Assembly: GCA_001662655.1 (NCBI GenBank)
Contig: KV460225.1
Reading direction: 5' to 3' (one strand)
From: Pseudogymnoascus verrucosus
Lineage: Eukaryota
DNA: 64,000 nucleotides
Part shown: positions 1 through 64,000 of the stretch, one piece after another
Layout of the letters: each line of letters begins with the position of its first letter
How positions within the stretch are numbered: the first letter of the stretch is position 1
Program-made: the position numbers and the translations under genes
The notes under the pieces: generated by a model
Database searches by the model: none
What the model saw: only the letters and a program-made list of their open reading frames with translations
What the model was told of the DNA's origin: nothing

Positions 1-394
1 GTCAATGCCAATCCGAGGACCAAGCAAGCGGATAATTGATGATCCGGTTGAAGCTGGGATTTCACGGTGTATCACGTGATGTATATCGTCCGGGTTCAAT
101 TTGAGAAGGAGCGATCAATGACGAGGCTGATAGTTGGGAAGGAGCAGACGACATGTCCGGAGCTAATTCTAGTTGACTTCTAAGAGAAGAGTGTGATCGT
201 GAGACTTGGAGTTTTAATCGTTCATATTGTGGGACTTGGTGACCGACCATTTGTGAGGGAGGGGAAATTGTAACCCCCCCAACTCCCAACTTCCAACAAT
301 AAATGATAAGGTCTCTCTCACTGACAAAAAATACAAGTGTTTATCCAACTAAATGAATTCACATTGTTAAAACTCAAGGCGGAGGTCTCACAAT

Positions 395-880
395 ATGGCA
401 CCTACCACAACACCATCATCCCCAGCAATGCCTCCAACCCCAACGCCCCCAGAGCCCATCTCATCCGCCCCTCCCCCCGGACAAACCATCCTATACAACG
501 TCTACCGAATCTATATAACCCAAGGAACCGGCCCTCTCCACCAAGGAATTGCCCTCGTCCCCGCTCAACTTCCATCCCAAACTGCAGGCCGCTTCTACCA
601 CGTCACAGGCACCGTCGGGCTAGGCATGGATTACCAATGTCGGCCCGCCGAAAAGTTCGGTCTCAACCCAGCGTTTAAAAGCGCCGTTCTGATGTTCCAG
701 ATGCCGAAGTCCCTGCTGGCGGAGTTCGAGGCTATCGCGACTAGCGTGCCGCCACCGCATGATCCGAGGGTGCTTTTGGAGAGGAACCCGGAGCCGCCAG
801 CTAGGGACTGTGGTGCGTGGGTCACAGAAGTTTTGGATAGGGCGGGAACACTTTTGAGGGATAAGGGGGTGGATTTATAA
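395..880 (+). CDS. Small hypothetical protein (161 aa), fungal-type
   Basis: Intronless ORF. A Pro-rich N-terminus is followed by a globular segment (YNVYRIY..H.GIAL..GRFYHVTG..GMDY..DCGAWV). Confidence 0.65.
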   Translation: MAPTTTPSSPAMPPTPTPPEPISSAPPPGQTILYNVYRIYITQGTGPLHQGIALVPAQLPSQTAGRFYHVTGTVGLGMDYQCRPAEKFGLNPAFKSAVLMFQMPKSLLAEFEAIATSVPPPHDPRVLLERNPEPPARDCGAWVTEVLDRAGTLLRDKGVDL

Positions 881-1254
881 GATTTGGAGCTTGGTCTTGA
901 CTAGCGTTTTACTATGGTTAGTTTTGTTATATTTCTTATATTGGGGGCTCATATGTCACGCTATATTTGCTGAATCGCCTCATTTTAGACTTTTAGGACC
1001 GCGCGAGTGGGCTTAGTCGCTGTTCTATAATAGTCAGGCACGAATTTTGGCCTTTAATTAACATAAGTAGCTGCATCTTTCCTGCATCTTCAGGTTTCCT
1101 TGCTTCTGGTACGTCGACATCTCCGTTGAGAACTCTTCCCGTTTGAACGGCACATCAGTCCTCACGCTTACCAACACCACGACAGAAATCAAGCTTCACA
1201 CAAGAAACGCCAGTAACCAACCTCTCTGGAAAAAGTTTCAGCGTCTGAGCCACG

Positions 1255-2848
1255 ATGTGCACCCCACGGACGCGAGAACTTGACTTTGAAGAGTTCTCAT
1301 ACGTTAATGAACAAGGGAACTTGAGCACCGAGGGGACCGGATGGTTGGCACCATTATCAAATTATATTTTCGAGAACTTCGGAGTCGTCTCAGTTTCGGA
1401 AACATACCCATATTTAATTATGTTTTGTGAAGATAAAGTGCCACCACACTCTGAGCGGCCTTTAAAATTGCAGGCTTGGTCGCAGTTTGGGTTGTGAATG
1501 GAGAAATTTCGTTTCCACGGGTAAGAATTAACTATCATACTGTCTCTTCATGTGTCCTAGAACGCTCTGTACTAACTTTACTGGCAGGATATAGAAATGG
1601 GAGAATTTTATGGAGCCATGTATATGAAGAATCCGTGGATATGGCTCGACCAGAACCTCCTTGCCGAGCTCGACGTTTTAGTTATCCCCAAGGCCAAAAC
1701 ATTGTCGACCATCATGAATGAGCATTTCCCGGACGCGCTCGCCATCTCGTTCATCAGTCATCAGATTCTCATAGAGCTGATCGAGGTTACTTTCGAGGAG
1801 CATCGTAGGCGTCTGGAGTACTTACCTGGGGGGGTTTGGGATACAAACTTTGGCCTGAGATATTACAATGGCCCAATCCACGGACCTGGAGTCAAGCGCC
1901 CGGAGCCAAACATGGATAGGTTCCATGACGAATACGACGACACTGACTATTTGAAGTCCCAGGGGTATTTTAATCCAGGTTCCATGATGTCTTTTGGAGA
2001 AGATAGGATATTCACTGCAGGAATTAAAGTTAAAAAGAAACATGATATCAGAATAACAGTACCCATCTCCTGCTGGGACAAGAAACTTGAACCCGCACTC
2101 CGGCGCGGAGGAAGCCACACCATCAAGCAAGGAGACTGGGAAAATGGAACGGCTTTTGGAATGCAAACCAAACGGATACTACAAAGCGGCACCCGAGTTG
2201 CAAAGACGAATAAGTCATTTAATAATCGATTCCTCAACCTTAAAGGCTCTGCCACCAGTCTTTTACACAGTGACGACATTAGGAAAGTCAATGAATTATT
2301 CTGGACCGATAACTTCATGACCGGACCGCAACAACTCGCAAGTGTCGGTAAAAGAGTCTGCAAAGTTGACACACAAGGCAACGACTTCTTCAGTGACCCG
2401 AACGCACTACTCACGCACGGAGAATATACCGAGCTTGTTCAGTGCATATATGCGACTACGATGCCGCCCATCAACAGCCAGCAGAAAATACAGAACGGCG
2501 TTTGCGGTGCCCATTATCCGCGCTCGAATGGAAGAGAATTGCCCCCCGGCGGTAGCAAAATATACGGCTCCTAAGACAAGAAGCTCGTATAAAAGAGGCC
2601 CTTCTTTTAACACCCCGCTTACAGTACTTGGAAAGCGGTTGCCGCAAGAAGAAACCACGGGGGAAGTGGCGGGGTTCATGGACATTCAGTATGGTGGTGA
2701 TCGTTTGCTGTGCTTTGCTGATGTGGTTGACGGATTAGTTGATGATGGGTGGTCGGTTGTGCCAGTGGATGCGAAACGAAAAGTTGACGGGAGTGAGTTT
2801 GATGGCGATGCAGGGCCTTCTGCTGCTAAATGTTCTCGTGATGAATGA
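1255..2848 (+). pseudogene. Frameshifted hypothetical protein gene
   Basis: Protein-like sequence continues across ORFs 1255, 1476, 1597 and 2342. One intron fits (GTAAGA ~1521, CTAAC, CAG ~1587), but frame changes near ~1465 and ~2505 have no splice signals. Confidence 0.5.
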
Positions 2849-3448
2849 TCCTACTATGGGATTGAGAGGCGGGTTTTGCACCGTGCACTATCCTGGGATT
2901 ATGATAAGAGAGAGGATTTATAAACTCGCGGGTTTGTTACTCTCTAGAATTTGAAATGCTATTTTTGCTATCAGCATTAATGGGGGCTATAACTTGCCAA
3001 AGATGACTCTAGACACACACACACTAAAATCTGTCTTCTTCTTACATGTTTTGCATCACCTCCAACAGTCCCGTTCTCAATTAGTATAGCATTAGACGAT
3101 ATAACAGTAGCTGCCAAGGTGTAGATAACTGAGACCTCGATGAACTACCAAACGATGGGATGAGTATCCGTCCCCCTGAGGGTCATCCCCAAAACTAAAG
3201 AAATCGTACTTACTTGTTATAGCGGCTCGGATCGTTTTTGGCGGGGTAAAAGTGCGGGGTGCGGGGAAGCCTAAGGATTTGTGGATGTACAGTACGTGCC
3301 TCGGTAATCTAACCAGGGGTTAGGTAGCACAGAAGGTTTCCGATATTGAACTTCATGTGTTCCATAGTCCATACAATACTACAGCTACAGCAGCCCTGCA
3401 ATATCATTGTAGCCTACGAACCTTACGATTTACGTTTATCTAGATAAA

Positions 3449-4027
3449 ATGGGCGACGACGACCTTACATTCTTTCAGACAATCCCATGGTGTGCGTCCC
3501 TCATCAACGACCCCAGCTACGTGACAATTCCTACAATCTCCCGCGTGAGCAAGGAAGACACCGAGGATGCACTCTTTGGAGACATATTAAGGACGGACAA
3601 GACAATTGCAGCATGTCTATCGTTATATAAGAAGCCAGCTGTTTCGACCGCGCCGATAGGAGAAGTCACAACTCTTCTTTCCCTTGAATACGGACTTAAC
3701 GGCTACCGGCATGTCTGTCACGGAGGAATCGTCGCCACAATACTCGACGAGGTCATGGGAATTCTGCTTGCTGTGAATAAAGACCGAGAAGCGGAAATCG
3801 CTAGAGATACCGGGAGATCAGTCGAAACGATGGCGGAGGTTACGGCAGAATTAACCGTCAAATATTTAAAGCCTGTCACAACGCCTCAGACTGTCCGTGT
3901 TAAGGCCTGGTTATCAAGGACGGAGGGACGCAAATTTTGGGTCGAGGGGACTATAGAAGATAAATCGGGTACGGTGTTAGCTAGAGGTGAAGCTTTATTT
4001 GTCCAAATAAGAAAGAGTGTACTGTAG
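3449..4027 (+). CDS. HotDog-fold (PaaI-like) thioesterase
   Basis: Motif NGY.HVCHGGIVATILDEVMG and TAELTVKYLKPV; intact 192 aa. Confidence 0.9.
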   Translation: MGDDDLTFFQTIPWCASLINDPSYVTIPTISRVSKEDTEDALFGDILRTDKTIAACLSLYKKPAVSTAPIGEVTTLLSLEYGLNGYRHVCHGGIVATILDEVMGILLAVNKDREAEIARDTGRSVETMAEVTAELTVKYLKPVTTPQTVRVKAWLSRTEGRKFWVEGTIEDKSGTVLARGEALFVQIRKSVL

Positions 4028-5144
4028 TATCTAGCTAGTATAGTATGCCCTCACAGATCATCTTCCTGCTTTCTTGTACTTGTGTAATCGTCTTATCCAA
4101 CTTCTCGCAAATAGAGCTGAACGGATTAACTTTCCGCCCAAGTGCGGATGACACCAATCCAAAGTTGCGGGGGAGTATTTACTAACCTAACTTTCTGTTT
4201 CTACCCAAGTAGAAACTTCCGGGATGGTGATGTGCCCGGCTGGAACGGCTCTTCGACGCCTCGCCCACTCCTGACATCAACCATAAGCACATTTAGTATG
4301 GACACCAGTGAATATAGGCATGGTATAGCAATATAATACTAAAAGCCTTCAACTATTACGGCATAGGCCGGACTACTCTAACTATGCCCTACCGGGGTAA
4401 TCAAGTGCGGCTCCAATCCACCAGACATCTGGCCACTGTCGAGAAAGCTGCATCTGAATTTAACAACACTAGCTGTTCCATTATTTCTTTGCTACCAAGG
4501 GGTCTAGAAGCTCGCTAAGGAAATACTATTGGCATAGTACAGGTTCGCATCAGTTAGTTACCTAAAGTCCCCAGCCTCACATATATTCTCCGTATATGGT
4601 GAGCTTGCCCTGCAGATGAAGACCAAGCTAGAGGCTCATTCCAACAGTGACCGGACCATAAGCTTATTTGGGGTTGCCACCGAAGTTTCTATGGAATCCA
4701 ACATGCCATGGCCAGAATGGAGCATGAGAATGAGCTAGGATGCGGAGGCCGAGAAAAATGATAGTGGAGATTGATGGGAGGTCTTGGTCATACCGCAGGC
4801 CGTTGCCTAATATGGACGAGATAAATATAGCTGACATGGCTCACAGCTCCTGTTCTAACAGCTCTGCCCACGCTATAACGCATGAGGCGCAATAAGTCCT
4901 ATGACTTTACGGAGATACGTATTTGGCTATGGTAGCAGCGGGATTACTCTGCTCGAGTGGTATTAGATAAATAAAAATACAACGACGTTAAAACTTGTAT
5001 AGAATGTAATACATTTTTAAGCCCAGAAGCTTTAGAAAGAAGCCCAGCCCCATGACCAATGTGACCCCAAGTTACAAACCCGTTACTAATCGATGGGCCA
5101 ACTAAACCAATACAAAAACGCACGAATAGACTTACAGCACCTAT

Positions 5145-7314
5145 TTACTCGCCCTCGGCGTCATGGCCATCCACTGCACCCTCCCTTGCCTTTCGCCACT
5201 CCCGCCGCCGCACGCCTGTCGAAGAGCCTTGATAGACCCCGAGCGGGTGCTGTGCAGCGAGTGCGCCGAAATCGGCTGCAGTTAGAGTGGGATAGTAGGC
5301 ACCGAGAGCATATACGTCCGTGTAGAGAAGTCGAGGCGGGATCTTGAAGGTGGTTGGGCCGGGTGGAGGCGTCGTAGGAGCGTCGTCCGTGCTGTGAGGG
5401 GTAGCGTTGGCAGAGGCTTTTTTAACGGGGGGAGGTGGTGTAGCTGTAGAGGCGGAAACTGCGATGAGATAGGGTTGCGAATCGCCTGTACCCTTAGCTG
5501 TAGGTGGAAGCAGGAATCTGGATACTGCGTCTGGGGTTGCCACAATGCAGAGCTGGTTTGAAACCGTCGGGGATGATGGTATGTTGGCATTGAAGTGTCT
5601 GCATCTGTTAGCCTCATCGACTCGTATAATAAAACCGCAAACATACCGTTGCACGCCCTCCAAATCGCCTTCAGCAATAAATGCTGCCTGCCCATCGACC
5701 CAGTGCAGCGTTGCTTTCTTCTTCATACCCTCTGCACCAACAACACCCTCCCAACCGAGCTCCACACCCTTCTCTACCTTTCCCAGAAACTCCGCCCACT
5801 TATCATCACTCTCCTCATACGACACCCTATACGCCACAAACCCAAACCCCTCCACCTCATCCCTCCCCAACTCCCTAACCCACCCCTCCGCCTCCAACAC
5901 CAACGGCGCCTCAAACTGCGGCTGCAAATGCTTATGCCCAAACTCCCGATGCGTGATCGTCATCGGCGCCTTCATAAAGCCCGGCACTTTCGTCTCTGCC
6001 TCATACGCCCTCTTGTGCTCCTTCACCGCCGCCTTCAAAACAGATCGCATATCAGCCACGCGTTTCCTCTCTATGCCTGCATAAATACCATTGAGCCGTT
6101 TCGGCGAGGTCTCGGGTTTGTCACCGTTAACTAGGCGTCTGTCAACGCCGTGGGCGAAAACGAAGCCGTCGGTGCGGCCGTGGATGGCGATGTCGGCGTC
6201 GATGTAAAGGTCGAGGAGGGTGTTAAGGATGAGCATGGCGTGGTGGTCGATGCGGACTGTGGTCTGTGTCTCGTTGATAGAGTGTCCCGACTGCAACACT
6301 TCCAGGAAGTGCGTCTTCCATAAAGTGTGGAGCTTTAGGAGTCGTCCAAATACCCAGGCGCGAGCTTGACTCTCCATAAACTCAAAGTGGTTACTGCATC
6401 TCCTTAGCTCTGCTCGACTTCATACATCAGCGCGGGGAACTTACTGCATATACTCCCTCCACAGCTTGCTCAAACTCCATTCCGGTCCGCTTTCCCCCTT
6501 CTCCTCACACATCGCATTAACAGCATCTTGAAATACGTCCCACTCAGCCCAAATCCGATTATACCCATCCCTCAGCCTCCCCTGCACATCCGGGCCCCTT
6601 AAATAATCAAAAACATCAACAACCTGTCTGATAATCGCAATTGCCTCCTCAATATTCTCCCTATCATCCAGGTTCCTCTCCCGCCACTCCACATCCGTCA
6701 CAGGCGCAATGCCAAACCAGACCTATATCCATCAATCAGCTCCCACCCCACCACCCACGCCACACCACCCCATTCCAAAAAAAAAACAGCAATCTCAGAA
6801 ACAACTCACCTTCGCCTTAACAACCCTAAAACTCCTCTCCACCTCCCTCCCCACCACCCCCCTCACAATATCATCCATCCCACTCATCACGTGCGCAACC
6901 CTAATCATAACCGGCGGTGACACTCCCACTCCCGGAAACCCAGGCACCAGCGCCGGCGCAGGCAGCTCCGAAAACGGTTTCGGCGCCCACTCCGCATACG
7001 GCCTTGCGAGTCTCGCGAGCTCGGGTGCTGGGAAGAGAGGGAGGGTGGAGTGGGCGCCGTGGGGGAGGCGCCCGGAGCTGGCGAAGCGGAGGAAGAGGTT
7101 GAGGGTTGGGAGCTCGAGGTCGGTTGGTATTACTGGGGGGTGTTAAAAAAAGGGGGGGGGGGGGATTGGACGTACAAACGCGGTCTTCGGCGTCTTCGGG
7201 GCTGATGACTGGGAGGGAGGGTTGGGCGGGGCCTGCCCAGAGGCCTATGAGGATGAGGGTGGAGAAGATGACGACGATGGTGGTAGCCAGGATGGCTAGT
7301 ATTTTGAGGAACAT
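5145..7314 (-). CDS. Multi-exon hypothetical protein with N-terminal hydrophobic anchor
   Basis: Collinear minus-strand ORFs (6901-7314, 6441-6701, 5145-6377) with intron-like gaps; starts MFLKILAILATTIVVIFSTLILIGLW. Exon boundaries not fully resolved. Confidence 0.6.
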
Positions 7315-7609
7315 TGTGGATTGAGGGGGGGGGTTTGAGGTTTCTCACATTTGCAAAAAATATAAATAGTTGGTGACCTTAGCGTCGTCGTTCCTTGTAA
7401 ATGAAGATCTTGGAAACAAGCGCGCGTTTTTCGACGAGTCGGCTGGGCTGCCATGATTGGTTCACGTTCCCCCTTGATAATATGGGCGAGACGACAGGCC
7501 AAGTTTAGAAAAAATGCAGATTACGGAATTACAAAAACGTAGAAAGCAAAATAAAAACTTGGAAATGTCGTTGAATTTTATAAAATTCAACAAAAAAAAT
7601 ATATATAAC

Positions 7610-7614
7610 AAAAA
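7610..7614 (-). terminator. Pol III T-run terminator of the 5S gene
   Basis: TTTTT directly follows the 5S 3' end (...GTTGTATGT); a further T8 run lies at 7592-7599. Confidence 0.75.
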
Positions 7615-7714
7615 ACATACAACAGTGGGTATTCGCTGGTGGTCACCCACCTAACTACTAATCCACCGACCTCAAGCTTGTGTATGGCAGAGCGGACGGG
7701 ATGCCCAATTCTCT
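7615..7714 (-). rRNA. 5S rRNA gene, 3' fragment (nt 20-119), interrupted by insertion
   Basis: Minus strand reads AGAGAATTGGGCATCCCGTCCGCTCTGCCATACACAAGCTTGAGGTCGGTGGATTAGTAGTTAGGTGGGTGACCACCAGCGAATACCCACTGTTGTATGT, a typical filamentous-ascomycete 5S sequence. Confidence 0.95.
7700..7714 (+). repeat. Left direct repeat GATGCCCAATTCTCT (5S nt 20-34)
   Basis: Identical to 12204-12218; the bases either side mismatch. Confidence 0.95.
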
Positions 7715-8019
7715 GTGAGCTGCCATCGCTTTTGCGCCAAGACCACCACCAAAACCGTTCCCTGTTGTCAGCCTTCCGCTCCTGACCTGACGCCATTGCT
7801 GCTTTTACCTGCACGCACTGCCTCACGACCCGCACTTCTCTAATTATAGCAGCCATTGCATCGTCCTGAGAGCGCTTACGAAATGCAAAATCGTTGGCAG
7901 CCTACAAACATTTGGCAAACACCTTCCAGCTCAACACATCTCTTAGTAAAAGGCAGCCTCCAACACCTTTTCAGTTCCGAAGAGTCGTCTACACTACTAT
8001 ATAGCGATTTAACTGCAGA

Positions 8020-9836
8020 ATGCGTCTTGTTCATACTACAACTCTCAAACTCCACGAATTCCCACCCAAAGGTATCCCACCTTACGCTATCCTTTCTCAC
8101 ACATGGGGCTGCGACGAAGTGACTTTCCAGGACATGATGAATTCTTGCCCCCCTTCTACGAAACTAGGCTATAACAAAATTATCTGTTGCTCTGAGCAAG
8201 CGAGAGGGGCTGGACTAGAATATGTATGGATCGATACTTGTTGTATTGACAAGAAGAGCAGCGTCGAGTTGTCCGAAGCGATCAACTCAATGTTTCAGTG
8301 GTATCGACAAGCGGCTGTCTGTTACGTTTACCTGAATGATATGCACATAACAACCCCGGCATTTGAAGTGTATTCACAGCTACTGGGAAGTAGGTGGTTT
8401 AAAAGGGGATGGACACTCCAGGAGCTTATTGCCTCGGATCTAAGAGTGGTCTTCAGTTCAACGTGGGTTAAGATCGGGTTATCGTCAAAAGAACGACTTG
8501 AATTACCCAAATTTCGCATAAAAGAGAGCTTTTATGCTCAAATCCCCGATATTACCCAGCACCTATGTCATATAACAGGAATTCCTATCGACATACTCCA
8601 GGGCGATAGTTTGGAACAAACTAGCATTGCCCAAAGAATGTCTTGGGCCGCATATAGGGAGACAACCAGAGTAGAGGATGAGGCTTACTGCCTTCTAGGC
8701 ATCTTCGATGTAAATATGCCGTTGCTCTACGGAGAAGGAAGGAGGGCGTTCCTAAGATTACAAGAGGAGATCCTGAAAAGTAGTGATGATCAGTCGATTC
8801 TTGCACACATATCGCCTACTCTAGAAGCTCCGGTTGGATTGCTAGCACAGTCACCCGCGTTTTTTGCGCTGGCTGGGGATATCGGAAAGTCCGATAGAAG
8901 CTGGACAACTTCGGAAGATGCTGTAGCTCTGACAAAACAAGGGCTGAAGATTTATTCAACAATTTGTCCCCTTTCTAGCGGCTCTGCGTGCCTTGCTATT
9001 CTGGACTGTACAGTTGGTAGATCATCAGTCGCGAGGCCTGCAATCTATTTAGAGCGCCAGGAAGGTTCCAAAGACTGCTACCAGCGCTATAGTCACCGAT
9101 TCTTACTAATATTATCTCCTCAACGCCCCGGGTTAGGGTGTCACATGATATGGCGACCAACGATGCTTGATATATCAATTAATGCGTTGCTTGGTAAGTT
9201 GTCTGCATTTCAAAATCATTTTTCCTTTAGTAAGACTAATGGTTATACCTAGAGCAAATAAACTTCGATCAGGCATACAAAAAGACGATACATATTCCAT
9301 TTAAGTGTGCGGATAACACTTTAATCAGATTACCAACAGTTCGTGTAGAAGAAATCGATAAACGCCTGGTACTTCTTTCTGTGGAACCGAAAAATAGTTG
9401 GGATCACGATACTAAAACGGTTCAATTGTCTTCTGGTGTTAGGACTTCTGAGGGTACCCAGGCTGTATTTCACATTCAAGACAAAGGATCTGGCCTTAAT
9501 TTAGATCTTTTGGTCGGATTCGACCCTAAAGAATTTGATGAGGAAAAATCTCGTATTTGGGCTGCATGGTGTCTCTTGATTCCATTAGGAGCTGACAGAA
9601 TTTCTCACAGACAGCCAAAATCTACAAATACGCTGTCTGAGGCACGAAAGAATAACATATGCAGTGATAGTCTTAGTCTTAGACAGACGAAGGCACAGCA
9701 GAGTGTTGTCGACTTAGGTTGCAGTTTTCAATATCTAGTCCAAGCTTCTATTGAAGCGATTAAGTTTCTTGGACGTCAAGAGGTTATTTTGCAGGTGCGG
9801 CTATTATCAAAACCCAAACCTCAAGAGACTTGTTAA
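8020..9836 (+). CDS. HET-domain (heterokaryon incompatibility) protein, ~585 aa, no NACHT/WD40
   Basis: PYAILSHTWG, YVWIDTCCIDKKSSVELSEAINSMFQWY, SRWFKRGWTLQEL and SIAQRMSWAAYRETTRVEDEAYCLLGIFDVNMPLLYGEG. Intron 9194-9252 (GTAAGT..CTAAT..TAG) joins in frame to the 9381-9836 ORF. Confidence 0.92.
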
Positions 9837-10095
9837 AGGAAGAAAGTCAGGCAAAGGCGAAATTTATATTTAAACGAAATATTAATTGATTAACAACCAA
9901 AGATAGAGTTCGATAATTAAGATTTCTACGGGCCTAGTTGATAATTATTTGTTCATTGAAATGTCTACCAATAGTGAAATCCCTGCCTTCTCGAACGTTT
10001 CGTCATTTGGATATAACGCAAAATCGTACAATGTGAAAATTGAAAGGAGAATGTTAGACTTGAAAGATTTCAATAGACAATTGTTGATACGGCCA

Positions 10096-11834
10096 TTACT
10101 CTTTGCATGTTTCGCGTGGCCTCGTCAACCCTATCTTGTGAAACTCGAATTGATGATCCACATACCCAGCTTCATCTTGAAACGCAGGTTTACCAGTACA
10201 TTCGGCTGCTTCACATACAAGGTTGCGCTTACGATGTAGTAGATCAGGGTGCCTAGCAAACAAATGAAGCATAGTTTCCATGAAATTTCCTGTTGGCTCT
10301 GAGCAATATGAACAATTTTCACCGTCTTGACTAAGAAGCCTGTAGATAATGGTGAGTTGTAATTTATACGAATGGTGAGGCATAAACGTACGTATCGTAA
10401 GGTAGTTCCCACACCGTTCCTGGCTCGAAATGGGATTTTAAAATCTCAGTCATTTTGCTACTCGACCTGTCTATATGTTAATGGCAACGAAATAGAGTCT
10501 TTTGATAATATCAAAACTTACAGCGACAATTGGCATTGTTCGTCGTCTTTCCCTTGCCAAGGCAAAAGGCATTGGCACTCGTCTAATTTAGGCATCCTTT
10601 TAGAGACTTTCTCATCTAGGTCATATATACTTCTTGCTATTGTAAACGCTGATGGGCGCAAACAAGGATCAGGTTGGACCATAGCCTGACAAGAAGGAAT
10701 GAATTGTTGGAGAAATGCTGACTGCAAGCACTCCTGATGTTCGGTGAGCTGCTCGATAGCCCTAGTGAAATTAGGGGCTTGTAGCCGTTGGGATACCCCG
10801 TTGAGACTCTGTCTGAGAGTGTCCAAAGATAAGCCCGCTGCAACTGTCATTATCTCAAGATATACACATCCGAGAGAGAATACATCTGTTTTGACACTTG
10901 AAATTTGCCCTAAAATGATTTCAGGAGCCAGGTAGATATAAGGTTTGACCTCTCCTCCATCCGAGGTTTCTTGTACTAGCATACTTGACTCTTTAAAGTA
11001 GTTTGAAATGGCGAATTCTGTGAAGAAAACATCACCATTCTTGACTCCAATACTTGCAGACCTGATATCCTTGTGTAATAGACCTTTCGCGTGGATATAG
11101 CTCAGCCCACTTGCAAGGCAGCCGAGCCATTTTTGCGCAATAGGAAGTGGCTCGAAAGGGGTCGGTTTTGTGCTATTAACTCGCTCAAGGAAGACCTGAA
11201 GTGTGCAATTTGCGATCGGGCTCATTATAATTCCATAGCGTAGGTTTTGAAGGTTAAAACTCTCCTCTTCATATGTCATAATTGCTGTTATAACATGGGG
11301 ATGATGAAGGGATTTTGCGGAATCAAGGCGCTCAAGTTCGGCAGATGATGTGCCCCTGGTTGGTTGACGGGCTAAGGTGAATACCTTTCGCGCGTAACTT
11401 CTGCCTGGAAGAATCTTTCCACCAGATGGTTCCACCTTGTCGACTATTGAGAAATTTCCCAACCCCAGATCTTCCATGTGATTAAACCGAACACGTCCAC
11501 ACGGAAAGAATTCATGAGTACAGACCACTGCTAATGTCTGATCATTGACTTTTTGGGCGTACGACTCCTCTGTATGCTGAGGGAATACAAGTTTTAGGCC
11601 GAATCTTTCCCCCTCACTTTCGTTCAGATATTGATAAGTTCGATGATCTTTAATATCGTGGGGAGCCTCTTTAGAGGTGGCTAAAGTGCTAGAGCTAGCC
11701 TGATCGTCAGACGTGATCTGCGTTGTACGTGGGCGTTTACGGGAACCCCGCTCTGGCATATCGCTCTGGTGATGCAGTTTAGGAGGTTGAGAGGACGGCT
11801 TGCAAGCGCTTGAATGTGCATTATCATGGTCCAT
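10096..11834 (-). CDS. Protein-kinase-fold protein (probable pseudokinase) with two C-terminal C2H2 zinc fingers, ~543 aa
   Basis: LGLGNFSIV, YARK, HKDIRSAS, EFA, YLAPE, DVFSLG, RPSA. Predicted exons 11834-10522, 10466-10392 and 10339-10096 (55- and 52-nt GT-AG introns) give an open frame ending in CSYC-x12-HLFARH and CEAAEC-x14-HQFEFH. Confidence 0.8.
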
Positions 11835-12203
11835 GTCTGTAGCAAAGCGGTAAATAAAGCAAATAAAGCTCGTGGTTGAGACTCGATGTTGAGGCAAGGC
11901 TTTAGGCAGCCACGGATCATGTAGTGGGCATTTAACCTTATATATCAGGCACACATTTAGATACATATCTATCCCTTTTACGCCTGCATATTGTGCTACA
12001 GTACTTGTATGTATTGCAAAGCGCAAGCTTATACATCTTCCTGTTTTGCGACAGCCGTGTACGTTTGGCCGTTTTGCGTAGTAATGTTGTTAGATAAAAG
12101 CAGCATTGGCCTTAGAACAACTCACGCGATACTGCAACTCATTATCATGTTTCCATCAACAGAAACCTCAAAGTCGTCGCATTCAGCGACCAGCGCCGAC
12201 AGA

Positions 12204-12237
12204 GATGCCCAATTCTCTTGAGTCTATGGTCATATGT
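12204..12237 (-). rRNA. 5S rRNA gene, 5' fragment (nt 1-34); includes right direct repeat 12204-12218
   Basis: Minus strand ACATATGACCATAGACTCAAGAGAATTGGGCATC. It pairs with the 3' fragment in helix I (ACAUAUGAC/GUUGUAUGU) and helix II (GACUCAAG/CUUGAGGUC, one bulge). TATA-like TATTTAG at -30 to -24. Confidence 0.92.
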
Positions 12238-12311
12238 GATTGTTATGTGCATGTCGGGAACTAAATACTAATGTTCTGTGTGTGGAAGTAGATGGTTTGA
12301 GGGCGGCGGTA

Positions 12312-12375
12312 ACATCCCCCTTAAATCGAGATAAAAAACGGCTTGTCCCCCCTCCCCTTGCTTCACCCTCGCGCG
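12312..12375 (-). repeat. Degenerate duplicate of the last 17 codons and stop of the XDH gene
   Basis: ~63-bp near-copy of 12539-12601. Confidence 0.85.
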
Positions 12376-12547
12376 TTGAATTGTATAAAATACATAACTA
12401 AAACACCACAATAGGTTAAGATTTTGCACTTAAACATACACACACATATAATTCTCACCCCCGAAACAAATCAAATCCAAAATTCATAATCCATAAAATT
12501 TTATATACAAAAAACCCCCCTCAACGATTCCACCATTTACATCCCTC

Positions 12548-15500
12548 TTAAATCGAGATAAAGAACGGCTTATCCCCCTCCCCTTGCTTGACCCTCGCGC
12601 GCTGCACAATAGGATCCACACATGCGTTCCTGATCCGCTCCGTTGTCGCGGGGCTGTCAAGGTATAACATGCCATCTTCCATCTCTGCCGATGCTTCTTG
12701 TCCTTGTGGTTGTAATGCATCGGCGGCAGGAACGTCCTCTGGGGTGGTGGTCGTCGTATCATCCGAAACGCTACTTGGCTCACTAGTCACCGGCGACTCA
12801 TCGCTCTCTCTGCTCGTGGTGTCGCCATTGCTTGCCTCACCATTCGTCGCCTCTCCATTCTCGGCATGACCGTTAGTCGCTTCACCATTCGTCGTCTCCC
12901 CAACCTCCCCATTCCCCAACCCCTTTGCCACAAACCTCCTCGCCTCAACCCCCCACTGCCTCCTCCCCGCCCGAATCGCATCCCTAATCGCAAAGAACAC
13001 CACACTGCCCAAAAACAGCGGCGGCTCCCCAACCCCCCTACTCCTCCCAATAGTCCTCAACTCCTTCCACTCCACCCCCTTCAGCAAACTAACATTAAAC
13101 GTCTGCGGCACGTCCCTAAAGCCCGGGATCTTGTAATTCCCCGGCCCGCGGGTGGCGAGCTGCCCTGCCATGGGGCCGCCGCCGAACCACAGCGACTCTT
13201 CCATCGTGAACAAGCCGACACCTTGGACGAAGGCTCCCTCAACCTGCCCGTAATCAACAGAGGGATTAATACTACGTCCAACATCCATCAGCACATCTGC
13301 ACGAATACACGTCCACGAGCCGGTAAGCGTATCGACCTCAACCTCAGCAGCAGCAACACCCTGCGTGAAGTAGAAGAACATCTTCCCCTCGTTCTTGCCC
13401 CACGTATACCCTATCTCAGGAGTACGGTAGTACCCCTGCGCGGACAGGTTGACGCGGGAGAAGTACGCGGCATGTGCGAGCTGAGCCATAGTGGCCTCGG
13501 GACCGAGCTGGGTCTTGAAAGGGGCGAGACGCTCGTTGAGCTGCGCACAGGCGTTGTAGATGGCGTAGCCGTTGAGATCGCTGGATGCGCTGGCGGCTGT
13601 GGAGGAGGTGTTGGCGACGGTGTTGGTGCCGGTTTCCGAGATATGCACGGAATCCAAGGGGACGCCGAGGGTCTCAGCAGCGACCATGCACATCTTGGTG
13701 TGCAGCCCCTGACCCATCTCAGTACCACCGTGGGCAAGCAGCACGGAACCATCGTGGTAGATGTGCACAAGCGCACCAGCCTGGTTAAGGAACAGCGCGG
13801 TGAAGGAGATACCGAACTTAGTCGGCACGATAGCAAGACCACGCTTACGCCACTTGTGAGTTTTGTTGAACTCATCGACAGCCAGACGGCGCTCCTCGTA
13901 CTTGGAGTTCTTGCGAACCTGGTCATACATAAGGGGTACATGCCAGTCCTGCAGCGCCTGGTTGAAGTGCGTGATCTCCATAGGCTTGTACATGTTGATC
14001 TCCCGCAGCCTCTCAGCTGGGATACCGAGCCTGTCTGCTGCCTCTTCAATGTACGTCTCTGCAACGAAAAGACCCTGGGGTCCACCAAAGCCACGGAAAG
14101 CGGAGTTGGACATAGTGTTAGTGCGCGCGATACGGCCACGTACGTGTACATTCGGGATGGCATAGCAACCATCAATATGGGAGAGAGCGCGTTCACAGAC
14201 AGCTCCACTGAGATCCTGCGTCCAGCCACCGTTGCAGACAACCTCCGCGTCGAGGGCCTGAAGCTTGCCATCGCTGTTGATGGCGATCTTCCACTTCGTG
14301 AGGAAGGGATGGCGCTGGCCACTGGTCATCATGTCTTCGTCGCGGTTAAGCATGCAGCGCACAGGCCGTCCCGTCTTCTTCGCAGCGAGCGCCATGATAG
14401 AACTCAGTTGCACCGAACGGGTTTCCTTGCCCCCAAAGCCGCCACCAAGACGCTTGACTCGGCAGACGACCTTGTTGTTGGCGACATTGCAGACCTGTGC
14501 GACATATGCTTGCCTGTTCTCGTTAGTACTGAGATATATCTCATAAAAATGGATTACTTACGTCTCTGTCGGGTTCTGCGTACAAGCAAAAACCTCCATC
14601 TCGCCATCTTCCGGCTTCGGTATAGCGACACAGGCATTAGTCTCAAGGTAGAAATGCTCCTGACCTCCCATCCTCGTCGTGCCAGAGATGACATGATCCG
14701 CCTCCGCAAACGCCTTCTCCGTGTCCCCAGTCTTGATGAACCTGAACTGCTCGAAGTAGCTCTCCTTCTCAATAGCCTCTTCGATAGTATAGATAGCAGG
14801 CAGCTCTTCATACTGTATCTTGACTGCCCTCGCACCAGCAGCAGCCTCGTTTGCCGTACTGGCGAGGATAACACCAATAGGCTGACCACAGGTAAAGACC
14901 TCATTTACAGCGAAGAACACCTCATCTCTCACCGGTGCACCCCACCAGTTCGCCTCGGGGCTGGGCATATCCGTATGATCCAGATAGTCCACCACACCAG
15001 GCAACTCCAAAGCCGCCGACGTATCAACAGATATGAGTTTCGCCCGCGCCTTCGTCGAAAGGACCAGACACCCGTACAACTCATTCCTCTGGACCGGGAT
15101 ATCATCAGTATACTGCGCCTGCCCCGTACACTGCTTCAGCGCAGCAACATGCGGCTGCGCGCGACCCATAATCATCTTCTCATACGCAGCCGTAGCATCG
15201 TGATCCTGCTCACCACGCGAAATCTCACGCTCAATCTCACCAACGGCCTCAAGATCCGCACCATCGTTGCCGAGCTTGATGAGCACCTCGTGGTAGAAGC
15301 GGTAGAAGAAGCTCATTGCGAGGGTCTTGCGGTAGGTCGCCATTCCACCTGGAACGCCGAACTTGAGATCAAAGTCCTGCTCGAGGGCGCCCATGACGCC
15401 TTCAAGCGTTGCCGGATCTGTCCACTTCTTGCCAATGAGGAAAGTGTCCGCCTTCTTCGCTGAGATGGTGAGAGGCGCCATTCCGCCGTAGACGAGGTTG

Positions 15501-16995
15501 GCGCTCTCAACTTCGTGGGTCTCGCTGAGTTTGACTCGGAGGGCAGCAGTGACGATAGCAATATCATCATCCTTCCTCTTCGCCTGCTTATACGCACTGG
15601 TATACTCGTTCGTCGCCGTGACAGGAATCCGAAGACTAGCGATGATCGCGCCCGCCGGGAGCGCAGTGGTACGATATGACTTGAAGAACTCCGTCATCGG
15701 GATCTCCGTATCCTCTTCTAGAGTTTTCGCAACCAAGGTAGCATTCGCAGCAACAAGCACAGGGTTCAGATCACTGATCGGACTCGCCGTCGCCAGATTA
15801 CCCGCCGGCGTCCCAACATTCCTAATCTGCCTTCCGGCGAAGAACTGCAGCTGCCTGTGCATATTCGTAAACACCTGTCCCTTCTCAGGTCCATAATGCT
15901 CAACAGCCTTCAGCGCAATGGCTTCCAGGTCCGTCAGCGTGATGTTGCCGCCAATCTCTAGATGATCGTCATGGAACTCAAACTTTCGCAGTTCCGGGAT
16001 ATCTCCAACGAACACCGAGGCCGAGTACTGCATAGCCTTGAACTTAATCTCAATCTGCGTCTCACTGCTACCTCCAATAATCTTGGCGGACGGCAGCGCA
16101 TGCTTGATGCGCAGGAGTTGGTCCACAGTGACGGGGCGGTACCAGCGCTTCCGCTTATTACCGAACGTCAACGGCTTGAACTCGTACTTGGTGAGGGCGG
16201 GCGGGAAGATGAGTTGGGTGTCGGGGTTATACTCGATGAACCCAGGCGGCGTGAAGCGCTTGATCGGCTGGTCGTCGTCGGCGGGCTTGCTCTGACAGCA
16301 TCCACCACCTCCCTCCTTCTCCATGCAGCATCCGCCACCGCCGTTGGTCTTGGCCTTTGCACATCCAGTCTCGGCGCTGAATGTACGCGCCGCTTCCAGG
16401 ATAGGCCTGTACCCCGTGCAGCGGCACAGGTTGCCGTCAAATGCTTCCTCGATGGAATGCTCAGTAGGTTGATCTTCATTCCGTAGCAGCGCATATAGAC
16501 TCATCACAATACCAGGAGTACAGAACTGTGATACCGTTAGCAACGCCCCCATATATCTCTCACACCAGGAAAGGAGAAACTTACCCCGCATTGACTCCCA
16601 TTCCCCTTCGCAATGCGCTCTTGCACAGCATGCGGCCTCTCAACATTTCCAATCCCCTCCACCGTAATAACATGCTTGCCATCCACACTCACAAGCGGCG
16701 CCAGACACGCATTAACGCTGGCATGGTATATCTTCTTCGTCGTAGGATTCCACTGACTAACAACGACAGTGCACGCGCCACATCCGCCCTCCGAACATCC
16801 CAGCTTGGTGCCGGTGAGTCCAATGCCACGGAGATACTCGAGCAGGGTGATTTCAGGGTCGATGTTGTCGAGATTGACGCGGGTGCCGTTCAGGAAGAAG
16901 CGGAGGGTTGTGTCGTAGAAAGCGGTCACGTCGGCGAGGTTTGTGGATGCCTCGGCGGGGGCGGCGGGGGTGGGAGAGACGGCACTGGGCGCCAT
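12548..16995 (-). CDS. hxA: Xanthine dehydrogenase (molybdo-flavoenzyme)
   Basis: 2Fe-2S motifs [18 protein letters not shown] and [12 protein letters not shown] domain; Moco motifs [16 protein letters not shown] and GVGEPP. Exons 16995-16585, 16525-14562 and 14513-12548. Confidence 0.96.
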
Positions 16996-17384
16996 GGCTG
17001 ATAAGAGTTTGGGATAGTAGTTGGCGTTGGTGTTTGTTTATACCCGCGTGAGGCGTCGAGGGTCGCTGTCTCACTCACTCGACTGACAAAGCAAGGGTTG
17101 GAGTAAGAGTGAGACACGGGGGTATCACGAACGAACAACGAAGGGCTGGGTATATATATATAGATACAAGTGCATCAGAACAGGTGATATGAGAGGGTGA
17201 GGAGCATGGCTGGACGCGCAATTGATATATGTATAAAATGGGGGAAATAAGAAGAATGAGGGGAACGGAAATATTAGGAAAGAGAGGAGAGAATAGTTTT
17301 TAGTCAGTGTGTTGATAATGAGGGGTGGAGAGAAGAGGAGTAGTTTCTTTTTGATGGCATTGCCACTTTCGGTGTGGGGAGAGC

Positions 17385-17431
17385 TCCGATAAGATATGCG
17401 CGGCGATAAAGTACAAGGCGGCGACCTCCGA
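17385..17431 (-). promoter_or_regulatory. Candidate UaY-like site with adjacent GATA sites upstream of XDH
   Basis: TCGG-N6-CCGC (minus strand, 17431-17418) is one mismatch from TCGG-N6-CCGA; GATAAG and GATAAA lie at ~17388 and ~17404. Confidence 0.4.
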
Positions 17432-17620
17432 CTTTGTGCCTTACCTGAAGTTGTCTAGCGTGGGTGGCACGTGATGTATAGTATATTGAGTCACGTGTAG
17501 GTAGCTCCCCAACACCGACGAGGTGAGAAATGAAGAAGTAGGAAAGAAGAAAACGAAAAATGAGAGAGAGACTCAAAATTCAAGGTCGATACTGATGTTA
17601 AAGCCCTCTTTCCCGCATAA

Positions 17621-18619
17621 TCAGTCCCCAGTCTCACGCATTTTGTTCGTAACCTTTTCCAGCACCATACGGCCGAGGCTGACGTGAGCTGTCTGTTCCC
17701 CCCAAGGGATATCTCGCTGCTCTTCATCCCTGAACGTTGTATTCGCGAACCATGCATCTCGGAGATATTCTTCCCGCTCCTGCGGATCCTTGCCGATATC
17801 TGCCACTTTCCCCGCATACTTAATAGTCATAGCGTTGAGGAGCAGACGACACACTCGGCCGTTGCCATCCTCGAAGGGATGGATACACACAAACGCCGTG
17901 GAAAGCCGGCAAGCAAAGTCGATAGCGTTGATTTCCCCGGTCTTCTCCGCTGTCTTTATTCGCTCGTTGTGTTCCCCAACGAGGTTTCTCATAAAGAGCT
18001 TCACGGATTTGCCGCGGACGAATTTCGAGGAGAAGAGCGGGACTTGCTTCCTCTGGGGGACAGGTCGGTTCGGTTTTAGCCGCTTGCAGTCTTGGACTCG
18101 TTTTTTGTATTCTTCGTCTGTTTCAAGGCGGAGTCCATGGCTTGCTCCCTCGTCCGACTCTCTGTAGGTGCCTCCTGACGCTTGGTGTTCCGAAAAGCGC
18201 ATGAGGATCCGATGTGTCTCCTTTATGATATCTTCGTCGAGAGGGACATCTTGTAGCACGATCGTGTCAAAGAGGTGCTTTGCAGCTAGTGCATGCTGGA
18301 CAATCTCGTGTCTTGAGCGCATGACAGATTGTAAGTCCGTTGCCCGACCGCTTGAAGAAAGGTGATCAAGCTCGAGTGTGTATTCGTCAGATCCCTCGTC
18401 AATGTCTTCGATGTTTGGTATCTTGCCGCTGAAAACTTGGCGACAAAACCGATCTGTAACTCCGATGGCCCCTCCTACCACCTCGATTGCATTGCTCCCA
18501 AATATTACATCGCTGAGTCTGGAGATAATAGTGTCTGACAGTTTCCTGGGTGCTGTTGGGCCGCTTTCTTGGCTCAGTTTCTGGCAGGGTCGTGTCTGCC
18601 TGTTCGCTGCCGATGCCAT
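17621..18619 (-). CDS. Fic/Doc-domain protein (putative AMPylase)
   Basis: Complete Fic motif HPFEDGNGRVCR, upstream I.E.H..LM...GG.YR segment; intronless 332 aa. Confidence 0.9.
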   Translation of the reverse strand: MASAANRQTRPCQKLSQESGPTAPRKLSDTIISRLSDVIFGSNAIEVVGGAIGVTDRFCRQVFSGKIPNIEDIDEGSDEYTLELDHLSSSGRATDLQSVMRSRHEIVQHALAAKHLFDTIVLQDVPLDEDIIKETHRILMRFSEHQASGGTYRESDEGASHGLRLETDEEYKKRVQDCKRLKPNRPVPQRKQVPLFSSKFVRGKSVKLFMRNLVGEHNERIKTAEKTGEINAIDFACRLSTAFVCIHPFEDGNGRVCRLLLNAMTIKYAGKVADIGKDPQEREEYLRDAWFANTTFRDEEQRDIPWGEQTAHVSLGRMVLEKVTNKMRETGD

Positions 18620-20866
18620 CTTTTCAGCTTTACAGTAACTGTTTATAAAACCGGGAATGTATCCTGTTGGTGTTACATGGAAAGATGGGTGACTGTAAAA
18701 CTTATAATAATCTCTGGTTATTGTGAGTTTATTGGAAGTTCAGTAAACGCTAGTAACTGTTCATTCGACAAGAAGTACGAAATAAGGTACTAATAATCCC
18801 CTGATTTTTAACTTACGATAAGCTAAATTCCATACTATAATTCATCCCATACTAAATTACACACTAAATATATAAAAATATAAAACTGGAAGGAGCGAGT
18901 TGTATATATATACTATGACCTATACTATGACCATTATGAAGCAAGGGAAGGAGCCATCCTAGAGTCAATGCACCTGCCAAGTCTCTCATCAATTACAACG
19001 CCTTGGCCAAACTTGGTCGCTAGCGTAAATGTTTTCGAGATCGATTCCCCTCCCGAGCCTACTGTCGGAGAGTAACTCTTCTCATCGCTTTGAGTCTTAC
19101 TTACCGGGAGAACTTACCGGGAGAACTTACCGGGAGATCATCGTCTGCTGGGATCATAGCATCTACACGTGATTTGTCGTATTTGAGATACTCGTATCAC
19201 GTGATTCACCGCCCCACAAATCGGGCATCCATCCCGCATCCCACACCTGTCCCACTTCCACCACCCACTTTTGTGCCCACATAACACGCCTGCGATTGTC
19301 AGCAATTCTGCCACTACGCACATGCTAAATGCAGACACACTCGTGGTCCTAGCCGTGGATGCTATCTTATCTTCACAGATAGCTAGAGAGTAGGGAAGAT
19401 AGAGTCCGTATGCGTATATACGCATGCAGTGGGTAGTATTTATATAGTATTTATTCTCTTCCGGTTAAGATGCTCCCGGATTACTCTGTAGAAATGAAGA
19501 TGAAGATATACTCTGTATATATTCTATGGTGCAATCGGCGTGAAAAAATACGATTGTGGCAAACTGAAACTGGACGCACGCGACCACTATCCACTTGCGG
19601 TGCTCGTGGGGTGCTGGTGGGGTGCTGGTTGCGCCGTAGCTAAGGTTAGGACGGTTAGTTCCGGTGAGCAAGGTAAGGTTAGTACGGGTAAGTAAAGTCT
19701 TCCATGTATAGTAGTATAGTAGTGAAAAGCCGATGTGAAAAGCCAATGTTTTGTTGGAACTACTGTAAACTATAGTAGTATGCTGTAGTATGTTGTAGTA
19801 TGGTTATAGTACGGAGTAGTTGACTATAGTAGCATAGCAGTTACGCACAGGGCGCGCGTTTATCTGCCCACGTTGTTGCATACGGCACTCTCGTAGGGCA
19901 ATAGATCGGCCTCGGCCACAGACTGCATGTCAGTCCTGCCTTACAATGGTACTAGTAGCGAGTCTAGCAGGGAATCTAGTAGGGAATCTAGTAGGGAATC
20001 TAGTAGATTCAGTCTAGTAGTGAGTCTAGTAGTACGCTACAGCAGTGACGCCTTACTTATGTGGAGTTATGGAGACAACAGGCAGGAACAGGGAGGGAAA
20101 ACGGGAGACAATATGGAGACGGTTTACGAGTCCGACGCTACGCTACTGCCATACTCTACTACGGAGTACACTCTGTCTCCCCGACTCTATGTTACCTCCA
20201 TACTCTACTCTACCGATAAGCGGAGGAGGCAGAATGGTTATGCGGGCGGGTGATGGCGATAGTGGCCCGTCCTCCGCCGGAAGAATATGGTGGGCGCCGA
20301 CGGCCAAAAAACGTGACAGGCCGTGCACGTGAATTTACCCAGGGTGTATTTCGTCTTGTGTCGTCATCATGATTCTACAGCACGCTACACCACAGCACAG
20401 CCACCAATATAAACAAATCCGGTCTCTCTACAGTACCTATAGCATCTAAAACACACACATAAAATTAAATCCAGCTATCCAACTACTACCTACCCCTCCT
20501 TGCAAAGCCGAAAATGAAAACATAAAAAACTAAAATCCGATATTGTTCGTTGGGTTGGTTCCTTATCGTCCAACAGCCACGCCGAGATTCTCCCACCCCA
20601 CTACCCAAAACATCTTAGCCTTGTTTGGCGTAGATTAGCCGATCAAGGGTCAAGGGCGCAAGGATCAACTAACAAGGGTCTCCACCCCCAGCCGCCGACG
20701 CAAGTCCTCCACCCGCAGTATCTCTCCCCGACGCCGGCAAACTCCCAATCGAATAACTTCAGCATCCTCTATTTCTCTCTCCTTTTACCTTCTTCTTCCT
20801 CCTCCGTCCTAATTTTACTGCTCGACCACCACCACAACCACTGCTGCTTCTACTACAGCTGCATCA

Positions 20867-22691
20867 ATGAAGTATGGCCAAGCTCTTTACGAGCGCAGCG
20901 TCCCTCAATGGGCGCCTTGTATGTTCCCCGCCTTCCAATCCCCATCCAAACAGTCATAGTAACCACGACGACCGATAAAAAAACCGCCAAACTAACAATT
21001 CCTCTCAAATCACCAGATAACATCGACTACAACGAGCTAAAGTCTCTCATCCGCACGCACACCACCCCGCCCCCAGGCTCGTCGCACTCCAACACCAGCC
21101 AGCCCGTCGCGATACCCGGCCAGGCCGACGAGGCACTGTCATGCTTCGAGGCACGCTTTGCGAGGGAGCTGGGGGCGCAGCATGCGAGGGTTGATTTGTT
21201 CGTGAGGAGCAAGGCGGATGAGTTTCACAGGCGATTGAGTAAGTGCTTTTTATTTTCGTTGGGTGTACGTCGTCGTCATGGATTGCTGGGTTCGGGTATA
21301 CCGAGGGTAGAGGTAGATAGTGGAATTGAGAGGGCAGATAAGGGATTGGAGACTAGAAATTGGGAATTGGGTAATTGAACTAGGCTGACAGTACGAAATA
21401 GGTGACTACGAACAGAAACTGATCCGACTTATTGCTCGTGGAGACCCGGAGAGTGGAGGGATAATGACGGCGAGGAGGAGGGAAAGACTCGCGAGATTGG
21501 AGACGAGAGTTTTACGGTTAGTCTTCCCCCCTGGTTCTATATGGTGATGGGCAGTGGCTATGGACAGTTGAGATGTCCAAGAGCATTGTTCAATTGCCAA
21601 TGGAAACGAACAAAAACACTGGGCGGCACTTGGCAATTGGCAAAGAACTGGACACTGCCCATAGCCGACACACAACACAACACCCATCCACGAACCAACA
21701 CTAACAACCACCCAGCTGCACAGACGACATCCGCAACCTCGACCGCTTCATCCAAGCCCAACGCATCGGCTTCCAAAAGATCCTCAAAAAATACCGCAAA
21801 TGGACCGGCTCCCCCACCCTCCCCCGCCTCACCGACCCCTTCCTCTCCCCCACAACATCCTTCACCCACCTCTCCCTCCTCCCCCTCCTAACCGCCTTCA
21901 CCGACCTCAGCACCCGCATCGCCGCCTTCTCCCCTCCCCCATCCTCGACAAGCACGCCCCTCACCCTCTCCCGCCGCTCCTCGCAACCCCTCCCCCACTC
22001 CCCCGTCGCAGCGCGCAATAAAGCCGTCCAAACAGCCGCATACTGGAACGAATACGACTACCCCAGCGACGGCGGCGGCGCCGAAGAACCATACACCATC
22101 GCCTTCGACGCCACCGCCGACGACAGCGCTTTCCCAGGCCAACAACGCATGGCCAAGGCTCTTGCCTACATCGGCGAAAAAACAGCCGTGCTGGGGTGGT
22201 TCCGTCCCACCTCCTCGGGGGGGGAATCTTCTTCCAAGGGAGAACGCCGCGCTTTACTCGGTAGCAGCGGCCGTACCTCTGATCTGGAGACGGGAGAAGA
22301 GGAGGACTTCGAAGATTACGACGCTGAGGGTTTTCCACTCGGTTATGAGACGCATTACGCTACGTTCCCGTCGATCGCTACGCAGCGACTTACTGCGCAG
22401 AGGAGTAGACTGCTCTTGCTCGCGCTGGTGGCGTGTTATACTTCTTCCTCGCTGCTGATGGGGATTAGCGGCATCTTGGTTGCGACTGGACGCAACAGGT
22501 TGAGAGCTGAAGTCGACGCAGGGGTGATTGCTGGTGTGGTGGCTGCCCTCGGGTTCGTGGGCGTGGGTGTTAGAGTCGGTGCTTTGAGATGGGAGGAAGC
22601 AGGTGTGTGGGAGAAAGTCGGAGTTGTCGTCGGGTTCGTGGCCGGGTGTATGGTGGGAGGCGGGTTGTTGGTAGGTGTTATGGGCGGCTGA
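20867..22691 (+). CDS. SPX-domain protein with C-terminal transmembrane helices
   Basis: MKYGQ.L..RSVPQWAP..IDYNELK and N..GFQKILKKYRKW SPX motifs; several introns; three hydrophobic C-terminal segments. Confidence 0.85.
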
Positions 22692-23669
22692 TGATACCTG
22701 CCGTACCAGAGACGATTTTGATATCTTGGAGTTTTGCGAGGGGGGTTTGTTTTTTTGGGTAGCGGACAGCGTCAGGATGTGGGAAAGGGGGGGGAGGGAA
22801 TTTTTGGTGTCTTTTTTAGAGGACGTACAAGATGGGAGGGATGTACATACGCCACGATACGATGATGATATATATAGGGAAGCCACACCGCTACTGGGCG
22901 TTTTTTTTTGTTGGATATTTGAGTTTTTTTAGCGCTGCGAGGAGGAGGAGGGTGGTGGGGGGACTGGGCTGGCTGGCTGGGGATGAGAGGGGTGTGTAGA
23001 ATACCGAGCAGGGGAGATGATATATGGGTTTGAGCGATCTGATGGTGACGGGTGGGGGGTGTATATCATGAATTGAGATGTTAAGATATTTACTGGATGA
23101 CTTACTGGCGGTGGTGAGGGGGATGTGTGTGTGGTGTGGGATTGTGATGTTGTGAAGTTTATGAGATGGGGGTTGGTGGGGTGGAGATGAAAAAGAGGTG
23201 TTATGGGATTCGACTTTCGAGAGGCTTGAGGGGTGAGGTGAGAGGTGCTTTTCCCACTTTGATTTACTGTATTAGTCTTTGCCCTTTCTCTCGACTTCAC
23301 TTCCATGCCTACTTCACCTCCCGACACACCAACGGTGGCACCACACAAAAGTTTTGTGCTGCGGAGTTTTCTCATCAACTCTCTCTCCTTCTGAAGAAGA
23401 TTGGAAGACTCGAGGTCATTTTGATCTCAGCTTCACATCTCAACTCGCTCACTTCACTGCATTGCTGCTTTGGTTAACCTTCTCGATCACTGGCAACGAG
23501 ATATTCTCGCGCTGGCGGTTTGAGAGAGACATTATCGATCTTGGATCTGTGAGTCGGTGGCGGAGAGTTTTGGCATCTACTGCCTGCTCTCTGAACCGGG
23601 TTTCTGCTTCTTTCCTTCTCCAGGCTCCGTTGGATACTCGAGGTTGTTATCTTCCTCCAACTCTATCAC

Positions 23670-24020
23670 GAACTTGAGCTTCTACCTTCCTTCAGCTTGA
23701 TCACAGACTTGTTGCTACTTTCCTCCCGCAAGTCTACTACAGACTTGTGCTGCTGTCTTCCTTCAACTCCTTCAACCCCATCACACATTTCCTAATACTC
23801 CATTGCGGACCTGAGCTGCCTTCCTCCTCCTACCTCAACACAAACCTGGGCTGCTTTCTTTCGTCAACTCCATTGAAGGCTGAGCTGCTTTCTTCTTACT
23901 TCCCTATTGCAGACCTGAGCTGCTTTCCTGCTTGAACTCCATCACAGACTTCGAGCTGCTTTCCTTCTTCAACTCCATCAGACTTCAAGCTGTCTTCCTC
24001 CTTCAACCCCATCAAAGACG
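23670..24020 (+). repeat. Degenerate ~36-bp tandem repeat (~8-10 units)
   Basis: Recurring AGACYTGAGCTGCTTTCYT..TYAACTCCAT units. Confidence 0.7.
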
Positions 24021-24528
24021 TGGAGGCTACCGACTACCGTCTGTCTCGCCGCTGTTGGTGGGAGAGACCTTTCAAATCAAGGTGTGGACAAACTCAGTCC
24101 AGTAGGTTCACTCAATTTTTACTCTCATATATCGGAAAGCCAACAGGTATGTAGCAAGTTTGAGTTCATTTACATCTGGATTTCACCCTCATTGTGTCAT
24201 TTTCACTCCTCATATCTCATTTGCTTTAACAAAGCTCTGTTAACACTGCTCAAGTAGTTCACAGTTGGTTCAGCTCACTCCATAACGGGAGAAAGACGAC
24301 TTCACAAGACCAGTTCGTTTGCAAAGCTCGAAGTTCCATCTACAGACAGCTCCGTCTTCACACATATCTCAACCAAGAAACAACATCACAGACAACTCGC
24401 TCGACATTCGCACACACCTACCATCGCACTTCCAATCATCCACTCCACAGATCTACCAGAAGCTTTCTCGGCGTCAACTCATCCAAAGTCACCTCAATCA
24501 ACATCTATCAGCCACCCAGCCACCAACT

Positions 24529-25614
24529 ATGTCTACTATGACTACCATGGCTACCATCGCCACACCTTCATCGAATTCTATCAATCCATTCCGCTTCCTC
24601 GACCTCAGCCCAGAATTGCGCAACAAGATCTATGAGCTTGTCCTCAGCTTCGATCGTCCTGTTAACCTCACCTGTACAACCGAGGTATACCGGGAGTACA
24701 CAAACTACCACATCAACAAATGCCCATCCGACAAGCACCACGAGCTCCCCAACCTCAACCGTGGCGCCGCAGACAGAGACGAGGCTACCTGGTGCGTGGA
24801 CCCGTACACAAACGTGCAGCGAAAACTCGACTTCCCGCGCTCCGTGCTGGGCCTACGCCATGTATGCAAGCAGATTGACGAGGAGATGCGGTACATTTTC
24901 TTCGCGATCAACGAGTTCCATTTCCGCAACGCGGCGCTCGCGCAGCGAGCTTTCGACCAAATGACAGATACGAAGGCGATGGAGGCGATCCAAGTGATGG
25001 GTTTCCGATTCTACGGGGACAATGCCCCCAAGCTATATCCGGCGCTGGCGAAGGCGTGTCCAAATTTGCGTGTGCTGAAGGTGTCGATGGATGCGAATAA
25101 ACAAGTGACCATTCCAGGCCAGCATAAAACATTGAGGCGTGCTCGTGGCGTGCATGCCTTTGCGTCGTATGTCGCTGGGTTGGAGAAGCTGGAGAAGTTC
25201 GAGATAGTTGGAACGGACTATGTGAATGAGATTGTGCATGGAGTCGAGAAGTCGGTGGAAGTTGACATAAACCACCCTCTGGCGATTGGACCGTGGTTTA
25301 GGACAAAGATCCAGATGGGGAAGATGGAGCGAGAGATAATCGGGAAAGAGGTCATTGAGAGAGAGAGGAGGGAGAAGGAGAAGAGAGAGAAAGAAATGAA
25401 GGAGAAAAGGAAGGAACAGAGGACGAGGAGCCTGGCAAAAAGGGCGGAGAGGGAAAGGGATAGGGTGAGGCTGGAGGCTGAGAGATTGGAGAGGGTGAAG
25501 CAAGAGACACTGAGATTGGATAGGGAGAGAAGGGTTCGAGAGAGACAAGACAGAGAGAGACGTGAAAGAGAGAGGGCGAGGGTGGGGCAGAGGTTTCGTA
25601 TCATATTCCCATAA
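24529..25614 (+). CDS. Hypothetical protein with N-terminal F-box-like motif and charged helical C-terminus
   Basis: FRFLDLSPELRNKIYELVL and L..CKQI..E motifs; E/R/K-rich tail. Confidence 0.75.
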   Translation: MSTMTTMATIATPSSNSINPFRFLDLSPELRNKIYELVLSFDRPVNLTCTTEVYREYTNYHINKCPSDKHHELPNLNRGAADRDEATWCVDPYTNVQRKLDFPRSVLGLRHVCKQIDEEMRYIFFAINEFHFRNAALAQRAFDQMTDTKAMEAIQVMGFRFYGDNAPKLYPALAKACPNLRVLKVSMDANKQVTIPGQHKTLRRARGVHAFASYVAGLEKLEKFEIVGTDYVNEIVHGVEKSVEVDINHPLAIGPWFRTKIQMGKMEREIIGKEVIERERREKEKREKEMKEKRKEQRTRSLAKRAERERDRVRLEAERLERVKQETLRLDRERRVRERQDRERRERERARVGQRFRIIFP

Positions 25615-26269
25615 CCGGAGGGTTTCTTCCTGAAGGCAACGACGATGCTTCCGAGATGGGAGGAGGTCGACAGGCAAAAACAAATGTTTTATTTGCGTTG
25701 CCAGCGCGCCGATATAAGGTTTCCGGTGTCTATTACGCTTGGGCGGGCAGTTGGGAAACGCATTGCGCGGAATCTAGAGGTAATTCTTAATATGATTTGC
25801 GAGCTGGTGGATTCTCAATGCGGTTTTACCGTTATTATTTTCTCAGAGGAGTTATTTTAATCAGGAGAGGCTTTCAAAGTGTTGAGATTTTCAGAGAACT
25901 CGCTCTCACCGAGCATCATTATTAGTTATCAAATGCATATTTATAAAACCACGAGAAGCTTTAAAACTGTCTAACCCTTGATTGTGACCTTGGTGGCACT
26001 ATCGCGCTAACCGCATTCCTCCCCACATGAGCGGTGTCCAGTGGCAGTAAGCCATAAACAACAGAATCAATCACCTTCAGCTTCCACCATCCCAGTTCCA
26101 CGACATCTGTGCATTGGTTGCCCTAACAAAGCTATATTGATACTGGTGGTAGCTGGAAGTTCAATTGAATTACCAGTGTTAGCTGAAAGCAGTGTCTGCG
26201 CAACTGTCAACAACCACGAGTCGCGAATCCTTGTCTGCAATTACGAACGCGTCTGGCGGGCCGTCAAAC

Positions 26270-27661
26270 ATGGTGAATTACAATCTTCCATATCTGGTAT
26301 GAACCACAACTAACTTTACAGGCTCCTGGGGCAGCTAAAATCCCGAAGAAGAGAGGACGACCTTCAAATGCGAGTTTACTGGAAGAGCGCGAGGAGCAGC
26401 CAGAAGCTCCCCCACCCAAACGGAAACGCGGCAGACCATCAAATGCAAGTAAAGCGCCTCAAGAGAGCGAGGAGACGCCGGAATCATCGCAACCTCGACG
26501 ACGACGCGACAAGGCGCAGCAAGAAGCCGAAGAAAGGCCCGAACCATCCCCACCCCGGCGAAAGCGCGGGCGGCCTTCGAATGCGAGCCGAGTACTACAA
26601 GAAATCGAGAACGAACCGGAAGTAGCTGCACCCCCACGAAAACGCGGGAGACCATCGAATGCGAGCAGAATAGCGGAGGAAGTTGAGAACAGATCCGAGC
26701 AAATACGAGACAAACCAGCAAAGAAGAAGGCACGAGTGTCAACAGGAGGCGAATCTTCCCAGCGATCAGAAGCCGGCCCGAACAAGCGCGCAAGAGAGCC
26801 AGGGACGCGCCAATCACCACGGACACGTCAATCGCCACGAGCCGCCTCGCCCCCCTCACCCCTCCCATTCCAGCACCTCGAGCCCGTGGAATGCGGCATC
26901 TCCCACAACACCATCGACGCCACATGGGAGCCCCTCCCCGCCACCGCCCACGACCGCGCCATGCAGCTCCTCGGCGACATCGAGAAGTCAGTCGTGCAGC
27001 GCCTCCGCGACGAGCGTAAGCGGACTCAGGCGAGCACGGCGATCCAGATGGTGACGCGGCGGCTGGGGCGCAAGATTGGGCGGGGGTTGCCGTTTCCGCC
27101 TGGGTCGCGGCCGCAGCGGGAGGAGGATTTTGATTTCGAGCGGATACTGGATGCGACGAGGAAGCACGAGGGGCTGTTGACGCCGGCACTGCATGCGAGG
27201 GAGTTATTGAAGTCGGAGATTAGGAGGGAGGAGGCGATGTTGGAGAGGGAGCAGGAGGCACTGGAGAAGCTGGAGAAGAATGCGGCTGCGGAGCGGGGGA
27301 GGAGGAAGGCGGAAGCGAAGAAATTACATCCTTCTCTTGCGAAGAGGGGGGCAGAAGTGGTGGAGTGGGGTGATCGCGATCAACTCAACCTTGCAGATGA
27401 GCAGACTACGGCGGATGTGCTAGATGTGAGTCTACTAATTGTTTCTCGATAGGATGCGGCTAATTTGCGTAGGACGCGAAAATCGATGACGACCTGAGGC
27501 TGATTGTGGAGGAGCTACAGAATCACCTGGAGAGCATGGAGAATAACTTCAAGCAAGTCGAAGGCGTCATCCCTGCGATAGAGAAGAGCGAGGCAAATAT
27601 CCGGGCTGCTCTGTTGACGCAGATCGATGAGCAGCGCTACGAGCAAATCATTATGGGATGA
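26270..27661 (+). CDS. Kinetochore CENP-Q/Okp1/Fta7-like protein with N-terminal AT-hook repeats
   Basis: ATG micro-exon, intron 26273-26321, four KRGRPSNAS repeats, then I...WEPL...LPFPP...EEDFDFERILD and a coiled coil; second intron ~27426-27472. Confidence 0.8.
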
Positions 27662-28044
27662 ACGGTCGACTTTGTTCGGTCGGATCGATGCACAGCGCCA
27701 CGAGGAAGTCATTGCGGGTTGAAGCATCTGCTCTGTTGGATCCGATAGATGAACAGCGCCACGAAGAAGCCATTATGGGTTGAAGGGTCTCCTTATGGGA
27801 TGAAGGGTCAGCTCTGTTTGGTCGGATTGATGCTCCGCGCCATGAGCAAGCCATGGGTTGAAGCGTATACTCAGTTGGATCAGATCAATGGACGGCGCCA
27901 TCAGCATGTGACTATAGTATGCATGCCCGGCCAGCTCTGTCGATCATGTCAATGCGCAAGGATATTGACATGCTACTACGGGATGAACTGGTGGGATCTG
28001 TTGAACTAAACCGATGCACAGTGCCATGAGGATGTTATAATGGG
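27610..28044 (+). repeat. ~60-bp degenerate tandem array derived from the CENP-Q 3' end
   Basis: About seven units resembling CTCTGTT..CRGATCGATG..CAGCGCCAYGAG.AA..CATTATGGG.TGAA. Confidence 0.75.
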
Positions 28045-28712
28045 CACATTATTATGATATGAAGCGTCGAGGAAGTGGTTTAATGCCAGGAAATGATATA
28101 CCCCCCTGCAGAGTTCTACTGCAGAATTCTAGAACGAATTATGATCCGTATAAATTATGAATATGATGAGTGAAACCACCTCGTATTTGCTGCATTCGTG
28201 TCTCATGAAAGATATACTCTTTCCTGTATTGTGCATATTGTAACTCCATAATTACTTCTCCTTGGTTGCTGGATCAGCAGCGTCGACAGCTTGGCCCACT
28301 CCGTTCCCATGTGCTCGGTGAATCAGATGTTCGGCATTGCTCACCCACTCCACTACTGCAAGGCGGGCGCGGGGCGCGGGCTAATTTTTAGCATCATAGA
28401 AACTTGGAGAGGGGAACGGGACATGACCCGAACCCTGCGAATCGCCTCTTTACCTCCAATCCCTCCCATCTTACTCGATTCTGGCCCAAAATAAATGCCA
28501 CAAGCCTGCGCGCATACCCATTTCCACCATTCTCGAGCCTTCATACACGTCGCCGCCGCCGTGCGACTTGTTCTTCTGCGTGCGCCGCTGGTCCTGCAGC
28601 GTGCCGGGTATCGCGATCCTGCCTGACCCGAGGTACAAGCCGAAAAAGGCGCTCACACACAACCTGAGCAACAGACGTTAAATGGAAGCCGTCGTGCTCC
28701 AGATCCGATGTC

Positions 28713-30676
28713 ATGGAACACAATGGCGACAGGAATAGGCCGCGCAAGACGTCGCAGACCCCTCCTGCTGCTCCTGCGCCTGCAGCAGCGACGAGCGCCA
28801 CCAAGAATCCAAAGAAGAGGCGCAAGGTGAATCATGGTGAGCACACGACCTGACTGCTGCTTGGGCAGCAAAATCCCTTCACGTCCGCCCTGTTCCATTT
28901 TTCCGTGCTTTTTTTTTCCTGCGCTGTCGCTAATCCTGGAACGCGTGCCTACAGCTTGTGTATATTGCCGTCGTTCTGTAAGTCATCGATTGGTCCAGCT
29001 CACTTCAATGCTAGTTGTGTCGCATGTGAGTTTGTGCAGATTGCTTGTGCTGACCTGATACCTTTGAAATAGCATATGACATGCGACTTGGTACGACCCT
29101 CTTGTCTTCTTGCGACCCTCCCCCCCTCCCTCTTCACCGTCTCAGCCACGGCCGAACATCTCAGGCACTAGCAAGGCTAACTCTGCTTCGTCGCACAGGA
29201 AAGACCTTGCGCCCGTTGTATAAAGCGAAACATCGGCCACCTCTGCCACGACGAGCGACGCGAATCAGACTCGTCCACGAAGAAAGTGAAGGCGCGACAA
29301 AGCACCGCTGGCGAAGATGAAGACGGCGCAACTGCAGAGCCCACCCAGCCAGCAGAAAGCGGTATGAGCAGCTCGCTCGACCAGCGCGTCGACCAGGCAC
29401 GCGAGGACGCCTTGGTGGGAGTCGGCACCGCGTCGATGCCACCACAACAAGCGCCGCTCCAGATCGTGCAACCGTCGCCCGTTTCGGGCGCACAGGCAAA
29501 CGCGTTGAGTAGAACGAGTGGGCGCTGTATGTGGATCTCGTGGGGCCCCTTTTCTGGTGGCGATGGCTAACCGTCTTACAGTCATTGGAGACCGACCGAG
29601 CGATTGGCCTGGGGCGCAGAGCCAATACCAAGACATGCATAACTACCATCCCTCCTATATGTTTAACACTTCGGAATTCACGAACGAGTTTAACCTGCTC
29701 AATGATTTTTTGAATAACAGCCTTCTCGACGACGGCGGACTGCTCGAGGGCGACGCTGCCCACTTCTACAACGATCAATCCCTTCTCATGTCCAGCGGTA
29801 TGAATAACAACGGGATACCCGCCAACTTCCAGCAGAACGCCGTGCAGGCGAGCAATCAGAATGGGAAGGCCATCTCGAGGCCTGCAAGCGCCATGCCCAC
29901 TGACAAGGCCAAAGAATACTACCTCCAGGCTGCAGATCCGACCGGTAACGACACACCCGAAGAGCGAATGAACCGTCTGCTACAAGCGAAGTACGACGCA
30001 GGCATGCTGAAGCCGTTTAACTACGTGAGAGGCTACGCACAGCTCTCGTCCTACATGGACGTTCACATCAACGCCGCGTCGAAGCAGAAGATCCTGCGCC
30101 AGCTCGACCGATTCCGACCCAAGTTCAGAGAGAAGGTGCAGAAGCTGACGGATATCGAGCTGATCTACGTCGAGATGTGGTTCGAGAAGACGCTGATGGA
30201 ATACGATCGCGTTTTTGCCAGTATGGCGATACCGGCGTGCTGCTGGCGAAGAACGGGCGAGATTTTTAGAGGGAACAAGGAGATGGCTGAGCTCATCCAT
30301 GTGCCGATCGAGCAGATGCGGGATGTGAGTTGTCTTCTACCTCTTCTCCTGCAAAAAATGCTAATCGCGCGTCGTCGTAGGGCAAAATTGGGATCCACGA
30401 GATACTGACGGAAGACTCCCTGGTCAACTACTGGGAGAAATTCGGTGCCATCGCCTTCGACCAGAATCAGAAGGCTCTCTTGACGAGTTGTTCACTGAAG
30501 AATCCGGTCGAGGGCTCTACAGACAAGCCCATAAAATGCTGTTTTTCATTCACGATACGGAGAGACGAGAACAAGATGTGAGGCTCCTCCCTTTCCTCCA
30601 ACTCTTTGCATTACTTATACTGATCCATCTCATCCACAGACCCACCCTTATTGTTGGAAACTTCCTACCACAATAG
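28713..30676 (+). CDS. acuM: Zn2Cys6 transcription factor of gluconeogenesis (AcuM/Rds2 type)
   Basis: Spliced zinc cluster KRRKVNHACVYCRRSHMTCDLERPCARCIKRNIGHLCHDE; C-terminal KPFNYVRGY..EYDRVFASMAIPACCWRRTGEI. Confidence 0.85.
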
Positions 30677-31135
30677 AGCATCAGGTAGGAAAGGCGTAAT
30701 GATAAAATTAAAAAGCGCGATCAAAAAAATAGAAGTTTCTAGGAGTAGGGAAAGGCAACATTCTGGATTTTATACGCATGGCTCGTTTCCTTGGTATATC
30801 TGAGGCATAATCGTCGGCGGGGAGCCACTAAGACGTTTTGGGTTGAGGCCTGTTCTGAGGGGAGTGTGTTGATGACCCTCGTGGGTTTTGTACTTCTTCT
30901 GTAGGTAGAGCTCGGTTTATATCTGCGCATTCTTTCTCCGCGAAATAGAATATGTGATCTTCCGTACTATACTATACTTGTTCCATCTGTGAGGTTTCTA
31001 TATGACGTTCATTTGTACTTGTGGCATCCTTTTCCTGCTTCTCAGTCCCCGTTGAAGCAGCCAGTCGGTTTTATCTCAGTTCAGTGTCAATATTTTACTT
31101 TGAACAGTTATTATTCCCTTCCTTCGCGCTTCCAA

Positions 31136-34100
31136 ATGACAAATCTACCTCCTGGGAAGCGGCAGGCTAAAGAGAAGCGTGTTGCTGCTCTTCTTTGTTA
31201 GTATTGACCTCTTTCTTCAAAGCTGGCACAACTGACAAACCCCACTCACCAGCCTTCTCTGCAACTACCCGAAGCAAACTTGCACCACTTCCGTCCGGAC
31301 CAGCCTCACTGAACCTTCAAACACAACTCCACGAACAGATCAACGGATTCCCCAGTAGCCTCACATCTCTCGCCGTTTCGAAGCATCAAGATCTCGATAC
31401 AGAAGGCTTGACACTATGGAACCTCGCCACACGGCTCATGCGGTCCAAGGACTTCCCAATCTCACCGGAGCAACGGGCGACACTGCTTGCGGCGCGGGTG
31501 TTTGCCTTTCTGCTGTTGGATGGTGGGCTAGGCAAGGGCAACACTTCACCCGTCTTTGTTTCACGCCTTATGAAGATTGCGCTCAAGGCTGCGAAGGGTT
31601 GCATTGGTAGGCCCCCATACTGGATTCACGGTAATGTAGACTGACAGCTGAGATGCAGATGCCAAGAGGCTTGATTTTGCACTCAAGGTGTTGGAGAAGG
31701 CGGCCGTGTACGAAGGCCAACTTTCCATGCATGATGGCACTGTAAAGTCATCACTCGAGAAATCAGAGACGTACTCTCAGTTACAATCGGAATACTATGT
31801 GGTCAGAACAACTTTGGTGAGAAGATTTTCCCCCTGACAACCGCCTTTTCTCTCCTCATGACTACCATTGCTGACTTCCCCCCAGGCCTGGCGCCAGGAC
31901 AAAGTTGAAGTCGCAGAACACATGTATAAGAAAGCAGCGCTATCCGACAACACCCTCGATCCCGATACCGCTGAAAGCCTGGGAGACCTCCTCTATGAAA
32001 TGGGGAGAGATTTCTTCAAAAAGAAACAACATGAGTTGGCGGATAAGTGGTTGGAGCGAGCTTCTAGAATCATCACAGGACAGGAGATAGATAGGCTGAG
32101 TACTGACGCGACGAATCTTCAGACCAGCATCATACAAGCCCGTGTCCAGGCCCTTCTTGCCATTGAGAGAGAGGATGCTCTCGATATGGCAAATAGTTTG
32201 ATTAACAACCTCGAGAGCGAGGTTGGGGACAGGTTAATCGTTCTCCTGCTAAAACTTGAGGTGCTGTCAGCACCTGTCAGCCGGACTTTCGACTGTAGTG
32301 CATACGGCGATGTGATATACAGGATGATACGAACAGTCATGTTGACAGAAGGAAATTTCAAGCTGATAATGCACCATATTCGGAAGCTGAACGACAAGGG
32401 GCCAAGTCTCGCTTGTAGTATGCTTGACTCGTTTCTGCAGAGTCGTCTTTTCGAAGCCGGAAATGAGGAATGGATCGAGAAGGCTCTCGTCAATAGGATA
32501 TGGATATCTACGAATACAAGGGATTGCCCAGAGGTGTTGAAATCCGTGGGGGAGGTCTTAGAAGCCGTTGGCTCAAATATTAGCAAACCTTTGAGCGCGT
32601 CAGCCACTCATGCGGCCCAGACAGTGAGTCTATGCCCCGATTCAAAGATATGGAGACTAATTGAAGAAGCTGTTGTGGAAGCGCATTGAGTCAAATTACA
32701 GCGATGGGAATTACGAAGCTGCTGAAGATTGGTGCAGGTTGGCTATGCAGAAAGTTTTCGAGCAAGCCGGAGATATGAACAAAGCTAAGATTGTCAGGTA
32801 ATTAAGCAGTGTAATCACATATTGGAGGCACGCTGACCTATTCGTAGAAAGCTCTTACTTTGCGCTCTCAGTCGGGGCGATGTATCTGATGCTCGCGGAA
32901 TTATTGGTCAGATTCCAGGGTCATCCAAAGATGATCCGATGACTCGGTTTTTGATGTTCAAAATCGCAATCCGTTCCAATGAACTTGAATTAGCTTCGGC
33001 GTGCCTCGGAAAGGTCTACGAGGCAGCAACGGATGACTATACCATGATATATGCATGCGTTATTGATGCGCAGCAAGTTGGTGACAGGACGCTTGCCCTT
33101 GCAGGCCTCCAATTAGTCCTGCAAAAATACGAGTACAATGCACCTTCAGCCGTCAATTTTCCCGCTCTGCTCAGATGCATGATACGATTTATATTGTCAC
33201 AGCTAGAGTCGGGGGAACCAGAGAAAGACATCGACGTACCTTCAGCAGTCGATCAGTTATGCAGGCTATTTGATGGTGGTACGGCCATGATCCGCGCTGC
33301 CGTTCTCACGAAATTCAGCTAATATATTGTAGGCTCCACGCACGCTCAGAGATCGATCAAGCAGGAGGATAAGAACAACGGAACTAAACTGTGGACAATA
33401 CAAGAGCTGGATTGGTTCTCTAAGAATGCGTACAATCTATCGTTAAAGTATAGCTCCGAGTGGCACCCCGAACAGGTTCTACAAATCATCCAGAGCTGCA
33501 TCAAATTCGCCAGCCTATATCCAAAAGATATCGACAATGCAACCTCAAACGATGTGACACACCGTCACATCTTCTGTGACTTTCTTTCCGTGATATTACT
33601 AGTCTCAGTAGCTCGAGCAGAAGACAACATTGAAGCTCAACTGCAGGATTATCTCGAGCTTAGGAAACACGTCGATAGTTTTGATGCTCGCCTTCAATCT
33701 ATTATTGATGTTCTTGAAGAAGGCCCACAGCAAGACCTTCTAAAGAAACTGGCAACTCTTCTCGTGTTTGACTTTGAAGCCGCAATCCGCCTCAAAGCCT
33801 GGGACGATCTCACCGAAATAATCCTAAAGGCTGATTGCTGCAAAAGTATGAAAATCTATGAGAAGATGTCAGATATGCTTCTGTCGGAACCCAGTATTCC
33901 CGTCGCAGGTATATGTCTTTTCTATACTCTCTCTAGACCCCCTTCGCTCATGACCATATGTGCCGTGCGCTGACGAGTATAGTTCTCATTCCAACACTCA
34001 AACGCGTTGTCAATGAAGCTTGGTCCCTCGAGTCCTTCGATATTGCCAAGCTTTCGCGGTATATGCGTTGCCTCTTCCGCCTTGGGCTTTCCTCTGGCGA

Positions 34101-34377
34101 TGGGCCGCTGGCGGAGAGCCTTCTCGACCAGGTTTCGGAGTTGGCCAGCTCGGCAGAAAACAGCGAGACGTCGTATCCGTTGGAGGAGCTGGAGTATGTG
34201 GCCACAACTGCATTCAACCGCGCGGTGGACTATTATTGTACTGGCGAGGATGATGCGTGCAGGAGGTGGGCGGAAAAGGCAATTGGTGTAGCAGGGTTCT
34301 GTGCGGATGGAGGAGGCTTGAGAAACCTGTTGCAAGAGAAGCTGGTTGGGCTACAATTTGCTAAGGAGGGGGCGTGA
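31136..34377 (+). CDS. SPO22: Meiotic TPR protein Spo22/Zip4
   Basis: LDTEGLTLWN, AWRQDKVEVAEHMYKK, ELDWFSKNAYNL and YPLEELEYVATTAFNRAVD; multi-exon helical repeat protein. Confidence 0.82.
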
Positions 34378-34683
34378 GGAACAAAAATATGTTCAGTAGC
34401 TTGAAGTATGCCCAGTGCCTTCTTTTTGGGGTTGGCGATTTATTATTTAGCTATTTACTGTTGCATACCCTCTATAGATATGGCAATACATATATGCTTC
34501 CCTAGTTCACGGGTTAATCAGTAATCTCTTGCTAATCTTATGCACTCGTATTATTGCTACGGCTAAAGTTCTCAGATATTAATGGTAAAGATGTGTACAA
34601 CCAACTCCCCCCCACAAACAGACCTTCTAACTTCCAACTTGGAACCCCCAACATTCACCCCCCTAGCCCACCCCTCCAACTTC

Positions 34684-35692
34684 TCACTTAGAAACCACAG
34701 CCATCGCCACCCTAGTCCACTCCTCTAACCTCTCCGCAAGCTGCTCATCCTTCGCCGCACCACTCTGGCACCTCAGCTCTCCAAAACGCTTAAAGATCTC
34801 CATATACGCCCCGCTCTGCTCCGCCGTCATATCCTGACTAGCCGCACAAAACACACTATTCCACGACCCCTTATCCGCAGGCCATATCAATCCGACCATG
34901 CGCATGATTGAGAGAAGACTCGAAATGCCTGTCCCGGACTCCTCCACCGATGTGGCAAGGTTCGTATCAACCACGCCGGGATGCACAGACGAAACCCAGA
35001 TCTCGCCCCCCCCGTTCTGCGCACTGGGAGAACCGGGGCCGTACGAATTTTGCAGAGTCTTGGTGTGCAGAATATTGGCCAGCTTGCTCTGTCCGTATCG
35101 TGACCATGGGCCGCTGTCCTTGAGTGATAGATCATCGAAATTGATACCGCCCTTGGGTGCGCTCAAGTGACCCGATGAAGTTAGATTGACGATGCGGACG
35201 CTGCCAGGAGAAAGCGTCTTGGAAGTCTGCAACATGAGAGGGAGAAGATGCTCCGTCAAAACCCAGTGGGAGAGGTAGTTGGTCTGCCACTGGGCCTCGT
35301 AACCATCCTTCGTCATTTCAAAAGGCGTAGCCATGATGCCTGCATTGTTGACCAGGCCATGCAGGGTTGTTTCGAGGGTGATGAATAACTTGGCGGCTGC
35401 GACGACGCTGGTGAGGTCCATGAGGTCCATTTGCAGGAGGTCGATATTGGCTGAGGGGTGCATTTTCTTGATGTTTCTGATGGCTTCTGTGCCCTTCTTT
35501 GGGGATCGGGCGCACATGTAGACGTGGGCGCCATGTTCTGCTAGGTGGGATACGGTATAGTAGCCTCTGTGCTTTGGTCAGATTGGTGATTCAGGTTTGT
35601 AGTGAAAGGAAAACTTACATGCCGGAGTTCCCACCGGTGACTATGAATACTTTGCCCTTGAGGACGGGTAGAGTGTCGGGATGGAAAGTCAT
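34684..35692 (-). CDS. Short-chain dehydrogenase/reductase
   Basis: IVTGGNSGIG across one intron, NNAGIM, YGQSKLAN (YxxxK), HPGVV. Confidence 0.92.
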
Positions 35693-36368
35693 GTTTAAGA
35701 CGAGTACTTGAGTTGATGTGTGAAGGTGTAATAGTAAGGAATAGATAATTCAATGTCTGATACCGAGTTCTATTTTTGATGATACAAAAAGATCGGTTTA
35801 AATAAAGGATTTGCCATCATATTTATATTGGGTTCATTGAACAATGTCCGAGACTCTTCCACGTACATGTTATTCCAATTATCATATGTGGTGAGCAGGC
35901 TGCATAACCTTGGACCAATCGCCCAACATCAAACTTAGATCGAGTTTGTGAGCCACCTGCATGAACTTTAGGGCTCACTGCCGTATCAGTAGCTGCTCTT
36001 TAAACTAGCCACCTTGTAAAAATCATAATGTTGCGCGTCTGCCAATTAACCAGTGTATCCGTGCCATGATGCTAGGATCGTGATCCTAGTCTACAATGTG
36101 AGCAGACTGCATGACGCTAGACCTCCTTAAGTTGGACCCTATAGTAGTAGCTAATAATATCGCGTCAATTCACTAACCCTAACTCCTAGCTCCTAACCCC
36201 TGTCTGTCTACGCGTTAGCTTATTAGTTGGGGCTCCGCCCCGCAGGCTGACTGTTGACTGTCTGTCAGATTCGTCATGGTGATTGTGAGCAGGCTACATA
36301 AAACTCCCTTGGCTGATTTGAAGCAACTTCCATCGTCCATCATTAGATTCATTATCACCGTAATTGCT

Positions 36369-37476
36369 ATGTCCGAGAGCATCATGACTAGTACGTACCA
36401 GCCTGTAAATCCGGTAGCACCGCGTTACCAACTCACGTCGATGCCACAGTTGGCCGAAGTACGTATTAGGCCGCGTTGAATCACCGAGACGACGTGACTT
36501 GCTCACTGCATACAGGCAATAAGCAAGGAAGACGACTGGACTGGGACCAAGGATGCTGCAGCGCGCAGAAGGGCACAGACTAGGCTTAACACAAGGGCAT
36601 ACCGTTAGTAATTCCCTTTTGTTTAAGTTTGGAGTCAGGAGGCAGGAGATGGGAGATAGGACTAGTCCGATCGAGGTGTATCCCATTCCCGAAACTGATA
36701 GTTAAGTAGGAAAACGCAAAGCCTTGGCTGCAAATAAGACACCGGTTAAATCAGAAGAGCTGGTAGAGTGCTGGGACATTAAGCAGCAATCCTTCTCCGT
36801 CGTCCCAGCATCCCGTATTAAGGAATTATACAATGGCAGAAGTGCCTTGCTGCCGGATAAACAAAGAAAAGCCCAGTTTAACATTGTCTTCCCTCTCTGC
36901 CCAGACCACCTCATTACACTCCTCCAATACAACGCCCTCCGCGCTCTGGCTGTCAACCGCACTCTAATCTCAGGCATCCTTGTTACGCCGCTCGACTGTG
37001 GCGAAGAAATTATCCACGTCATCCCTTACCCCTCCAAGCCCGAACTGCTCCCTTTATCACTTTTGCCCACCGTCCTTCAACAAACGGTGCCGCACGGGGA
37101 CTGGATTGACATGTTCCCGTGTCCCGAGGGGCGAGACCGACTAATTCGAGCCGCCGGCACCTTCGACGAGGACGAGCTCTGGGCCGACTGCATCGGCGGG
37201 CTGTTCGAAGGCTTTCCCGACGACGAGGTCGAGCGACGCGGCATTATTGCGTGGTCGCCGCCTTGGGATATCACCGGGTGGGAGATGTCGGAAGGGTTTA
37301 TGAGGAAATGGGGATGGCTGTTCAAAGGGTTGCCGGGGCCGTTGGCGGCGACGAATCGGTGGCGGATGCAGAGAGGCGAAGAACCGTTTACTCATGATGA
37401 CTGCATGTCACATGCAACCGTGTTACCTTTGTGTTGTCCAGATACTTCTTCGTCATCGGATGAGCTGGGTGTTTAA
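36369..37476 (+). CDS. bZIP-like / DUF3425-type regulator
   Basis: Spliced basic region EDDWTGTKDAAARRRAQTRLNTRAY; C-terminal DHLI.L.QYN, L.PT.LQ..VPH..WID.FP, WE.SEGF..KW and TNRWR..RGE. Confidence 0.8.
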
Positions 37477-37627
37477 GACTTTAGGTAGTATTACTACACT
37501 AGGAATAGTCCACCAGTCCTTTCGGCCCTATATGTGGCACTGAGAGAGTGCAGTAAATGTCCATAATGCGAAGAGCCAGCAAGGAGGCGCTCCAAATTGG
37601 GGTTTTATCAATTGACTAGGCTGTTCT

Positions 37628-37788
37628 ATCTGTTGGTATTTGGGTTCATATGGGTCGTGGCGGTCAGGTTTCTTTCAAGAACCCCTTTATCTGTTTATAA
37701 TTTGGGTCCATATTGGCCGTAGCGGCGAGCTTTCTTTCAAGAACTCTTTTATCTGTTCGTAGTTTGGGTTCGTATTGCTCGTGGCGCT
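37628..37788. repeat. ~61-bp degenerate tandem repeat (~2.6 copies)
   Basis: TATCTGTT....TTTGGGT.C.TAT.G..CGT.GCG recurs at 37628, 37688 and 37750. Confidence 0.7.
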
Positions 37789-38802
37789 GCACCTCGAACA
37801 ATCTTTGGGGCCGTATAGACTGTTCCAAGGTTCCGCGGATTCCCGGCCACAGCCTGTTATAGTTGCCAAACTAGGAATTATACATGTCCTTCAAAAGTAC
37901 TGTGTAGTTTCGCCGAGTAGGAAAAGGCTTATTTATTCGGACACCCCGATGATATTTATGAGTCAGATTATCAACTCGGGGTTATCATCCCCGAAAATAT
38001 CGTCATCCGCTCGGTGTAGCTTGCTGAGCCACCGACCGACCTGTCCCTTATGAAATCAGCATGTTGCTCTTAACCAGTAGAGGGTGATTACTTGCAAGAG
38101 ACCATTTGTTGCAAGTCCAGATTTCGGTTACAGAGTGAAGTGTGACCTACCAGTTAACTATTATGATCAATCTATTTTCTATACACAAAATGCTGGCATA
38201 GACTTATTCTTCGGCCAGGAATATCTGGCGTCAGTTTAGACTCGATTTCAGACAAAGAACTACAGATACTTAACACAACGGTGAAATGATGTCGTGCGAC
38301 CCCCATCTACAGCTCATGCGCCGATAAGGTATTCCACGCGAGTTGAATGCTGCCATCTTCTGACTGAGTTAAACCTAGCGTGAGTGTAACTAGCCATGCA
38401 CCATGCATTGTGACACGGAACGTTGCTCAGCTGAAGGCTCAGCTGAGTATCTATCCTAAGACACTGAGTCTATGTTTCCAGTCCGGATCTCACACGTGGG
38501 GCATAACACCGTTGGAATTCTTCAGCTCGGAAGCGACCGTAAGACATTTTTGCACCTCCTTTCGCCGTTGAACTATGTAAGATCTAGCTTGCAAATATGC
38601 ACATCGTATAAGTTACAAGCTCGAGCTCAGGTCATTGTTGAATCCATTTCAACCCAACTCGTAACCTAGTTGCCTCCCTAGCTGAGATAGTCGTCTTGTC
38701 AGAACTTTGAATTGTCTATGGTAGGACACTGCGCAGTGTCGACTGTGTGCTGTCTGTATAACTATACGGGGCTCCGCCCTCGGTGCGATCCAACGAAACG
38801 CA

Positions 38803-40350
38803 ATGTTGGACTTAGAATCCGACACCCAAGTTGATCAGACGCGTAAGCAGGTATCGTCGCGGTCAAAGCTTCGCGACAGCTGCCATGCCTGTGCCATTTC
38901 CAAGGTTAAATGTCCCAAAGAAAAACCATCATGTTCAAAATGCGAATGCCGTGGCATCACATGCCAGTACTTCTTGGCTAAACGTCCTGGTCGCAGGCGT
39001 GAGAACAACACAGTCAACGGCACAGGGAGCAACACAAGTCGATGCCAGTCCAGCAAAAGTCTTGCAACAAGCTCCAACTCCAGCTCCAGCTCCAATTCCA
39101 ACTCTAACCCCAATACCAAATCCAATACCGACAGCAGCCGGTCTATGGAGTGGGAGGCACCTCTAGATATGCAACCCACTCCCGGAACCGGCTTGCTATC
39201 AAAAGGAGGCACAATAATTCCAACCAATTCGTATGGCACCGATGGCTACCTTATGACACCTTTAAGCCTAAGCGTCCCGGCATCTCCAAGACAAGACAAT
39301 ATGTTTTCAACAAATGCAGCACAATTTTCTGTACCTGGCGAGGTCGGCATGTTCTCTGGTCTAGTAGATTTTGGATCTGAGGTCAACGACATGGATTTCA
39401 TCATGTCGGCCATGGATTCTCCGTTTGACCTGCTTGGAATGGAGTGCGGTGGCATCACTGGTAGCATCACGCAAACACCAAATGATATTGAGTCGCTCCT
39501 CATGCCAACCGAGAGAGTCGATTTTGACCATGCTTCATTGGATACGCCATCCTCACTTGATTTATTGAGCACATCGAGCGCGGCGTCATCAACCGCCTCC
39601 AATATCCATTCGCTGCCGACTGGGATGACGAGTATATCGGATATCATCGAAACCTCACCGTGTGGATGTCTGATGCAAGCACTAGATCTCTTGAAGAAGC
39701 TTTCCACTAGCTCAACCTCTTCCCGCACGGCATTTCCCAGTCTGGATGCCACGGACATGCCAAGAACTGTTAATGCTAGTTCAGCGCAGACTGTCGTCTT
39801 CGAAAATAAGCAAGGCATGGAAGCTGTCAGTAGCAAGCTTGCATGCTCGTCGTGCGTTGACGATGGCTTCTTGCTAACAGTCATCTCCATGATCGTGCTG
39901 AAAATATTAGAACGATATGCCACTGTGGCGCAGGCACAGCCGCGCAAGACTGGAAAAAGCGAGCCGGAAACTGACAATCCAGTGAGGCTATCGATCAGCA
40001 CTACTTCTGGTAGCGATGACTGGATGAGAGCGCCAAATCATGTCCTTAATGGATCGTATGACGACGGAGGAAGCGAGCGCGTGGCCGCTCAGCTTGTTCT
40101 CAGCGAGCTGCATCGCGTGCAGAGGTTAGTGAACCAGCTGTCACCGAAACTCAAAGGGCCAAAGGAGAGAGAAGGTCAAAATATAGCCCCGAAGATGAGG
40201 TACTGGGGCCGTCCTAGGGCTGCAGGAGATGGTGACAGAATGACGTTGACTTCTATCTTGGCTGGCACCTTGGACCAAATGGAGAGGGATGTTCGCAAAA
40301 GCTTGAGTACTCTGTCAGCAGAGATAATCAACGGGCTACGGCAAGTTTAA
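38803..40350 (+). CDS. AflR/MdpE-like Zn2Cys6 cluster regulator
   Basis: KLRDSCHACAISKVKCPKEKPSCSKCECRGITCQY; AflR-type C-terminus AAQLVLSELHRVQRLV. Confidence 0.9.
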   Translation: MLDLESDTQVDQTRKQVSSRSKLRDSCHACAISKVKCPKEKPSCSKCECRGITCQYFLAKRPGRRRENNTVNGTGSNTSRCQSSKSLATSSNSSSSSNSNSNPNTKSNTDSSRSMEWEAPLDMQPTPGTGLLSKGGTIIPTNSYGTDGYLMTPLSLSVPASPRQDNMFSTNAAQFSVPGEVGMFSGLVDFGSEVNDMDFIMSAMDSPFDLLGMECGGITGSITQTPNDIESLLMPTERVDFDHASLDTPSSLDLLSTSSAASSTASNIHSLPTGMTSISDIIETSPCGCLMQALDLLKKLSTSSTSSRTAFPSLDATDMPRTVNASSAQTVVFENKQGMEAVSSKLACSSCVDDGFLLTVISMIVLKILERYATVAQAQPRKTGKSEPETDNPVRLSISTTSGSDDWMRAPNHVLNGSYDDGGSERVAAQLVLSELHRVQRLVNQLSPKLKGPKEREGQNIAPKMRYWGRPRAAGDGDRMTLTSILAGTLDQMERDVRKSLSTLSAEIINGLRQV

Positions 40351-41822
40351 ATTAGTACGTGCCGGACATATGATGGTTATTTGGATTGAAACCCCGTACA
40401 TTCTCCACCTAAGGGGTGAGTCAATAGACAGACTCAAGGTGGAGCTACAGAAACGGGCATAGTATATAGCTTAATAGACATTTGGCATTATAATTCTAAA
40501 CTATAGGTCTACAGCCAAAACTCCCCTATACGCATTCTATCTATCAATATGCTATTCCAAGTTATTATACCCGCCAAACAAATTATATGCCTGAAGTTCA
40601 CGTGGACGTAAGCACGACATACTTCACAGGCATATGATTCCATTTAAGAGGATATGCTCATAATGTGGCTTGGTGGCTTGGCGGGAACTGCCATGGCTCC
40701 AACCCGACCTTCTATAAAATGGAGTGCCATACGAGCATGGCAATCTTACCGCTGGTCACAAGAAACGGGCCAGTAGTAAGTGGTCAGGTGGCTATGTGCT
40801 ATCTGTATTGAGTCTTGACAAGGTAGCATCAGCCAAATGCTTCTGCCATGCCATCGTCGGCGATCACTTCTACATCCGGGATACGACTGTTGAATACGCT
40901 ATATTTGTGGAGCTATACGAGGCGATGGATGAGGTGGGTAAGACACAGTGTTCTAGTTCGTTGGTGGATATTTATTATTCTAGAACGGCCTTCCTTATCA
41001 GTGTACCATTTTAAAGGAGGGTGTCACAGCAGTTGCTGAAATTCAATCGCTGTTGTACAACAGTGGCAAACTTTCGGTATTCAGAGGCACACTCGCACCT
41101 GCTTACGTAGATTACGTGTCTCGTAACAAACTTCCCAGGGATTTTCTTATTTAAAGATAATAAGTATAATTCAATTTGATTCTCACGGTTGAAATCAGCG
41201 TGCTCGGCGCTAATTAGGACATCTAGCAACCCCTTGAAGCTGACGACTACCTCACCGACCCTGACGAATTCCCCAACCCAGCATATCGTCATCCTAGCCC
41301 AAATTAACACAATCCATTCGGACCATCGGAAAACAGATAACTAACATGCTTCAACTCGTGTCAGCAAAATTCTTGCCCCCACCGACTAAATGTTCCTTGT
41401 ACCACGGGCCATGTTTCATACGGTTGAAATCTTCAATACTTTGGAATGCCGCCTAGCTGAAATAGTCAAAGTCTGCAGTATCGGCCATCTGATGATCAAA
41501 TAGTTGGTTCATCAAATTACGAGTGTTGCTTTAATTACCAATCTAAATACTATACTAACTAAAAGGCAAGAGTAGGTGTGCTACTTGGGAAGAAAACAAT
41601 GAGTGGTTGCATGCTAGGAAAAACTCGCTGAACTGGGTCTAAGTCTTTACACCATACTTTACCATAAAGCCCCGAAGGGCAATTAGCACCCAAGCCGCAT
41701 GTAATACGTCAGGAGCCCAGAAGCATTATATGTTAACAATTTTGAACTTACGATATATATGGCGTCAATTCGCGGTAGAAGAAAAGTTCTCGGCTGGTGT
41801 TTTAAACCTCCAATAAAACACC

Positions 41823-42390
41823 ATGCGCACCTAACTTGATACTAAACCATTACCAGTAAGGGTCGACGTGCCAGCCATAGCTGTTATTTTGGGGTCCTTT
41901 CTATCAGGTTATGTCAATCTCCTCTATACGCAATCTGGACCTTGTCTAACTATTAGACTCAGGCGCTATGACGAGCCTTTCGGCATTTGCCGTCCCTGTA
42001 TTTATAGATACTAACACCGAATAATTGCTCCGGCAATGGATTCAGCCCTACCGTTACGGCCACATGTACATACCCACATTTCGTATTGTGACGTTGGGGC
42101 TATGCGTATGCATCCTTAAGCGGAAGAGGCTCGAGCCACAAGCAATGGTACCAATATGGCGTGGCAGCCACATTGTCAATTTCTATGGTGCCATTCACCT
42201 AGCTTGCCGTGGCGGAAACGAATCATACCTTATTCCAGATGGGGTCGAGAAATTTGGCGACAGAGCTAACCTTTGCGAAAGCTCTAGTTTTGAAGTGAGC
42301 GTGGTTGCATGTTATGCAGTCTCTGTTTCCCATATTCGGAGCAATCACAGGCTTCGTCAGCCTTCTGCAGGAAATACGGTAGCAACGTGA
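41823..42390 (+). pseudogene. Anthrone oxygenase (DUF1772, EncC/MdpH-type) pseudogene
   Basis: AVILGSFLSG|AMTSLSAFAVPVFIDT..LLRQW...Y.YGH...MVPFT*L remains recognisable. It has a TAA at 42022, a TAG where W is expected (~42200) and a frameshift near 42100. Confidence 0.75.
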
Positions 42391-43250
42391 CAATTATACC
42401 GTCGAGTCTTCGTATATTCAATAGCCCGTATAGTTAGCATAGTGGCAATTCAGTATGTTTCGTTATCATTTGGGGCCCGTAAATCAATCCACCTCCACTA
42501 GCTCCGACTATCCAAGTGCTGTAAAACTCGCCGGAAGAATCTTACATGTAAACAGAGCAGGTAATCACAACTAATGTGTATATTGGCGTAATATATTCCA
42601 ATACGATAAGACGGATTCGGCGTAAAAAGGCTGACCTGCTGGAACGGGGGATTGGAAGTTGCCGTGGTGGTATTGATTATTGACCCGGCATTACACCGTT
42701 AATTCCCCACTATTTAAAGTGTCACGAAGGCGCCGCTAGCTCCGGGAGATCGTACCGCTAAGCCTTTAAAAAGCCTTCGGTTGTACTGTACTAGTTAAGC
42801 TACGGTAGGGTACTACGCGGTTGAAAGCAATAAGTGGCACGGGTCTTGGCACATTTCTGGTATATTTCTGGCAGTAAACCGTGCCACTTTTTTCTTCACC
42901 CGCGTAGGTACGTACTAGACCTGTTGAAGAACGAAGATGAGACCTTTCTTGTTGTTTGGCGCGATGATCCCCCGTAGACCACAGCCACCGCCACTGCCTT
43001 ATCTAGCTCGGAAGGTAACCCCAGTTGATGGGCGATAAAATATTGGTATGATACGTTATTTAGCCAAGCCGCCAGGTAACAACGGGAAATATCCGTTATT
43101 GTGCGTCCCGGGGCGTTCTGCAACCCCACCGGTCATTCCAGTTTTCCAAGATTCGTACAATTTGAGGGAATGTAGTCCCTATCTCTACCGTGGCCCTCGG
43201 ACGCAGGATTTTGTCTCCTTTGATTTATACAAAACAATTCTAGCTTTATT

Positions 43251-44721
43251 ATGGATAGATTGACGGAACTCAATGGTCATAGCGATCAGCTCGCCCAAGC
43301 TATCAGGAGCCTCGTCGATAGCCGTCGAGGAGCCGATTCTTCTGACCAGCTGGGGCCAAGTGCTGACACTGATGTAGACAGAGATCAATCTTTATTCACA
43401 AGAGCCAAGTCAAATATTCTGGCCAGTATTGCAGCAATCAAGTCCATAGTTGGTGAACCAGCAGACTTCCTCCAGGATTTTTCTCGCCAGGTAAGCGGAA
43501 CTTCTCATCATTTGCTCCCCTGCCCTTTCTATTTTTCTCATCTCAACTTACATAATCCAGATCGAAATCCTTGCTTGTCTTCGGTGGCTAGCGGAATTCC
43601 AAGTTTTTGCGTGCATCCCGTTTGACGAAAGCTTGCCTATCAAGGATTTGGCGGACCTAGTAGGAGTTCCCGAGAGCCAGTTGGTTCGTGTCATCCGTCT
43701 GACTGCCACATGCGGATTTCTGCGGGAACCGATACTAGGCTTTGTGTCCCACAGCCCCCTCTCGGCGCAATTCATATCCAACCAGTCATTAGTTGACGCT
43801 ATGGTGTTTATTGCCGAGTTGGCTACTCCCACAGCATTGCAGATGCCGCAAGCAACGCAGCGATTTGGAGCCTCGTCGAGTGCCACCGAGAGCGCATACA
43901 ACTTAGCTCTCAATACGGTGCGGCCGTTTCATGTGGCTATCCAAGAACGCTCTAAGCTGCGTCGTCAATGGTCAGCTTACCTTTGCCATGCAGCAGGGTT
44001 GCACCAGGAGGAAGAAATCATCGAAGTGTTATCGCGGCTCAACTGGTCTAACCTTGGTAATGCGTGCATAGTCGAGGTAAGCTAAATGTAATCTATTCGT
44101 GTATCGTACCAAACTAACATTGGGCGGCAGGTAGGGGCAAAGTCGACCTCGATGGCAAGCTCTCTTTCCAAAATGTTTCCAAGCTTGCGGTTGGTCGTGC
44201 AAATCGACAATACACAATCTTCTTTGCTAGATCGAGACTACATGTGGCAAAATGCAGTTCTGGCAAGCTCAATCCGGGACAGCTCTAGCTCTGGATCTAG
44301 CCCTTCTCCCACAAACCCTTTTATCACGGTTACCTATCATGCCATGGGCATGCCGCAGTCTGTGACAGATGCTGCCGTTTATATTATTCACGTGCCTGCC
44401 ACATCCTCAGGATTGACGATTAAAGCAGAACTGGATGATTACTTAGGTGTGCTTCGTACCAGCGGGGGCATCATGCTTATCTTGACGACACGACTGCTTC
44501 CCGAGCCAGGCACTCTTCCCAACCCAGAGATCGAGGCCGTGGCGCGCGCACGGGATCTGAGCATGCTCCAACTGGCCAACGAGAGCGAGATGGAGATGTC
44601 CGAGCTTCTGAGTATAATAAAGACGGTGGGGGACAACGCTGGGAAACTCGTTGTCACTAATCACCTTCGCTCAAACAATGGCGTCATCCTAGCTTTAACT
44701 ATCAAGTACCAAGCATATTAA
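43251..44721 (+). CDS. AflJ/MdpA-like coactivator (O-methyltransferase-like fold)
   Basis: ILACLRWLAEFQVFACIP, RLTATCGFLREP, LNWSNLGNACIVEV|GA and ARARDLSMLQLANE; two introns. Confidence 0.85.
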
Positions 44722-45282
44722 TTTCGGGCTATTTGAGTGCATAGTTACTTAGATGGGCATAAAATGACATGGAGCACAGGGAACCGCAGTGGTAGCTTAT
44801 TAAGATTCGTTTTAATTCAAGTGACAATTAATCCAATATGAGAACTACATGCACCTCTAGATCTAACCTGTAGTGCGGGCGGCTGTTATCTTTGAAAACT
44901 ATGCAAATCATCGTAATAATAGAGTAGTTCACTAGGCTAGTTCCCAAGTCCACATTTAACTTAGTTCATCTTAACTAGAAAATAAAAATGGACCGCAAGC
45001 AGTTGTTGCCATTGGTCCACAAACCACTCGAGTGAGTAATCCGCGAGGTGCGCGTTCTCCCCGAAGGCAACGTCCCATTGTCCCATTGTTCCATTGTTCC
45101 GAACTTGCTATAGTTTAGAACCTACTATGGGTTGGTAGGGGCTACGTATTGTGCGAGTGATAATGTGAAGTTAAGTAAAGAGGCTCCATTTAACTCTATT
45201 GCTTCTCGTAATATTATTTTCTATCGATTCTGCCATGCTATAAATTATCATATGAGTGCTTTAGAATATTGATTTCCATGAT

Positions 45283-46352
45283 TTAAACTTGAATAGTTAC
45301 GGCCAGTGGATTTTTCAGAGCCATAAACCGCTGCGTGGTTGTCTCCTCCATTTCCTCCACAGAGAACCACTTCTTCTTGCCTCTCCTCATTTCGAATGCA
45401 ACCTTACAGTCATTCGCTAGTTTCCGTAGCACTTCGTCGATAAATGGCTCCAATGCGAGTATCCTCGTATCTTCGTCAAGCGACTCGCCGTAGATCTCTG
45501 TTACCAAGTCTTTGGTGGTGACGCTCTTCTCGCCGCGGCTACGGACTCTGCCAAGCGCATTCATAACTTGCTTCTCGCGCCGCAACTTGTTATCTAATTC
45601 CCCGGTAATTTTGGCTGGCAAGTCGGTGACTGTGGCGCCATGAGCAGAATAACCGATATGGCAATCCTGGGCAGCCATCTTCTGTAGGCTGGCCATGAAC
45701 GTGCCGAGGTCTTCTACAGCACTGGTACCGTGGCCAAGGATATTGTCACCGGTAAACATTGCCTGCTCCTCTTCTAAGATAAAACACATGTGATCTTCTG
45801 AATGTCCAGGCACATGAATAGCACGGATTGTTGCGCCGTCAACAGAAAATATCTGTCCGTGGGTGATGTTCTGTTGGCTTTGGTCCGGTTCGTTCTTGTA
45901 GATGGAATTCGTGAGATGTGGGTATAGGCGCAGAAGAGCTGGAACTCCGCCGGTATGGTCACCGTGCCAATGGGTCAGCAGAACATATGAGAGGCTGATG
46001 TTCATTGATATAAATGTTGAGTCAATCAGTTTGGCCCATGCTGGCTCGCCCCCACCGGTATCAATGATGAGGCGTCGTTGGCCAGTGCCGACGATGTATG
46101 TGTTTGTCCCTTGATGCGTAAACTGCACGAAAGTATTAGCTGCCAATAATATATTAGAGATAGGGGCCAGATCCGGGGATGACCATTTACCTTTCCAGGG
46201 TTCTGGCCAAGAACGCGAAGCACTCTTGGAGTAAGCTGTTCAATACTCTCGATATGCGGCAGTCGTGCGGTCTGACCTTTAAGATACTCATCAAAGGCAC
46301 AGATGTTCAACGACTTATTGATCTGCCTATATCCGCCCTTGTCGTTCTCCAT
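45283..46352 (-). CDS. Metallo-beta-lactamase-type thioesterase (MdpF/atrochrysone carboxyl-ACP thioesterase-like)
   Basis: RVLGQNPGK|FTHQGTNTY, THWHGDHTGG, PGHSEDH and FTGDNILG; divergent from the PKS. Confidence 0.92.
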
Positions 46353-46550
46353 GGCGAAAGTATAAATGCTTTCTAAGAATATATTATGAATGTGAAAACA
46401 GCTTTAGGTTGACATTAAGAGTGATACATATATTGTTTTCCCTTCATAACGGATCATGACTTCATAAAATGCCAAGAATAGCTCGGAGGCACTAGGGTGC
46501 TTGTTCTGATAAGGGGACAATGGGCATTGTGCCGAGGGGACCTTTCAGGC

Positions 46551-46561
46551 TCGGAGCCCGA
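46551..46561. promoter_or_regulatory. AflR-type binding site TCG-N5-CGA
   Basis: TCGGAGCCCGA in the divergent thioesterase/PKS promoter. Confidence 0.55.
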
Positions 46562-47182
46562 TCATGCATCGCATTATGACTCCATATCAATTTTGAGACG
46601 TAATAGACGTTTCTAGCCCTTCACATGCAAGAAAAATTATAAATATAGCATATCTAGGATTCTCGGACAGTAATTGTCGGGATGAACTACGGGCATTTCT
46701 TTTCGACGGGTGAATAACGGAGTGTGGCTGGTTTGGTTTGACTCGAGGCCAAGCAATAAATGTGGCGAAAGGTAGGTACGTATGAGACCTCATTCAACCA
46801 ATCCGGTAGTAACACCGCCAACAACAACGACGACGACAGCGGCAACAGCAACAGCAACGTTGCCATGTGAGGTAATAATAGCGAAGTGGAGATGACCCGG
46901 TGCGATGTAGGTAGTAAGTAGTTCCTATGTTGGATCAATCGTCCGATCCGGCTGCGGGACTGTGGTGCGGCCTAGAACCACGTTTTATACAAAATGGTTG
47001 GACGCGCTATGGCAGAGCGATTGTTTCGATGTTTTCAGTATTGTCAGTTATATCTGTTATAATAGGCTCTCGATCTCCAGAAGACACTCTTGGTTATATC
47101 TGGACATCGACAGAGTGTCTCCTATTATCCATTTTTACCCCTCTCCTTCCACCCGCCGTTCACTACCCATCCATCCACCTTA

Positions 47183-50100
47183 ATGTCCGTACATACCCCA
47201 ACCACGGATTCGGAATCCTACGAGGGTTTTCGCAAGATGGAGATTGTCTATTTTAGCAACGACTTCCCTAAAGATGACTTGGTTGACGTTTTTCGCCGCC
47301 TACACAACCATAGCAAGGACAAGCATTTCCCTGTCTTGGCCCAATTCATACGTGAGGCCACCTGGGCTATCAAGGACGAAGTTCGCCAACTACCAACTGA
47401 GCTCAAACAACTGATTCCGCCATTCAATACTCTATTGGCTTGGGCGGAAAACAGCCAGCTTCGGGAAGGCCTAATCTGTGGGGCTGTGGATGGAGTGTTG
47501 CTCGTCGTCGCTCAGCTAGCAACTTACATTGGGTGAGTGATTTCATATGTTGAATGCACTAGAATTAAATAGTTAACCCTCGTTGTTAGATATGTCGAGA
47601 GTCGCTCTGGAGATTTGTTTGACTTTTCAATTACATCTCTTGCTGGCCTAGGCACTGGCCTACTATCGTCGAGTGCCGTCTCATTGTCGCAAACATTGGC
47701 CGACTTGCCACTGGCAGGCGCAGATGCAGCCCGTCTCGCCTTCCGCCTGGGCATTCATGTCTTAGACATGTCGGAGAACCTGGAAGCTCGTGATTTATCA
47801 GAAAGCCCAGATTCGTGGGCGTACGTGGTTCACAATGTTGACCCGACTACGGCCTACAAGGAGCTAGATGACATGCATTCTCGAATGGAGATACCCAATA
47901 CTGGCAAAATATTTATCAGCGCTGTTAGCCGGACATCAGTCACAGTTAGCGGACCACCATCGAGGTTAAAAGCGTTGTTTAATAAGTCAGAGTTATTCCG
48001 CGAGTCGAAGGTCGTTGAGCTGCCAGTGTACGGCGGCCTCTGCCACGCGCCGCATATCTTCGGTCTGGACCATGTACATAGTATCGTTCACGGCTGTTCA
48101 TTAAACGCCGCTATCACAAATTCTCCGCCAGTTATTCCAGTTTTATCGACCAGCAGCGGTTTGCCATATCTGGCCAAGAGTTCCATGGAGATGTTTGAAT
48201 GCGTCGTCTCAGAGCTGCTCACGCAAACAATCTATTGGGATAATGTTGTCAGTGGCATAGTCGAACGAGCCAAGTCTAACGTTACCGCGGAAGCAGTGCT
48301 TCACTGCTTCGGCAACTCCACTCCCCTTAACGACCTCAATATGACCCTGAAGAGCAATGTTCCAGATCTCGACGTCTCGATCAACAGTCTTATGTCATGG
48401 ATCTCTCAGGTTTCACCAAGAGATACTACACCCCACGGCACTGCACAGTCTAAGCTGGCCATTGTCGGTATGGCCTGCAGATTTCCAGGAGGTGCCACAA
48501 ATACTGAGAAGTTTTGGGAGATCCTAGAGCAAGGCCTTGATGTCTCACGTCGAGTTCCAGCTGACCGCTTTGACATCGACACACACTACGACCCAACCGG
48601 CAAGCAGCAGAATAAGACCATGACACAGTTTGGCTGCTTTATTGATGAGCCTGGTTTGTTTGATGCGCCTTTCTTCAACATGTCTCCTCGTGAATCTCAG
48701 GCCGTCGATCCGCAGATGCGTTTGGCTCTTGTAACGGCATACGAGGCACTGGAGCAAGCTGGGTACGTCGGTAATCGCACAGCTGCTACACAGTTGCAAC
48801 GCATTGGAACATATTATGGACAAGCCGCCGACGACTACCGTGAGGTTAACCAAGGCCAGGATGTAGGCACATACTATATTCCAGGCGGTTGCCGTGCGTT
48901 CGGCCCCGGTCGTATCAATTACTTTTTTAAATTTGCGGGTCCAAGCTACAGCATTGATACTGCTTGCTCTTCCGGACTTGCAGCGATCGAGGTCGCTTGT
49001 CAGGCTCTTTGGAACGGCGATGTAGATATGGCTGTCACGGGCGGTGTTAATGTGCTAACTAACCCGGATGTTTTCGCTGGCCTTTGCAAGAGCCATTTCC
49101 TAACTAAAGGTCACAACGCATGCAAGACCTGGGATTCTACCGCTGACGGGTACTGTCGTGCAGACGGCGTTGGGTCTGTTGTTATTAAAAAACTCGAAGA
49201 TGCTGAAGCAGACAACGACAACATCTTGGGCGTCATTCTCGGTGCGGGAACCAACCATTCTGCCGAGGCCGTCTCTATTACTCACCCTCATGCCGGCCAT
49301 CAGGCGTATCTGTCTCGTCAGGTGCTTCGCCAGGCCGGCGTGGATCCATTGGATGTTTCCTATATTGAGCTCCATGGCACTGGTACTCAAGCTGGTGACC
49401 ACGAGGAGATGCAAGGCATAATGGAAGTGTATGCTCCGCTCATCAAGCGACGTAGGAAGGACCAGCCCCTACACATTGGTGCTGTAAAAGCAAACGTTGG
49501 CCATGGTGAATCTGTTGCTGGCACAACGGCATTGATCAAGGTGCTTATCATGCTCCAAAAAAAATCTATCCCGCCACATATCGGAATCAAAACGGAGATG
49601 AACCCCAGATTCCCCCGAGACTTCGACAAACGCAACCTCCACATCGACTTGGAAATGACACCCTGGCCGCAAACATCGTCTAAGAAGCGACTTGCAGTTG
49701 TTAATAACTTTGGTGCCGCTGGCGGGAACACGACTATGGTTTTAGAGGAGGCACCAACTCGAGACATATCCGAGGCCGATCCACGCAATACTCATATCAT
49801 CGCCATATCCGCCAAGACTAAAGGGTCATTAACAGGAAATATTGAGCGCCTGATCGCCCACCTTGATGCGAATCCAGATATCAACCTTGCCGACCTTTCC
49901 TACACAACGACTGCACGTCGCTCCCATCACAGCCATCGTGTAGCAATTGCCACTTCTGATATAGGCCACCTAAAGAAGCAGCTTACTTCCCGCCTAGAAA
50001 ATATCGATTCAATGAAGCCTATTGGAAATTCTGGTAGTCCACCAGTAGCTTTCGCCTTTACTGGCCAGGGCTCTTCTTATAAATCGATGAACCTTGAGTT

Positions 50101-52692
50101 GTACCACGATGTACCAACATTCAGAGAGCATATTCAGCATCTTGATTCTCTCGCTCGACGCCAAGGCTTTCCATCTATTATTCCCGCTCTAGATGGCTCT
50201 CATCCTAAGGACCACTTGCACTCTCCGGTAGTCACCCAGCTTGCCCTGGTATGCACCGAGATTGCTTTGGCAAAATACTGGGTTTCTCTTGGAATCAAGC
50301 CAGACGTGGTCATGGGTCACAGTCTGGGCGAATATGCTGCGATGCACATAGCTGGTGTGGTTACTGCAAGCGACACCATATTCATGGTTGGGCGTCGTGC
50401 TCAAATGCTAGAAGAAAAGTGCACGATTAGCAGTCATAGTATGATGGCGGTCCGGGCTACTCTTCAGCAAATAGAGGAATGCTTAGGAACAAAGCCGTAT
50501 ACGATTGCTTGTGTCAATGGACCTTCCGATACTGTCCTCAGCGGTACTAAGGAGAGTACAGATGATGTCGCTGTGGTGCTCGAGGCGGCCGGTTACCGTT
50601 GCTTCAAGTTGGACGTCGCGTTTGCTTTCCACTCAGAGCAGACCGATCCTATTTTGGATGACTTCGAGGAGATATCAAAGACTGGAGTTGTTTTTCAGGA
50701 ACCTAAACTTCCTTTCATCTCGCCATTGCTCGGAAAGGTTATTTTTGACAGTAAGACGCTGAACGCAAACTACGTTCGCCGAGCCACCAGGGAGCCTGTT
50801 GACTTCTTGTCTGCTTTGAGAAATGCTCAAAAGATTTCTACCATTAGCGATGAAACTGTCTGGATCGAAATTGGACCACATCCTGTCTGCACTAACTTTG
50901 TCAAGACTACCATCCCGTCCACGAAGCTTACCATCCCATCGATCCGTCGTGGAGATAACAACTGGAAAACCATGGCTGAAAGCATGGCTGCTCTGCATCT
51001 TGCTGGGTTTGGGGTCAGTTGGAACGAATTCCACCGCCCATTTGAGCAAAGGCTGCGCCTTTTAGACTTGCCAACATACGCCTGGAATGACAAGAACTAC
51101 TGGTTGCAGTATAATGGTGACTGGTGTCTGACTAAGGGCAATACTTTCTACGATGCCGAGAAGGAGGCTGCCAGAGCAAAATCTGTACTAAGATCGCTGC
51201 CTGCGAGCGGGTTTCTGACAACGACCGTGCAGCAGATCATCGACGAGTCTTTTAGCGATTTTGCTGGCACGGTGGTGATGCAGTCTGATCTTATGCAAGC
51301 GGATATGCTCGCCGCTGCTCATGGGCACAGCATGAACAATTGCGGTGTTGTTACATCTGTAAGTCTACAGTTTGCGAGATTCTTCAGTCACAGTGCTTAC
51401 CAATTCTGCAGTCCATCCACGCTGACCTCGCCTACACCCTCGGCGACTATATATACCGCAAGTTCTATCCCAAAGCCAAGGAAGTCAATGTTAACTTTGC
51501 CAACTTGGTTGTCGCAAAAGGCCTTGTTGCCCAAAACAGCAACAAGACTCCCCAATTGTTCCGTGTAACTGCTGTCACTGCCGACGTCCGCTCAGGCGTG
51601 GTCGACTTAACGTGGCAGAATGTTGACAATGATGGCTATGCCCACGAGCCATTTGCAACCGCCAACATAATCTATGGGGATTCATCTGAATGGATTTCAT
51701 CTTGGGCCTCATTAGGTCACCTCATCCACGGCCGCATCGAAGCGCTTGAGCGCCTAGCTACAGAGGGAAAAGCCAACCGTTTCTCTCGCAAAATGGCATA
51801 CACGATCTTTGCCAGTAACCTAGTCAACTACGCTGAGAAATACCGTGGCATGCAATCTGTGGTGATGCATGAACTAGAAGGGTTTGCTGACGTGCAACTG
51901 ACCACAAAGGAGAGTGGAGTCTGGACAGTTCCACCATACTTTATCGACAGTGTGGTGCACTTGGCTGGCTTTATCATGAACTGCTCGGATGCCATTGATA
52001 CAAAGAATAACTACTGTGTTACTCCTGGTTGGAACTCGATGCGATTCGCGAAGCCTCTGCTTCCAGGAGCCAAGTATCGGTCGTATGTCAAGATGATTCC
52101 TACAGTCGAGGATCCGACTATTTACAATGGCGACGTGTACATCATGCAAGATGATACCATCATGGGTGTGGTTGGTAGCATACAGTTCCGCAGATATCCG
52201 CGCATCCTTCTTAGCCGCTTTTTCTCGCCGCCAGACAAGATGGCCACCTTCGATGTCAAGCCAAAGGGGCAGGTGGCTGCCCCCAAAACTGCGGTCCCAG
52301 CACAAGATGCAACAAAATTTGATGCAAAAGTGTCACTCCCGATACTTGCTCGCGGTGCATCCGAACCTGACAGTGACGACAAGCAGGGCAACCCTCCTGC
52401 CCCTGCACTGCCTGCCCCCGATGCCGCCGCCCCATCTATCGTTGAATCCGCGGCCGCTTCCGGCACTACAACTGCAAAGGCAATCATGCTCATTGCCAAC
52501 GAGGCAGGCCTAGAACTTTCTGAGATGTCAGACGACGCCCTTTTCGTTAATTTGGGAATTGACAGCTTGATGTCTCTAGTTATCGCAGAAAAGCTCAGAT
52601 CAGAGCTAGAAGTCAAGGTCAGCGGCAGCCTCTTCTTGGACTACGAGACTATTGGTGATTTACGGCAGTGGTTGGATGAGTATTATAGCTAG
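47183..52692 (+). CDS. Non-reducing PKS SAT-KS-AT-PT-ACP without TE (group V, MdpG/atrochrysone carboxylic acid synthase-like)
   Basis: KS DTACSSG, HGTGT and GHGE; AT GHSLG; PT domain; [12 protein letters not shown] at the C-terminus. Introns at ~47533-47589 and ~51359-51411. Confidence 0.95.
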
Positions 52693-52860
52693 AATGGAGA
52701 GAATGACTATGGAGAAGATGGGATAACGACGCATAGTGTGTTTTTTTTATTGCGGTTTTTGTAAATTTTAATAAGGCCAGACTCTGCAATAAAGTTCAAT
52801 TCAGCATAGTTCTAAACATCTACTCTTCTATTCATGTTTATCCAGTCTCGTCACCGGACT

Positions 52861-53917
52861 CTATTTTAGCGCCATGTCCCACCCCTGTATGAACTGGGCC
52901 TCCTCCTGCGTTAATGTAATCCCAAAATACTCCTGGAGTGCCAGCAACCGTCCATCCTCGGAATTAAACTCATGTACAACCCTTGTCTTCCCCCCTACAT
53001 TAACCTTAACCAGGTTATTTACTAGCATTACCTTGCCGACAATGCTTATCTCTTGGTCATCTCCTTTCCTCCAGGCACCATCTCTAGAGAATTTAATGGG
53101 CTCACCCTCCCTTAGAAATCGAACCACTAACACAGTCCACCGATGGAGTGTCTTAGCGCTAGTCCACCAATTCTGAACCTCAAAATCCTCCTGAAAGAAC
53201 TCGATCTCAGAAAAGCTGTAGAATGAGTTCCACTCCTTATCAGAACTGTTGCGATACTGGTACACCCACAACTTCGGCTCCCGAAGGCGCTGCTTAGGAA
53301 TGTTTTCCTGTATGAGGCGTACCTCTTGGGTTCCTAGATTGCGAAGCGCAGATGCCATGCCATCCATAGGAAGAGGAGACGTCGGCCCGTCACCACCAAA
53401 CGCGACGTCGGCGCTAAACTTGGAGCCGCAAGGGAGGTGGACGATGTTGTTAATGTGCGTCCTATTTCATTAACGCCATTCATACCCTCCTCTAGGAAAC
53501 TTACCACCCCTGATATTCGCCCTGCGGCTTCCCGTCAGTCCGCGTCCGGTTGCGCACGCCCGTCATGTAGACGTGGAACCCAAGCCCGCGCAGCATGTGG
53601 TGGAAGAAGATGCTAAGTTCCATGCAGTAGCCGCCCCTGCCGTTATGATCCGGGCCCATCATTTTCGTAAACAGCACATCTGGCTGGATGTTGACCTGGT
53701 GGCTCTGGGAGTAGTGCACTGAGAGATTCTCGTAAGGAAAGGTTGTGATCTGGCATCGGAACAGCGACTGGAGGGATGTGGCTGTCTTAGGAAAGGCTGA
53801 CGGAGAATCCACGTATTGGGTTAGGGATGAGGGGAGGGAGATGCGACCGAGCCAGGCGGCAACCTGAGGGGCGGAATAGGCAGATTCCTGAGGAGTAGAG
53901 TCTCTGAAGGCGTCCAT
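52861..53917 (-). CDS. Arylamine N-acetyltransferase family protein
   Basis: FPYENL, GRGGYCME (Cys), THINNIV (His) and ADVAFGG (Asp) give an intact triad; one short intron ~53462-53504. Confidence 0.9.
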
Positions 53918-54564
53918 GATAGTGTTGAAGAAGAGTTCGACGACTTGACAGCACTCATACTCACAGGCCTGACACACATGACTAACCTCTCCTTCTATCT
54001 TAGGGTGTTGGCTATCAAGACCATGTCGTGCTTAGATATGTCGTGCTTGGCCCGCGCATACCTACTTTACCGAATACCGAATGGTGGGGAGTATTTTCTG
54101 TAAGTGACCGCCTGCCAAATCGAGATTAATCTTATATATTATTGGCTTTTTTGTGGATGCGCTCGCTTGTAAAAGTATATTTCCCCGGGTTTTTCTACTG
54201 TGCCGGACTTTCGCAACCGTGCCGGACTTCCTGCACCATGAACCATGATATTGGATATGTCCGGAATCCCTGTACCACCGTGATTGGGCTATGATATTCT
54301 CAAAATGCCGGAATCCCTGTGCCGCCGCTGTCAGATTATGCTGCATTATTTATCGATTTTAGACTTTGCACCCGTATTCCGATTGGAATCCATCATTGGT
54401 GAATATAGGAAACGGATGTATGTGATGTGGACTTGATGGAGTATTTAAAGAGGGTGGTTCCCCCAGCCTATGCCTCGATATCCAACTCAATTTCGCATCA
54501 TCCATCATTACAAGTCTAAGCAGTGCATTTAAACTGCAGATCTAAACAAAATCAATACTTCATC

Positions 54565-55485
54565 ATGCTTGTTCTTATTGCCGGAATTACTGGAAGCCTT
54601 GGCAAGCGCCTTGCTGAAATTGCCATTGCACGAGGGCTGTCTGTCCGCGGTTTAGGCCGCAACCCCGACAGCCTTGGTCCTGAAATATCAGAACATCTGG
54701 AATCCTTTGTCAAAAGCGACTCATACTATGACATCCCAGCTCATGAGAAAGCCGTCGCCGGAGTCGATGCGGTGATCAATGCCTATTCTCCAATCCCTAT
54801 GCTAGATCTCGACGGCCACCTTCTTCTCATTCGCGCCGCAGAGCGGGCCCAAATTAAGGTGTTCGTCGCTTCCTCCTGGAGCCGTGACTGGACCAATATC
54901 AAGTTCAATGATTTCGAGCATTACAACAACCATCTTGCTTTCGAGCATCAGATCGCGACGACCAGCACCATCCGCCCAGTCTACATACTTACTGGTATCT
55001 TCACAGACCTTCTATTCACGCCTTACGGGCCTGGAGGATTTGATACGAGCGGCGACAGGCCGCGCATGCGCTACTGGGGCAACGAGAACACCAAGAGCAA
55101 ATGGCCTTGGAGCACCCAAGACGATGCCGCATCGCGCACAATTGATATTTTGCTCTATGGCGACGGCGTCCAAGCTGGGAAGGGCGGCTTTTTCAAAATT
55201 CGCTCTGGAGTGACGACCATCGAGGAGCTCGCGGTGGTATACGAGAAAGTCTTTGGGGTTAAAGTCGACGTTACTCGCGCGGGTAGCGTGGATGATCTCG
55301 AGAAGGAACTTGCTCGGCTGAGAGAGGAGAAGGGCAGGACTGGGTATGGTGAGTACATGGCTGAAGCTGCAGCATTGATTGCAAGCAAGGGATTGTGGGA
55401 AAACAGGGACCTCACTGTCCTGGACCAGTTTAAAAAATCCCCAACGCTCGAGGAACACTTCACGGAAGTGAAAAACAAGGCCTAA
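54565..55485 (+). CDS. NmrA-like NAD(P)-binding protein
   Basis: MLVLIAGITGSLG Rossmann motif; intronless. Confidence 0.85.
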   Translation: MLVLIAGITGSLGKRLAEIAIARGLSVRGLGRNPDSLGPEISEHLESFVKSDSYYDIPAHEKAVAGVDAVINAYSPIPMLDLDGHLLLIRAAERAQIKVFVASSWSRDWTNIKFNDFEHYNNHLAFEHQIATTSTIRPVYILTGIFTDLLFTPYGPGGFDTSGDRPRMRYWGNENTKSKWPWSTQDDAASRTIDILLYGDGVQAGKGGFFKIRSGVTTIEELAVVYEKVFGVKVDVTRAGSVDDLEKELARLREEKGRTGYGEYMAEAAALIASKGLWENRDLTVLDQFKKSPTLEEHFTEVKNKA

Positions 55486-56495
55486 TACGCCAGGGGGGTT
55501 ATACTAGTTGGGAGTTAGGAGCAGACTAGATGCGGAACGTTCATGTTACTAGCCTACAGAATTAGAACTTGTTTACAATTATTTTTCCTATATTACATTC
55601 GTACTCAAATTATGGTACAGAGATATGTATTGTACATTCCATAGTGCACATAAATTACGGTAGAGTAGTCCGCAACTGCACCGTGATGTTATCTGGGAAG
55701 GCGAGGTATTGACCTCAATACTCACATGTTTCATCAGAAGGTCACCTCATATACTAACTGTTGCTACTATGACGTCTTAGGTCACAATATAGCTGGTGTG
55801 GTAGGATTAGATTCACGCCATTTCTGGAGCCCGATGAGACTATTTTCTAATTACAGAATAACCTCGAGCTTCGTATAGATTTTCCAGATAGATCTAGGGG
55901 CTCTTTGACGCTCAAGTTGCTATTTTGGCAGCACAATTATTTACTTTACTCTCATATATGAAACAATGTACTTCATTATTTTAGATCTTCATTATTTTAG
56001 ATAGGCGCTCAAAATTATGTAGGCCAATCTACGTAAGTTAATTCCAAGCCTAGGTGGATCCCTAGTTTAGCCCCCGCTGTCATGATCTGACTTTCGGCCC
56101 AGACTTAATTTTGGCGCCGAATATGAATACTAGGCAGATAGATAGTCGATTTATGATAATAAATGGCGTGGTCTAGAACCCTAGCCTCTCATTAAGCAGT
56201 GCCAACAAGACACTAACATGGTTGAAACTAAGTTAAAGGCGTGCTTATGATAAATGCTGGTCTTATGGTTCGTTCTGGCTTTCTCAGGCACGCGCTATTG
56301 GAAAACATTCGACGGTGGTACGCGCGACCGCTCCTTCAACACGCACAATAGAGGGAGTATTTACGCTTGGGACCAAAAATCAAAAATCTGCCTTTTTCAT
56401 CAATAACTACATATCACTATCAGGCAAATTTATCAACGGACTTGGATAAGACCGTGGGATACCTACCAGAGCCCGTCCGCATACGGTGTTGAGAC

Positions 56496-59056
56496 ATGAG
56501 CACCAACAGCATCAAGAAGGCAAGTAGCCGCAGCAACAGAGGCCCAAAATGGGACGATGTTAAAAAATGCGAAAGACTAGTTCCTGAAACGTCAAAAAAG
56601 CCAGAATCAGGATCTCTTCCCACATCGCAGAATGTGACCATCGATACCACGAACTCCCCTGGTTCTGAACATCCTGGTGTGGCCTCATCTGCCGTATCAC
56701 CTCAAGCAAAACCGATTGTTACACCTTCTGCAGAAGACAGGGCAGTTTCAGAGGCAATAGACGCAATAGAGGACCTCACAACCGACTTTGACGCGACCAG
56801 CACTGAGGCAGGTCCCAGTAAGCGGACCCAAAAAGCCACCGAAAAGCGAAATAGGAAAACTCTTAAGTCAGACACTACTGCTGCAATTTCTCAAAAGAAA
56901 GTGTCTCAAACTCGATCTGTTAACGACAGTCCCAATAACAACTACCAAGGCTCGTTCCCAACCGATGATGCTTATGAGAATAGTCCTGCATCATCCGAGT
57001 CATCTCTATGGGGGGACGACCAGTCATGGAATACCCCAAACTACCTCAGCTTTGATCCAGCAAGGCTCTTGGTATATCAAATGAAACCACAGCGTAAAAC
57101 AATGCGCCAGCGGCTTTCTTCCATAAAGCAGAAAGCCGTTGAGATTGCAACTGACGTGGATTGGGTGAAAGACGCCATGGCCAGCATGCGTATCAAAACC
57201 GGCGCGGAAAGTCCCAGAAATAAAGAGAAGAGTGCCAAAAACTCACGCAAGGATTCAAAGGACACATTTGATGTGATCTTAAGAGGTGGGTTCGGCGATA
57301 TTTTGGGCTTGAACGGCGGAGGAAATGATATTTCTGGCTTTGGTGAAGGGAGCGATACCTGTGTGAGTATTCATGTCCATCTATTTACTCAACGCAGCGT
57401 TCATCTAACGATACAGTTATAGTGTGCTCAGCTTTCAGCCGGTTTGGGATCCTCAGTGGTTTTCAATTCAAGCAGCGCGTATGCCAAATCACAGAGTTCG
57501 TATTGGGCGTTGCAACAGTCAGAACTCATCCCAAGCTGCATTGTTGTGCCATCGACAGCCTCCGAGGTGTCAGACGCCATCTCCATCATTTCAACCATCG
57601 AATCATGCCACTTTGCAGTTAAAGGTGCAGGGCATGGAACTGTTGTTGGAGCTGCAAATATTGATGGAGGAGTCAAGTTTGATATGAGCCAGCTCAACGA
57701 AATCGAGACCAACTCAGAGGGAACTGTCGCCAGAATTGGAGCTGGAAGTCAATGGGGAGAGGTCTATGAGTATCTTGACAACAGAAGCCTTTCCGTTGCC
57801 GGCGGCCGGAACGGCGATGTTGGCGTAGCTGGTGTGCTCCTCGGAGGTTTGTAACGAATGAATTTAAAAATCTGCTGTTGCCGTGAATCCTTATCTGACT
57901 GTGAAAAGGTGGCATATCATTTTATGGCCCGCGAGTAGGCTGGGCAACCGATAATATCTTAAATGTCGAAGTAAGTTGGTATTTTTAAGTGATTCCTGTA
58001 TCAAAGCTGATAGTTTCAGGTCGTGCTTGCCTCGGGAGAGATCGTCAACGCCAACGCCACTTCCAACCAAGACCTTCTGAAAGCTTTGAAGGGAGGAAAC
58101 AGCAATTTTGGCATCGCAACATCATTTGATCTGCGCACATTTCCTCAGGGGGAAATGTGGATTGGTTATCTCGGCCAATCCATCAATAGTCGCGAGGAAG
58201 TTTTCCAAGCTATCAGCGATATTGCGTCGAATGCAAATGAGGACCCTTTTGCTGCCTTGGTGGGCGATTTCAAGTTTAATTCCGCCACCAAATCTTGGGT
58301 CATGAACCATACTGTGGCATACACAAAGCCAGTTGCCAATCCGCCAATCTTTCAGCCGTTGGTCAATATTAAGCCCCAATTGAGCAACAATATTGCAATC
58401 ACAAACATCAGCTCTATTGCTCTGGGGCAGAAGATGGGCGCCAAAGTTGCGTACAATAAGTAAGTGAAAAGCAATTGAAGTAGATAACCCAAACTAACAA
58501 AAAACAGGAATCACCTGTCTTACACAGGCACATACGGCAACGATGCAGCACTTCTCTCCAAGATTTTTGACATTAGCAACGCCACCGTCCACAAGATTAT
58601 GCCGCAGATCAATGGTGGCATCAAGTGGGTTACAATGATGGAGCCATTTCCAGCGCTTGTAGACAGTTTCGGAGAAAAGAATGGCGGAAACTCACTCGGA
58701 CTAAGCGCTGACACTGGAGACCGTATTGGTAAGTCATCTATTGTGAGATATCAGCACATTGCTCACACCAACCAACCACAGTCATCCTACAATTGGCGCA
58801 ATTCGAAGGCCACGGCGCGAACGACTTGGTCGACACGGAACTCCACAACATGTTCGATGAGATCGCGAGCGTGGCGTCGGAGATGGGACTCTTGCGCCGG
58901 TTCCGGTACTTAAATTATGCCGACAAGCAACAGAACCCTATCGCTTCATACGGGCCGGAGAATGTGGCGCAATTGCAAGCCACGAGCAAGAAATACGATC
59001 CACACGGGCTGTTCCAACGACAAGCGCCTGGCGGGTTTAAGCTTGGAATGCAGTAG
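56496..59056 (+). CDS. FAD-linked (BBE-like) oxidoreductase with atypical N-terminal extension
   Basis: PSCIVVP, FAVKGAGH, VGVAGVLLGG, ALKGGNSNFGI and YLNYA..KYDP.GLF; multiple introns. Start position uncertain. Confidence 0.8.
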
Positions 59057-59896
59057 TGATTTATTTATTGTAAGTTGATGGAATCAGGTTTGATAAATGG
59101 AGTTATTTACGGCGACGACTCGATTTCATCAAGGAGGCAGATAGTAAAGGGAAGTGATCGACGACAATCATGTTCCAAATACCACTCTACCTTTCCTCTC
59201 GGCCTGTCATAATTGTGTGAGGGACGGCTGCGTCACGATATACATCGGGATAATGGGGAAACATAAAGACGAGGGCCGTTTGACAGGAAATCTGGGGAAT
59301 GGAAGAAAAGAAGCTTGGCTAGAAATCGCTGAGTGGAGGAATAATCCGATCCCGTTTCCCCGCCATTCACCGCCGTCATTCCTGCTGTTGGTTCGATATT
59401 TATTGGTGGATGGAACATCTTCAATCCGACCCCTGGATGATCTACTATATTTTGTTAACTTAAATATGTTTGCGCTGTTTGCTATGTTAATTTCAGACAC
59501 TTCTTCACGACTCGACTCCTCCTGTGATCTACTAACCAACTCCCGGTCTTGGTTTTGATAGTGTGACATAAATTCATGGTGGAGAGCCAAGCATAGCTTT
59601 AAAGGACCCCGCAAGATGGAGAGGCTATGTCAAGAATGCGGGGATTTAGAGAGGAATGCTAAGACGGATAAATATATCAGGACAACAGAGCACTCTTGGA
59701 ATAATAGAGATTCGTGATCAACGACGGCCGATCTGCTTGAAGGGTTCCGCCTCATCTTTATAAAGAGGGAACATGTCCAGCCTTTCTCTTCTCTCGTCGC
59801 TCGTTGCATCTCATCCCATTCCATATTTTGCCGTCCACCGCCGCAGACCTCGTCTCGCCTCATTTACTGATTAAAGCTTGGCGTATCTTCGAAAAC

Positions 59897-61234
59897 ATGA
59901 AGTTCACACTTGCCCTCGCGGCTAACTTTCTGGTCGGTGCGGCCGTTGCGGCCCCTGGTCCTGCCAAAGACTGTAAGGAGTCGTTTGGCCTTGAGGGATT
60001 CGCCAAGGAGAACCCGCTCGGCGTGACGACTGGTGGAAAGGGTGGGCCAACAACCACTGTCACAGCAGCTGCTGCGCTCGCAACCGCTGTCCTGGTAAGA
60101 AACATCTTCGACCAGCGTTCAATCCGTCTGGCAAGTATATCTGACTCGAGCAGGGCAAGAATCCTCTCACCGTTGTCATTAAGGGTGACTTTGACCTTCC
60201 TGCGCGCCTCCTGGTCGGCTCCAACAAGAGCCTTATTGGCCATGGCAAAGGTGCAACTATCACTGGCAAAGGTGTCACTATCAAAGCCGCGGATAATGTG
60301 ATAATTCAGAACTTACACATCCACGATATCCTCGACGATGACTGCATTACGATTCACAGTTCAACCAGAGTCTGGATTGACCACAACGAGTTTTCCTCTG
60401 ACATCGATGGCGGACCTGATAAATTTGTATGCTGAACTTCTTTGCCGTGTTATACCGCATTCCAATTGTCGATGGACAGGAAATTCGGTGGTTTGACGTT
60501 CTGAGCAAGGCTAACTGTTGCTTTACAGGATGGTCAGCTTGATATTATACACGCGTCAGACTTCATCACCGTGTCCTGGAACTACTTCCATGACCACTGG
60601 AAGGTAACTGCCCCTCTGAAAACTGACATTCGTTCTGTACCAACACTTTCTAGTCATCTCTCGTCGGCAACAGCGATGCCTACGGCGACGAGGACAGTGG
60701 ACATCTCCGCGTGACATATCACCACAACCACTGGAACAACATGGGCACCCGCGGCAATGGTGTGTAGCCTGTTTCCTTTCCACCCTCCCGGTTTAGTGTT
60801 GACTAAAAATATCCGCAGCGGGTCGATTCGGACACCAGCATCTGTACAACAACTTCTACAATGACTTCCATTACCAGGCCATCCACTCCCGCTCCAACAA
60901 CCAGGTCCTTGTCGAGGGCAACGTCTTCCGTGGCGACACCCCCGAGGCACTGAGCACCTACGGTCTTGTCATCCCAATGGACTCCCCGAACACCTCGCCT
61001 GATGGCGATTATGAGATTGATGGATTTGCCAACCTTGGCGCCAGTAAGACTTGCTCTCATCTTATCTGCTGTAAACTCAGGCTAATACCAAAAATAGAGA
61101 ACGACTTCGGCAGATCGGGCGTGAATATTACTCAGAAGGGAAACTTCACTAAGGCTCCGTATAAGTACAAGCTGACACCGCTGAAATCTGTCGAGGGATT
61201 GGTTAAACAGGGTGCTGGGCGTGGAAAGATTTGA
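59897..61234 (+). CDS. Pectate lyase (PL1), secreted
   Basis: Signal peptide, TTGGKGG, VGSNKSL, NVIIQNL, VWIDHNEF and DGQLDI; several introns. Confidence 0.92.
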
Positions 61235-61430
61235 GTGTTTGCCGTTTCCCACAGTTGCAATGCAAGTACGTAGGTGAGAAGATGGCTAGGAAGTTAGCTA
61301 GCAATACATAGCAAATAATGAAAAAGATACTTAATACCAATACTTGTGCCAGCCTCCAGCAGCCAAGACGGGACTCGGCGACTTTCTGCAGACTCTATAG
61401 GTCCCTCCTCCTTTACCCCTCCCTTGCTAC

Positions 61431-61625
61431 AAGGCCCTTGACTATATGGTTAATGATCCATAACCGACAAAAAAGGAAGGACAGTAGATCAGCAAAACAT
61501 GAAGTACAGCACCCTTCTTCTTTACTCTAACTTTACTATAAGGCCCCTTGACTATATGGTTAATGATATCCATAACTGACAAAAAGGAAGGACGATAGAG
61601 CAACAAGATATGAAGAACAGCGCAC
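61431..61625. repeat. Intergenic degenerate tandem duplication (~110-bp period)
   Basis: AAGGCCC(C)TTGACTATATGGTTAATGAT..CCATAAC.GACAAAAAGGAAGGAC at 61431 and 61540. Confidence 0.8.
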
Positions 61626-62281
61626 TATCCCACTTCCATCACTAGCTTCGGACATCGTACCTCGTTCCTCGCACCTGCATCGTACCTGCCTTTCCCGTCC
61701 ATCCGGAACAACAAGCGTCCCGGATGATCTTGGCAAATCGCGTTAGAGTGTTCGATAGCCCCACGTGTCACGCCGACCCGCCCTTTACCGTGCTTAGAGC
61801 AAGTAAGCCCGCCATAATCCATCGCAGCTCATCTTAAATAATTCTCACTTTGGCGTCTTCGACGCCTTAGACGGCGAGAACCACACAGAAACTCCTTCTA
61901 GAGCAACTTTAGCTGGAATAGCCTCCAACTATCGACTGAATACCAAGCAAAACTAAGCAAAATTATACAAAATGTGACAGCAGACATCACAATTCGGCAT
62001 AGTGCCGCCATTACGCCCCATGATGTCTTGTTTTCGCCGAGTAAGAACCCGCATTAGCTTGTTCCCTGTGGTTATCAAGATCGACACGTGGGGTACTTTC
62101 AACATCTTCCACGGCTTCGACGGCTTCGATAATTTGCGCCTCGATCTGAAGCCTGCTTCTTCGAATTCCATAAGTATGCCCGATATGCCCGCTATGTCTC
62201 CTTTGGCTTTTCTCTCCGCTGCAAGAGCGCCCATCCTTCCTTGCTTTTGCTCCCTCGTTCGGCGCATTTCCCAATCACAAG

Positions 62282-64000
62282 ATGGTTCCTTCGACCGTGT
62301 TCCTACTGGCCTCGCTCGTGCCGATCGCAGCTGCGGTTAAGCACGTCGAGAAGCCAACCGTCTTTGTTTATGTCTGCGGGGATGAAACATCGACTAGCTT
62401 CCCCGGCGATCATGCCTCAACGAGAAGACCTGCGTTATCTTCCAGCGGCGTTGCCAGTGGTGTCGATAGCACCACCGCGCCCGGCTCGTTCCTGACCAGC
62501 ACCACGATCGGCGATGCGACCAGCACATCTATAAGTATAGAGCTGTCGACTGAATCAGCTTCGCCAACTGATTCGGCTTCGTCGACTGATTCGGATTCGT
62601 CAACTGATTCGGCTTCGTCAACTGATTCGGACTCGTCAACTATTGTCGAGACTCCCACCAGCAGTGTTATCACCACTACCGGCAGCACCGTCTCCTCCAC
62701 GTCCGAAGCACCAACGAGCTCCGCGACCACCCTCCCTCCCACTCCAATGAGTTGCGCCAACGCGCAGCTGAGCTGCCACAACACGACCGCTGTTGCCGAC
62801 CTCTGCTGCTTCAATGCTCCCGGAGGACAGCTGCTCCTGACCCAGTTCTGGGACACTGCCCCCAGCACCGGTAATTATTAGCCTGGTCTCCTGTCCTCAG
62901 TAACGCCTGCTGACACCCCCAGGTCCTGCTGATGCGTGGACCATCCACGGCCTCTGGCCTGATCGTTGCGACGGCACCTACGATGCCAACTGTGATGCGT
63001 CGCGCGAATACACAAACATCACTGCTATCCTGAACTCGTTCGGCAAGACGGACCTGCTCACTTACATGGACACCAACTGGAAGGATTACCAGGGCAATGA
63101 CGAGAGTTTCTGGGAGCACGAGTGGGGCAAGCACGGAACTTGCATCAGCACTCTCGATACGACGTGCTATGACAACTACAAGCCCCAAACCGAGGTTGTG
63201 GATTACTTTGAGAAGGCCGTCGAGCTTAACAAGGGATTGAACAGCTACAAGGTAAGCAGAACTCAGAAAAACGCAATACGCTTGTTCTAAATACCGTTAC
63301 AGATTCTCGCCGACGCTGGCATTACTCCATCTCAAACTGCCACCTACACGCTTATCCAGATCCAGAACGCACTCAAGGCTGCCCACGGATTCGTCCCAAC
63401 ACTGGGATGCAAGAGCGGCGTTCTGCAGGAGATCTGGTACCACTACAACGTTCTCGGCAGTGTTCAAACCGGCCAATTCGTCCCAACTGAGCCAGGTACT
63501 GCCCCATCTTCCAACAACCCCCGATCCTTTTCCATTCGCGGACACTAACAAGACACCAGATGGAACCAAGTCCACCTGCCCCGCCACCGGCGTCAAGTAC
63601 CTCGTCAAGTACGCCACTGGCACCCCTTCTGGCACCGCGACCGCACCAGCCCCAACTGGAACTGGTGCTCCTTTCTCTGGCAAGGGTTTCCTCCAGGCCT
63701 ACACCAGCGGATCTAACAAGGGCTGCCTGATCGGCGCTGGCACCTGGTACACCACTGGCACATGTGCTGGATACACCGCCACTGAATCTGGCGCCGGATT
63801 TACGCTCAAGTCCAGCAAGGGAGACTGCGGTATTGTTGACAGCGTGTTCACATGCGCGGCTGGCGTTACACCGTCGGTTTTCACTGTATGTTATCACTCT
63901 TGTTGGCCTATTGATCTCTAGCGATACTCTGTACTGACATATTCATAGGATTCTGCTGGTCTTTTGGCCTACGAGGGATCTTCTAACTTCTACACCACTG
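62282..64000 (+). CDS. Secreted ribonuclease T2 with Ser/Thr-rich N-terminal linker and C-terminal extension (runs off window)
   Basis: CAS I WTIHGLWPD and CAS II FWEHEWGKHGTC; signal peptide; TDS(A/D)SS repeats. Confidence 0.93.

What the first reader, a model, noticed from the sequence alone, without database searches (positions are those of the whole stretch)
7615..12237. 5S rRNA gene precisely split by a 4.5-kb cargo cassette with 15-bp direct repeats and no mobility gene
Seen: 5S nt 20-119 at 7714-7615 and nt 1-34 at 12237-12204, same strand and correct order. Nt 20-34 (GATGCCCAATTCTCT on +) occur at both ends. Deleting 4,504 bp gives a 119-nt gene with intact helices I and II, an upstream TATA-like box and a T-run terminator. 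Established: 5S genes are dispersed and multicopy in filamentous ascomycetes, and some giant Starship elements (DUF3435 tyrosine recombinase) target 5S. Those are typically tens to hundreds of kb and carry their own recombinase. Inference: this is a miniature non-autonomous element mobilised in trans, using redundant 5S copies as docking sites. Retained introns, convergent genes and no poly(A) argue against retrotransposition.
Basis: partly seen in the sequence, partly recalled or inferred. Interest (0 to 1): 0.95.

Follow-up and report, generated by a model that had tools for sequence, protein, structure and literature searches.

The report
Small captain-less element splitting a 5S gene
A fungal 5S ribosomal RNA gene is cut in two by a 4.5-kb two-gene insert that belongs to a family of small mobile elements docking at the 5S spot used by the giant Voyager Starship transposon, yet it carries no recombinase of its own.

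Summary
5S nt 1-34 (12237-12204) and nt 20-119 (7714-7615) lie on the minus strand, share an exact 15-bp repeat, and join in silico into a 119-nt gene collinear with intact fungal 5S genes.

The 4,489-bp insert holds a HET-domain gene, 100% identical to a Pseudogymnoascus verrucosus protein, and a kinase-like gene. It holds no recombinase.

It is not a one-off repair event. In four related genomes its right end (about 190 bp) lies in 5-10 contigs each, and its left end (about 65 bp) has depth of several copies. Both ends are joined to 5S halves at the same position. Contigs of about 6.3 kb there appear to be other small elements with the same ends. Right-end/repeat/left-end junctions also occur.

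One relative has a contig 99.2% identical to the kinase half up to the repeat edge, while flanking genes are about 90% identical. Its orthologous locus lacks both the 5S and the insert.

The site matches the published Voyager Starship target.

Best reading: a captain-less small member or derivative of a 5S-targeting, Starship-type tyrosine-recombinase family. Mobilisation in trans is plausible but untested. New variant of a known kind; interest about 0.6.

The parts
7615..7714 (-). 5S rRNA gene, nt 20-119 (3' part), followed by a T-run terminator at 7614-7610
   Evidence: RF00001 hit of 38.0 bits. T-run confirmed.
7700..7714 (.). Left copy of the 15-bp direct repeat (5S nt 20-34), the presumed recombination core
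   Evidence: Exact repeat D6. Confirmed.
7715..12203 (+). Inserted element, 4,489 bp. The + strand is the Starship convention orientation, inferred from the DR as printed for Voyager. GC is 0.438 against 0.50 and 0.55 in the flanks, with no RIP signature.
   Evidence: DR orientation compared with Table S1 of PMC11162782.
7715..7810 (+). Left end (LE). About 65-78 bp are multicopy in relatives and joined to the 5S 3' part. Holds the subterminal inverted-repeat arm 7787-7810.
   Evidence: depth at 7779-7792, records 2 and 3, joints. (arm pair 20 of 24 matches; local score 28 against shuffles 13.8 +/- 2.1, maximum 22).
8020..9836 (+). HET-domain gene with two exons (8020-9193, 9253-9836) and a 59-nt GTAAGT..TAG intron. 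585 aa.
   Evidence: PF06985, E 1.1e-13. Exons 100% identical to P0032, VE01_10779 of Pseudogymnoascus verrucosus.
10521..11834 (-). Kinase-like gene. The ORF is open from 12089 and the first plausible Met is at 11834. Its clade has EFA where DFG is expected. A possible further exon lies at 10431-10099.
   Evidence: PF00069, E 5.5e-20. Best relatives 64%, 45% and 43% identical. Alignment A1. tblastn of P0003.
12014..12203 (+). Right end (RE). About 170-190 bp are multicopy in relatives (5-10 contigs per genome) and joined to the 5S 5' part. Holds the subterminal inverted-repeat arm 12092-12115.
   Evidence: records 4-7, 11-14, 19-20, 24-27; row 12141..
12204..12218 (.). Right copy of the 15-bp direct repeat
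   Evidence: The 99.2% match of organism C's contig ends exactly at 12218 (record 10).
12204..12237 (-). 5S rRNA gene, nt 1-34 (5' part). Its upstream TATTTA box lies at 12267-12262.
   Evidence: The upstream flank resembles that of normal 5S copies in relatives (loose ends at 7714).
7569..7598 (.). Imperfect 30-nt repeat (palindromic core 7570-7591) just 3' of the 5S. Its partner is at 12374-12403, 5' of the 5S. The pair brackets the whole 5S unit.
   Evidence: D1, I2 and I23. Organism C has 264 letters where the window has 264 once 7599-12403 is removed (record 9).

Best explanation
The 4,489-bp insert is a small, captain-less member or derivative of a family of site-specific mobile elements that integrate into dispersed 5S rRNA genes within nt 20-34. 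That is the target position published for the Voyager family of Starship transposons.

Proposed mechanism:
1. A tyrosine recombinase of the Starship 'captain' type (DUF3435), encoded elsewhere in the genome, recombines a 15-bp core on the element with the identical 15 bp of a 5S gene. On the element, the core is the right end, repeat and left end joined.
2. This leaves one core copy at each junction and splits the 5S gene.
3. The cis-acting parts would be the conserved ends, about 65-100 bp on the left and about 170-190 bp on the right. Each has one arm of a subterminal inverted repeat about 75-110 bp from the tip.
4. The cargo is a HET-domain gene and a pseudokinase-like gene, both of the allorecognition or cell-death type that Starships often carry.

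Shown here: the precise split, the repeat, the absence of a recombinase inside, the multicopy conserved ends at the same 5S position in four relatives, end-to-end joined junctions, near-identity of half the cargo in a species about 10% diverged, and correspondence with the Voyager site.

Inferred: the enzyme class, action in trans, and whether this short form has itself moved or is an internally reduced copy.
For: (1) The split is precise, with an exact 15-bp repeat.

(2) Family behaviour in relatives (contigs of runs X2-X5 laid at 80% likeness or more):
- 7, 10, 5 and 6 distinct contigs cover position 12141 of the right end.
- Summed contig depth at 7779 of the left end is about 6-9 times the depth of the flanking contigs. 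This is a rough guide, since the tool warns that depth is no copy number.
- Contigs run from the right end through the repeat into 5S nt 19-1 and the 5S upstream flank (records 20, 25, 26).
- Contigs run from 5S nt 119-20 through the repeat into the left end (records 2, 3).

(3) Other small elements with the same ends. X3 record 12 (6,291 bp) and X5 record 27 (6,329 bp) start in the repeat or 5S plus the right end. Their joints (7762->12034, side 71; 7721->12034, side 37) place the left end plus 23-30 nt of 5S in the same contig. X4 has the same joint.

(4) Right-end/repeat/left-end junctions at the depth of the flanking contigs. 12203->7700 ('goes back 4504', 15 letters shared) occurs in X4 and X5. 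Variants 12211->7734 (X2) and 12218->7738 (X5) also occur. These are as expected for tandem elements or an attP-like joined form.

(5) X3 record 10 (2,545 bp) equals window 9703-12218 with 20 differences and no gap (99.2%), and it stops matching exactly at the outer edge of the repeat. The same genome's orthologous flanks differ at about 10-11% (record 9). That 18.8-kb contig has only 264 letters where the window has 5,069, so the copy lies elsewhere in that genome.

(6) Composition is foreign. GC is 0.438 in the insert and 0.40-0.46 in its coding parts, against 0.572 in the neighbouring xanthine dehydrogenase gene.

(7) Literature (passages and one supplementary table read):
- Voyager always inserts 20 bp from the 5S 5' end (PMC9156397).
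- Its DR GCCCTGTATTCT overlaps the homologous stretch of the repeat found here (Table S1 of PMC11162782).
- 5S-targeting Starships have the longest DRs, 6-16 bp.
- A captain supplied in trans mobilises an engineered mini-element (PMC10104507).
- HET-bearing genes are conserved Starship cargo.
- The P. verrucosus genome in that survey holds 8 Starship-type recombinase genes but 0 delimited elements.
Against: - No recombinase is in the insert or in the scanned part of the window. At 4.5 kb the insert is less than a third of the smallest Starship in the 2024 survey, which was 15,020 bp.
- No autonomous relative with the same ends was seen, and I could not read the relatives' contigs themselves. 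The content of the roughly 6.3-kb contigs is unknown. That their two end pieces lie at opposite contig ends is my reading of 'between: not known' rows.
- No second copy of this exact 4.5-kb form was found. The HET half (8109-9703) had no cover in any of the 4 relatives laid, and the tool warns that a hole proves nothing.
- No empty site with an intact 5S was seen.
- There are no terminal inverted repeats at the very tips.
- Resemblance of the element ends to 5S beyond the 15-bp core is marginal on the right (9 of 12 matches; 75 of 2,000 shuffles as good) and absent on the left.
- None of the 8 recombinases listed for this species was tabulated as fam10, which I recall (not checked) to be the Voyager family.
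- The metagenome scan returned no further family member.
Confidence: 0.6

Rival explanations
1. Immobile wreck. A once-large Starship inserted in this 5S gene and later lost its captain and most cargo by internal deletion. Only the two ends and two cargo genes remain, and the short form has never moved.
For: Degraded Starships lacking DUF3435 are described (PMC9156397). Only one copy of this form is known. Organism C shares the kinase half but showed no cover of the HET half, as expected if different deletions or cargo exchanges affected copies of a larger ancestor.
Against: Both genes are intact, with promoter-sized spacers directly abutting the conserved ends. At least three relatives seem to hold other elements of only about 6.3 kb with the same ends, so small size looks like a family trait rather than an accident. 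There is no pseudogene debris of a captain at E<=1.
Confidence: 0.22
2. A different kind of mobile element. This would be a small autonomous family, Crypton-like or an undescribed recombinase or transposase, that independently targets the same 5S stretch. The roughly 6.3-kb relatives would be the autonomous copies and this one a cargo-swapped derivative.
For: Sizes of 4.5-6.3 kb fit Cryptons (sizes recalled, not checked here) better than Starships, whose survey minimum is 15 kb. 5S targeting arose at least 5 times among Starships, so convergence on this site is plausible. There are no tip inverted repeats.
Against: No such enzyme was seen, and nothing ties the ends to any other family. The site, DR length class and HET cargo all match what is published for 5S-targeting Starships. 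Starship captains are themselves related to Crypton recombinases (the survey's legend roots the captain tree on CryptonF), so the mechanism would be much the same.
Confidence: 0.13
3. One-off event. A piece of foreign DNA was captured at a break in the 5S gene by microhomology-mediated repair or ectopic recombination, and the 15-bp repeat is a repair scar.
For: A single copy in the window. 15 bp is within the range of microhomology.
Against: Homologous ends joined to 5S at the identical nucleotide recur in 5-10 contigs in each of four other genomes. Joined-end junctions exist there too, and organism C's near-identical copy ends exactly at the repeat.
Confidence: 0.03
4. Assembly artefact. Two 5S-containing contigs were wrongly joined to an unrelated 4.5-kb contig through the shared 5S sequence.
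Against: A chimeric join through 5S would need more than 15 bp of shared sequence and would not yield two complementary halves that sum to one gene. The same two junction types are seen in independent assemblies of four relatives.
Confidence: 0.02

Closest known systems
Voyager-family Starships (Macrophomina phaseolina Voyager; Gluck-Thaler et al. 2022, PMC9156397)
   Same: Both insert inside a dispersed 5S rRNA gene 20 bp from its 5' end. Both are flanked by a long direct repeat of 5S sequence: GCCCTGTATTCT in Voyager and GATGCCCAATTCTCT here, overlapping the homologous stretch. Orientation relative to the 5S is inferred to be the same from the printed DR. Both carry HET-type cargo, and both fragment the 5S copy.
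   Different: Voyager is about 77-91 kb and encodes its DUF3435 captain at the 5' end. This element is 4.5 kb with a HET gene in the captain's place and no recombinase. Voyager has annotated terminal inverted repeats. Here only a subterminal inverted repeat was found. The host is a Leotiomycete, and no Voyager-family captain is tabulated for it (family numbering recalled).
Engineered miniHephaestus (Urquhart et al. 2023, PMC10104507)
   Same: It is a cut-down Starship with few genes that is excised when the captain is supplied in trans. That is the mechanism proposed here for a natural element.
   Different: It is man-made, keeps 3.8 kb and 1.9 kb of element flanks, and targets TTAC(N7)A rather than 5S. 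The natural element here would need only about 0.1-0.2 kb per end, and its mobility is untested.
Degraded Starships ('Derelict', degraded Voyager; PMC9156397)
   Same: Starship-derived regions without a captain.
   Different: In the definition I read, they are recognised by hits to at least three of the conserved Starship genes and the absence of DUF3435. Clean boundaries are not part of that definition. Here both boundaries and both repeat copies are intact, and the element is compact.
Bacterial integrative elements in tRNA genes and their non-autonomous relatives (general knowledge, recalled)
   Same: Tyrosine-recombinase integration occurs into a conserved, redundant small-RNA gene through a short identical core. 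Tandem arrays and captain-less passengers use a resident integrase.
   Different: The analogy is to prokaryotic systems. Those elements usually restore the RNA gene, whereas here the 5S copy is destroyed.
5' half 5S pseudogenes of filamentous ascomycetes (Aspergillus nidulans; recalled, not read here)
   Same: A 5S 5' fragment is followed by a conserved unrelated block, in several copies per genome. A class broken near nt 61 is also visible in the relatives and in the metagenome loci.
   Different: The break point differs (nt 34 against about nt 60). Here the matching 3' fragment and the intervening element are present.

Membership tests
Starship superfamily | DUF3435 tyrosine recombinase ('captain') as the first gene at the 5' end | tested here: not met
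   The insert's 19 ORFs gave HET and Pkinase only, with no recombinase at E<=1. None appeared in 49 of 107 window ORFs of 120 aa or more. The gene in the captain's position is a HET gene.
Starship superfamily | Direct repeats at both boundaries that match the target site | tested here: met
   An exact 15-bp repeat of 5S nt 20-34 lies at both junctions. This is within the 6-16 bp reported for 5S-targeting Starships.
Starship superfamily | Empty insertion site in another individual or relative | tested here: inconclusive
   Organism C's 18.8-kb contig bridges the locus but lacks the 5S gene too. Organism B keeps the 5S 5' part at the locus, but its contig ends inside it. No intact-5S allele was seen.
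Starship superfamily | Large size with many cargo genes (15-511 kb in the 2024 survey) | tested here: not met
   4,489 bp and two genes, against a survey minimum of 15,020 bp.
Voyager-type 5S target | Insertion 20 bp from the 5S 5' end, with the DR over the homologous 5S stretch | tested here: met
   The unique 5' fragment is nt 1-19 and the repeat starts at nt 20. The published statement is and the DR. I compared the strings by eye. No M. phaseolina 5S sequence was aligned.
Voyager family (by captain phylogeny) | Captain falls in the Voyager clade | not testable with these tools
   There is no captain in the element, and no genome of the source or relatives could be searched.
Non-autonomous derivative of an autonomous element (MITE-like logic) | Shares termini with an autonomous, enzyme-encoding family member | not testable with these tools
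   Ends are shared with about 6.3-kb elements in relatives, but their content could not be read.
Non-autonomous derivative of an autonomous element (MITE-like logic) | Several copies of the short form at different sites | tested here: inconclusive
   The ends are multicopy in 4 of 4 relatives. The kinase half recurs at 99.2% identity at another locus in organism C. The full 4.5-kb form was seen only once.
Crypton | Element-encoded tyrosine recombinase in a 3-6 kb unit | tested here: not met
   No recombinase in the insert.
5S rRNA gene (RF00001) | Full-length match to the covariance model, with helix I closed | tested here: inconclusive
   As it stands the gene is split. The 3' part alone reaches 38.0 bits, equal to the gathering score, and nothing scored at gathering on the whole window. 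The joined sequence could not be given to cmscan. It folds with helix I closed and aligns full length to 63 intact 5S genes.

The most novel reading that the evidence does not exclude
Natural 'mini-Starships'. Pseudogymnoascus genomes would hold a family of 4.5-6.3-kb elements that keep only about 0.1-0.2 kb of conserved sequence at each end and one or two allorecognition-type genes (HET plus a pseudokinase). They would be moved in trans by resident captains through a joined-end (attP-like) intermediate, dock in redundant 5S genes at the Voyager site, and cross species boundaries (99.2% against about 90% identity). They would define the minimal cis requirements of Starship transposition. Classical truncated 5S pseudogenes of ascomycetes might be their insertion scars; that last point is speculation from recalled literature.
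Probability: 0.35. Interest if true: 0.8.

Novelty: new variant of a known kind. Interest (0 to 1): 0.6.

Why it matters
Starships are known as giant elements, and the smallest in the 2024 survey was 15 kb. Trans-mobilisation of a cut-down element has been shown only with an engineered construct that kept 3.8 kb and 1.9 kb of element flanks.

A natural family of 4.5-6.3-kb elements with intact boundaries would narrow the sequences needed for captain recognition to about 100-200 bp per end. It would also show that captain-less passengers exist in nature, as they do for bacterial integrative elements. It would give a compact, testable vehicle for moving single genes between fungal species.

The finding also adds a genus in which the 2024 survey tabulated 8-33 captain genes per genome, in the rows I saw, but could delimit no element.

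The cargo, a cell-death-type HET gene with a conserved pseudokinase, hints that such small elements may spread incompatibility or addiction-like functions.

Tried and rejected
- Own genome: none is held, so the source genome could not be scanned for other split 5S genes or captains.
- Earlier findings of this scan: nothing for this genome, this sequence or these words.
- Metagenome scan for the 5S/repeat/left-end junction, using the 22-nt 5S stretch plus 'not T'. It returned 73 loci, but nearly all are intact 5S genes of another fungus whose 5S has C at that position. None carries left- or right-end homologues. The apparent nt-20 breaks lie at contig ends or in a diverged pseudogene, L040. No HET or kinase homologue lies in these loci.
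- Protein searches. The kinase has no relative above 64% identity. The xanthine dehydrogenase search gave only unnamed partial proteins at 91% or less, because full-length proteins fell outside the length range, so it did not help to place the organism.
- Terminal inverted repeats at the tips: none, with 5-10 matches in 30 positions at all offsets tried.
- Extended 5S-like homology of the element ends: marginal on the right, none on the left.
- RIP: indices 0.84 and 1.25 do not indicate it, using thresholds I recall.
- Parts without cover in laid contigs. 8109-9703 has none in all four runs, and 9703-11717 has none in X2, X4 and X5. The tool warns that a hole proves nothing, so I do not count this as absence.
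- Literature. I found no paper on natural captain-less, miniature or non-autonomous Starships, and none tying Pseudogymnoascus to Starships beyond one review or to 5S insertions. Tables S11-S13 of PMC11162782, which hold DRs and insertion sites, were cut from the stored supplement, and the figure with 5S DR positions is not held. The site comparison therefore rests on Table S1 and the text.
- Retrotransposition, Helitron and DDE cut-and-paste with a 15-bp duplication were considered and set aside. There is an intron, no poly(A) and no tip repeats, and the repeat is always the same 5S sequence.

Full report
**1. Observation**

On the minus strand, 12237-12204 reads 5S rRNA nt 1-34 and 7714-7615 reads nt 20-119. 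The 15 bases GATGCCCAATTCTCT (+ strand) are exact at 7700-7714 and 12204-12218, 4,504 bp apart. This is the only exact 15-mer direct repeat in 7400-12500. Any such repeat arose in 9 of 500 shuffles. Here it also sits exactly at both break points.

Joining the pieces inside a script gives 119 nt that fold with helix I closed, at -33.4 kcal/mol. The joined sequence aligns end to end with 63 of the 96 5S hits in unrelated fungal metagenome loci. So the split is precise.

A TATTTA box lies at -30 to -25 and a T-run follows nt 119.

Rfam gave nothing at gathering threshold on the whole window. In the sensitive scan the 3' part scored 38.0 bits, exactly the RF00001 cut-off.

The split copy has T for C at nt 6 compared with the consensus of normal copies in relatives (loose ends).

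**2. The insert**

The segment 7715-12203 (4,489 bp) holds two convergent genes.

- **HET-domain gene.** Coordinates are 8020-9193 and 9253-9836, with a 59-nt GTAAGT..TAG intron. Its two exons are 100% identical to P0032, named by its source as VE01_10779 of Pseudogymnoascus verrucosus, 585 aa. The window therefore comes from that species or something indistinguishable at this gene.
- **Kinase-like ORF.** Coordinates are 11834-10521 on the minus strand (PF00069). Its closest relatives are only 64%, 45% and 43% identical. The close clade has EFA where more distant members have DFG, and it lacks the catalytic-loop Asn (motif names recalled). It looks like a conserved pseudokinase.

The 17 other ORFs of 60 aa or more gave no recombinase or transposase at E<=1. 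No DUF3435 turned up in the 49 of 107 window ORFs of 120 aa or more that I scanned.

The insert is compositionally foreign. GC is 0.438 overall and 0.40-0.46 in its coding parts, against 0.572 for the adjacent xanthine dehydrogenase gene. RIP indices are unremarkable.

The tips are not inverted repeats. A subterminal inverted repeat (7787-7810 and 12092-12115, 20 of 24 matches) stands out: local score 28 against 13.8 +/- 2.1, maximum 22, in 300 shuffles.

**3. Relatives**

No whole genome is held for this window. One search found the probable source run plus relatives. I laid Logan contigs of four related organisms (X2-X5, organisms B-E) on 4500-16500 at 80% likeness or more. All that follows rests on that one output. 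I could not read the contigs themselves.

(a) **Both ends of the insert are multicopy and attached to 5S halves.**
- Position 12141 is covered by 7, 10, 5 and 6 distinct contigs in X2, X3, X4 and X5.
- Summed contig depth at 7779 is about 6-9 times the depth of the flanking contigs. This is a rough guide only, since the tool warns that depth is no copy number.
- Records 20, 25 and 26 run from about 12014 through the repeat into 5S nt 19-1 and on into the 5S upstream flank.
- Records 2 and 3 run from 5S nt 119-20 through the repeat into 7721 or 7779.
- Identity to the window's ends is about 80-87%.

(b) **Other small elements seem to have the same ends.** X3 record 12 (6,291 bp) and X5 record 27 (6,329 bp) begin 6 and 28 nt into the repeat/5S and continue with the right end. 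Joints of the same depth (7762->12034, side 71; 7721->12034, side 37; also X4, side 30) place the left end plus 23-30 nt of 5S in the same contigs. Thirty bases is what an assembler with 31-letter words (31 being the word length of the run index) would keep of a flanking repeat. I therefore read these as whole elements of about 6.26-6.27 kb bounded by 5S fragments. The tool marks 'between: not known', so this is inference.

(c) **Right end, repeat and left end occur joined.** The joint 12203->7700 ('goes back 4504', 15 letters fitting both sides, side 55) is seen in X4 and X5, at depths of 24.4 and 32.9 against 21.1 and 37.2 for the flanking contigs. Variants with a diverged core occur in X2 (12211->7734, side 90) and X5 (12218->7738). 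Tandem insertions or an attP-like joined form would give exactly this.

(d) **Organism C holds the kinase half at another locus.** Its 2,545-bp contig (record 10) matches window 9703-12218 with 20 differences and no gap (99.2%). The match ends exactly at the outer edge of the repeat, and 29 further letters are unlike the window. The same genome's orthologous flanks (record 9) differ by about 10-11%. That 18.8-kb contig has only 264 letters where the window has 5,069 (7399-12467). So organism C has neither the 5S gene nor the insert at this locus, and its near-identical copy lies elsewhere. A tenfold lower divergence than the surrounding genes points to recent transfer between lineages.

(e) **Organism B keeps a 5S 5' part at the orthologous locus.** Its xanthine dehydrogenase is 98% identical. 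Record 8 ends at 12215, inside the repeat family, so I cannot tell whether that copy is intact.

**4. Comparison with what is known**

I read passages and one supplementary table. Figures and Tables S11-S13 were not available.

- Starships of several families insert in 5S rDNA, and their DRs (6-16 bp) are the longest known (PMC11162782).
- Voyager always inserts 20 bp from the 5S 5' end (PMC9156397).
- Voyager's curated DR GCCCTGTATTCT overlaps the stretch homologous to the repeat found here (Table S1). The printed strand implies that the captain side corresponds to the window's left end, where this element has the HET gene.
- HET-bearing genes are among the conserved Starship passengers, and captain-less 'degraded' Starships are described.
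- A captain supplied in trans excises an engineered mini-element (PMC10104507).
- The smallest Starship in the 2024 survey is 15,020 bp.
- That survey lists 8 Starship-type recombinase genes and 0 delimited elements for P. verrucosus. It lists 11-33 genes and 0 elements for the other Pseudogymnoascus rows I saw.
- My searches found no paper on natural captain-less or miniature Starships.

**5. Interpretation**

The recurrence of the same ends at the same 5S nucleotide in four genomes, the joined-end junctions, and the break of homology exactly at the repeat edge all rule out a one-off repair event. They also make misassembly very unlikely.

The site, the repeat length class and the cargo type fit a Starship-type tyrosine-recombinase system. 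The lack of a captain and the 4.5-kb size fail two defining features. I therefore do not file it as a Starship proper. I file it as a captain-less small member or derivative of such a family (confidence 0.6).

Whether the short form is itself mobile in trans, or is a reduced and stranded copy, stays open. The apparent presence of other elements of only about 6.3 kb favours the view that small size is a family trait. A non-Starship small recombinase element is the third possibility.

**6. What would settle it**

Reading and annotating the contigs named above would settle most of this. So would scanning long-read genomes for all split 5S genes and the captains beside them, finding an intact-5S allele or a second site of the 4.5-kb form, and running a trans-excision assay.

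**7. Dead ends**

Extended 5S-likeness of the element ends beyond the core is marginal on the right (9 of 12 matches; 75 of 2,000 shuffles as good) and absent on the left.

Noticed in passing
window 7569-7598 and 12374-12403: The whole 5S unit (gene, about 136 bp upstream and 16 bp downstream) is bracketed by an imperfect 30-nt direct repeat (24 of 30 matches). The left copy contains a perfect 22-nt palindrome at 7570-7591. Organism C's contig has 264 letters between the aligned flanks. That is exactly what the window would have if 7599-12403 were absent. So the 5S gene unit itself looks like an inserted or deleted module.
   Followed up: partly
window 7673 (5S nt about 61); loci L006, L007, L023, L036, L058, L062 and others: A second class of truncated 5S copies exists. 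14-16 contigs in each of X2, X4 and X5 (6 at 7674 in X3) follow 5S only from nt 1 to about 61 and then diverge, with loosely similar sequence after the break. About a dozen nt 1-60 fragments occur in the metagenome loci. This resembles the 5' half 5S pseudogenes recalled from Aspergillus nidulans, and might mark another element's target.
   Followed up: no
window 12232 (5S nt 6): The split 5S copy has T where normal copies in relatives have C. The CpG-to-TpG change turns a helix I G-C pair into G-U, which is consistent with drift after inactivation.
   Followed up: no
window 10521-11834 (-) and 10099-10431 (-): The kinase-like protein and its five closest relatives share EFA in place of DFG, lack the catalytic-loop Asn, and keep a C-terminal Cys motif (ECxCLxPWxGK). 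More distant relatives keep DFG. Downstream of the stop, another frame resembles the zinc-finger-like C-terminal extension of the Cladophialophora homologue P0003 at 31% identity over 111 aa. The gene may therefore have a further exon.
   Followed up: partly
window 38725-58000: A non-reducing polyketide synthase cluster. It holds an AflR-like Zn2Cys6 regulator (38725-40347), a metallo-beta-lactamase-type gene (45286-46239), a SAT-KS-AT-ACP synthase (47066-52689), two arylamine N-acetyltransferase ORF pieces, an NmrA-like gene and an FAD-binding oxidase.
   Followed up: no
window 17624-18739 (-): An ORF with a Fic/DOC domain lies next to the xanthine dehydrogenase gene.
   Followed up: no
loci L001-L073 (mostly two metagenome data sets): Two metagenome sets hold long contigs, up to 220 kb, of a fungus with many dispersed intact 5S genes. 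Those genes differ from the window's at nt 17-19 but are identical over nt 20-41. In effect these are fungal genomes inside metagenomes.
   Followed up: partly
window 12203-12391, X5 record 28: Organism E has a 6.5-kb contig that shares the window's 5S upstream flank and 5S nt 1-34 (about 87% identity). It then continues for 6.2 kb with sequence unlike the window's right end. This may be a different element at the same 5S position, or a paralogous 5S unit.
   Followed up: no

Follow-up and report, generated by a model that had tools for sequence, protein, structure and literature searches.

How a 4.5-kb segment came to lie inside a 5S rRNA gene of Pseudogymnoascus verrucosus, and whether its two ends can be understood as the recombination site of a tyrosine recombinase, are the questions raised by this locus. 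Within the window, i.e., the whole 64,000-nt stretch of DNA analysed, a minus-strand 5S rRNA gene is interrupted at nt 20–34 by the insert, and a normal fungal 5S sequence is regained when 7715–12218 is deleted in silico. The split gene is the sole 5S match in the window. It was detected by Rfam at an E-value threshold and stays below the gathering threshold; with Rfam at the gathering threshold and with ARAGORN, no matches were obtained over the window. The insert is bounded by a 15-bp direct repeat, GATGCCCAATTCTCT, which is perfect and occurs just twice in the window, also when as many as two mismatches are tolerated (the coordinates of all features are collected in the table below). The composition of the insert is foreign to its surroundings, with a GC content of 0.438 compared to 0.505 and 0.553 in the flanks, and a GC3 of 0.42–0.45 in its genes compared to 0.65–0.67 in the neighbouring gene for xanthine dehydrogenase (XDH). 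The insert is free of a RIP signature (TpA/ApT 0.84). The split 5S copy carries C at 7670, where T is present in the 5S of all four sequencing runs discussed below (13–30 contigs per run), and A at 12232, where the loose-end consensus has G. The disrupted copy is either decaying or a variant 5S, and on account of these two deviations from the consensus the insertion may be old and no longer active.

Features of the interrupted 5S rRNA gene and its insert, in positions of the 64,000-nt window
Feature	Position	Strand	Basis
5S rRNA gene, 3' part (about nt 20–120, including the left repeat copy)	7614..7714	-	Rfam 5S_rRNA, 38 bits, E 2.3e-05
Left repeat copy GATGCCCAATTCTCT	7700..7714	+	corresponds to 5S nt 34–20
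Left terminal arm TCTCTGT-N9-TCGCT...GCG	7710..7736	+	direct reading; chance test
Insert, 4,489 bp	7715..12203	+	bounded by the repeat copies; composition
Left subterminal motif GCCATTGCTGCTTTTACCT	7792..7810	+	inverted-repeat search; shuffling
HET-domain gene, 585 aa	8020..9833	+	Pfam HET, E 1.1e-13
Parts of the HET gene: exon, intron (GTAAGT...CTAAT...TAG), exon	8020-9193, 9194-9252, 9253-9833	+	intron read directly
Kinase-like gene, 438 aa from the first ATG	10521..11834	-	Pfam Pkinase, E 5.5e-20
Right subterminal motif GCCAATGCTGCTTTTATCT	12092..12110	-	inverted-repeat search; shuffling
Right terminal arm TCTCTGT-N9-TCGCTGAATGCG	12178..12205	-	direct reading; homologous to the L002 end
Right repeat copy, 15 bp	12204..12218	+	repeat search of the window
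5S rRNA gene, 5' part (nt 1–34)	12204..12237	-	read directly; matches the intact 5S copies of all four runs

The sequence-only reading of this locus had drawn attention to imperfect inverted arms at the two ends of the insert. On the plus strand, the left arm is TCTCTGTGAGCTGCCATCGCTTTTGCG, and the reverse complement of the right end is TCTCTGTCGGCGCTGGTCGCTGAATGCG. The arms agree at 14 of their first 21 positions, as 7 + 2 + 5, and both begin within the 15-bp repeat (5 nt into the left copy and 2 nt into the right one); direct reading thus bore out the arms as they had been quoted. The accompanying proposal, that on an excised circle the arms would stand symmetrically about a single core, holds as far as the geometry is concerned. 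A circle with one repeat copy would have the junction ACAGAGA-TGCCCAAT-TCTCTGT, which is a perfect 7-nt inverted pair about an asymmetric 8-nt spacer (7-8-7). Whether the arms are better than shuffled sequence has a divided answer. In a test that left the repeat unchanged and scored the best among 256 registers, with 5000 trials per null, a match of at least 14/21 was reached in 26 of the 5000 trials with random window segments and in 7 of the 5000 shuffles of the real ends (P ~0.001–0.005), for an arm length of 21 nt that is a post hoc choice. The ungapped local score of the arms, however, is 7, which is ordinary (P 0.28 and 0.17). Due to the post hoc length and the ordinary local score, the terminal arms taken alone are suggestive, not compelling.

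Stronger support than that of the terminal arms comes from a 19-nt subterminal motif, GCCAWTGCTGCTTTTAYCT, whose two copies are inverted relative to each other and lie 77 and 93 nt in from the ends. No shuffle out of 1000 attained the local score of this pair, 28, and among about 1000 random pairs from the window the share that did was 0.002. Terminal inverted repeats, which Starships frequently but not always have, are present in the form of the imperfect 14/21 arms and the subterminal motif. Within the window, both the arm motif and the subterminal motif were found at the two ends only, which is no independent test, since both were defined from those ends. The hexamer CTGTTG is also common to both ends, 47 nt inside the left and 41 nt inside the right one. 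The boundaries of the insert, its repeat, its 5S position and orientation, and the inverted motifs are established. It is also worth noting that 7720–7733 holds a shortened direct copy (GCCAT-C-GCTTTT) of the subterminal GCCATTGCTGCTTTT at 7792–7806, so the left end may carry two binding sites of the same sense, about 72 nt apart.

The insert consists of two convergent genes, a HET-domain gene on the plus strand and a kinase-like gene on the minus strand. Exon 1 of the HET gene is 100% identical to a 585-aa Pseudogymnoascus verrucosus database protein, and the next best match is at 73%. Aligned to CDK2, the kinase-like protein carries HKD..S instead of HRD..N and EFA instead of DFG, and its product is on that account probably an atypical kinase or a pseudokinase. 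Its best database relatives are 64%, 45%, and 43% identical; considering that the neighbouring HET gene has a 100% match, the kinase gene may be unannotated. The insert has 55 ORFs of 35 aa or more; HET and Pkinase are the sole Pfam domains in them below E 0.02, and no recombinase, transposase, reverse transcriptase, or endonuclease was found in them at Pfam E-values up to 1. The window contains 65 ORFs of 150 aa or longer; the 30 of these that were scanned are ordinary fungal genes, none of them a DUF3435 or other recombinase. Elsewhere in the window, 36700–53500 holds a secondary-metabolite cluster with a non-reducing PKS (SAT-KS-AT-ACP), an N-acetyltransferase, a DUF3425 protein, an AflR-like Zn2Cys6 regulator, and a metallo-beta-lactamase-type thioesterase, and a Fic-domain ORF lies at 17621–18739 on the minus strand. 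The insert has no DUF3435 captain as the first 5' gene, and with 4,489 bp and two genes it is no giant element; by definition, it is not a Starship. It is not a Crypton either, as no recombinase domain is present in any frame of the insert.

The target site nevertheless invites comparison with Starships. Voyager of Macrophomina phaseolina is always found in 5S rDNA, 20 bp from the 5' start, with the repeat GCCCTGTATTCT (PMC9156397). It has an approximate 24-nt TIR and cargo genes, is polymorphic among isolates, and measures 74–124 kb, with a DUF3435 captain that starts 394 bp inside the 5' repeat (PMC9156397). The insert has the same position and the same fixed orientation: its repeat, which begins at 5S nt 20, overlaps GCCCTGTATTCT at homologous positions on the same strand. 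Unlike Voyager, the insert is 4.5 kb long and has a HET gene at the captain position and no captain. The comparison with other 5S-inserted Starship ends covers one string, the Voyager TIR ccgctccccccgaa, which lies 5 nt in from the repeat and shares no motif or spacing with the insert arms. On that one string, TCTCTGT-N9-TCGCT would be family-specific and no general mark of 5S-inserted elements.

Other Starships extend this comparison. Of the curated Starship insertion sites, 23% are in 5S rDNA, at no fewer than five distinct 5S positions (PMC11162782). Starships that target 5S have the longest repeats (6–16 bp) and a strand-specific orientation, and they include the families Enterprise, Arwing, and Voyager, Osiris of Aspergillus fumigatus, and laspus2_s07456 (PMC11162782; bioRxiv 10.1101/2024.06.28.601215). 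The perfect 15-bp repeat studied here, 5S nt 20–34, lies inside that range. It also overlaps, on the same strand, the repeat cggacgggatgcccagt of laspus2_s07456, a predicted 65-kb Starship with a DUF3435 captain (PMC11162782). The repeats of the insert, Voyager, and laspus2_s07456 share GCCCnnT only, and this stretch falls within the 8-nt spacer of the 7-8-7 junction. The published size range of Starships is 15–511 kb (PMC11162782). Each of the other 5S-targeting Starships in these sources is defined by its captain and has a length of 15 kb or more, neither of which applies to the insert. The starfish pipeline begins with recombinase genes and removes predictions below 15 kb (PMC11162782), so an element such as the insert would go unreported. 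No example of a natural captain-less or non-autonomous Starship was found in the literature searched, as far as its accessible parts go. Papers that treat non-autonomous elements together with Starships concern ToxTA, a Tc1/mariner passenger, which has no bearing on the insert. The nearest experimental parallel is mini-Hephaestus, whose own captain is frameshifted and whose excision was restored when a captain was provided in trans (Urquhart et al., 2023, PMC10104507). Movement by a captain in trans is also what we propose for the insert, but mini-Hephaestus, unlike the insert, was engineered, contains 3.8-kb and 1.9-kb flanks, and belongs to another family, with the target TTAC(N7)A.

A relative of the right end was found in a metagenome scan queried with the subterminal motif. 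The scan returned 88 loci, one of which (L002) is related to the insert end; the other 87 have no further similarity and are regarded as chance matches. In L002, the host genes for V-ATPase H and an aminomethyltransferase are followed by 5S nt 1–34 and then by the element end, the sequence being ...GGGCATC and then TCTACTGGAGGCAATCGCTGAATGAGAC...CTGTTG...GGCCAATGCTGCTTTTACCT, with the same 5S junction nucleotide as in the window insert. With the 5S part excluded, this end is collinear with the right end of the insert over about 130 nt and scores 60, compared to 16.0 +/- 2.2 for the null, and none of 1000 shuffles reaches that score. L002 retains TCT, TCGCTGAATG, and CTGTTG. Since the locus was retrieved by the subterminal motif, the presence of the motif there is by construction, but the junction nucleotide, TCT, and the TCGCTGAATG block with its spacing are independent of the retrieval. 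L002 reads TCTCTAC-N9-TCGCT, which means that TCTCT-N11-TCGCT is kept and GT is replaced by AC. The sequence-only reading had named conservation of TCTCTGT-N9-TCGCT in 5S-inserted elements as a check, and the outcome is divided: the motif is partly preserved in L002, where GT is lost, and it is unrecognisable in the Voyager TIR string.

Beyond its end, the L002 element is unrelated to the insert. It is longer than 8.1 kb (L002 7908–16019), and its sole domain match is a HET ORF, 26% identical over 87 aa to that of the insert. No recombinase or transposase was found in these 8.1 kb, and neither the opposite element end nor the 5S 3' part was found in the 16-kb L002 locus. The L002 element is AT-rich and RIP-like, with TpA/ApT of 1.25–1.47 compared to 0.58 in the host part of the locus. 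Hairpin-rich repeats occupy L002 8850–9361; the matches to miRNA and snoRNA models obtained there are far below the gathering scores and represent these hairpin repeats.

Contigs of four out of eight listed sequencing runs were aligned to the window; the four runs belong to four studies, including that of the probable source. In the run X2, an 18.8-kb contig matches the host flank on each side (192 differences over 1,899 nt and 231 over 2,033 nt; about 89–90% identical) and contains 264 nt only in place of window 7399–12467; the element is therefore absent from the orthologous locus of X2. A 2,545-nt contig of the same run matches 9703–12218 with 20 differences in 2,516 nt (99.2%) and ends in the 5S repeat, with an unmatched 29-nt tail at 9703. 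A 152-nt contig spans 7700–7811, the match of one left-end contig stops after 7811, and several distinct short contigs lie across 12014–12231, with seven contigs at position 12148. There is zero cover over 7908–9702, and although missing cover is itself no evidence, the X2 data contain hints that the element of this relative carries different cargo. Contig depth in X2 is 417–442 at the left end and 663–1456 at the right end, compared to 127–155 for single-copy contigs; as depth is not copy number, weight was put on the number of distinct contigs.

In the run X3, 7687–11558 lies on one contig, where 3,872 nt contain 167 differences and 47 gaps (about 95–96% identity); the order is 5S flank, left end, HET gene, and a portion of the kinase gene. 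Flank pieces of X3 are about 13–15% different from the window, and a contig of higher depth joins 7326 to 12546. Element pieces are present in two soil metagenome runs of other studies, with about 2–8% difference. Element DNA is 95–99% identical across organisms whose flanks differ by 10–15%. Intact 5S copies that run past 7714 with the sequence of 12219 onward were found in all four runs, and one soil-run contig presents an empty site, spanning from 7699 to 12204 with 15 letters that fit either side. Clean empty sites were seen in other 5S copies only. The orthologous loci without the element (X2 and the major organism of X3; joints 7531 to 12468 and 7326 to 12546) also lack its surroundings and possibly the 5S gene, and the 5S unit itself may be a newcomer at the window locus. 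There is a single defined locus at which the 4.5-kb form is seen, and the joints listed for the run contigs include no circle junction. It is established that an end is conserved beside unrelated cargo, that the element is absent from an orthologous locus, and that its similarity across organisms exceeds that of the flanks. As a separate observation, the block skipped in the orthologous loci of the two relatives, 7327–12545 or 7532–12467, is bracketed by G-run/C-run inverted repeats (7321–7352 and 12496–12524) and by an 80% direct repeat (7569–7598 and 12374–12403), and a 227-bp tandem duplication (12312–12378 and 12539–12604) follows it.

The reading that we favour, and consider reasonably likely, is that the insert is a captain-less element of Starship type, integrated by tyrosine-recombinase site-specific recombination and mobilised in trans. 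Core sites of tyrosine recombinases such as the lambda att core, loxP, and FRT consist of two inverted half-sites around a 6–8-bp overlap region, and the repeat that results from integration is the identity common to attP and attB. The insert junction resembles such sites, with putative half-sites and a putative overlap. In bacteria, integrase-less elements flanked by att sites are moved by the enzyme of a relative, and integration into a conserved RNA gene is also known there. It is proposed that the arms are the cis-acting ends of a compact, captain-less mobile element of Starship type, which would enter a dispersed 5S rRNA gene by conservative site-specific recombination. The element would circularise, and the 7-8-7 junction would be attP-like, with two inverted half-sites and an 8-bp overlap. 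Its attB-like partner would be 5S nt 13–34, on the plus strand GACGGGA-TGCCCAAT-TCTCTTG. The 15-bp “duplication” would then be the identity shared by both partners, and no target site duplication from a staggered cut. Candidates for additional recombinase or accessory binding sites are the TCGCT block and the subterminal motif. Because the element encodes only the HET protein and the atypical kinase, the tyrosine recombinase would have to come in trans, and the DUF3435 captain would be supplied by a full-size relative with the same ends. We infer the assignment of half-sites and overlap from the sequence of the junction, and we also infer which class of recombinase acts, that a circle forms, where the strands are exchanged, and that mobilisation takes place in trans; Urquhart et al. 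treat a circular intermediate as a hypothesis that is still undemonstrated (PMC10104507). That the ends form a tyrosine-recombinase att site, as suggested from the sequence at the outset, is partly supported by the geometry, the 5S target, the overlap of the repeat with those of Starships, and the L002 end, whereas the insert has no recombinase of its own. That the element works as a Starship derivative is our reading of these data.

The alternative that competes best accepts the arms as real Starship ends but assumes that the insert is an immobile relic, i.e., a full-size 5S-targeting Starship that lost its captain and most of its cargo by internal deletion. It would account for the missing captain, for a length far below the published range of 15–511 kb (PMC11162782), for the changes in the split 5S relative to the 5S consensus of the relatives, and for the 4.5-kb form being seen at one defined locus only. 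However, both cargo genes are intact and the intron is spliceable. The layout of left end, HET gene, and kinase gene recurs on one X3 contig at about 95–96% identity, with pieces in the two soil runs, so the compact form is not a private deletion of this genome. The ends are, in addition, present on several distinct contigs in a relative. For these reasons, a relic appears unlikely, although it deserves to be kept in view.

If the arms were instead the TIRs of a non-autonomous DDE-type transposon with a preference for the 5S site, the 15-bp repeat would be a true duplication made by a staggered cut. A direct repeat that flanks terminal and subterminal inverted repeats is indeed the classical layout of cut-and-paste elements, and a recombinase is unseen under either reading. 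To our knowledge, the duplications of the known eukaryotic DDE superfamilies are about 2–11 bp long, all shorter than the 15 bp observed. The arms enter the repeat instead of abutting it, and neither the insert nor the 8.1-kb stretch of the L002 element contains a transposase domain or remnant. Published tyrosine-recombinase Starships agree with the insert in site, strand, and length of the repeat, and a DDE-type origin is improbable. Still less can be said for spread without any dedicated machinery, in which an old 5S insertion would have been copied by ectopic gene conversion or homologous recombination and the arms would be largely a matter of chance. The 5S gene is highly repeated (depth in the thousands in the 5S bins) and offers 34 + 100 bp of flanking homology, and the local score of the arms is insignificant. 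It leaves unexplained, however, the significant subterminal inverted motif, the conserved end of about 130 nt beside unrelated cargo in L002, and the element identity of 99.2% against a flank difference of 10–11%, which makes it quite improbable. Finally, a retrotransposed, target-primed insertion of non-LTR type with a 15-bp target duplication is hardly credible: non-LTR elements do have variable, longish target duplications and do target rDNA, but the ends of the insert are inverted repeats and neither carries a poly(A) or simple-repeat tail, no reverse transcriptase or endonuclease domain or ORF is present in the insert, and the HET gene keeps its intron.

Returning to the captain-less Starship-type element moved in trans, a more specific proposal can be put forward tentatively. 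It is possible that the insert is a natural non-autonomous “mini-Starship,” for which about 100 bp of the left end and about 190 bp of the right end suffice for a Voyager-type captain acting in trans. In this proposal, the 4.5-kb form with its HET (cell-death domain) and pseudokinase genes would be a selfish cassette for allorecognition or addiction that passes horizontally between Pseudogymnoascus-like soil fungi. Were it true, the 7-8-7 junction with the subterminal sites would be the first compact, sequence-defined att site of a eukaryotic cargo-mobilising tyrosine recombinase. Because Starship surveys start from the captain and discard whatever is below 15 kb (PMC11162782), small captain-less derivatives are invisible to them. 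With a natural element of 4.5 kb whose ends are defined, the sequence that a Starship recombinase needs in cis would shrink from kilobases to about 100–200 bp, the place of strand exchange in the 5S target would be suggested, and excision and integration assays would have a convenient substrate. As the element is 95–99% identical in organisms whose flanking genes differ by 10–15%, two-gene cassettes may also travel by the Starship route.

What the first reader, a model, noticed from the sequence alone, without database searches (positions are those of the whole stretch)
8020..11834. Two-gene cargo: HET effector facing a pseudokinase-zinc-finger protein, a candidate toxin-antidote or sensor-effector module
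Seen: the element holds only these two convergent genes, both with open spliced frames and stop codons ~260 bp apart. Established: HET domains are TIR-related cell-death effectors in fungal allorecognition, usually activated via NLR or partner proteins. This one has no NACHT or repeat sensor. Inference: the kinase-fold protein may guard, inhibit or trigger the HET protein, making the cassette a self-contained incompatibility, defence or addiction unit.
Basis: partly seen in the sequence, partly recalled or inferred. Interest (0 to 1): 0.85.

Follow-up and report, generated by a model that had tools for sequence, protein, structure and literature searches.

The report
Mobile two-gene cassette in 5S gene
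A 4.5-kb piece of mobile DNA sitting inside a 5S ribosomal RNA gene of a soil fungus carries just two genes, a cell-death (HET) gene and an inactive-looking kinase with zinc fingers, which may work as a pair, though that is not yet shown.

Summary
In this Pseudogymnoascus verrucosus window, a HET-domain gene (8020-9836, +, one intron, 585 aa) faces a kinase-fold/double C2H2 zinc-finger gene (11834-10096, -, two introns, 540 aa). Their stop codons lie 259 nt apart.

These are the only genes in a 4,489-bp low-GC insert (7715-12203). The insert splits a 5S rRNA gene and is flanked by an exact 15-bp direct repeat, which corresponds to 5S nt 20-34.

Contigs from related strains show three things:
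- A bridged empty site in one strain.
- A 99.2%-identical copy of the kinase half elsewhere in that same strain, whose flanks are only about 90% identical.
- A roughly 95%-identical copy carrying both genes in another sample.

The insert looks like a 5S-targeting Starship insertion, but it has no captain recombinase and is about a third the size of the smallest catalogued Starship.

The kinase family has degenerate catalytic residues, so it is a likely pseudokinase. Three distant relatives fuse a kinase and a HET domain in one polypeptide, each with C2H2-type finger sequence. That gives indirect support for a functional pairing.

No interaction, toxicity or transcription has been shown, and linkage outside this element could not be tested. 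The toxin-antidote idea remains untested. Verdict: a real and interesting feature, a new variant of known kinds.

The parts
7614..7714 (-). 3' part of a 5S rRNA gene (about nt 20-120), cut off from its 5' part by the insert
   Evidence: Rfam RF00001 hit at 7614-7733, 38 bits, E 2.8e-5. Its first ~19 positions are forced onto non-5S sequence. Rejoined in a script with 12204-12237, it gives 120 nt with helix I 9 of 9 pairs. Contig depth is tens to over 100 times the genome level in 4 of 4 runs.
7700..7714 (.). Left copy of the 15-nt direct repeat (5S nt 20-34)
   Evidence: Exact 15-mer repeat, the only 100% pair reported in 5000-15000. Identity confirmed.
7715..7779 (.). Left terminal segment of the insert, also found next to 5S sequence in another strain that shows no cover of the cargo
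   Evidence: A 10.5-kb contig of run X10 covers 7613-7779 and then departs. A contig of X2 joins 7762 to 12034.
8020..9193 (+). HET gene exon 1: HET domain (about aa 1-260) and a beta-rich middle domain
   Evidence: Translation. Pfam HET E 9.2e-14. 100% identical to VE01_10779. Model pLDDT is high for residues 1-410. TIR and nucleoside deoxyribosyltransferase folds are the best VIA-align rows, Z 5.7-6.4.
9194..9252 (+). HET intron (59 nt, GTAAGT...TAG)
   Evidence: Splicing reproduces the database protein exactly.
9253..9836 (+). HET gene exon 2: fast-diverging C-terminal region, then the stop codon
   Evidence: Translation. No Pfam family. One relative only in the 106-338 aa range, at 52% identity. 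Model pLDDT below 50 for residues 411-585.
9837..10095 (.). 259-nt AT-rich spacer between the two convergent stop codons
   Evidence: GC 0.33. Coordinates.
10096..10339 (-). Kinase gene exon 3: two C2H2-type zinc fingers, then the stop codon
   Evidence: Translation. C2H2 patterns, and homology to the tails of P0155 (E 6e-19) and P0007 (E 1e-16).
10340..10391 (-). Kinase gene intron 2 (52 nt, GTACGT...CAG)
10392..10457 (-). Kinase gene exon 2 (linker carrying the conserved PG..(W/Y)(E/Q)(L/I)P stretch)
   Evidence: Colinear alignment with annotated homologues.
10458..10521 (-). Kinase gene intron 1 (64 nt, GTAAGT...TAG). Read through unspliced, the frame stops at once.
10522..11834 (-). Kinase gene exon 1: basic N-terminal stretch, kinase fold with degenerate catalytic motifs, conserved Cys/PW motif
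   Evidence: Translation. Pfam Pkinase E 3.4e-20. Family alignment.
12014..12203 (.). Right terminal segment of the insert, repeated in other strains' contigs
   Evidence: Four contigs of X10, one of X11 and four of X2 cover parts of 12014-12269 without the cargo.
12204..12218 (.). Right copy of the 15-nt direct repeat
12204..12237 (-). 5' part of the same 5S rRNA gene (nt 1-34)
   Evidence: In the other genomic 5S copies, the sequence behind 7714 is the one found here after 12218 (loose ends in 4 of 4 runs). Helix I pairs 9 of 9 with the 3' end at about 7615.

Best explanation
A small, captain-less, Starship-type cargo element (7715-12203) has integrated site-specifically into a 5S rRNA gene. 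Its only cargo is a split cell-death module.

Shown:
- The insert splits a 5S gene at nt 20-34 and has a 15-bp direct repeat.
- It is missing from the same locus in a related strain.
- Near-identical copies abut 5S sequence in two other genomes whose flanking genes are far more diverged.
- It encodes no recombinase.

Inferred:
- It is moved in trans by a tyrosine-recombinase 'captain' of an autonomous 5S-targeting Starship elsewhere in the genome.
- The HET protein is a latent TIR-like death executor. Its fast-evolving C-terminal half is the recognition or regulation surface.
- The zinc-finger pseudokinase is its partner. It has lost phosphotransfer chemistry and acts as a scaffold, sensor or decoy, possibly nuclear, that holds HET in check or triggers it. 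It plays in trans the role that the kinase domain plays in cis in the kinase-HET fusion proteins of other fungi.
- The outcome would be regulated cell death in non-self or stress contexts (allorecognition or defence).
For: Insertion and mobility:
- The 5S gene is split and has an exact 15-nt repeat. The in-script rejoined gene is 120 nt with helix I 9 of 9 pairs.
- In 4 of 4 laid runs, the other 5S copies run straight from 7714 into the sequence found here after 12218 (loose ends).
- Empty site: an 18.8-kb contig of run X2 covers 4619-7398 and 12468-16000, with 264 nt in place of the window's 5,069 nt.
- X2 also holds a 2,545-nt contig covering 9703-12218 with 20 differences (99.2%), at genome-like depth (155 against 127). 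Its flanks differ at 262 of 2,393 and 346 of 3,533 positions.
- X3 holds 7687-11558 on one contig (167 differences and 47 gaps), against flanks that are 83-90% identical.
- Cargo GC3 is 0.32-0.45 against 0.61-0.67 in the flanking genes, and there is no RIP signature.
- No DUF3435 or other recombinase in 0 of 83 window ORFs of 130 aa or more, nor in the cargo ORFs.

Starship parallels (passages read):
- Voyager inserts 20 bp from the 5S 5' end (10.1101/2021.12.13.472469).
- 23% of Starship sites are in 5S rDNA. The 5S-targeting families have direct repeats of 6-16 bp (PMC11162782).
- Starship elements in A. oryzae often carry HET, DNA-binding and kinase genes (PMC13562431).

Genes:
- Both frames are intact and both gene models are supported by homology.
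- Pseudokinase call, in the 9-member family alignment: the HRD Asp is kept in 3 of 9, the catalytic-loop Asn in 3 of 9, and the DFG Asp in 0 of 9 (Glu in 8, Ser in 1). The beta3 Lys and APE motif are kept.

Pairing:
- One polypeptide combines a kinase of this clade with HET in P0314 (1,461-aa ORF on L003, full HET, E 2.9e-29), P0253 (HET E 1.8e-31) and P0205. C2H2-type finger sequence is present in all three: pattern matches in P0314 and P0205 and a sub-threshold Pfam finger hit in P0253.
- That is 2 of 150 database representatives plus 1 metagenome ORF.
- The HET C-terminal part diverges faster than the HET domain (52% against 73% identity to the nearest relative's two ORFs). The same is true of the specificity domain of het-B (PMC10890737 passages).
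- The HET domain model best matches TIR and deoxyribosyltransferase folds (Z 5.7-6.4).
Against: - No experiment or computation here shows that the two proteins touch or affect each other.
- Run X2 keeps the kinase half at 99.2% identity but has no contig 80% or more alike over 8010-9613. The contig departs from the window at 9703, inside HET exon 2. So the kinase persists without this HET allele.
- There is no sign of deeper conserved linkage. The named hosts of the kinase family (C. immunda, Exophiala bonariae, T. pertusa, Purpureocillium lilacinum) are not among the 120 listed HET hits. The named hosts of the nearest HET relatives (Bisporella, Cadophora and others) are not among the 27 kinase hits.
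- The fused relatives are distant (31% identity in the kinase) and rare. Those whose sequence I read (P0314, P0205) keep the HxD and DFG motifs. Their zinc fingers show no detectable similarity to this tail.
- HET is a very promiscuous and abundant domain. P. anserina has 132 HET genes, of which 4 are het genes (PMC10890737 passage).
- No captain, no terminal inverted repeats and no autonomous relative were seen. The genome is not held, so trans-mobilisation is inference.
- TIR-like fold scores are below Z 8, which the tool calls middling.
Confidence: 0.45

Rival explanations
1. Two unrelated passengers. The element is mobile as described, but the HET gene and the zinc-finger pseudokinase are independent accessory genes of the kinds that Starship-type elements commonly pick up. 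Each acts with partners encoded elsewhere or is on its way to decay. Their adjacency reflects only the small size of the element.
For: - HET, kinase and DNA-binding genes are each frequent Starship cargo (PMC13562431 passage).
- Only a small minority of HET genes are incompatibility genes (PMC10890737 passage).
- X2 keeps the kinase half without a recognisable HET.
- The nearest named relatives of the two genes come from non-overlapping sets of fungi.
Against: - The pair travels together in 2 of the 3 genomes that hold the element.
- The two genes have matching, atypical composition.
- The same two main domain types (kinase and HET), with C2H2-type fingers alongside, recur fused in single proteins.
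- An element with room for only two genes that keeps both frames open suggests selection on both.
Confidence: 0.35
2. A selfish toxin-antidote (addiction or spore-killer) cassette. HET is the toxin and the pseudokinase the antidote. The pair penalises nuclei or spores that lose the element and so promotes its own retention or spread.
For: - The cassette is self-contained on a mobile element.
- The one degraded copy seen keeps the putative antidote and has lost, or replaced, the putative toxin. That is the tolerated direction of decay.
- Recalled, not checked here: Spok spore-killer genes ride on the Enterprise Starship and use a kinase-like domain for resistance.
Against: - No test of killing or rescue exists.
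- HET proteins characterised so far act in allorecognition through non-allelic partners, not as constitutive toxins (PMC10890737 and PMC12881547 passages).
- Similarity to Spok was not tested here.
- The element is single-copy by depth in X2, which gives no sign of drive.
Confidence: 0.1
3. Not an element in its own right. It is a stranded remnant of a once larger 5S-inserted Starship that lost its captain and most of its cargo by deletion. The near-identical copies in other strains came by introgression or transfer of the larger parent. The two genes are simply what was left.
For: - Degraded, captain-less Starship regions are documented (10.1101/2021.12.13.472469 passages).
- The smallest catalogued Starship is 15,020 bp (PMC11162782 passage). 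The smallest A. oryzae element is 6.3 kb (PMC13562431 passage).
- A contig in X2 joins 7762 to 12034, which shows that deletion derivatives of this family exist.
Against: - The same short form, with the same junctions to 5S, is seen in the window and in X3. The right junction is also seen in X2 at a different locus, since the orthologous site there is empty.
- That arrangement fits movement of the short form itself better than three independent decays.
Confidence: 0.1

Closest known systems
5S rDNA-targeting Starships (Voyager-, Arwing- and Enterprise-family elements)
   Same: - Insertion inside a dispersed 5S rRNA gene about 20 nt from its 5' end.
- A long direct repeat (15 bp, within the reported 6-16 bp range).
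- Presence/absence polymorphism.
- Much higher identity between genomes than the flanks show.
- Cargo of HET and kinase type.
   Different: - No DUF3435 captain in the element or in the 64-kb window.
- 4.5 kb against a minimum of 15 kb in the starfish catalogue and 6.3 kb in A. oryzae.
- Two genes only.
- No terminal inverted repeats found.
Two-gene HET allorecognition loci: het-B (Bh HET/lectin-fold + Bp PII-like) of Podospora anserina; het-c/pin-c of Neurospora
   Same: A non-NLR HET protein with a variable C-terminal domain is tightly linked to a small unrelated partner gene. In het-B the death reaction comes from the non-allelic HET-partner interaction (PMC10890737 passages).
   Different: - The partner here is a zinc-finger pseudokinase, not a PII-like or HET-C protein.
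- The pair sits on a mobile insert rather than at a fixed polymorphic locus.
- Divergent haplotypes and incompatibility were not tested.
Kinase-HET fusion proteins with C2H2-type fingers (P0314 on metagenome locus L003; P0253; P0205)
   Same: A kinase of the same fungal clade and a HET domain combined in one polypeptide, with C2H2-type finger sequence (family motifs shared, 31% identity, E 1e-26).
   Different: - One polypeptide rather than two genes.
- In the two fusions whose sequence I read (P0314, P0205), the kinase keeps the HxD and DFG motifs.
- The zinc fingers are N-terminal and not detectably homologous to this tail.
- P0253 also carries a P-loop NTPase segment.
Pseudokinase or tandem-kinase decoys that trigger immune death executors in plants (for example ZED1/RKS1 with ZAR1); recalled, not checked here
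   Same: A catalytically dead kinase fold serves as bait or adaptor for a cell-death effector. Relatives of this kinase sit in ANK, WD40, lectin and P-loop architectures typical of fungal immune-like receptors (16 of 42 long relatives carry ankyrin repeats).
   Different: No homology is claimed. The effector here is a HET (TIR-like) protein without an NLR, and no pathogen trigger is known.

Membership tests
HET domain proteins (PF06985) | Profile match above the curated cut-off | tested here: met
   52.4 bits against 22.5, E 9.2e-14. 8,000 of 8,000 scored candidates are HET relatives.
HET domain proteins (PF06985) | Conserved sequence blocks of the domain (block names recalled from memory) | tested here: met
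   Invariant or near-invariant columns across 44 sequences include the SHTWG, WIDTCCID and RGWTLQE stretches (sequence).
HET domain proteins (PF06985) | TIR-like fold | tested here: inconclusive
   VIA-align: nucleoside deoxyribosyltransferase Z 6.4, SARM1 TIR Z 5.7, and many TIR/ThsB rows at Z 4-5.7. All are below Z 8. Foldseek found nothing at E <= 0.001.
HET domain proteins (PF06985) | Induces cell death | not testable with these tools
   Needs expression assays.
Pseudokinases (kinase fold lacking canonical catalytic residues) | Protein kinase fold | tested here: met
   Pfam Pkinase 73 bits against 31.7. Profile hits to CDK2, NEK and PknB at E about 1e-16. The structure model is of low confidence.
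Pseudokinases (kinase fold lacking canonical catalytic residues) | Loss of at least one of the beta3 Lys, HRD Asp, catalytic Asn or DFG Asp | tested here: met
   This protein has HKD but Ser in place of the Asn, and EFA in place of DFG. In the family, DFG Asp is kept in 0 of 9, HRD Asp in 3 of 9, Asn in 3 of 9.
Pseudokinases (kinase fold lacking canonical catalytic residues) | No phosphotransfer activity | not testable with these tools
   Needs a biochemical assay. Atypical activity cannot be excluded.
Starship transposons | Captain tyrosine recombinase (DUF3435) at one end | tested here: not met
   No DUF3435 among the cargo ORFs or in 83 window ORFs of 130 aa or more. Only 933 nt of the insert lie outside the two genes.
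Starship transposons | Direct repeats at a specific target site | tested here: met
   Exact 15-bp repeat at 5S nt 20-34. This matches the reported 5S niche and direct-repeat length range.
Starship transposons | Empty site in a related genome | tested here: met
   X2 contig record 16 bridges 7398 to 12468 with thousands of letters on both sides.
Starship transposons | Giant size with many cargo genes | tested here: not met
   4,489 bp and two genes. The published minima are 15,020 bp and 6.3 kb.
Two-gene HET allorecognition loci (het-B type) | HET gene tightly linked to a partner gene | tested here: met
   259 nt apart, and on one contig in the window and in X3.
Two-gene HET allorecognition loci (het-B type) | Highly divergent co-adapted haplotypes under balancing selection | tested here: inconclusive
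   The X2 contig is 99.2% identical up to 9703 and then unlike the window. This could be a deletion or a divergent allele, and they cannot be told apart.
Two-gene HET allorecognition loci (het-B type) | Non-allelic interaction triggers cell death | not testable with these tools
   Needs transformation or barrage assays.
Toxin-antidote / spore-killer genes (Spok, wtf type) | Killing plus resistance, and transmission bias | not testable with these tools
   Needs crosses and expression tests. Sequence similarity to Spok was not tested.

The most novel reading that the evidence does not exclude
This is a minimal, non-autonomous Starship: two short ends recognised by a captain encoded elsewhere, carrying nothing but a split zinc-finger-pseudokinase/HET death module. 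The module acts for the element, as an addiction or allorecognition cassette that punishes loss or fusion with non-carriers. That would explain the 99% identity of copies in species whose housekeeping flanks differ by 10%.
Probability: 0.15. Interest if true: 0.85.

Novelty: new variant of a known kind. Interest (0 to 1): 0.62.

Why it matters
- Starships are defined by their captain and their giant size. A 4.5-kb captain-less form with clean 5S junctions, an empty site and near-identical copies across diverged genomes would mean the Starship machinery can move very small cargo units in trans. Current annotation tools anchor on the captain and would miss such units.
- The cargo is unusually simple: one HET death domain and one pseudokinase. 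That makes it a tractable two-gene system for asking how HET domains are switched on, which the reviews read here list as unknown.
- It also allows a test of whether kinase-fold decoys work in fungal immunity or allorecognition as they do in plants.
- The element occurs in the genus that contains the bat white-nose pathogen, so it also documents recent gene flow among those species.

Tried and rejected
Access and prior work:
- The window's own genome is not held, so neither copy number nor a captain in this genome could be checked.
- Earlier findings of the scan: none by place, sequence or words.

Element structure:
- Extended terminal inverted repeats: aligning both ends in both orientations showed only the 24-nt imperfect inverted pair at 7787-7810 / 12092-12115, which is not terminal.
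- RIP as the cause of low GC: the indices are not RIP-like.
- Other copies of the termini or of 5S in the window: none. In the whole-window gathering search the split 5S itself does not reach threshold.

Protein structure and interaction:
- Complex prediction on HET (585 aa) with kinase residues 100-437: no answer, score 0.00, controls not run, alignments not used by the tool. This is not evidence either way.
- Foldseek against the PDB: nothing at E <= 0.001.
- Kinase structure model: mean pLDDT 52.9 from 9 sequences, too poor to use.
- PDB sequence search with the kinase profile: generic kinases only.
- Protein atlas on the HET C-half: DUF8212-type clusters, score 0.93 with 160 shared features. 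A lead only.

Expression and strain cover:
- No RNA holder is listed among the 11 runs, so transcription and splicing are untested.
- Runs X10 and X11 show no cover of 8010-12000, and their contigs stop in the 5S repeat. No contig bridges the site, so absence there is not claimed.

Linkage of diverged homologues:
- L001 and L002 (43% and 36% identity) run off their contigs at the kinase 3' end. Upstream they hold no HET (a BTB ORF in L002).
- A search with HET exon 2, meant to tie the 64% kinase contig (2,442 bp) to a HET tail, found only the 2,080-bp HET contig.
- Of the 13 metagenome loci, only L001-L004 were examined. L005-L013 are 22-31% identical and were left out.

Other scans:
- The zinc fingers of the fused proteins show no similarity to this tail.
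- Bacterial promoter/terminator scan (12 found against 9.2 expected) and tRNA scan (0): irrelevant or empty.

Literature:
- I found no paper on Starships in Pseudogymnoascus (1 paper, with unrelated mentions).
- None on a HET-pseudokinase pair (4 papers; in the one whose passages I read, PMC12881547, the pseudokinase passages shown concern MLKL; the other 3 were seen as listing only).
- None on non-autonomous Starships (4 papers by listing, with passages of one read).
- Supplements were not opened.


Full report
**What is there**

The window comes from Pseudogymnoascus verrucosus. The spliced plus-strand gene at 8020-9836 is letter-for-letter the database protein VE01_10779, 585 aa. Its only Pfam family is HET (52.4 bits, cut-off 22.5).

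On the minus strand, 11834-10096 encodes a 540-aa protein from three exons with canonical introns of 64 and 52 nt. Exon 1 is a protein-kinase fold (Pkinase 73 bits, cut-off 31.7). The tail carries two C2H2-type patterns.

The tail, including both splice joints, aligns colinearly with the C-termini of annotated proteins from Trematosphaeria pertusa (44 of 111 identical) and Cladophialophora immunda (45 of 119). The zinc-finger exons therefore belong to the kinase gene.

No protein more than 64% identical to the kinase exon appeared among the 27 hits in the 240-765 aa range. The gene seems to be missing from the public annotation. The two stop codons are 259 nt apart.

**The element**

The two genes lie in a low-GC block (0.40-0.46, against 0.51-0.58 outside). 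Their GC3 is 0.32-0.45, against 0.61-0.67 in the neighbouring genes, and there is no RIP signature.

An exact 15-nt direct repeat lies at 7700-7714 and 12204-12218. Rfam places a 5S rRNA gene on the minus strand at 7614-7733, with a badly fitting 5' end. The true 5' end is at 12204-12237. Joined in a script, the two parts give 120 nt with a 9-of-9 helix I and a three-way junction.

So a 5S gene is split at nt 20-34 by a 4,489-bp insert. The two genes with their introns fill 79% of it. No recombinase was found in it, or in 83 other ORFs of 130 aa or more in the 64-kb window.

**Evidence from other strains (contigs of 4 of the 11 listed runs)**

The 5S parts have summed contig depths tens to more than 100 times genome level in 4 of 4 runs. 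The loose ends show that the other 5S copies run uninterrupted through the repeat.

- Run X2 (same study as the probable source, flanks about 90% identical): an 18.8-kb contig bridges the locus, with 264 nt in place of the window's 7399-12467. This is an empty site.
- X2 also has a 2,545-nt contig covering 9703-12218 with only 20 differences, at genome-like depth. It ends at the 5S repeat on the right. On the left it departs from the window inside HET exon 2.
- Run X3 has both genes on one 3.9-kb contig starting in 5S sequence (7687-11558, about 95% identical). Its flanks are 83-90% identical.
- Runs X10 and X11 are the closest relatives by their flanks (95-98%). They show no cover of the cargo, but their contigs break in the 5S repeat, so absence is not claimed.
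- The first ~65 nt and last ~190 nt of the insert recur in other contigs without the cargo. One X2 contig joins 7762 to 12034.

Taken together, the insert is site-specific and polymorphic, and it is far more similar between genomes than the housekeeping flanks. That is the pattern of a recently mobile or horizontally moved element.

**Comparison with Starships**

From passages read:
- Voyager always inserts in 5S rDNA, 20 bp from the 5' end (10.1101/2021.12.13.472469).
- 23% of curated Starship sites are in 5S rDNA. The 5S-targeting families have the longest direct repeats, 6-16 bp. The smallest catalogued Starship is 15,020 bp (PMC11162782).
- A. oryzae elements range from 6.3 kb upward and often carry HET, DNA-binding and kinase genes (PMC13562431).

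The insert matches on target site, repeat length, polymorphism and cargo type. It fails the defining captain and the size. I therefore file it as working like a Starship, probably moved in trans, and not as a member.

I found no description of non-autonomous Starships or of Starships in this genus (listings and passages only).

**The two proteins**

HET protein:
- Residues 1-410 fold confidently; 411-585 do not.
- The HET domain's best structural rows are nucleoside deoxyribosyltransferases and TIR domains (Z 5.7-6.4, middling). This is in line with the published remote HET-TIR homology (PMC10890737 and PMC12881547 passages).
- The nearest relative is a 2,080-bp metagenome contig carrying two ORFs. 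It is 73% identical over exon 1 but only 52% over exon 2. The C-terminal part therefore evolves faster.

Kinase family:
- It is small: 27 hits, and about 12 close representatives.
- It is patchy across Eurotiomycetes, Dothideomycetes, Sordariomycetes and this Leotiomycete.
- In 9 aligned members, the DFG Asp is never kept (Glu in 8, Ser in 1). The HRD Asp and the catalytic Asn are each kept in 3 of 9. The beta3 Lys and APE motif are kept.
- This protein has HKD, Ser for Asn, and EFA for DFG. That makes it a probable pseudokinase.
- A basic KRPR stretch and the C2H2 tail hint at a nuclear role. This is inference.

**Do the two genes work together?**

For:
- They are the sole cargo, they share an atypical composition, and they travel together in 2 of the 3 genomes with the element.
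- Broader relatives of the kinase sit in immune-like architectures: ankyrin repeats in 16 of 42 long relatives, plus WD40, lectin and P-loop domains.
- Three proteins combine a kinase of this clade and HET in one chain: P0314 (a 1,461-aa ORF on L003), P0253 and P0205. That is 2 of 150 representatives plus one metagenome ORF. C2H2-type finger sequence is present in all three (pattern matches in P0314 and P0205; a sub-threshold Pfam hit in P0253).
- The het-B locus gives a precedent for a non-NLR HET protein whose linked small partner triggers death.

Against:
- The fusions are distant and rare. The two whose sequence I read keep the HxD and DFG motifs, and the zinc fingers of the fusions are unrelated to this tail.
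- X2 keeps the kinase without a recognisable HET.
- The named hosts of the two families do not overlap.
- The contigs of diverged homologues end before the informative side.

Nothing here tests binding, toxicity or expression.

**Verdict**

The best-supported reading (0.45) is a captain-less, 5S-targeted Starship-type mini-element whose cargo is a split zinc-finger-pseudokinase/HET death module.

The main rival (0.35) keeps the element but treats the two genes as independent passengers. A selfish toxin-antidote reading and a stranded-remnant reading get about 0.1 each.

It is a new variant of known kinds rather than a new category.

Noticed in passing
window 12312-12378 and 12539-12604: A 67-nt stretch holding the last codons and the stop of the xanthine dehydrogenase-like gene is duplicated 227 nt downstream (91% identity). 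AT-rich sequence lies between the copies. Run X10's flank contig covers the whole stretch, so the duplication predates the insert.
   Followed up: partly
window 10096-11834 (-): No database protein more than 64% identical to the kinase exon was found in the 240-765 aa range, while the HET neighbour is present at 100%. The kinase gene appears to be unannotated in the public record.
   Followed up: partly
window 7570-7591: A perfect 22-nt palindrome lies in the A/T-rich stretch just beyond the 3' end of the 5S gene.
   Followed up: no
window 17624-18739 (-): An ORF with a Fic/DOC domain (E 3.3e-13) lies next to the xanthine dehydrogenase gene. This is an unusual domain for a fungal chromosome arm.
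   Followed up: no
window 38725-58000: A secondary-metabolite cluster. It holds an AflR-like regulator (38725-40347), a metallo-beta-lactamase-fold ORF (45286-46239), a non-reducing PKS with SAT-KS-AT-ACP domains (47066-52689), N-acetyltransferase ORFs, and NmrA-like and FAD-binding ORFs.
   Followed up: no
run X3, laid on window 4000-16000: The flanks appear in two depth classes (about 45 and about 8-13), and the element contig is in the low class. The sample probably holds two related genomes, and only the minor one carries the element.
   Followed up: no
protein cluster of P0010 (kinase family, Purpureocillium lilacinum): This 37%-identical relative is recorded on 100 contigs from several sources. 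One gene model (P0156) runs into a proline/histidine-rich repeat. It may be multi-copy or mobile there too.
   Followed up: no
L004:8321-10900 and 14311-14730: An FHA plus tandem-kinase ORF (30% identical to the query kinase) lies 3.4 kb from a DDE_1 transposase fragment on a 50-kb metagenome contig.
   Followed up: no
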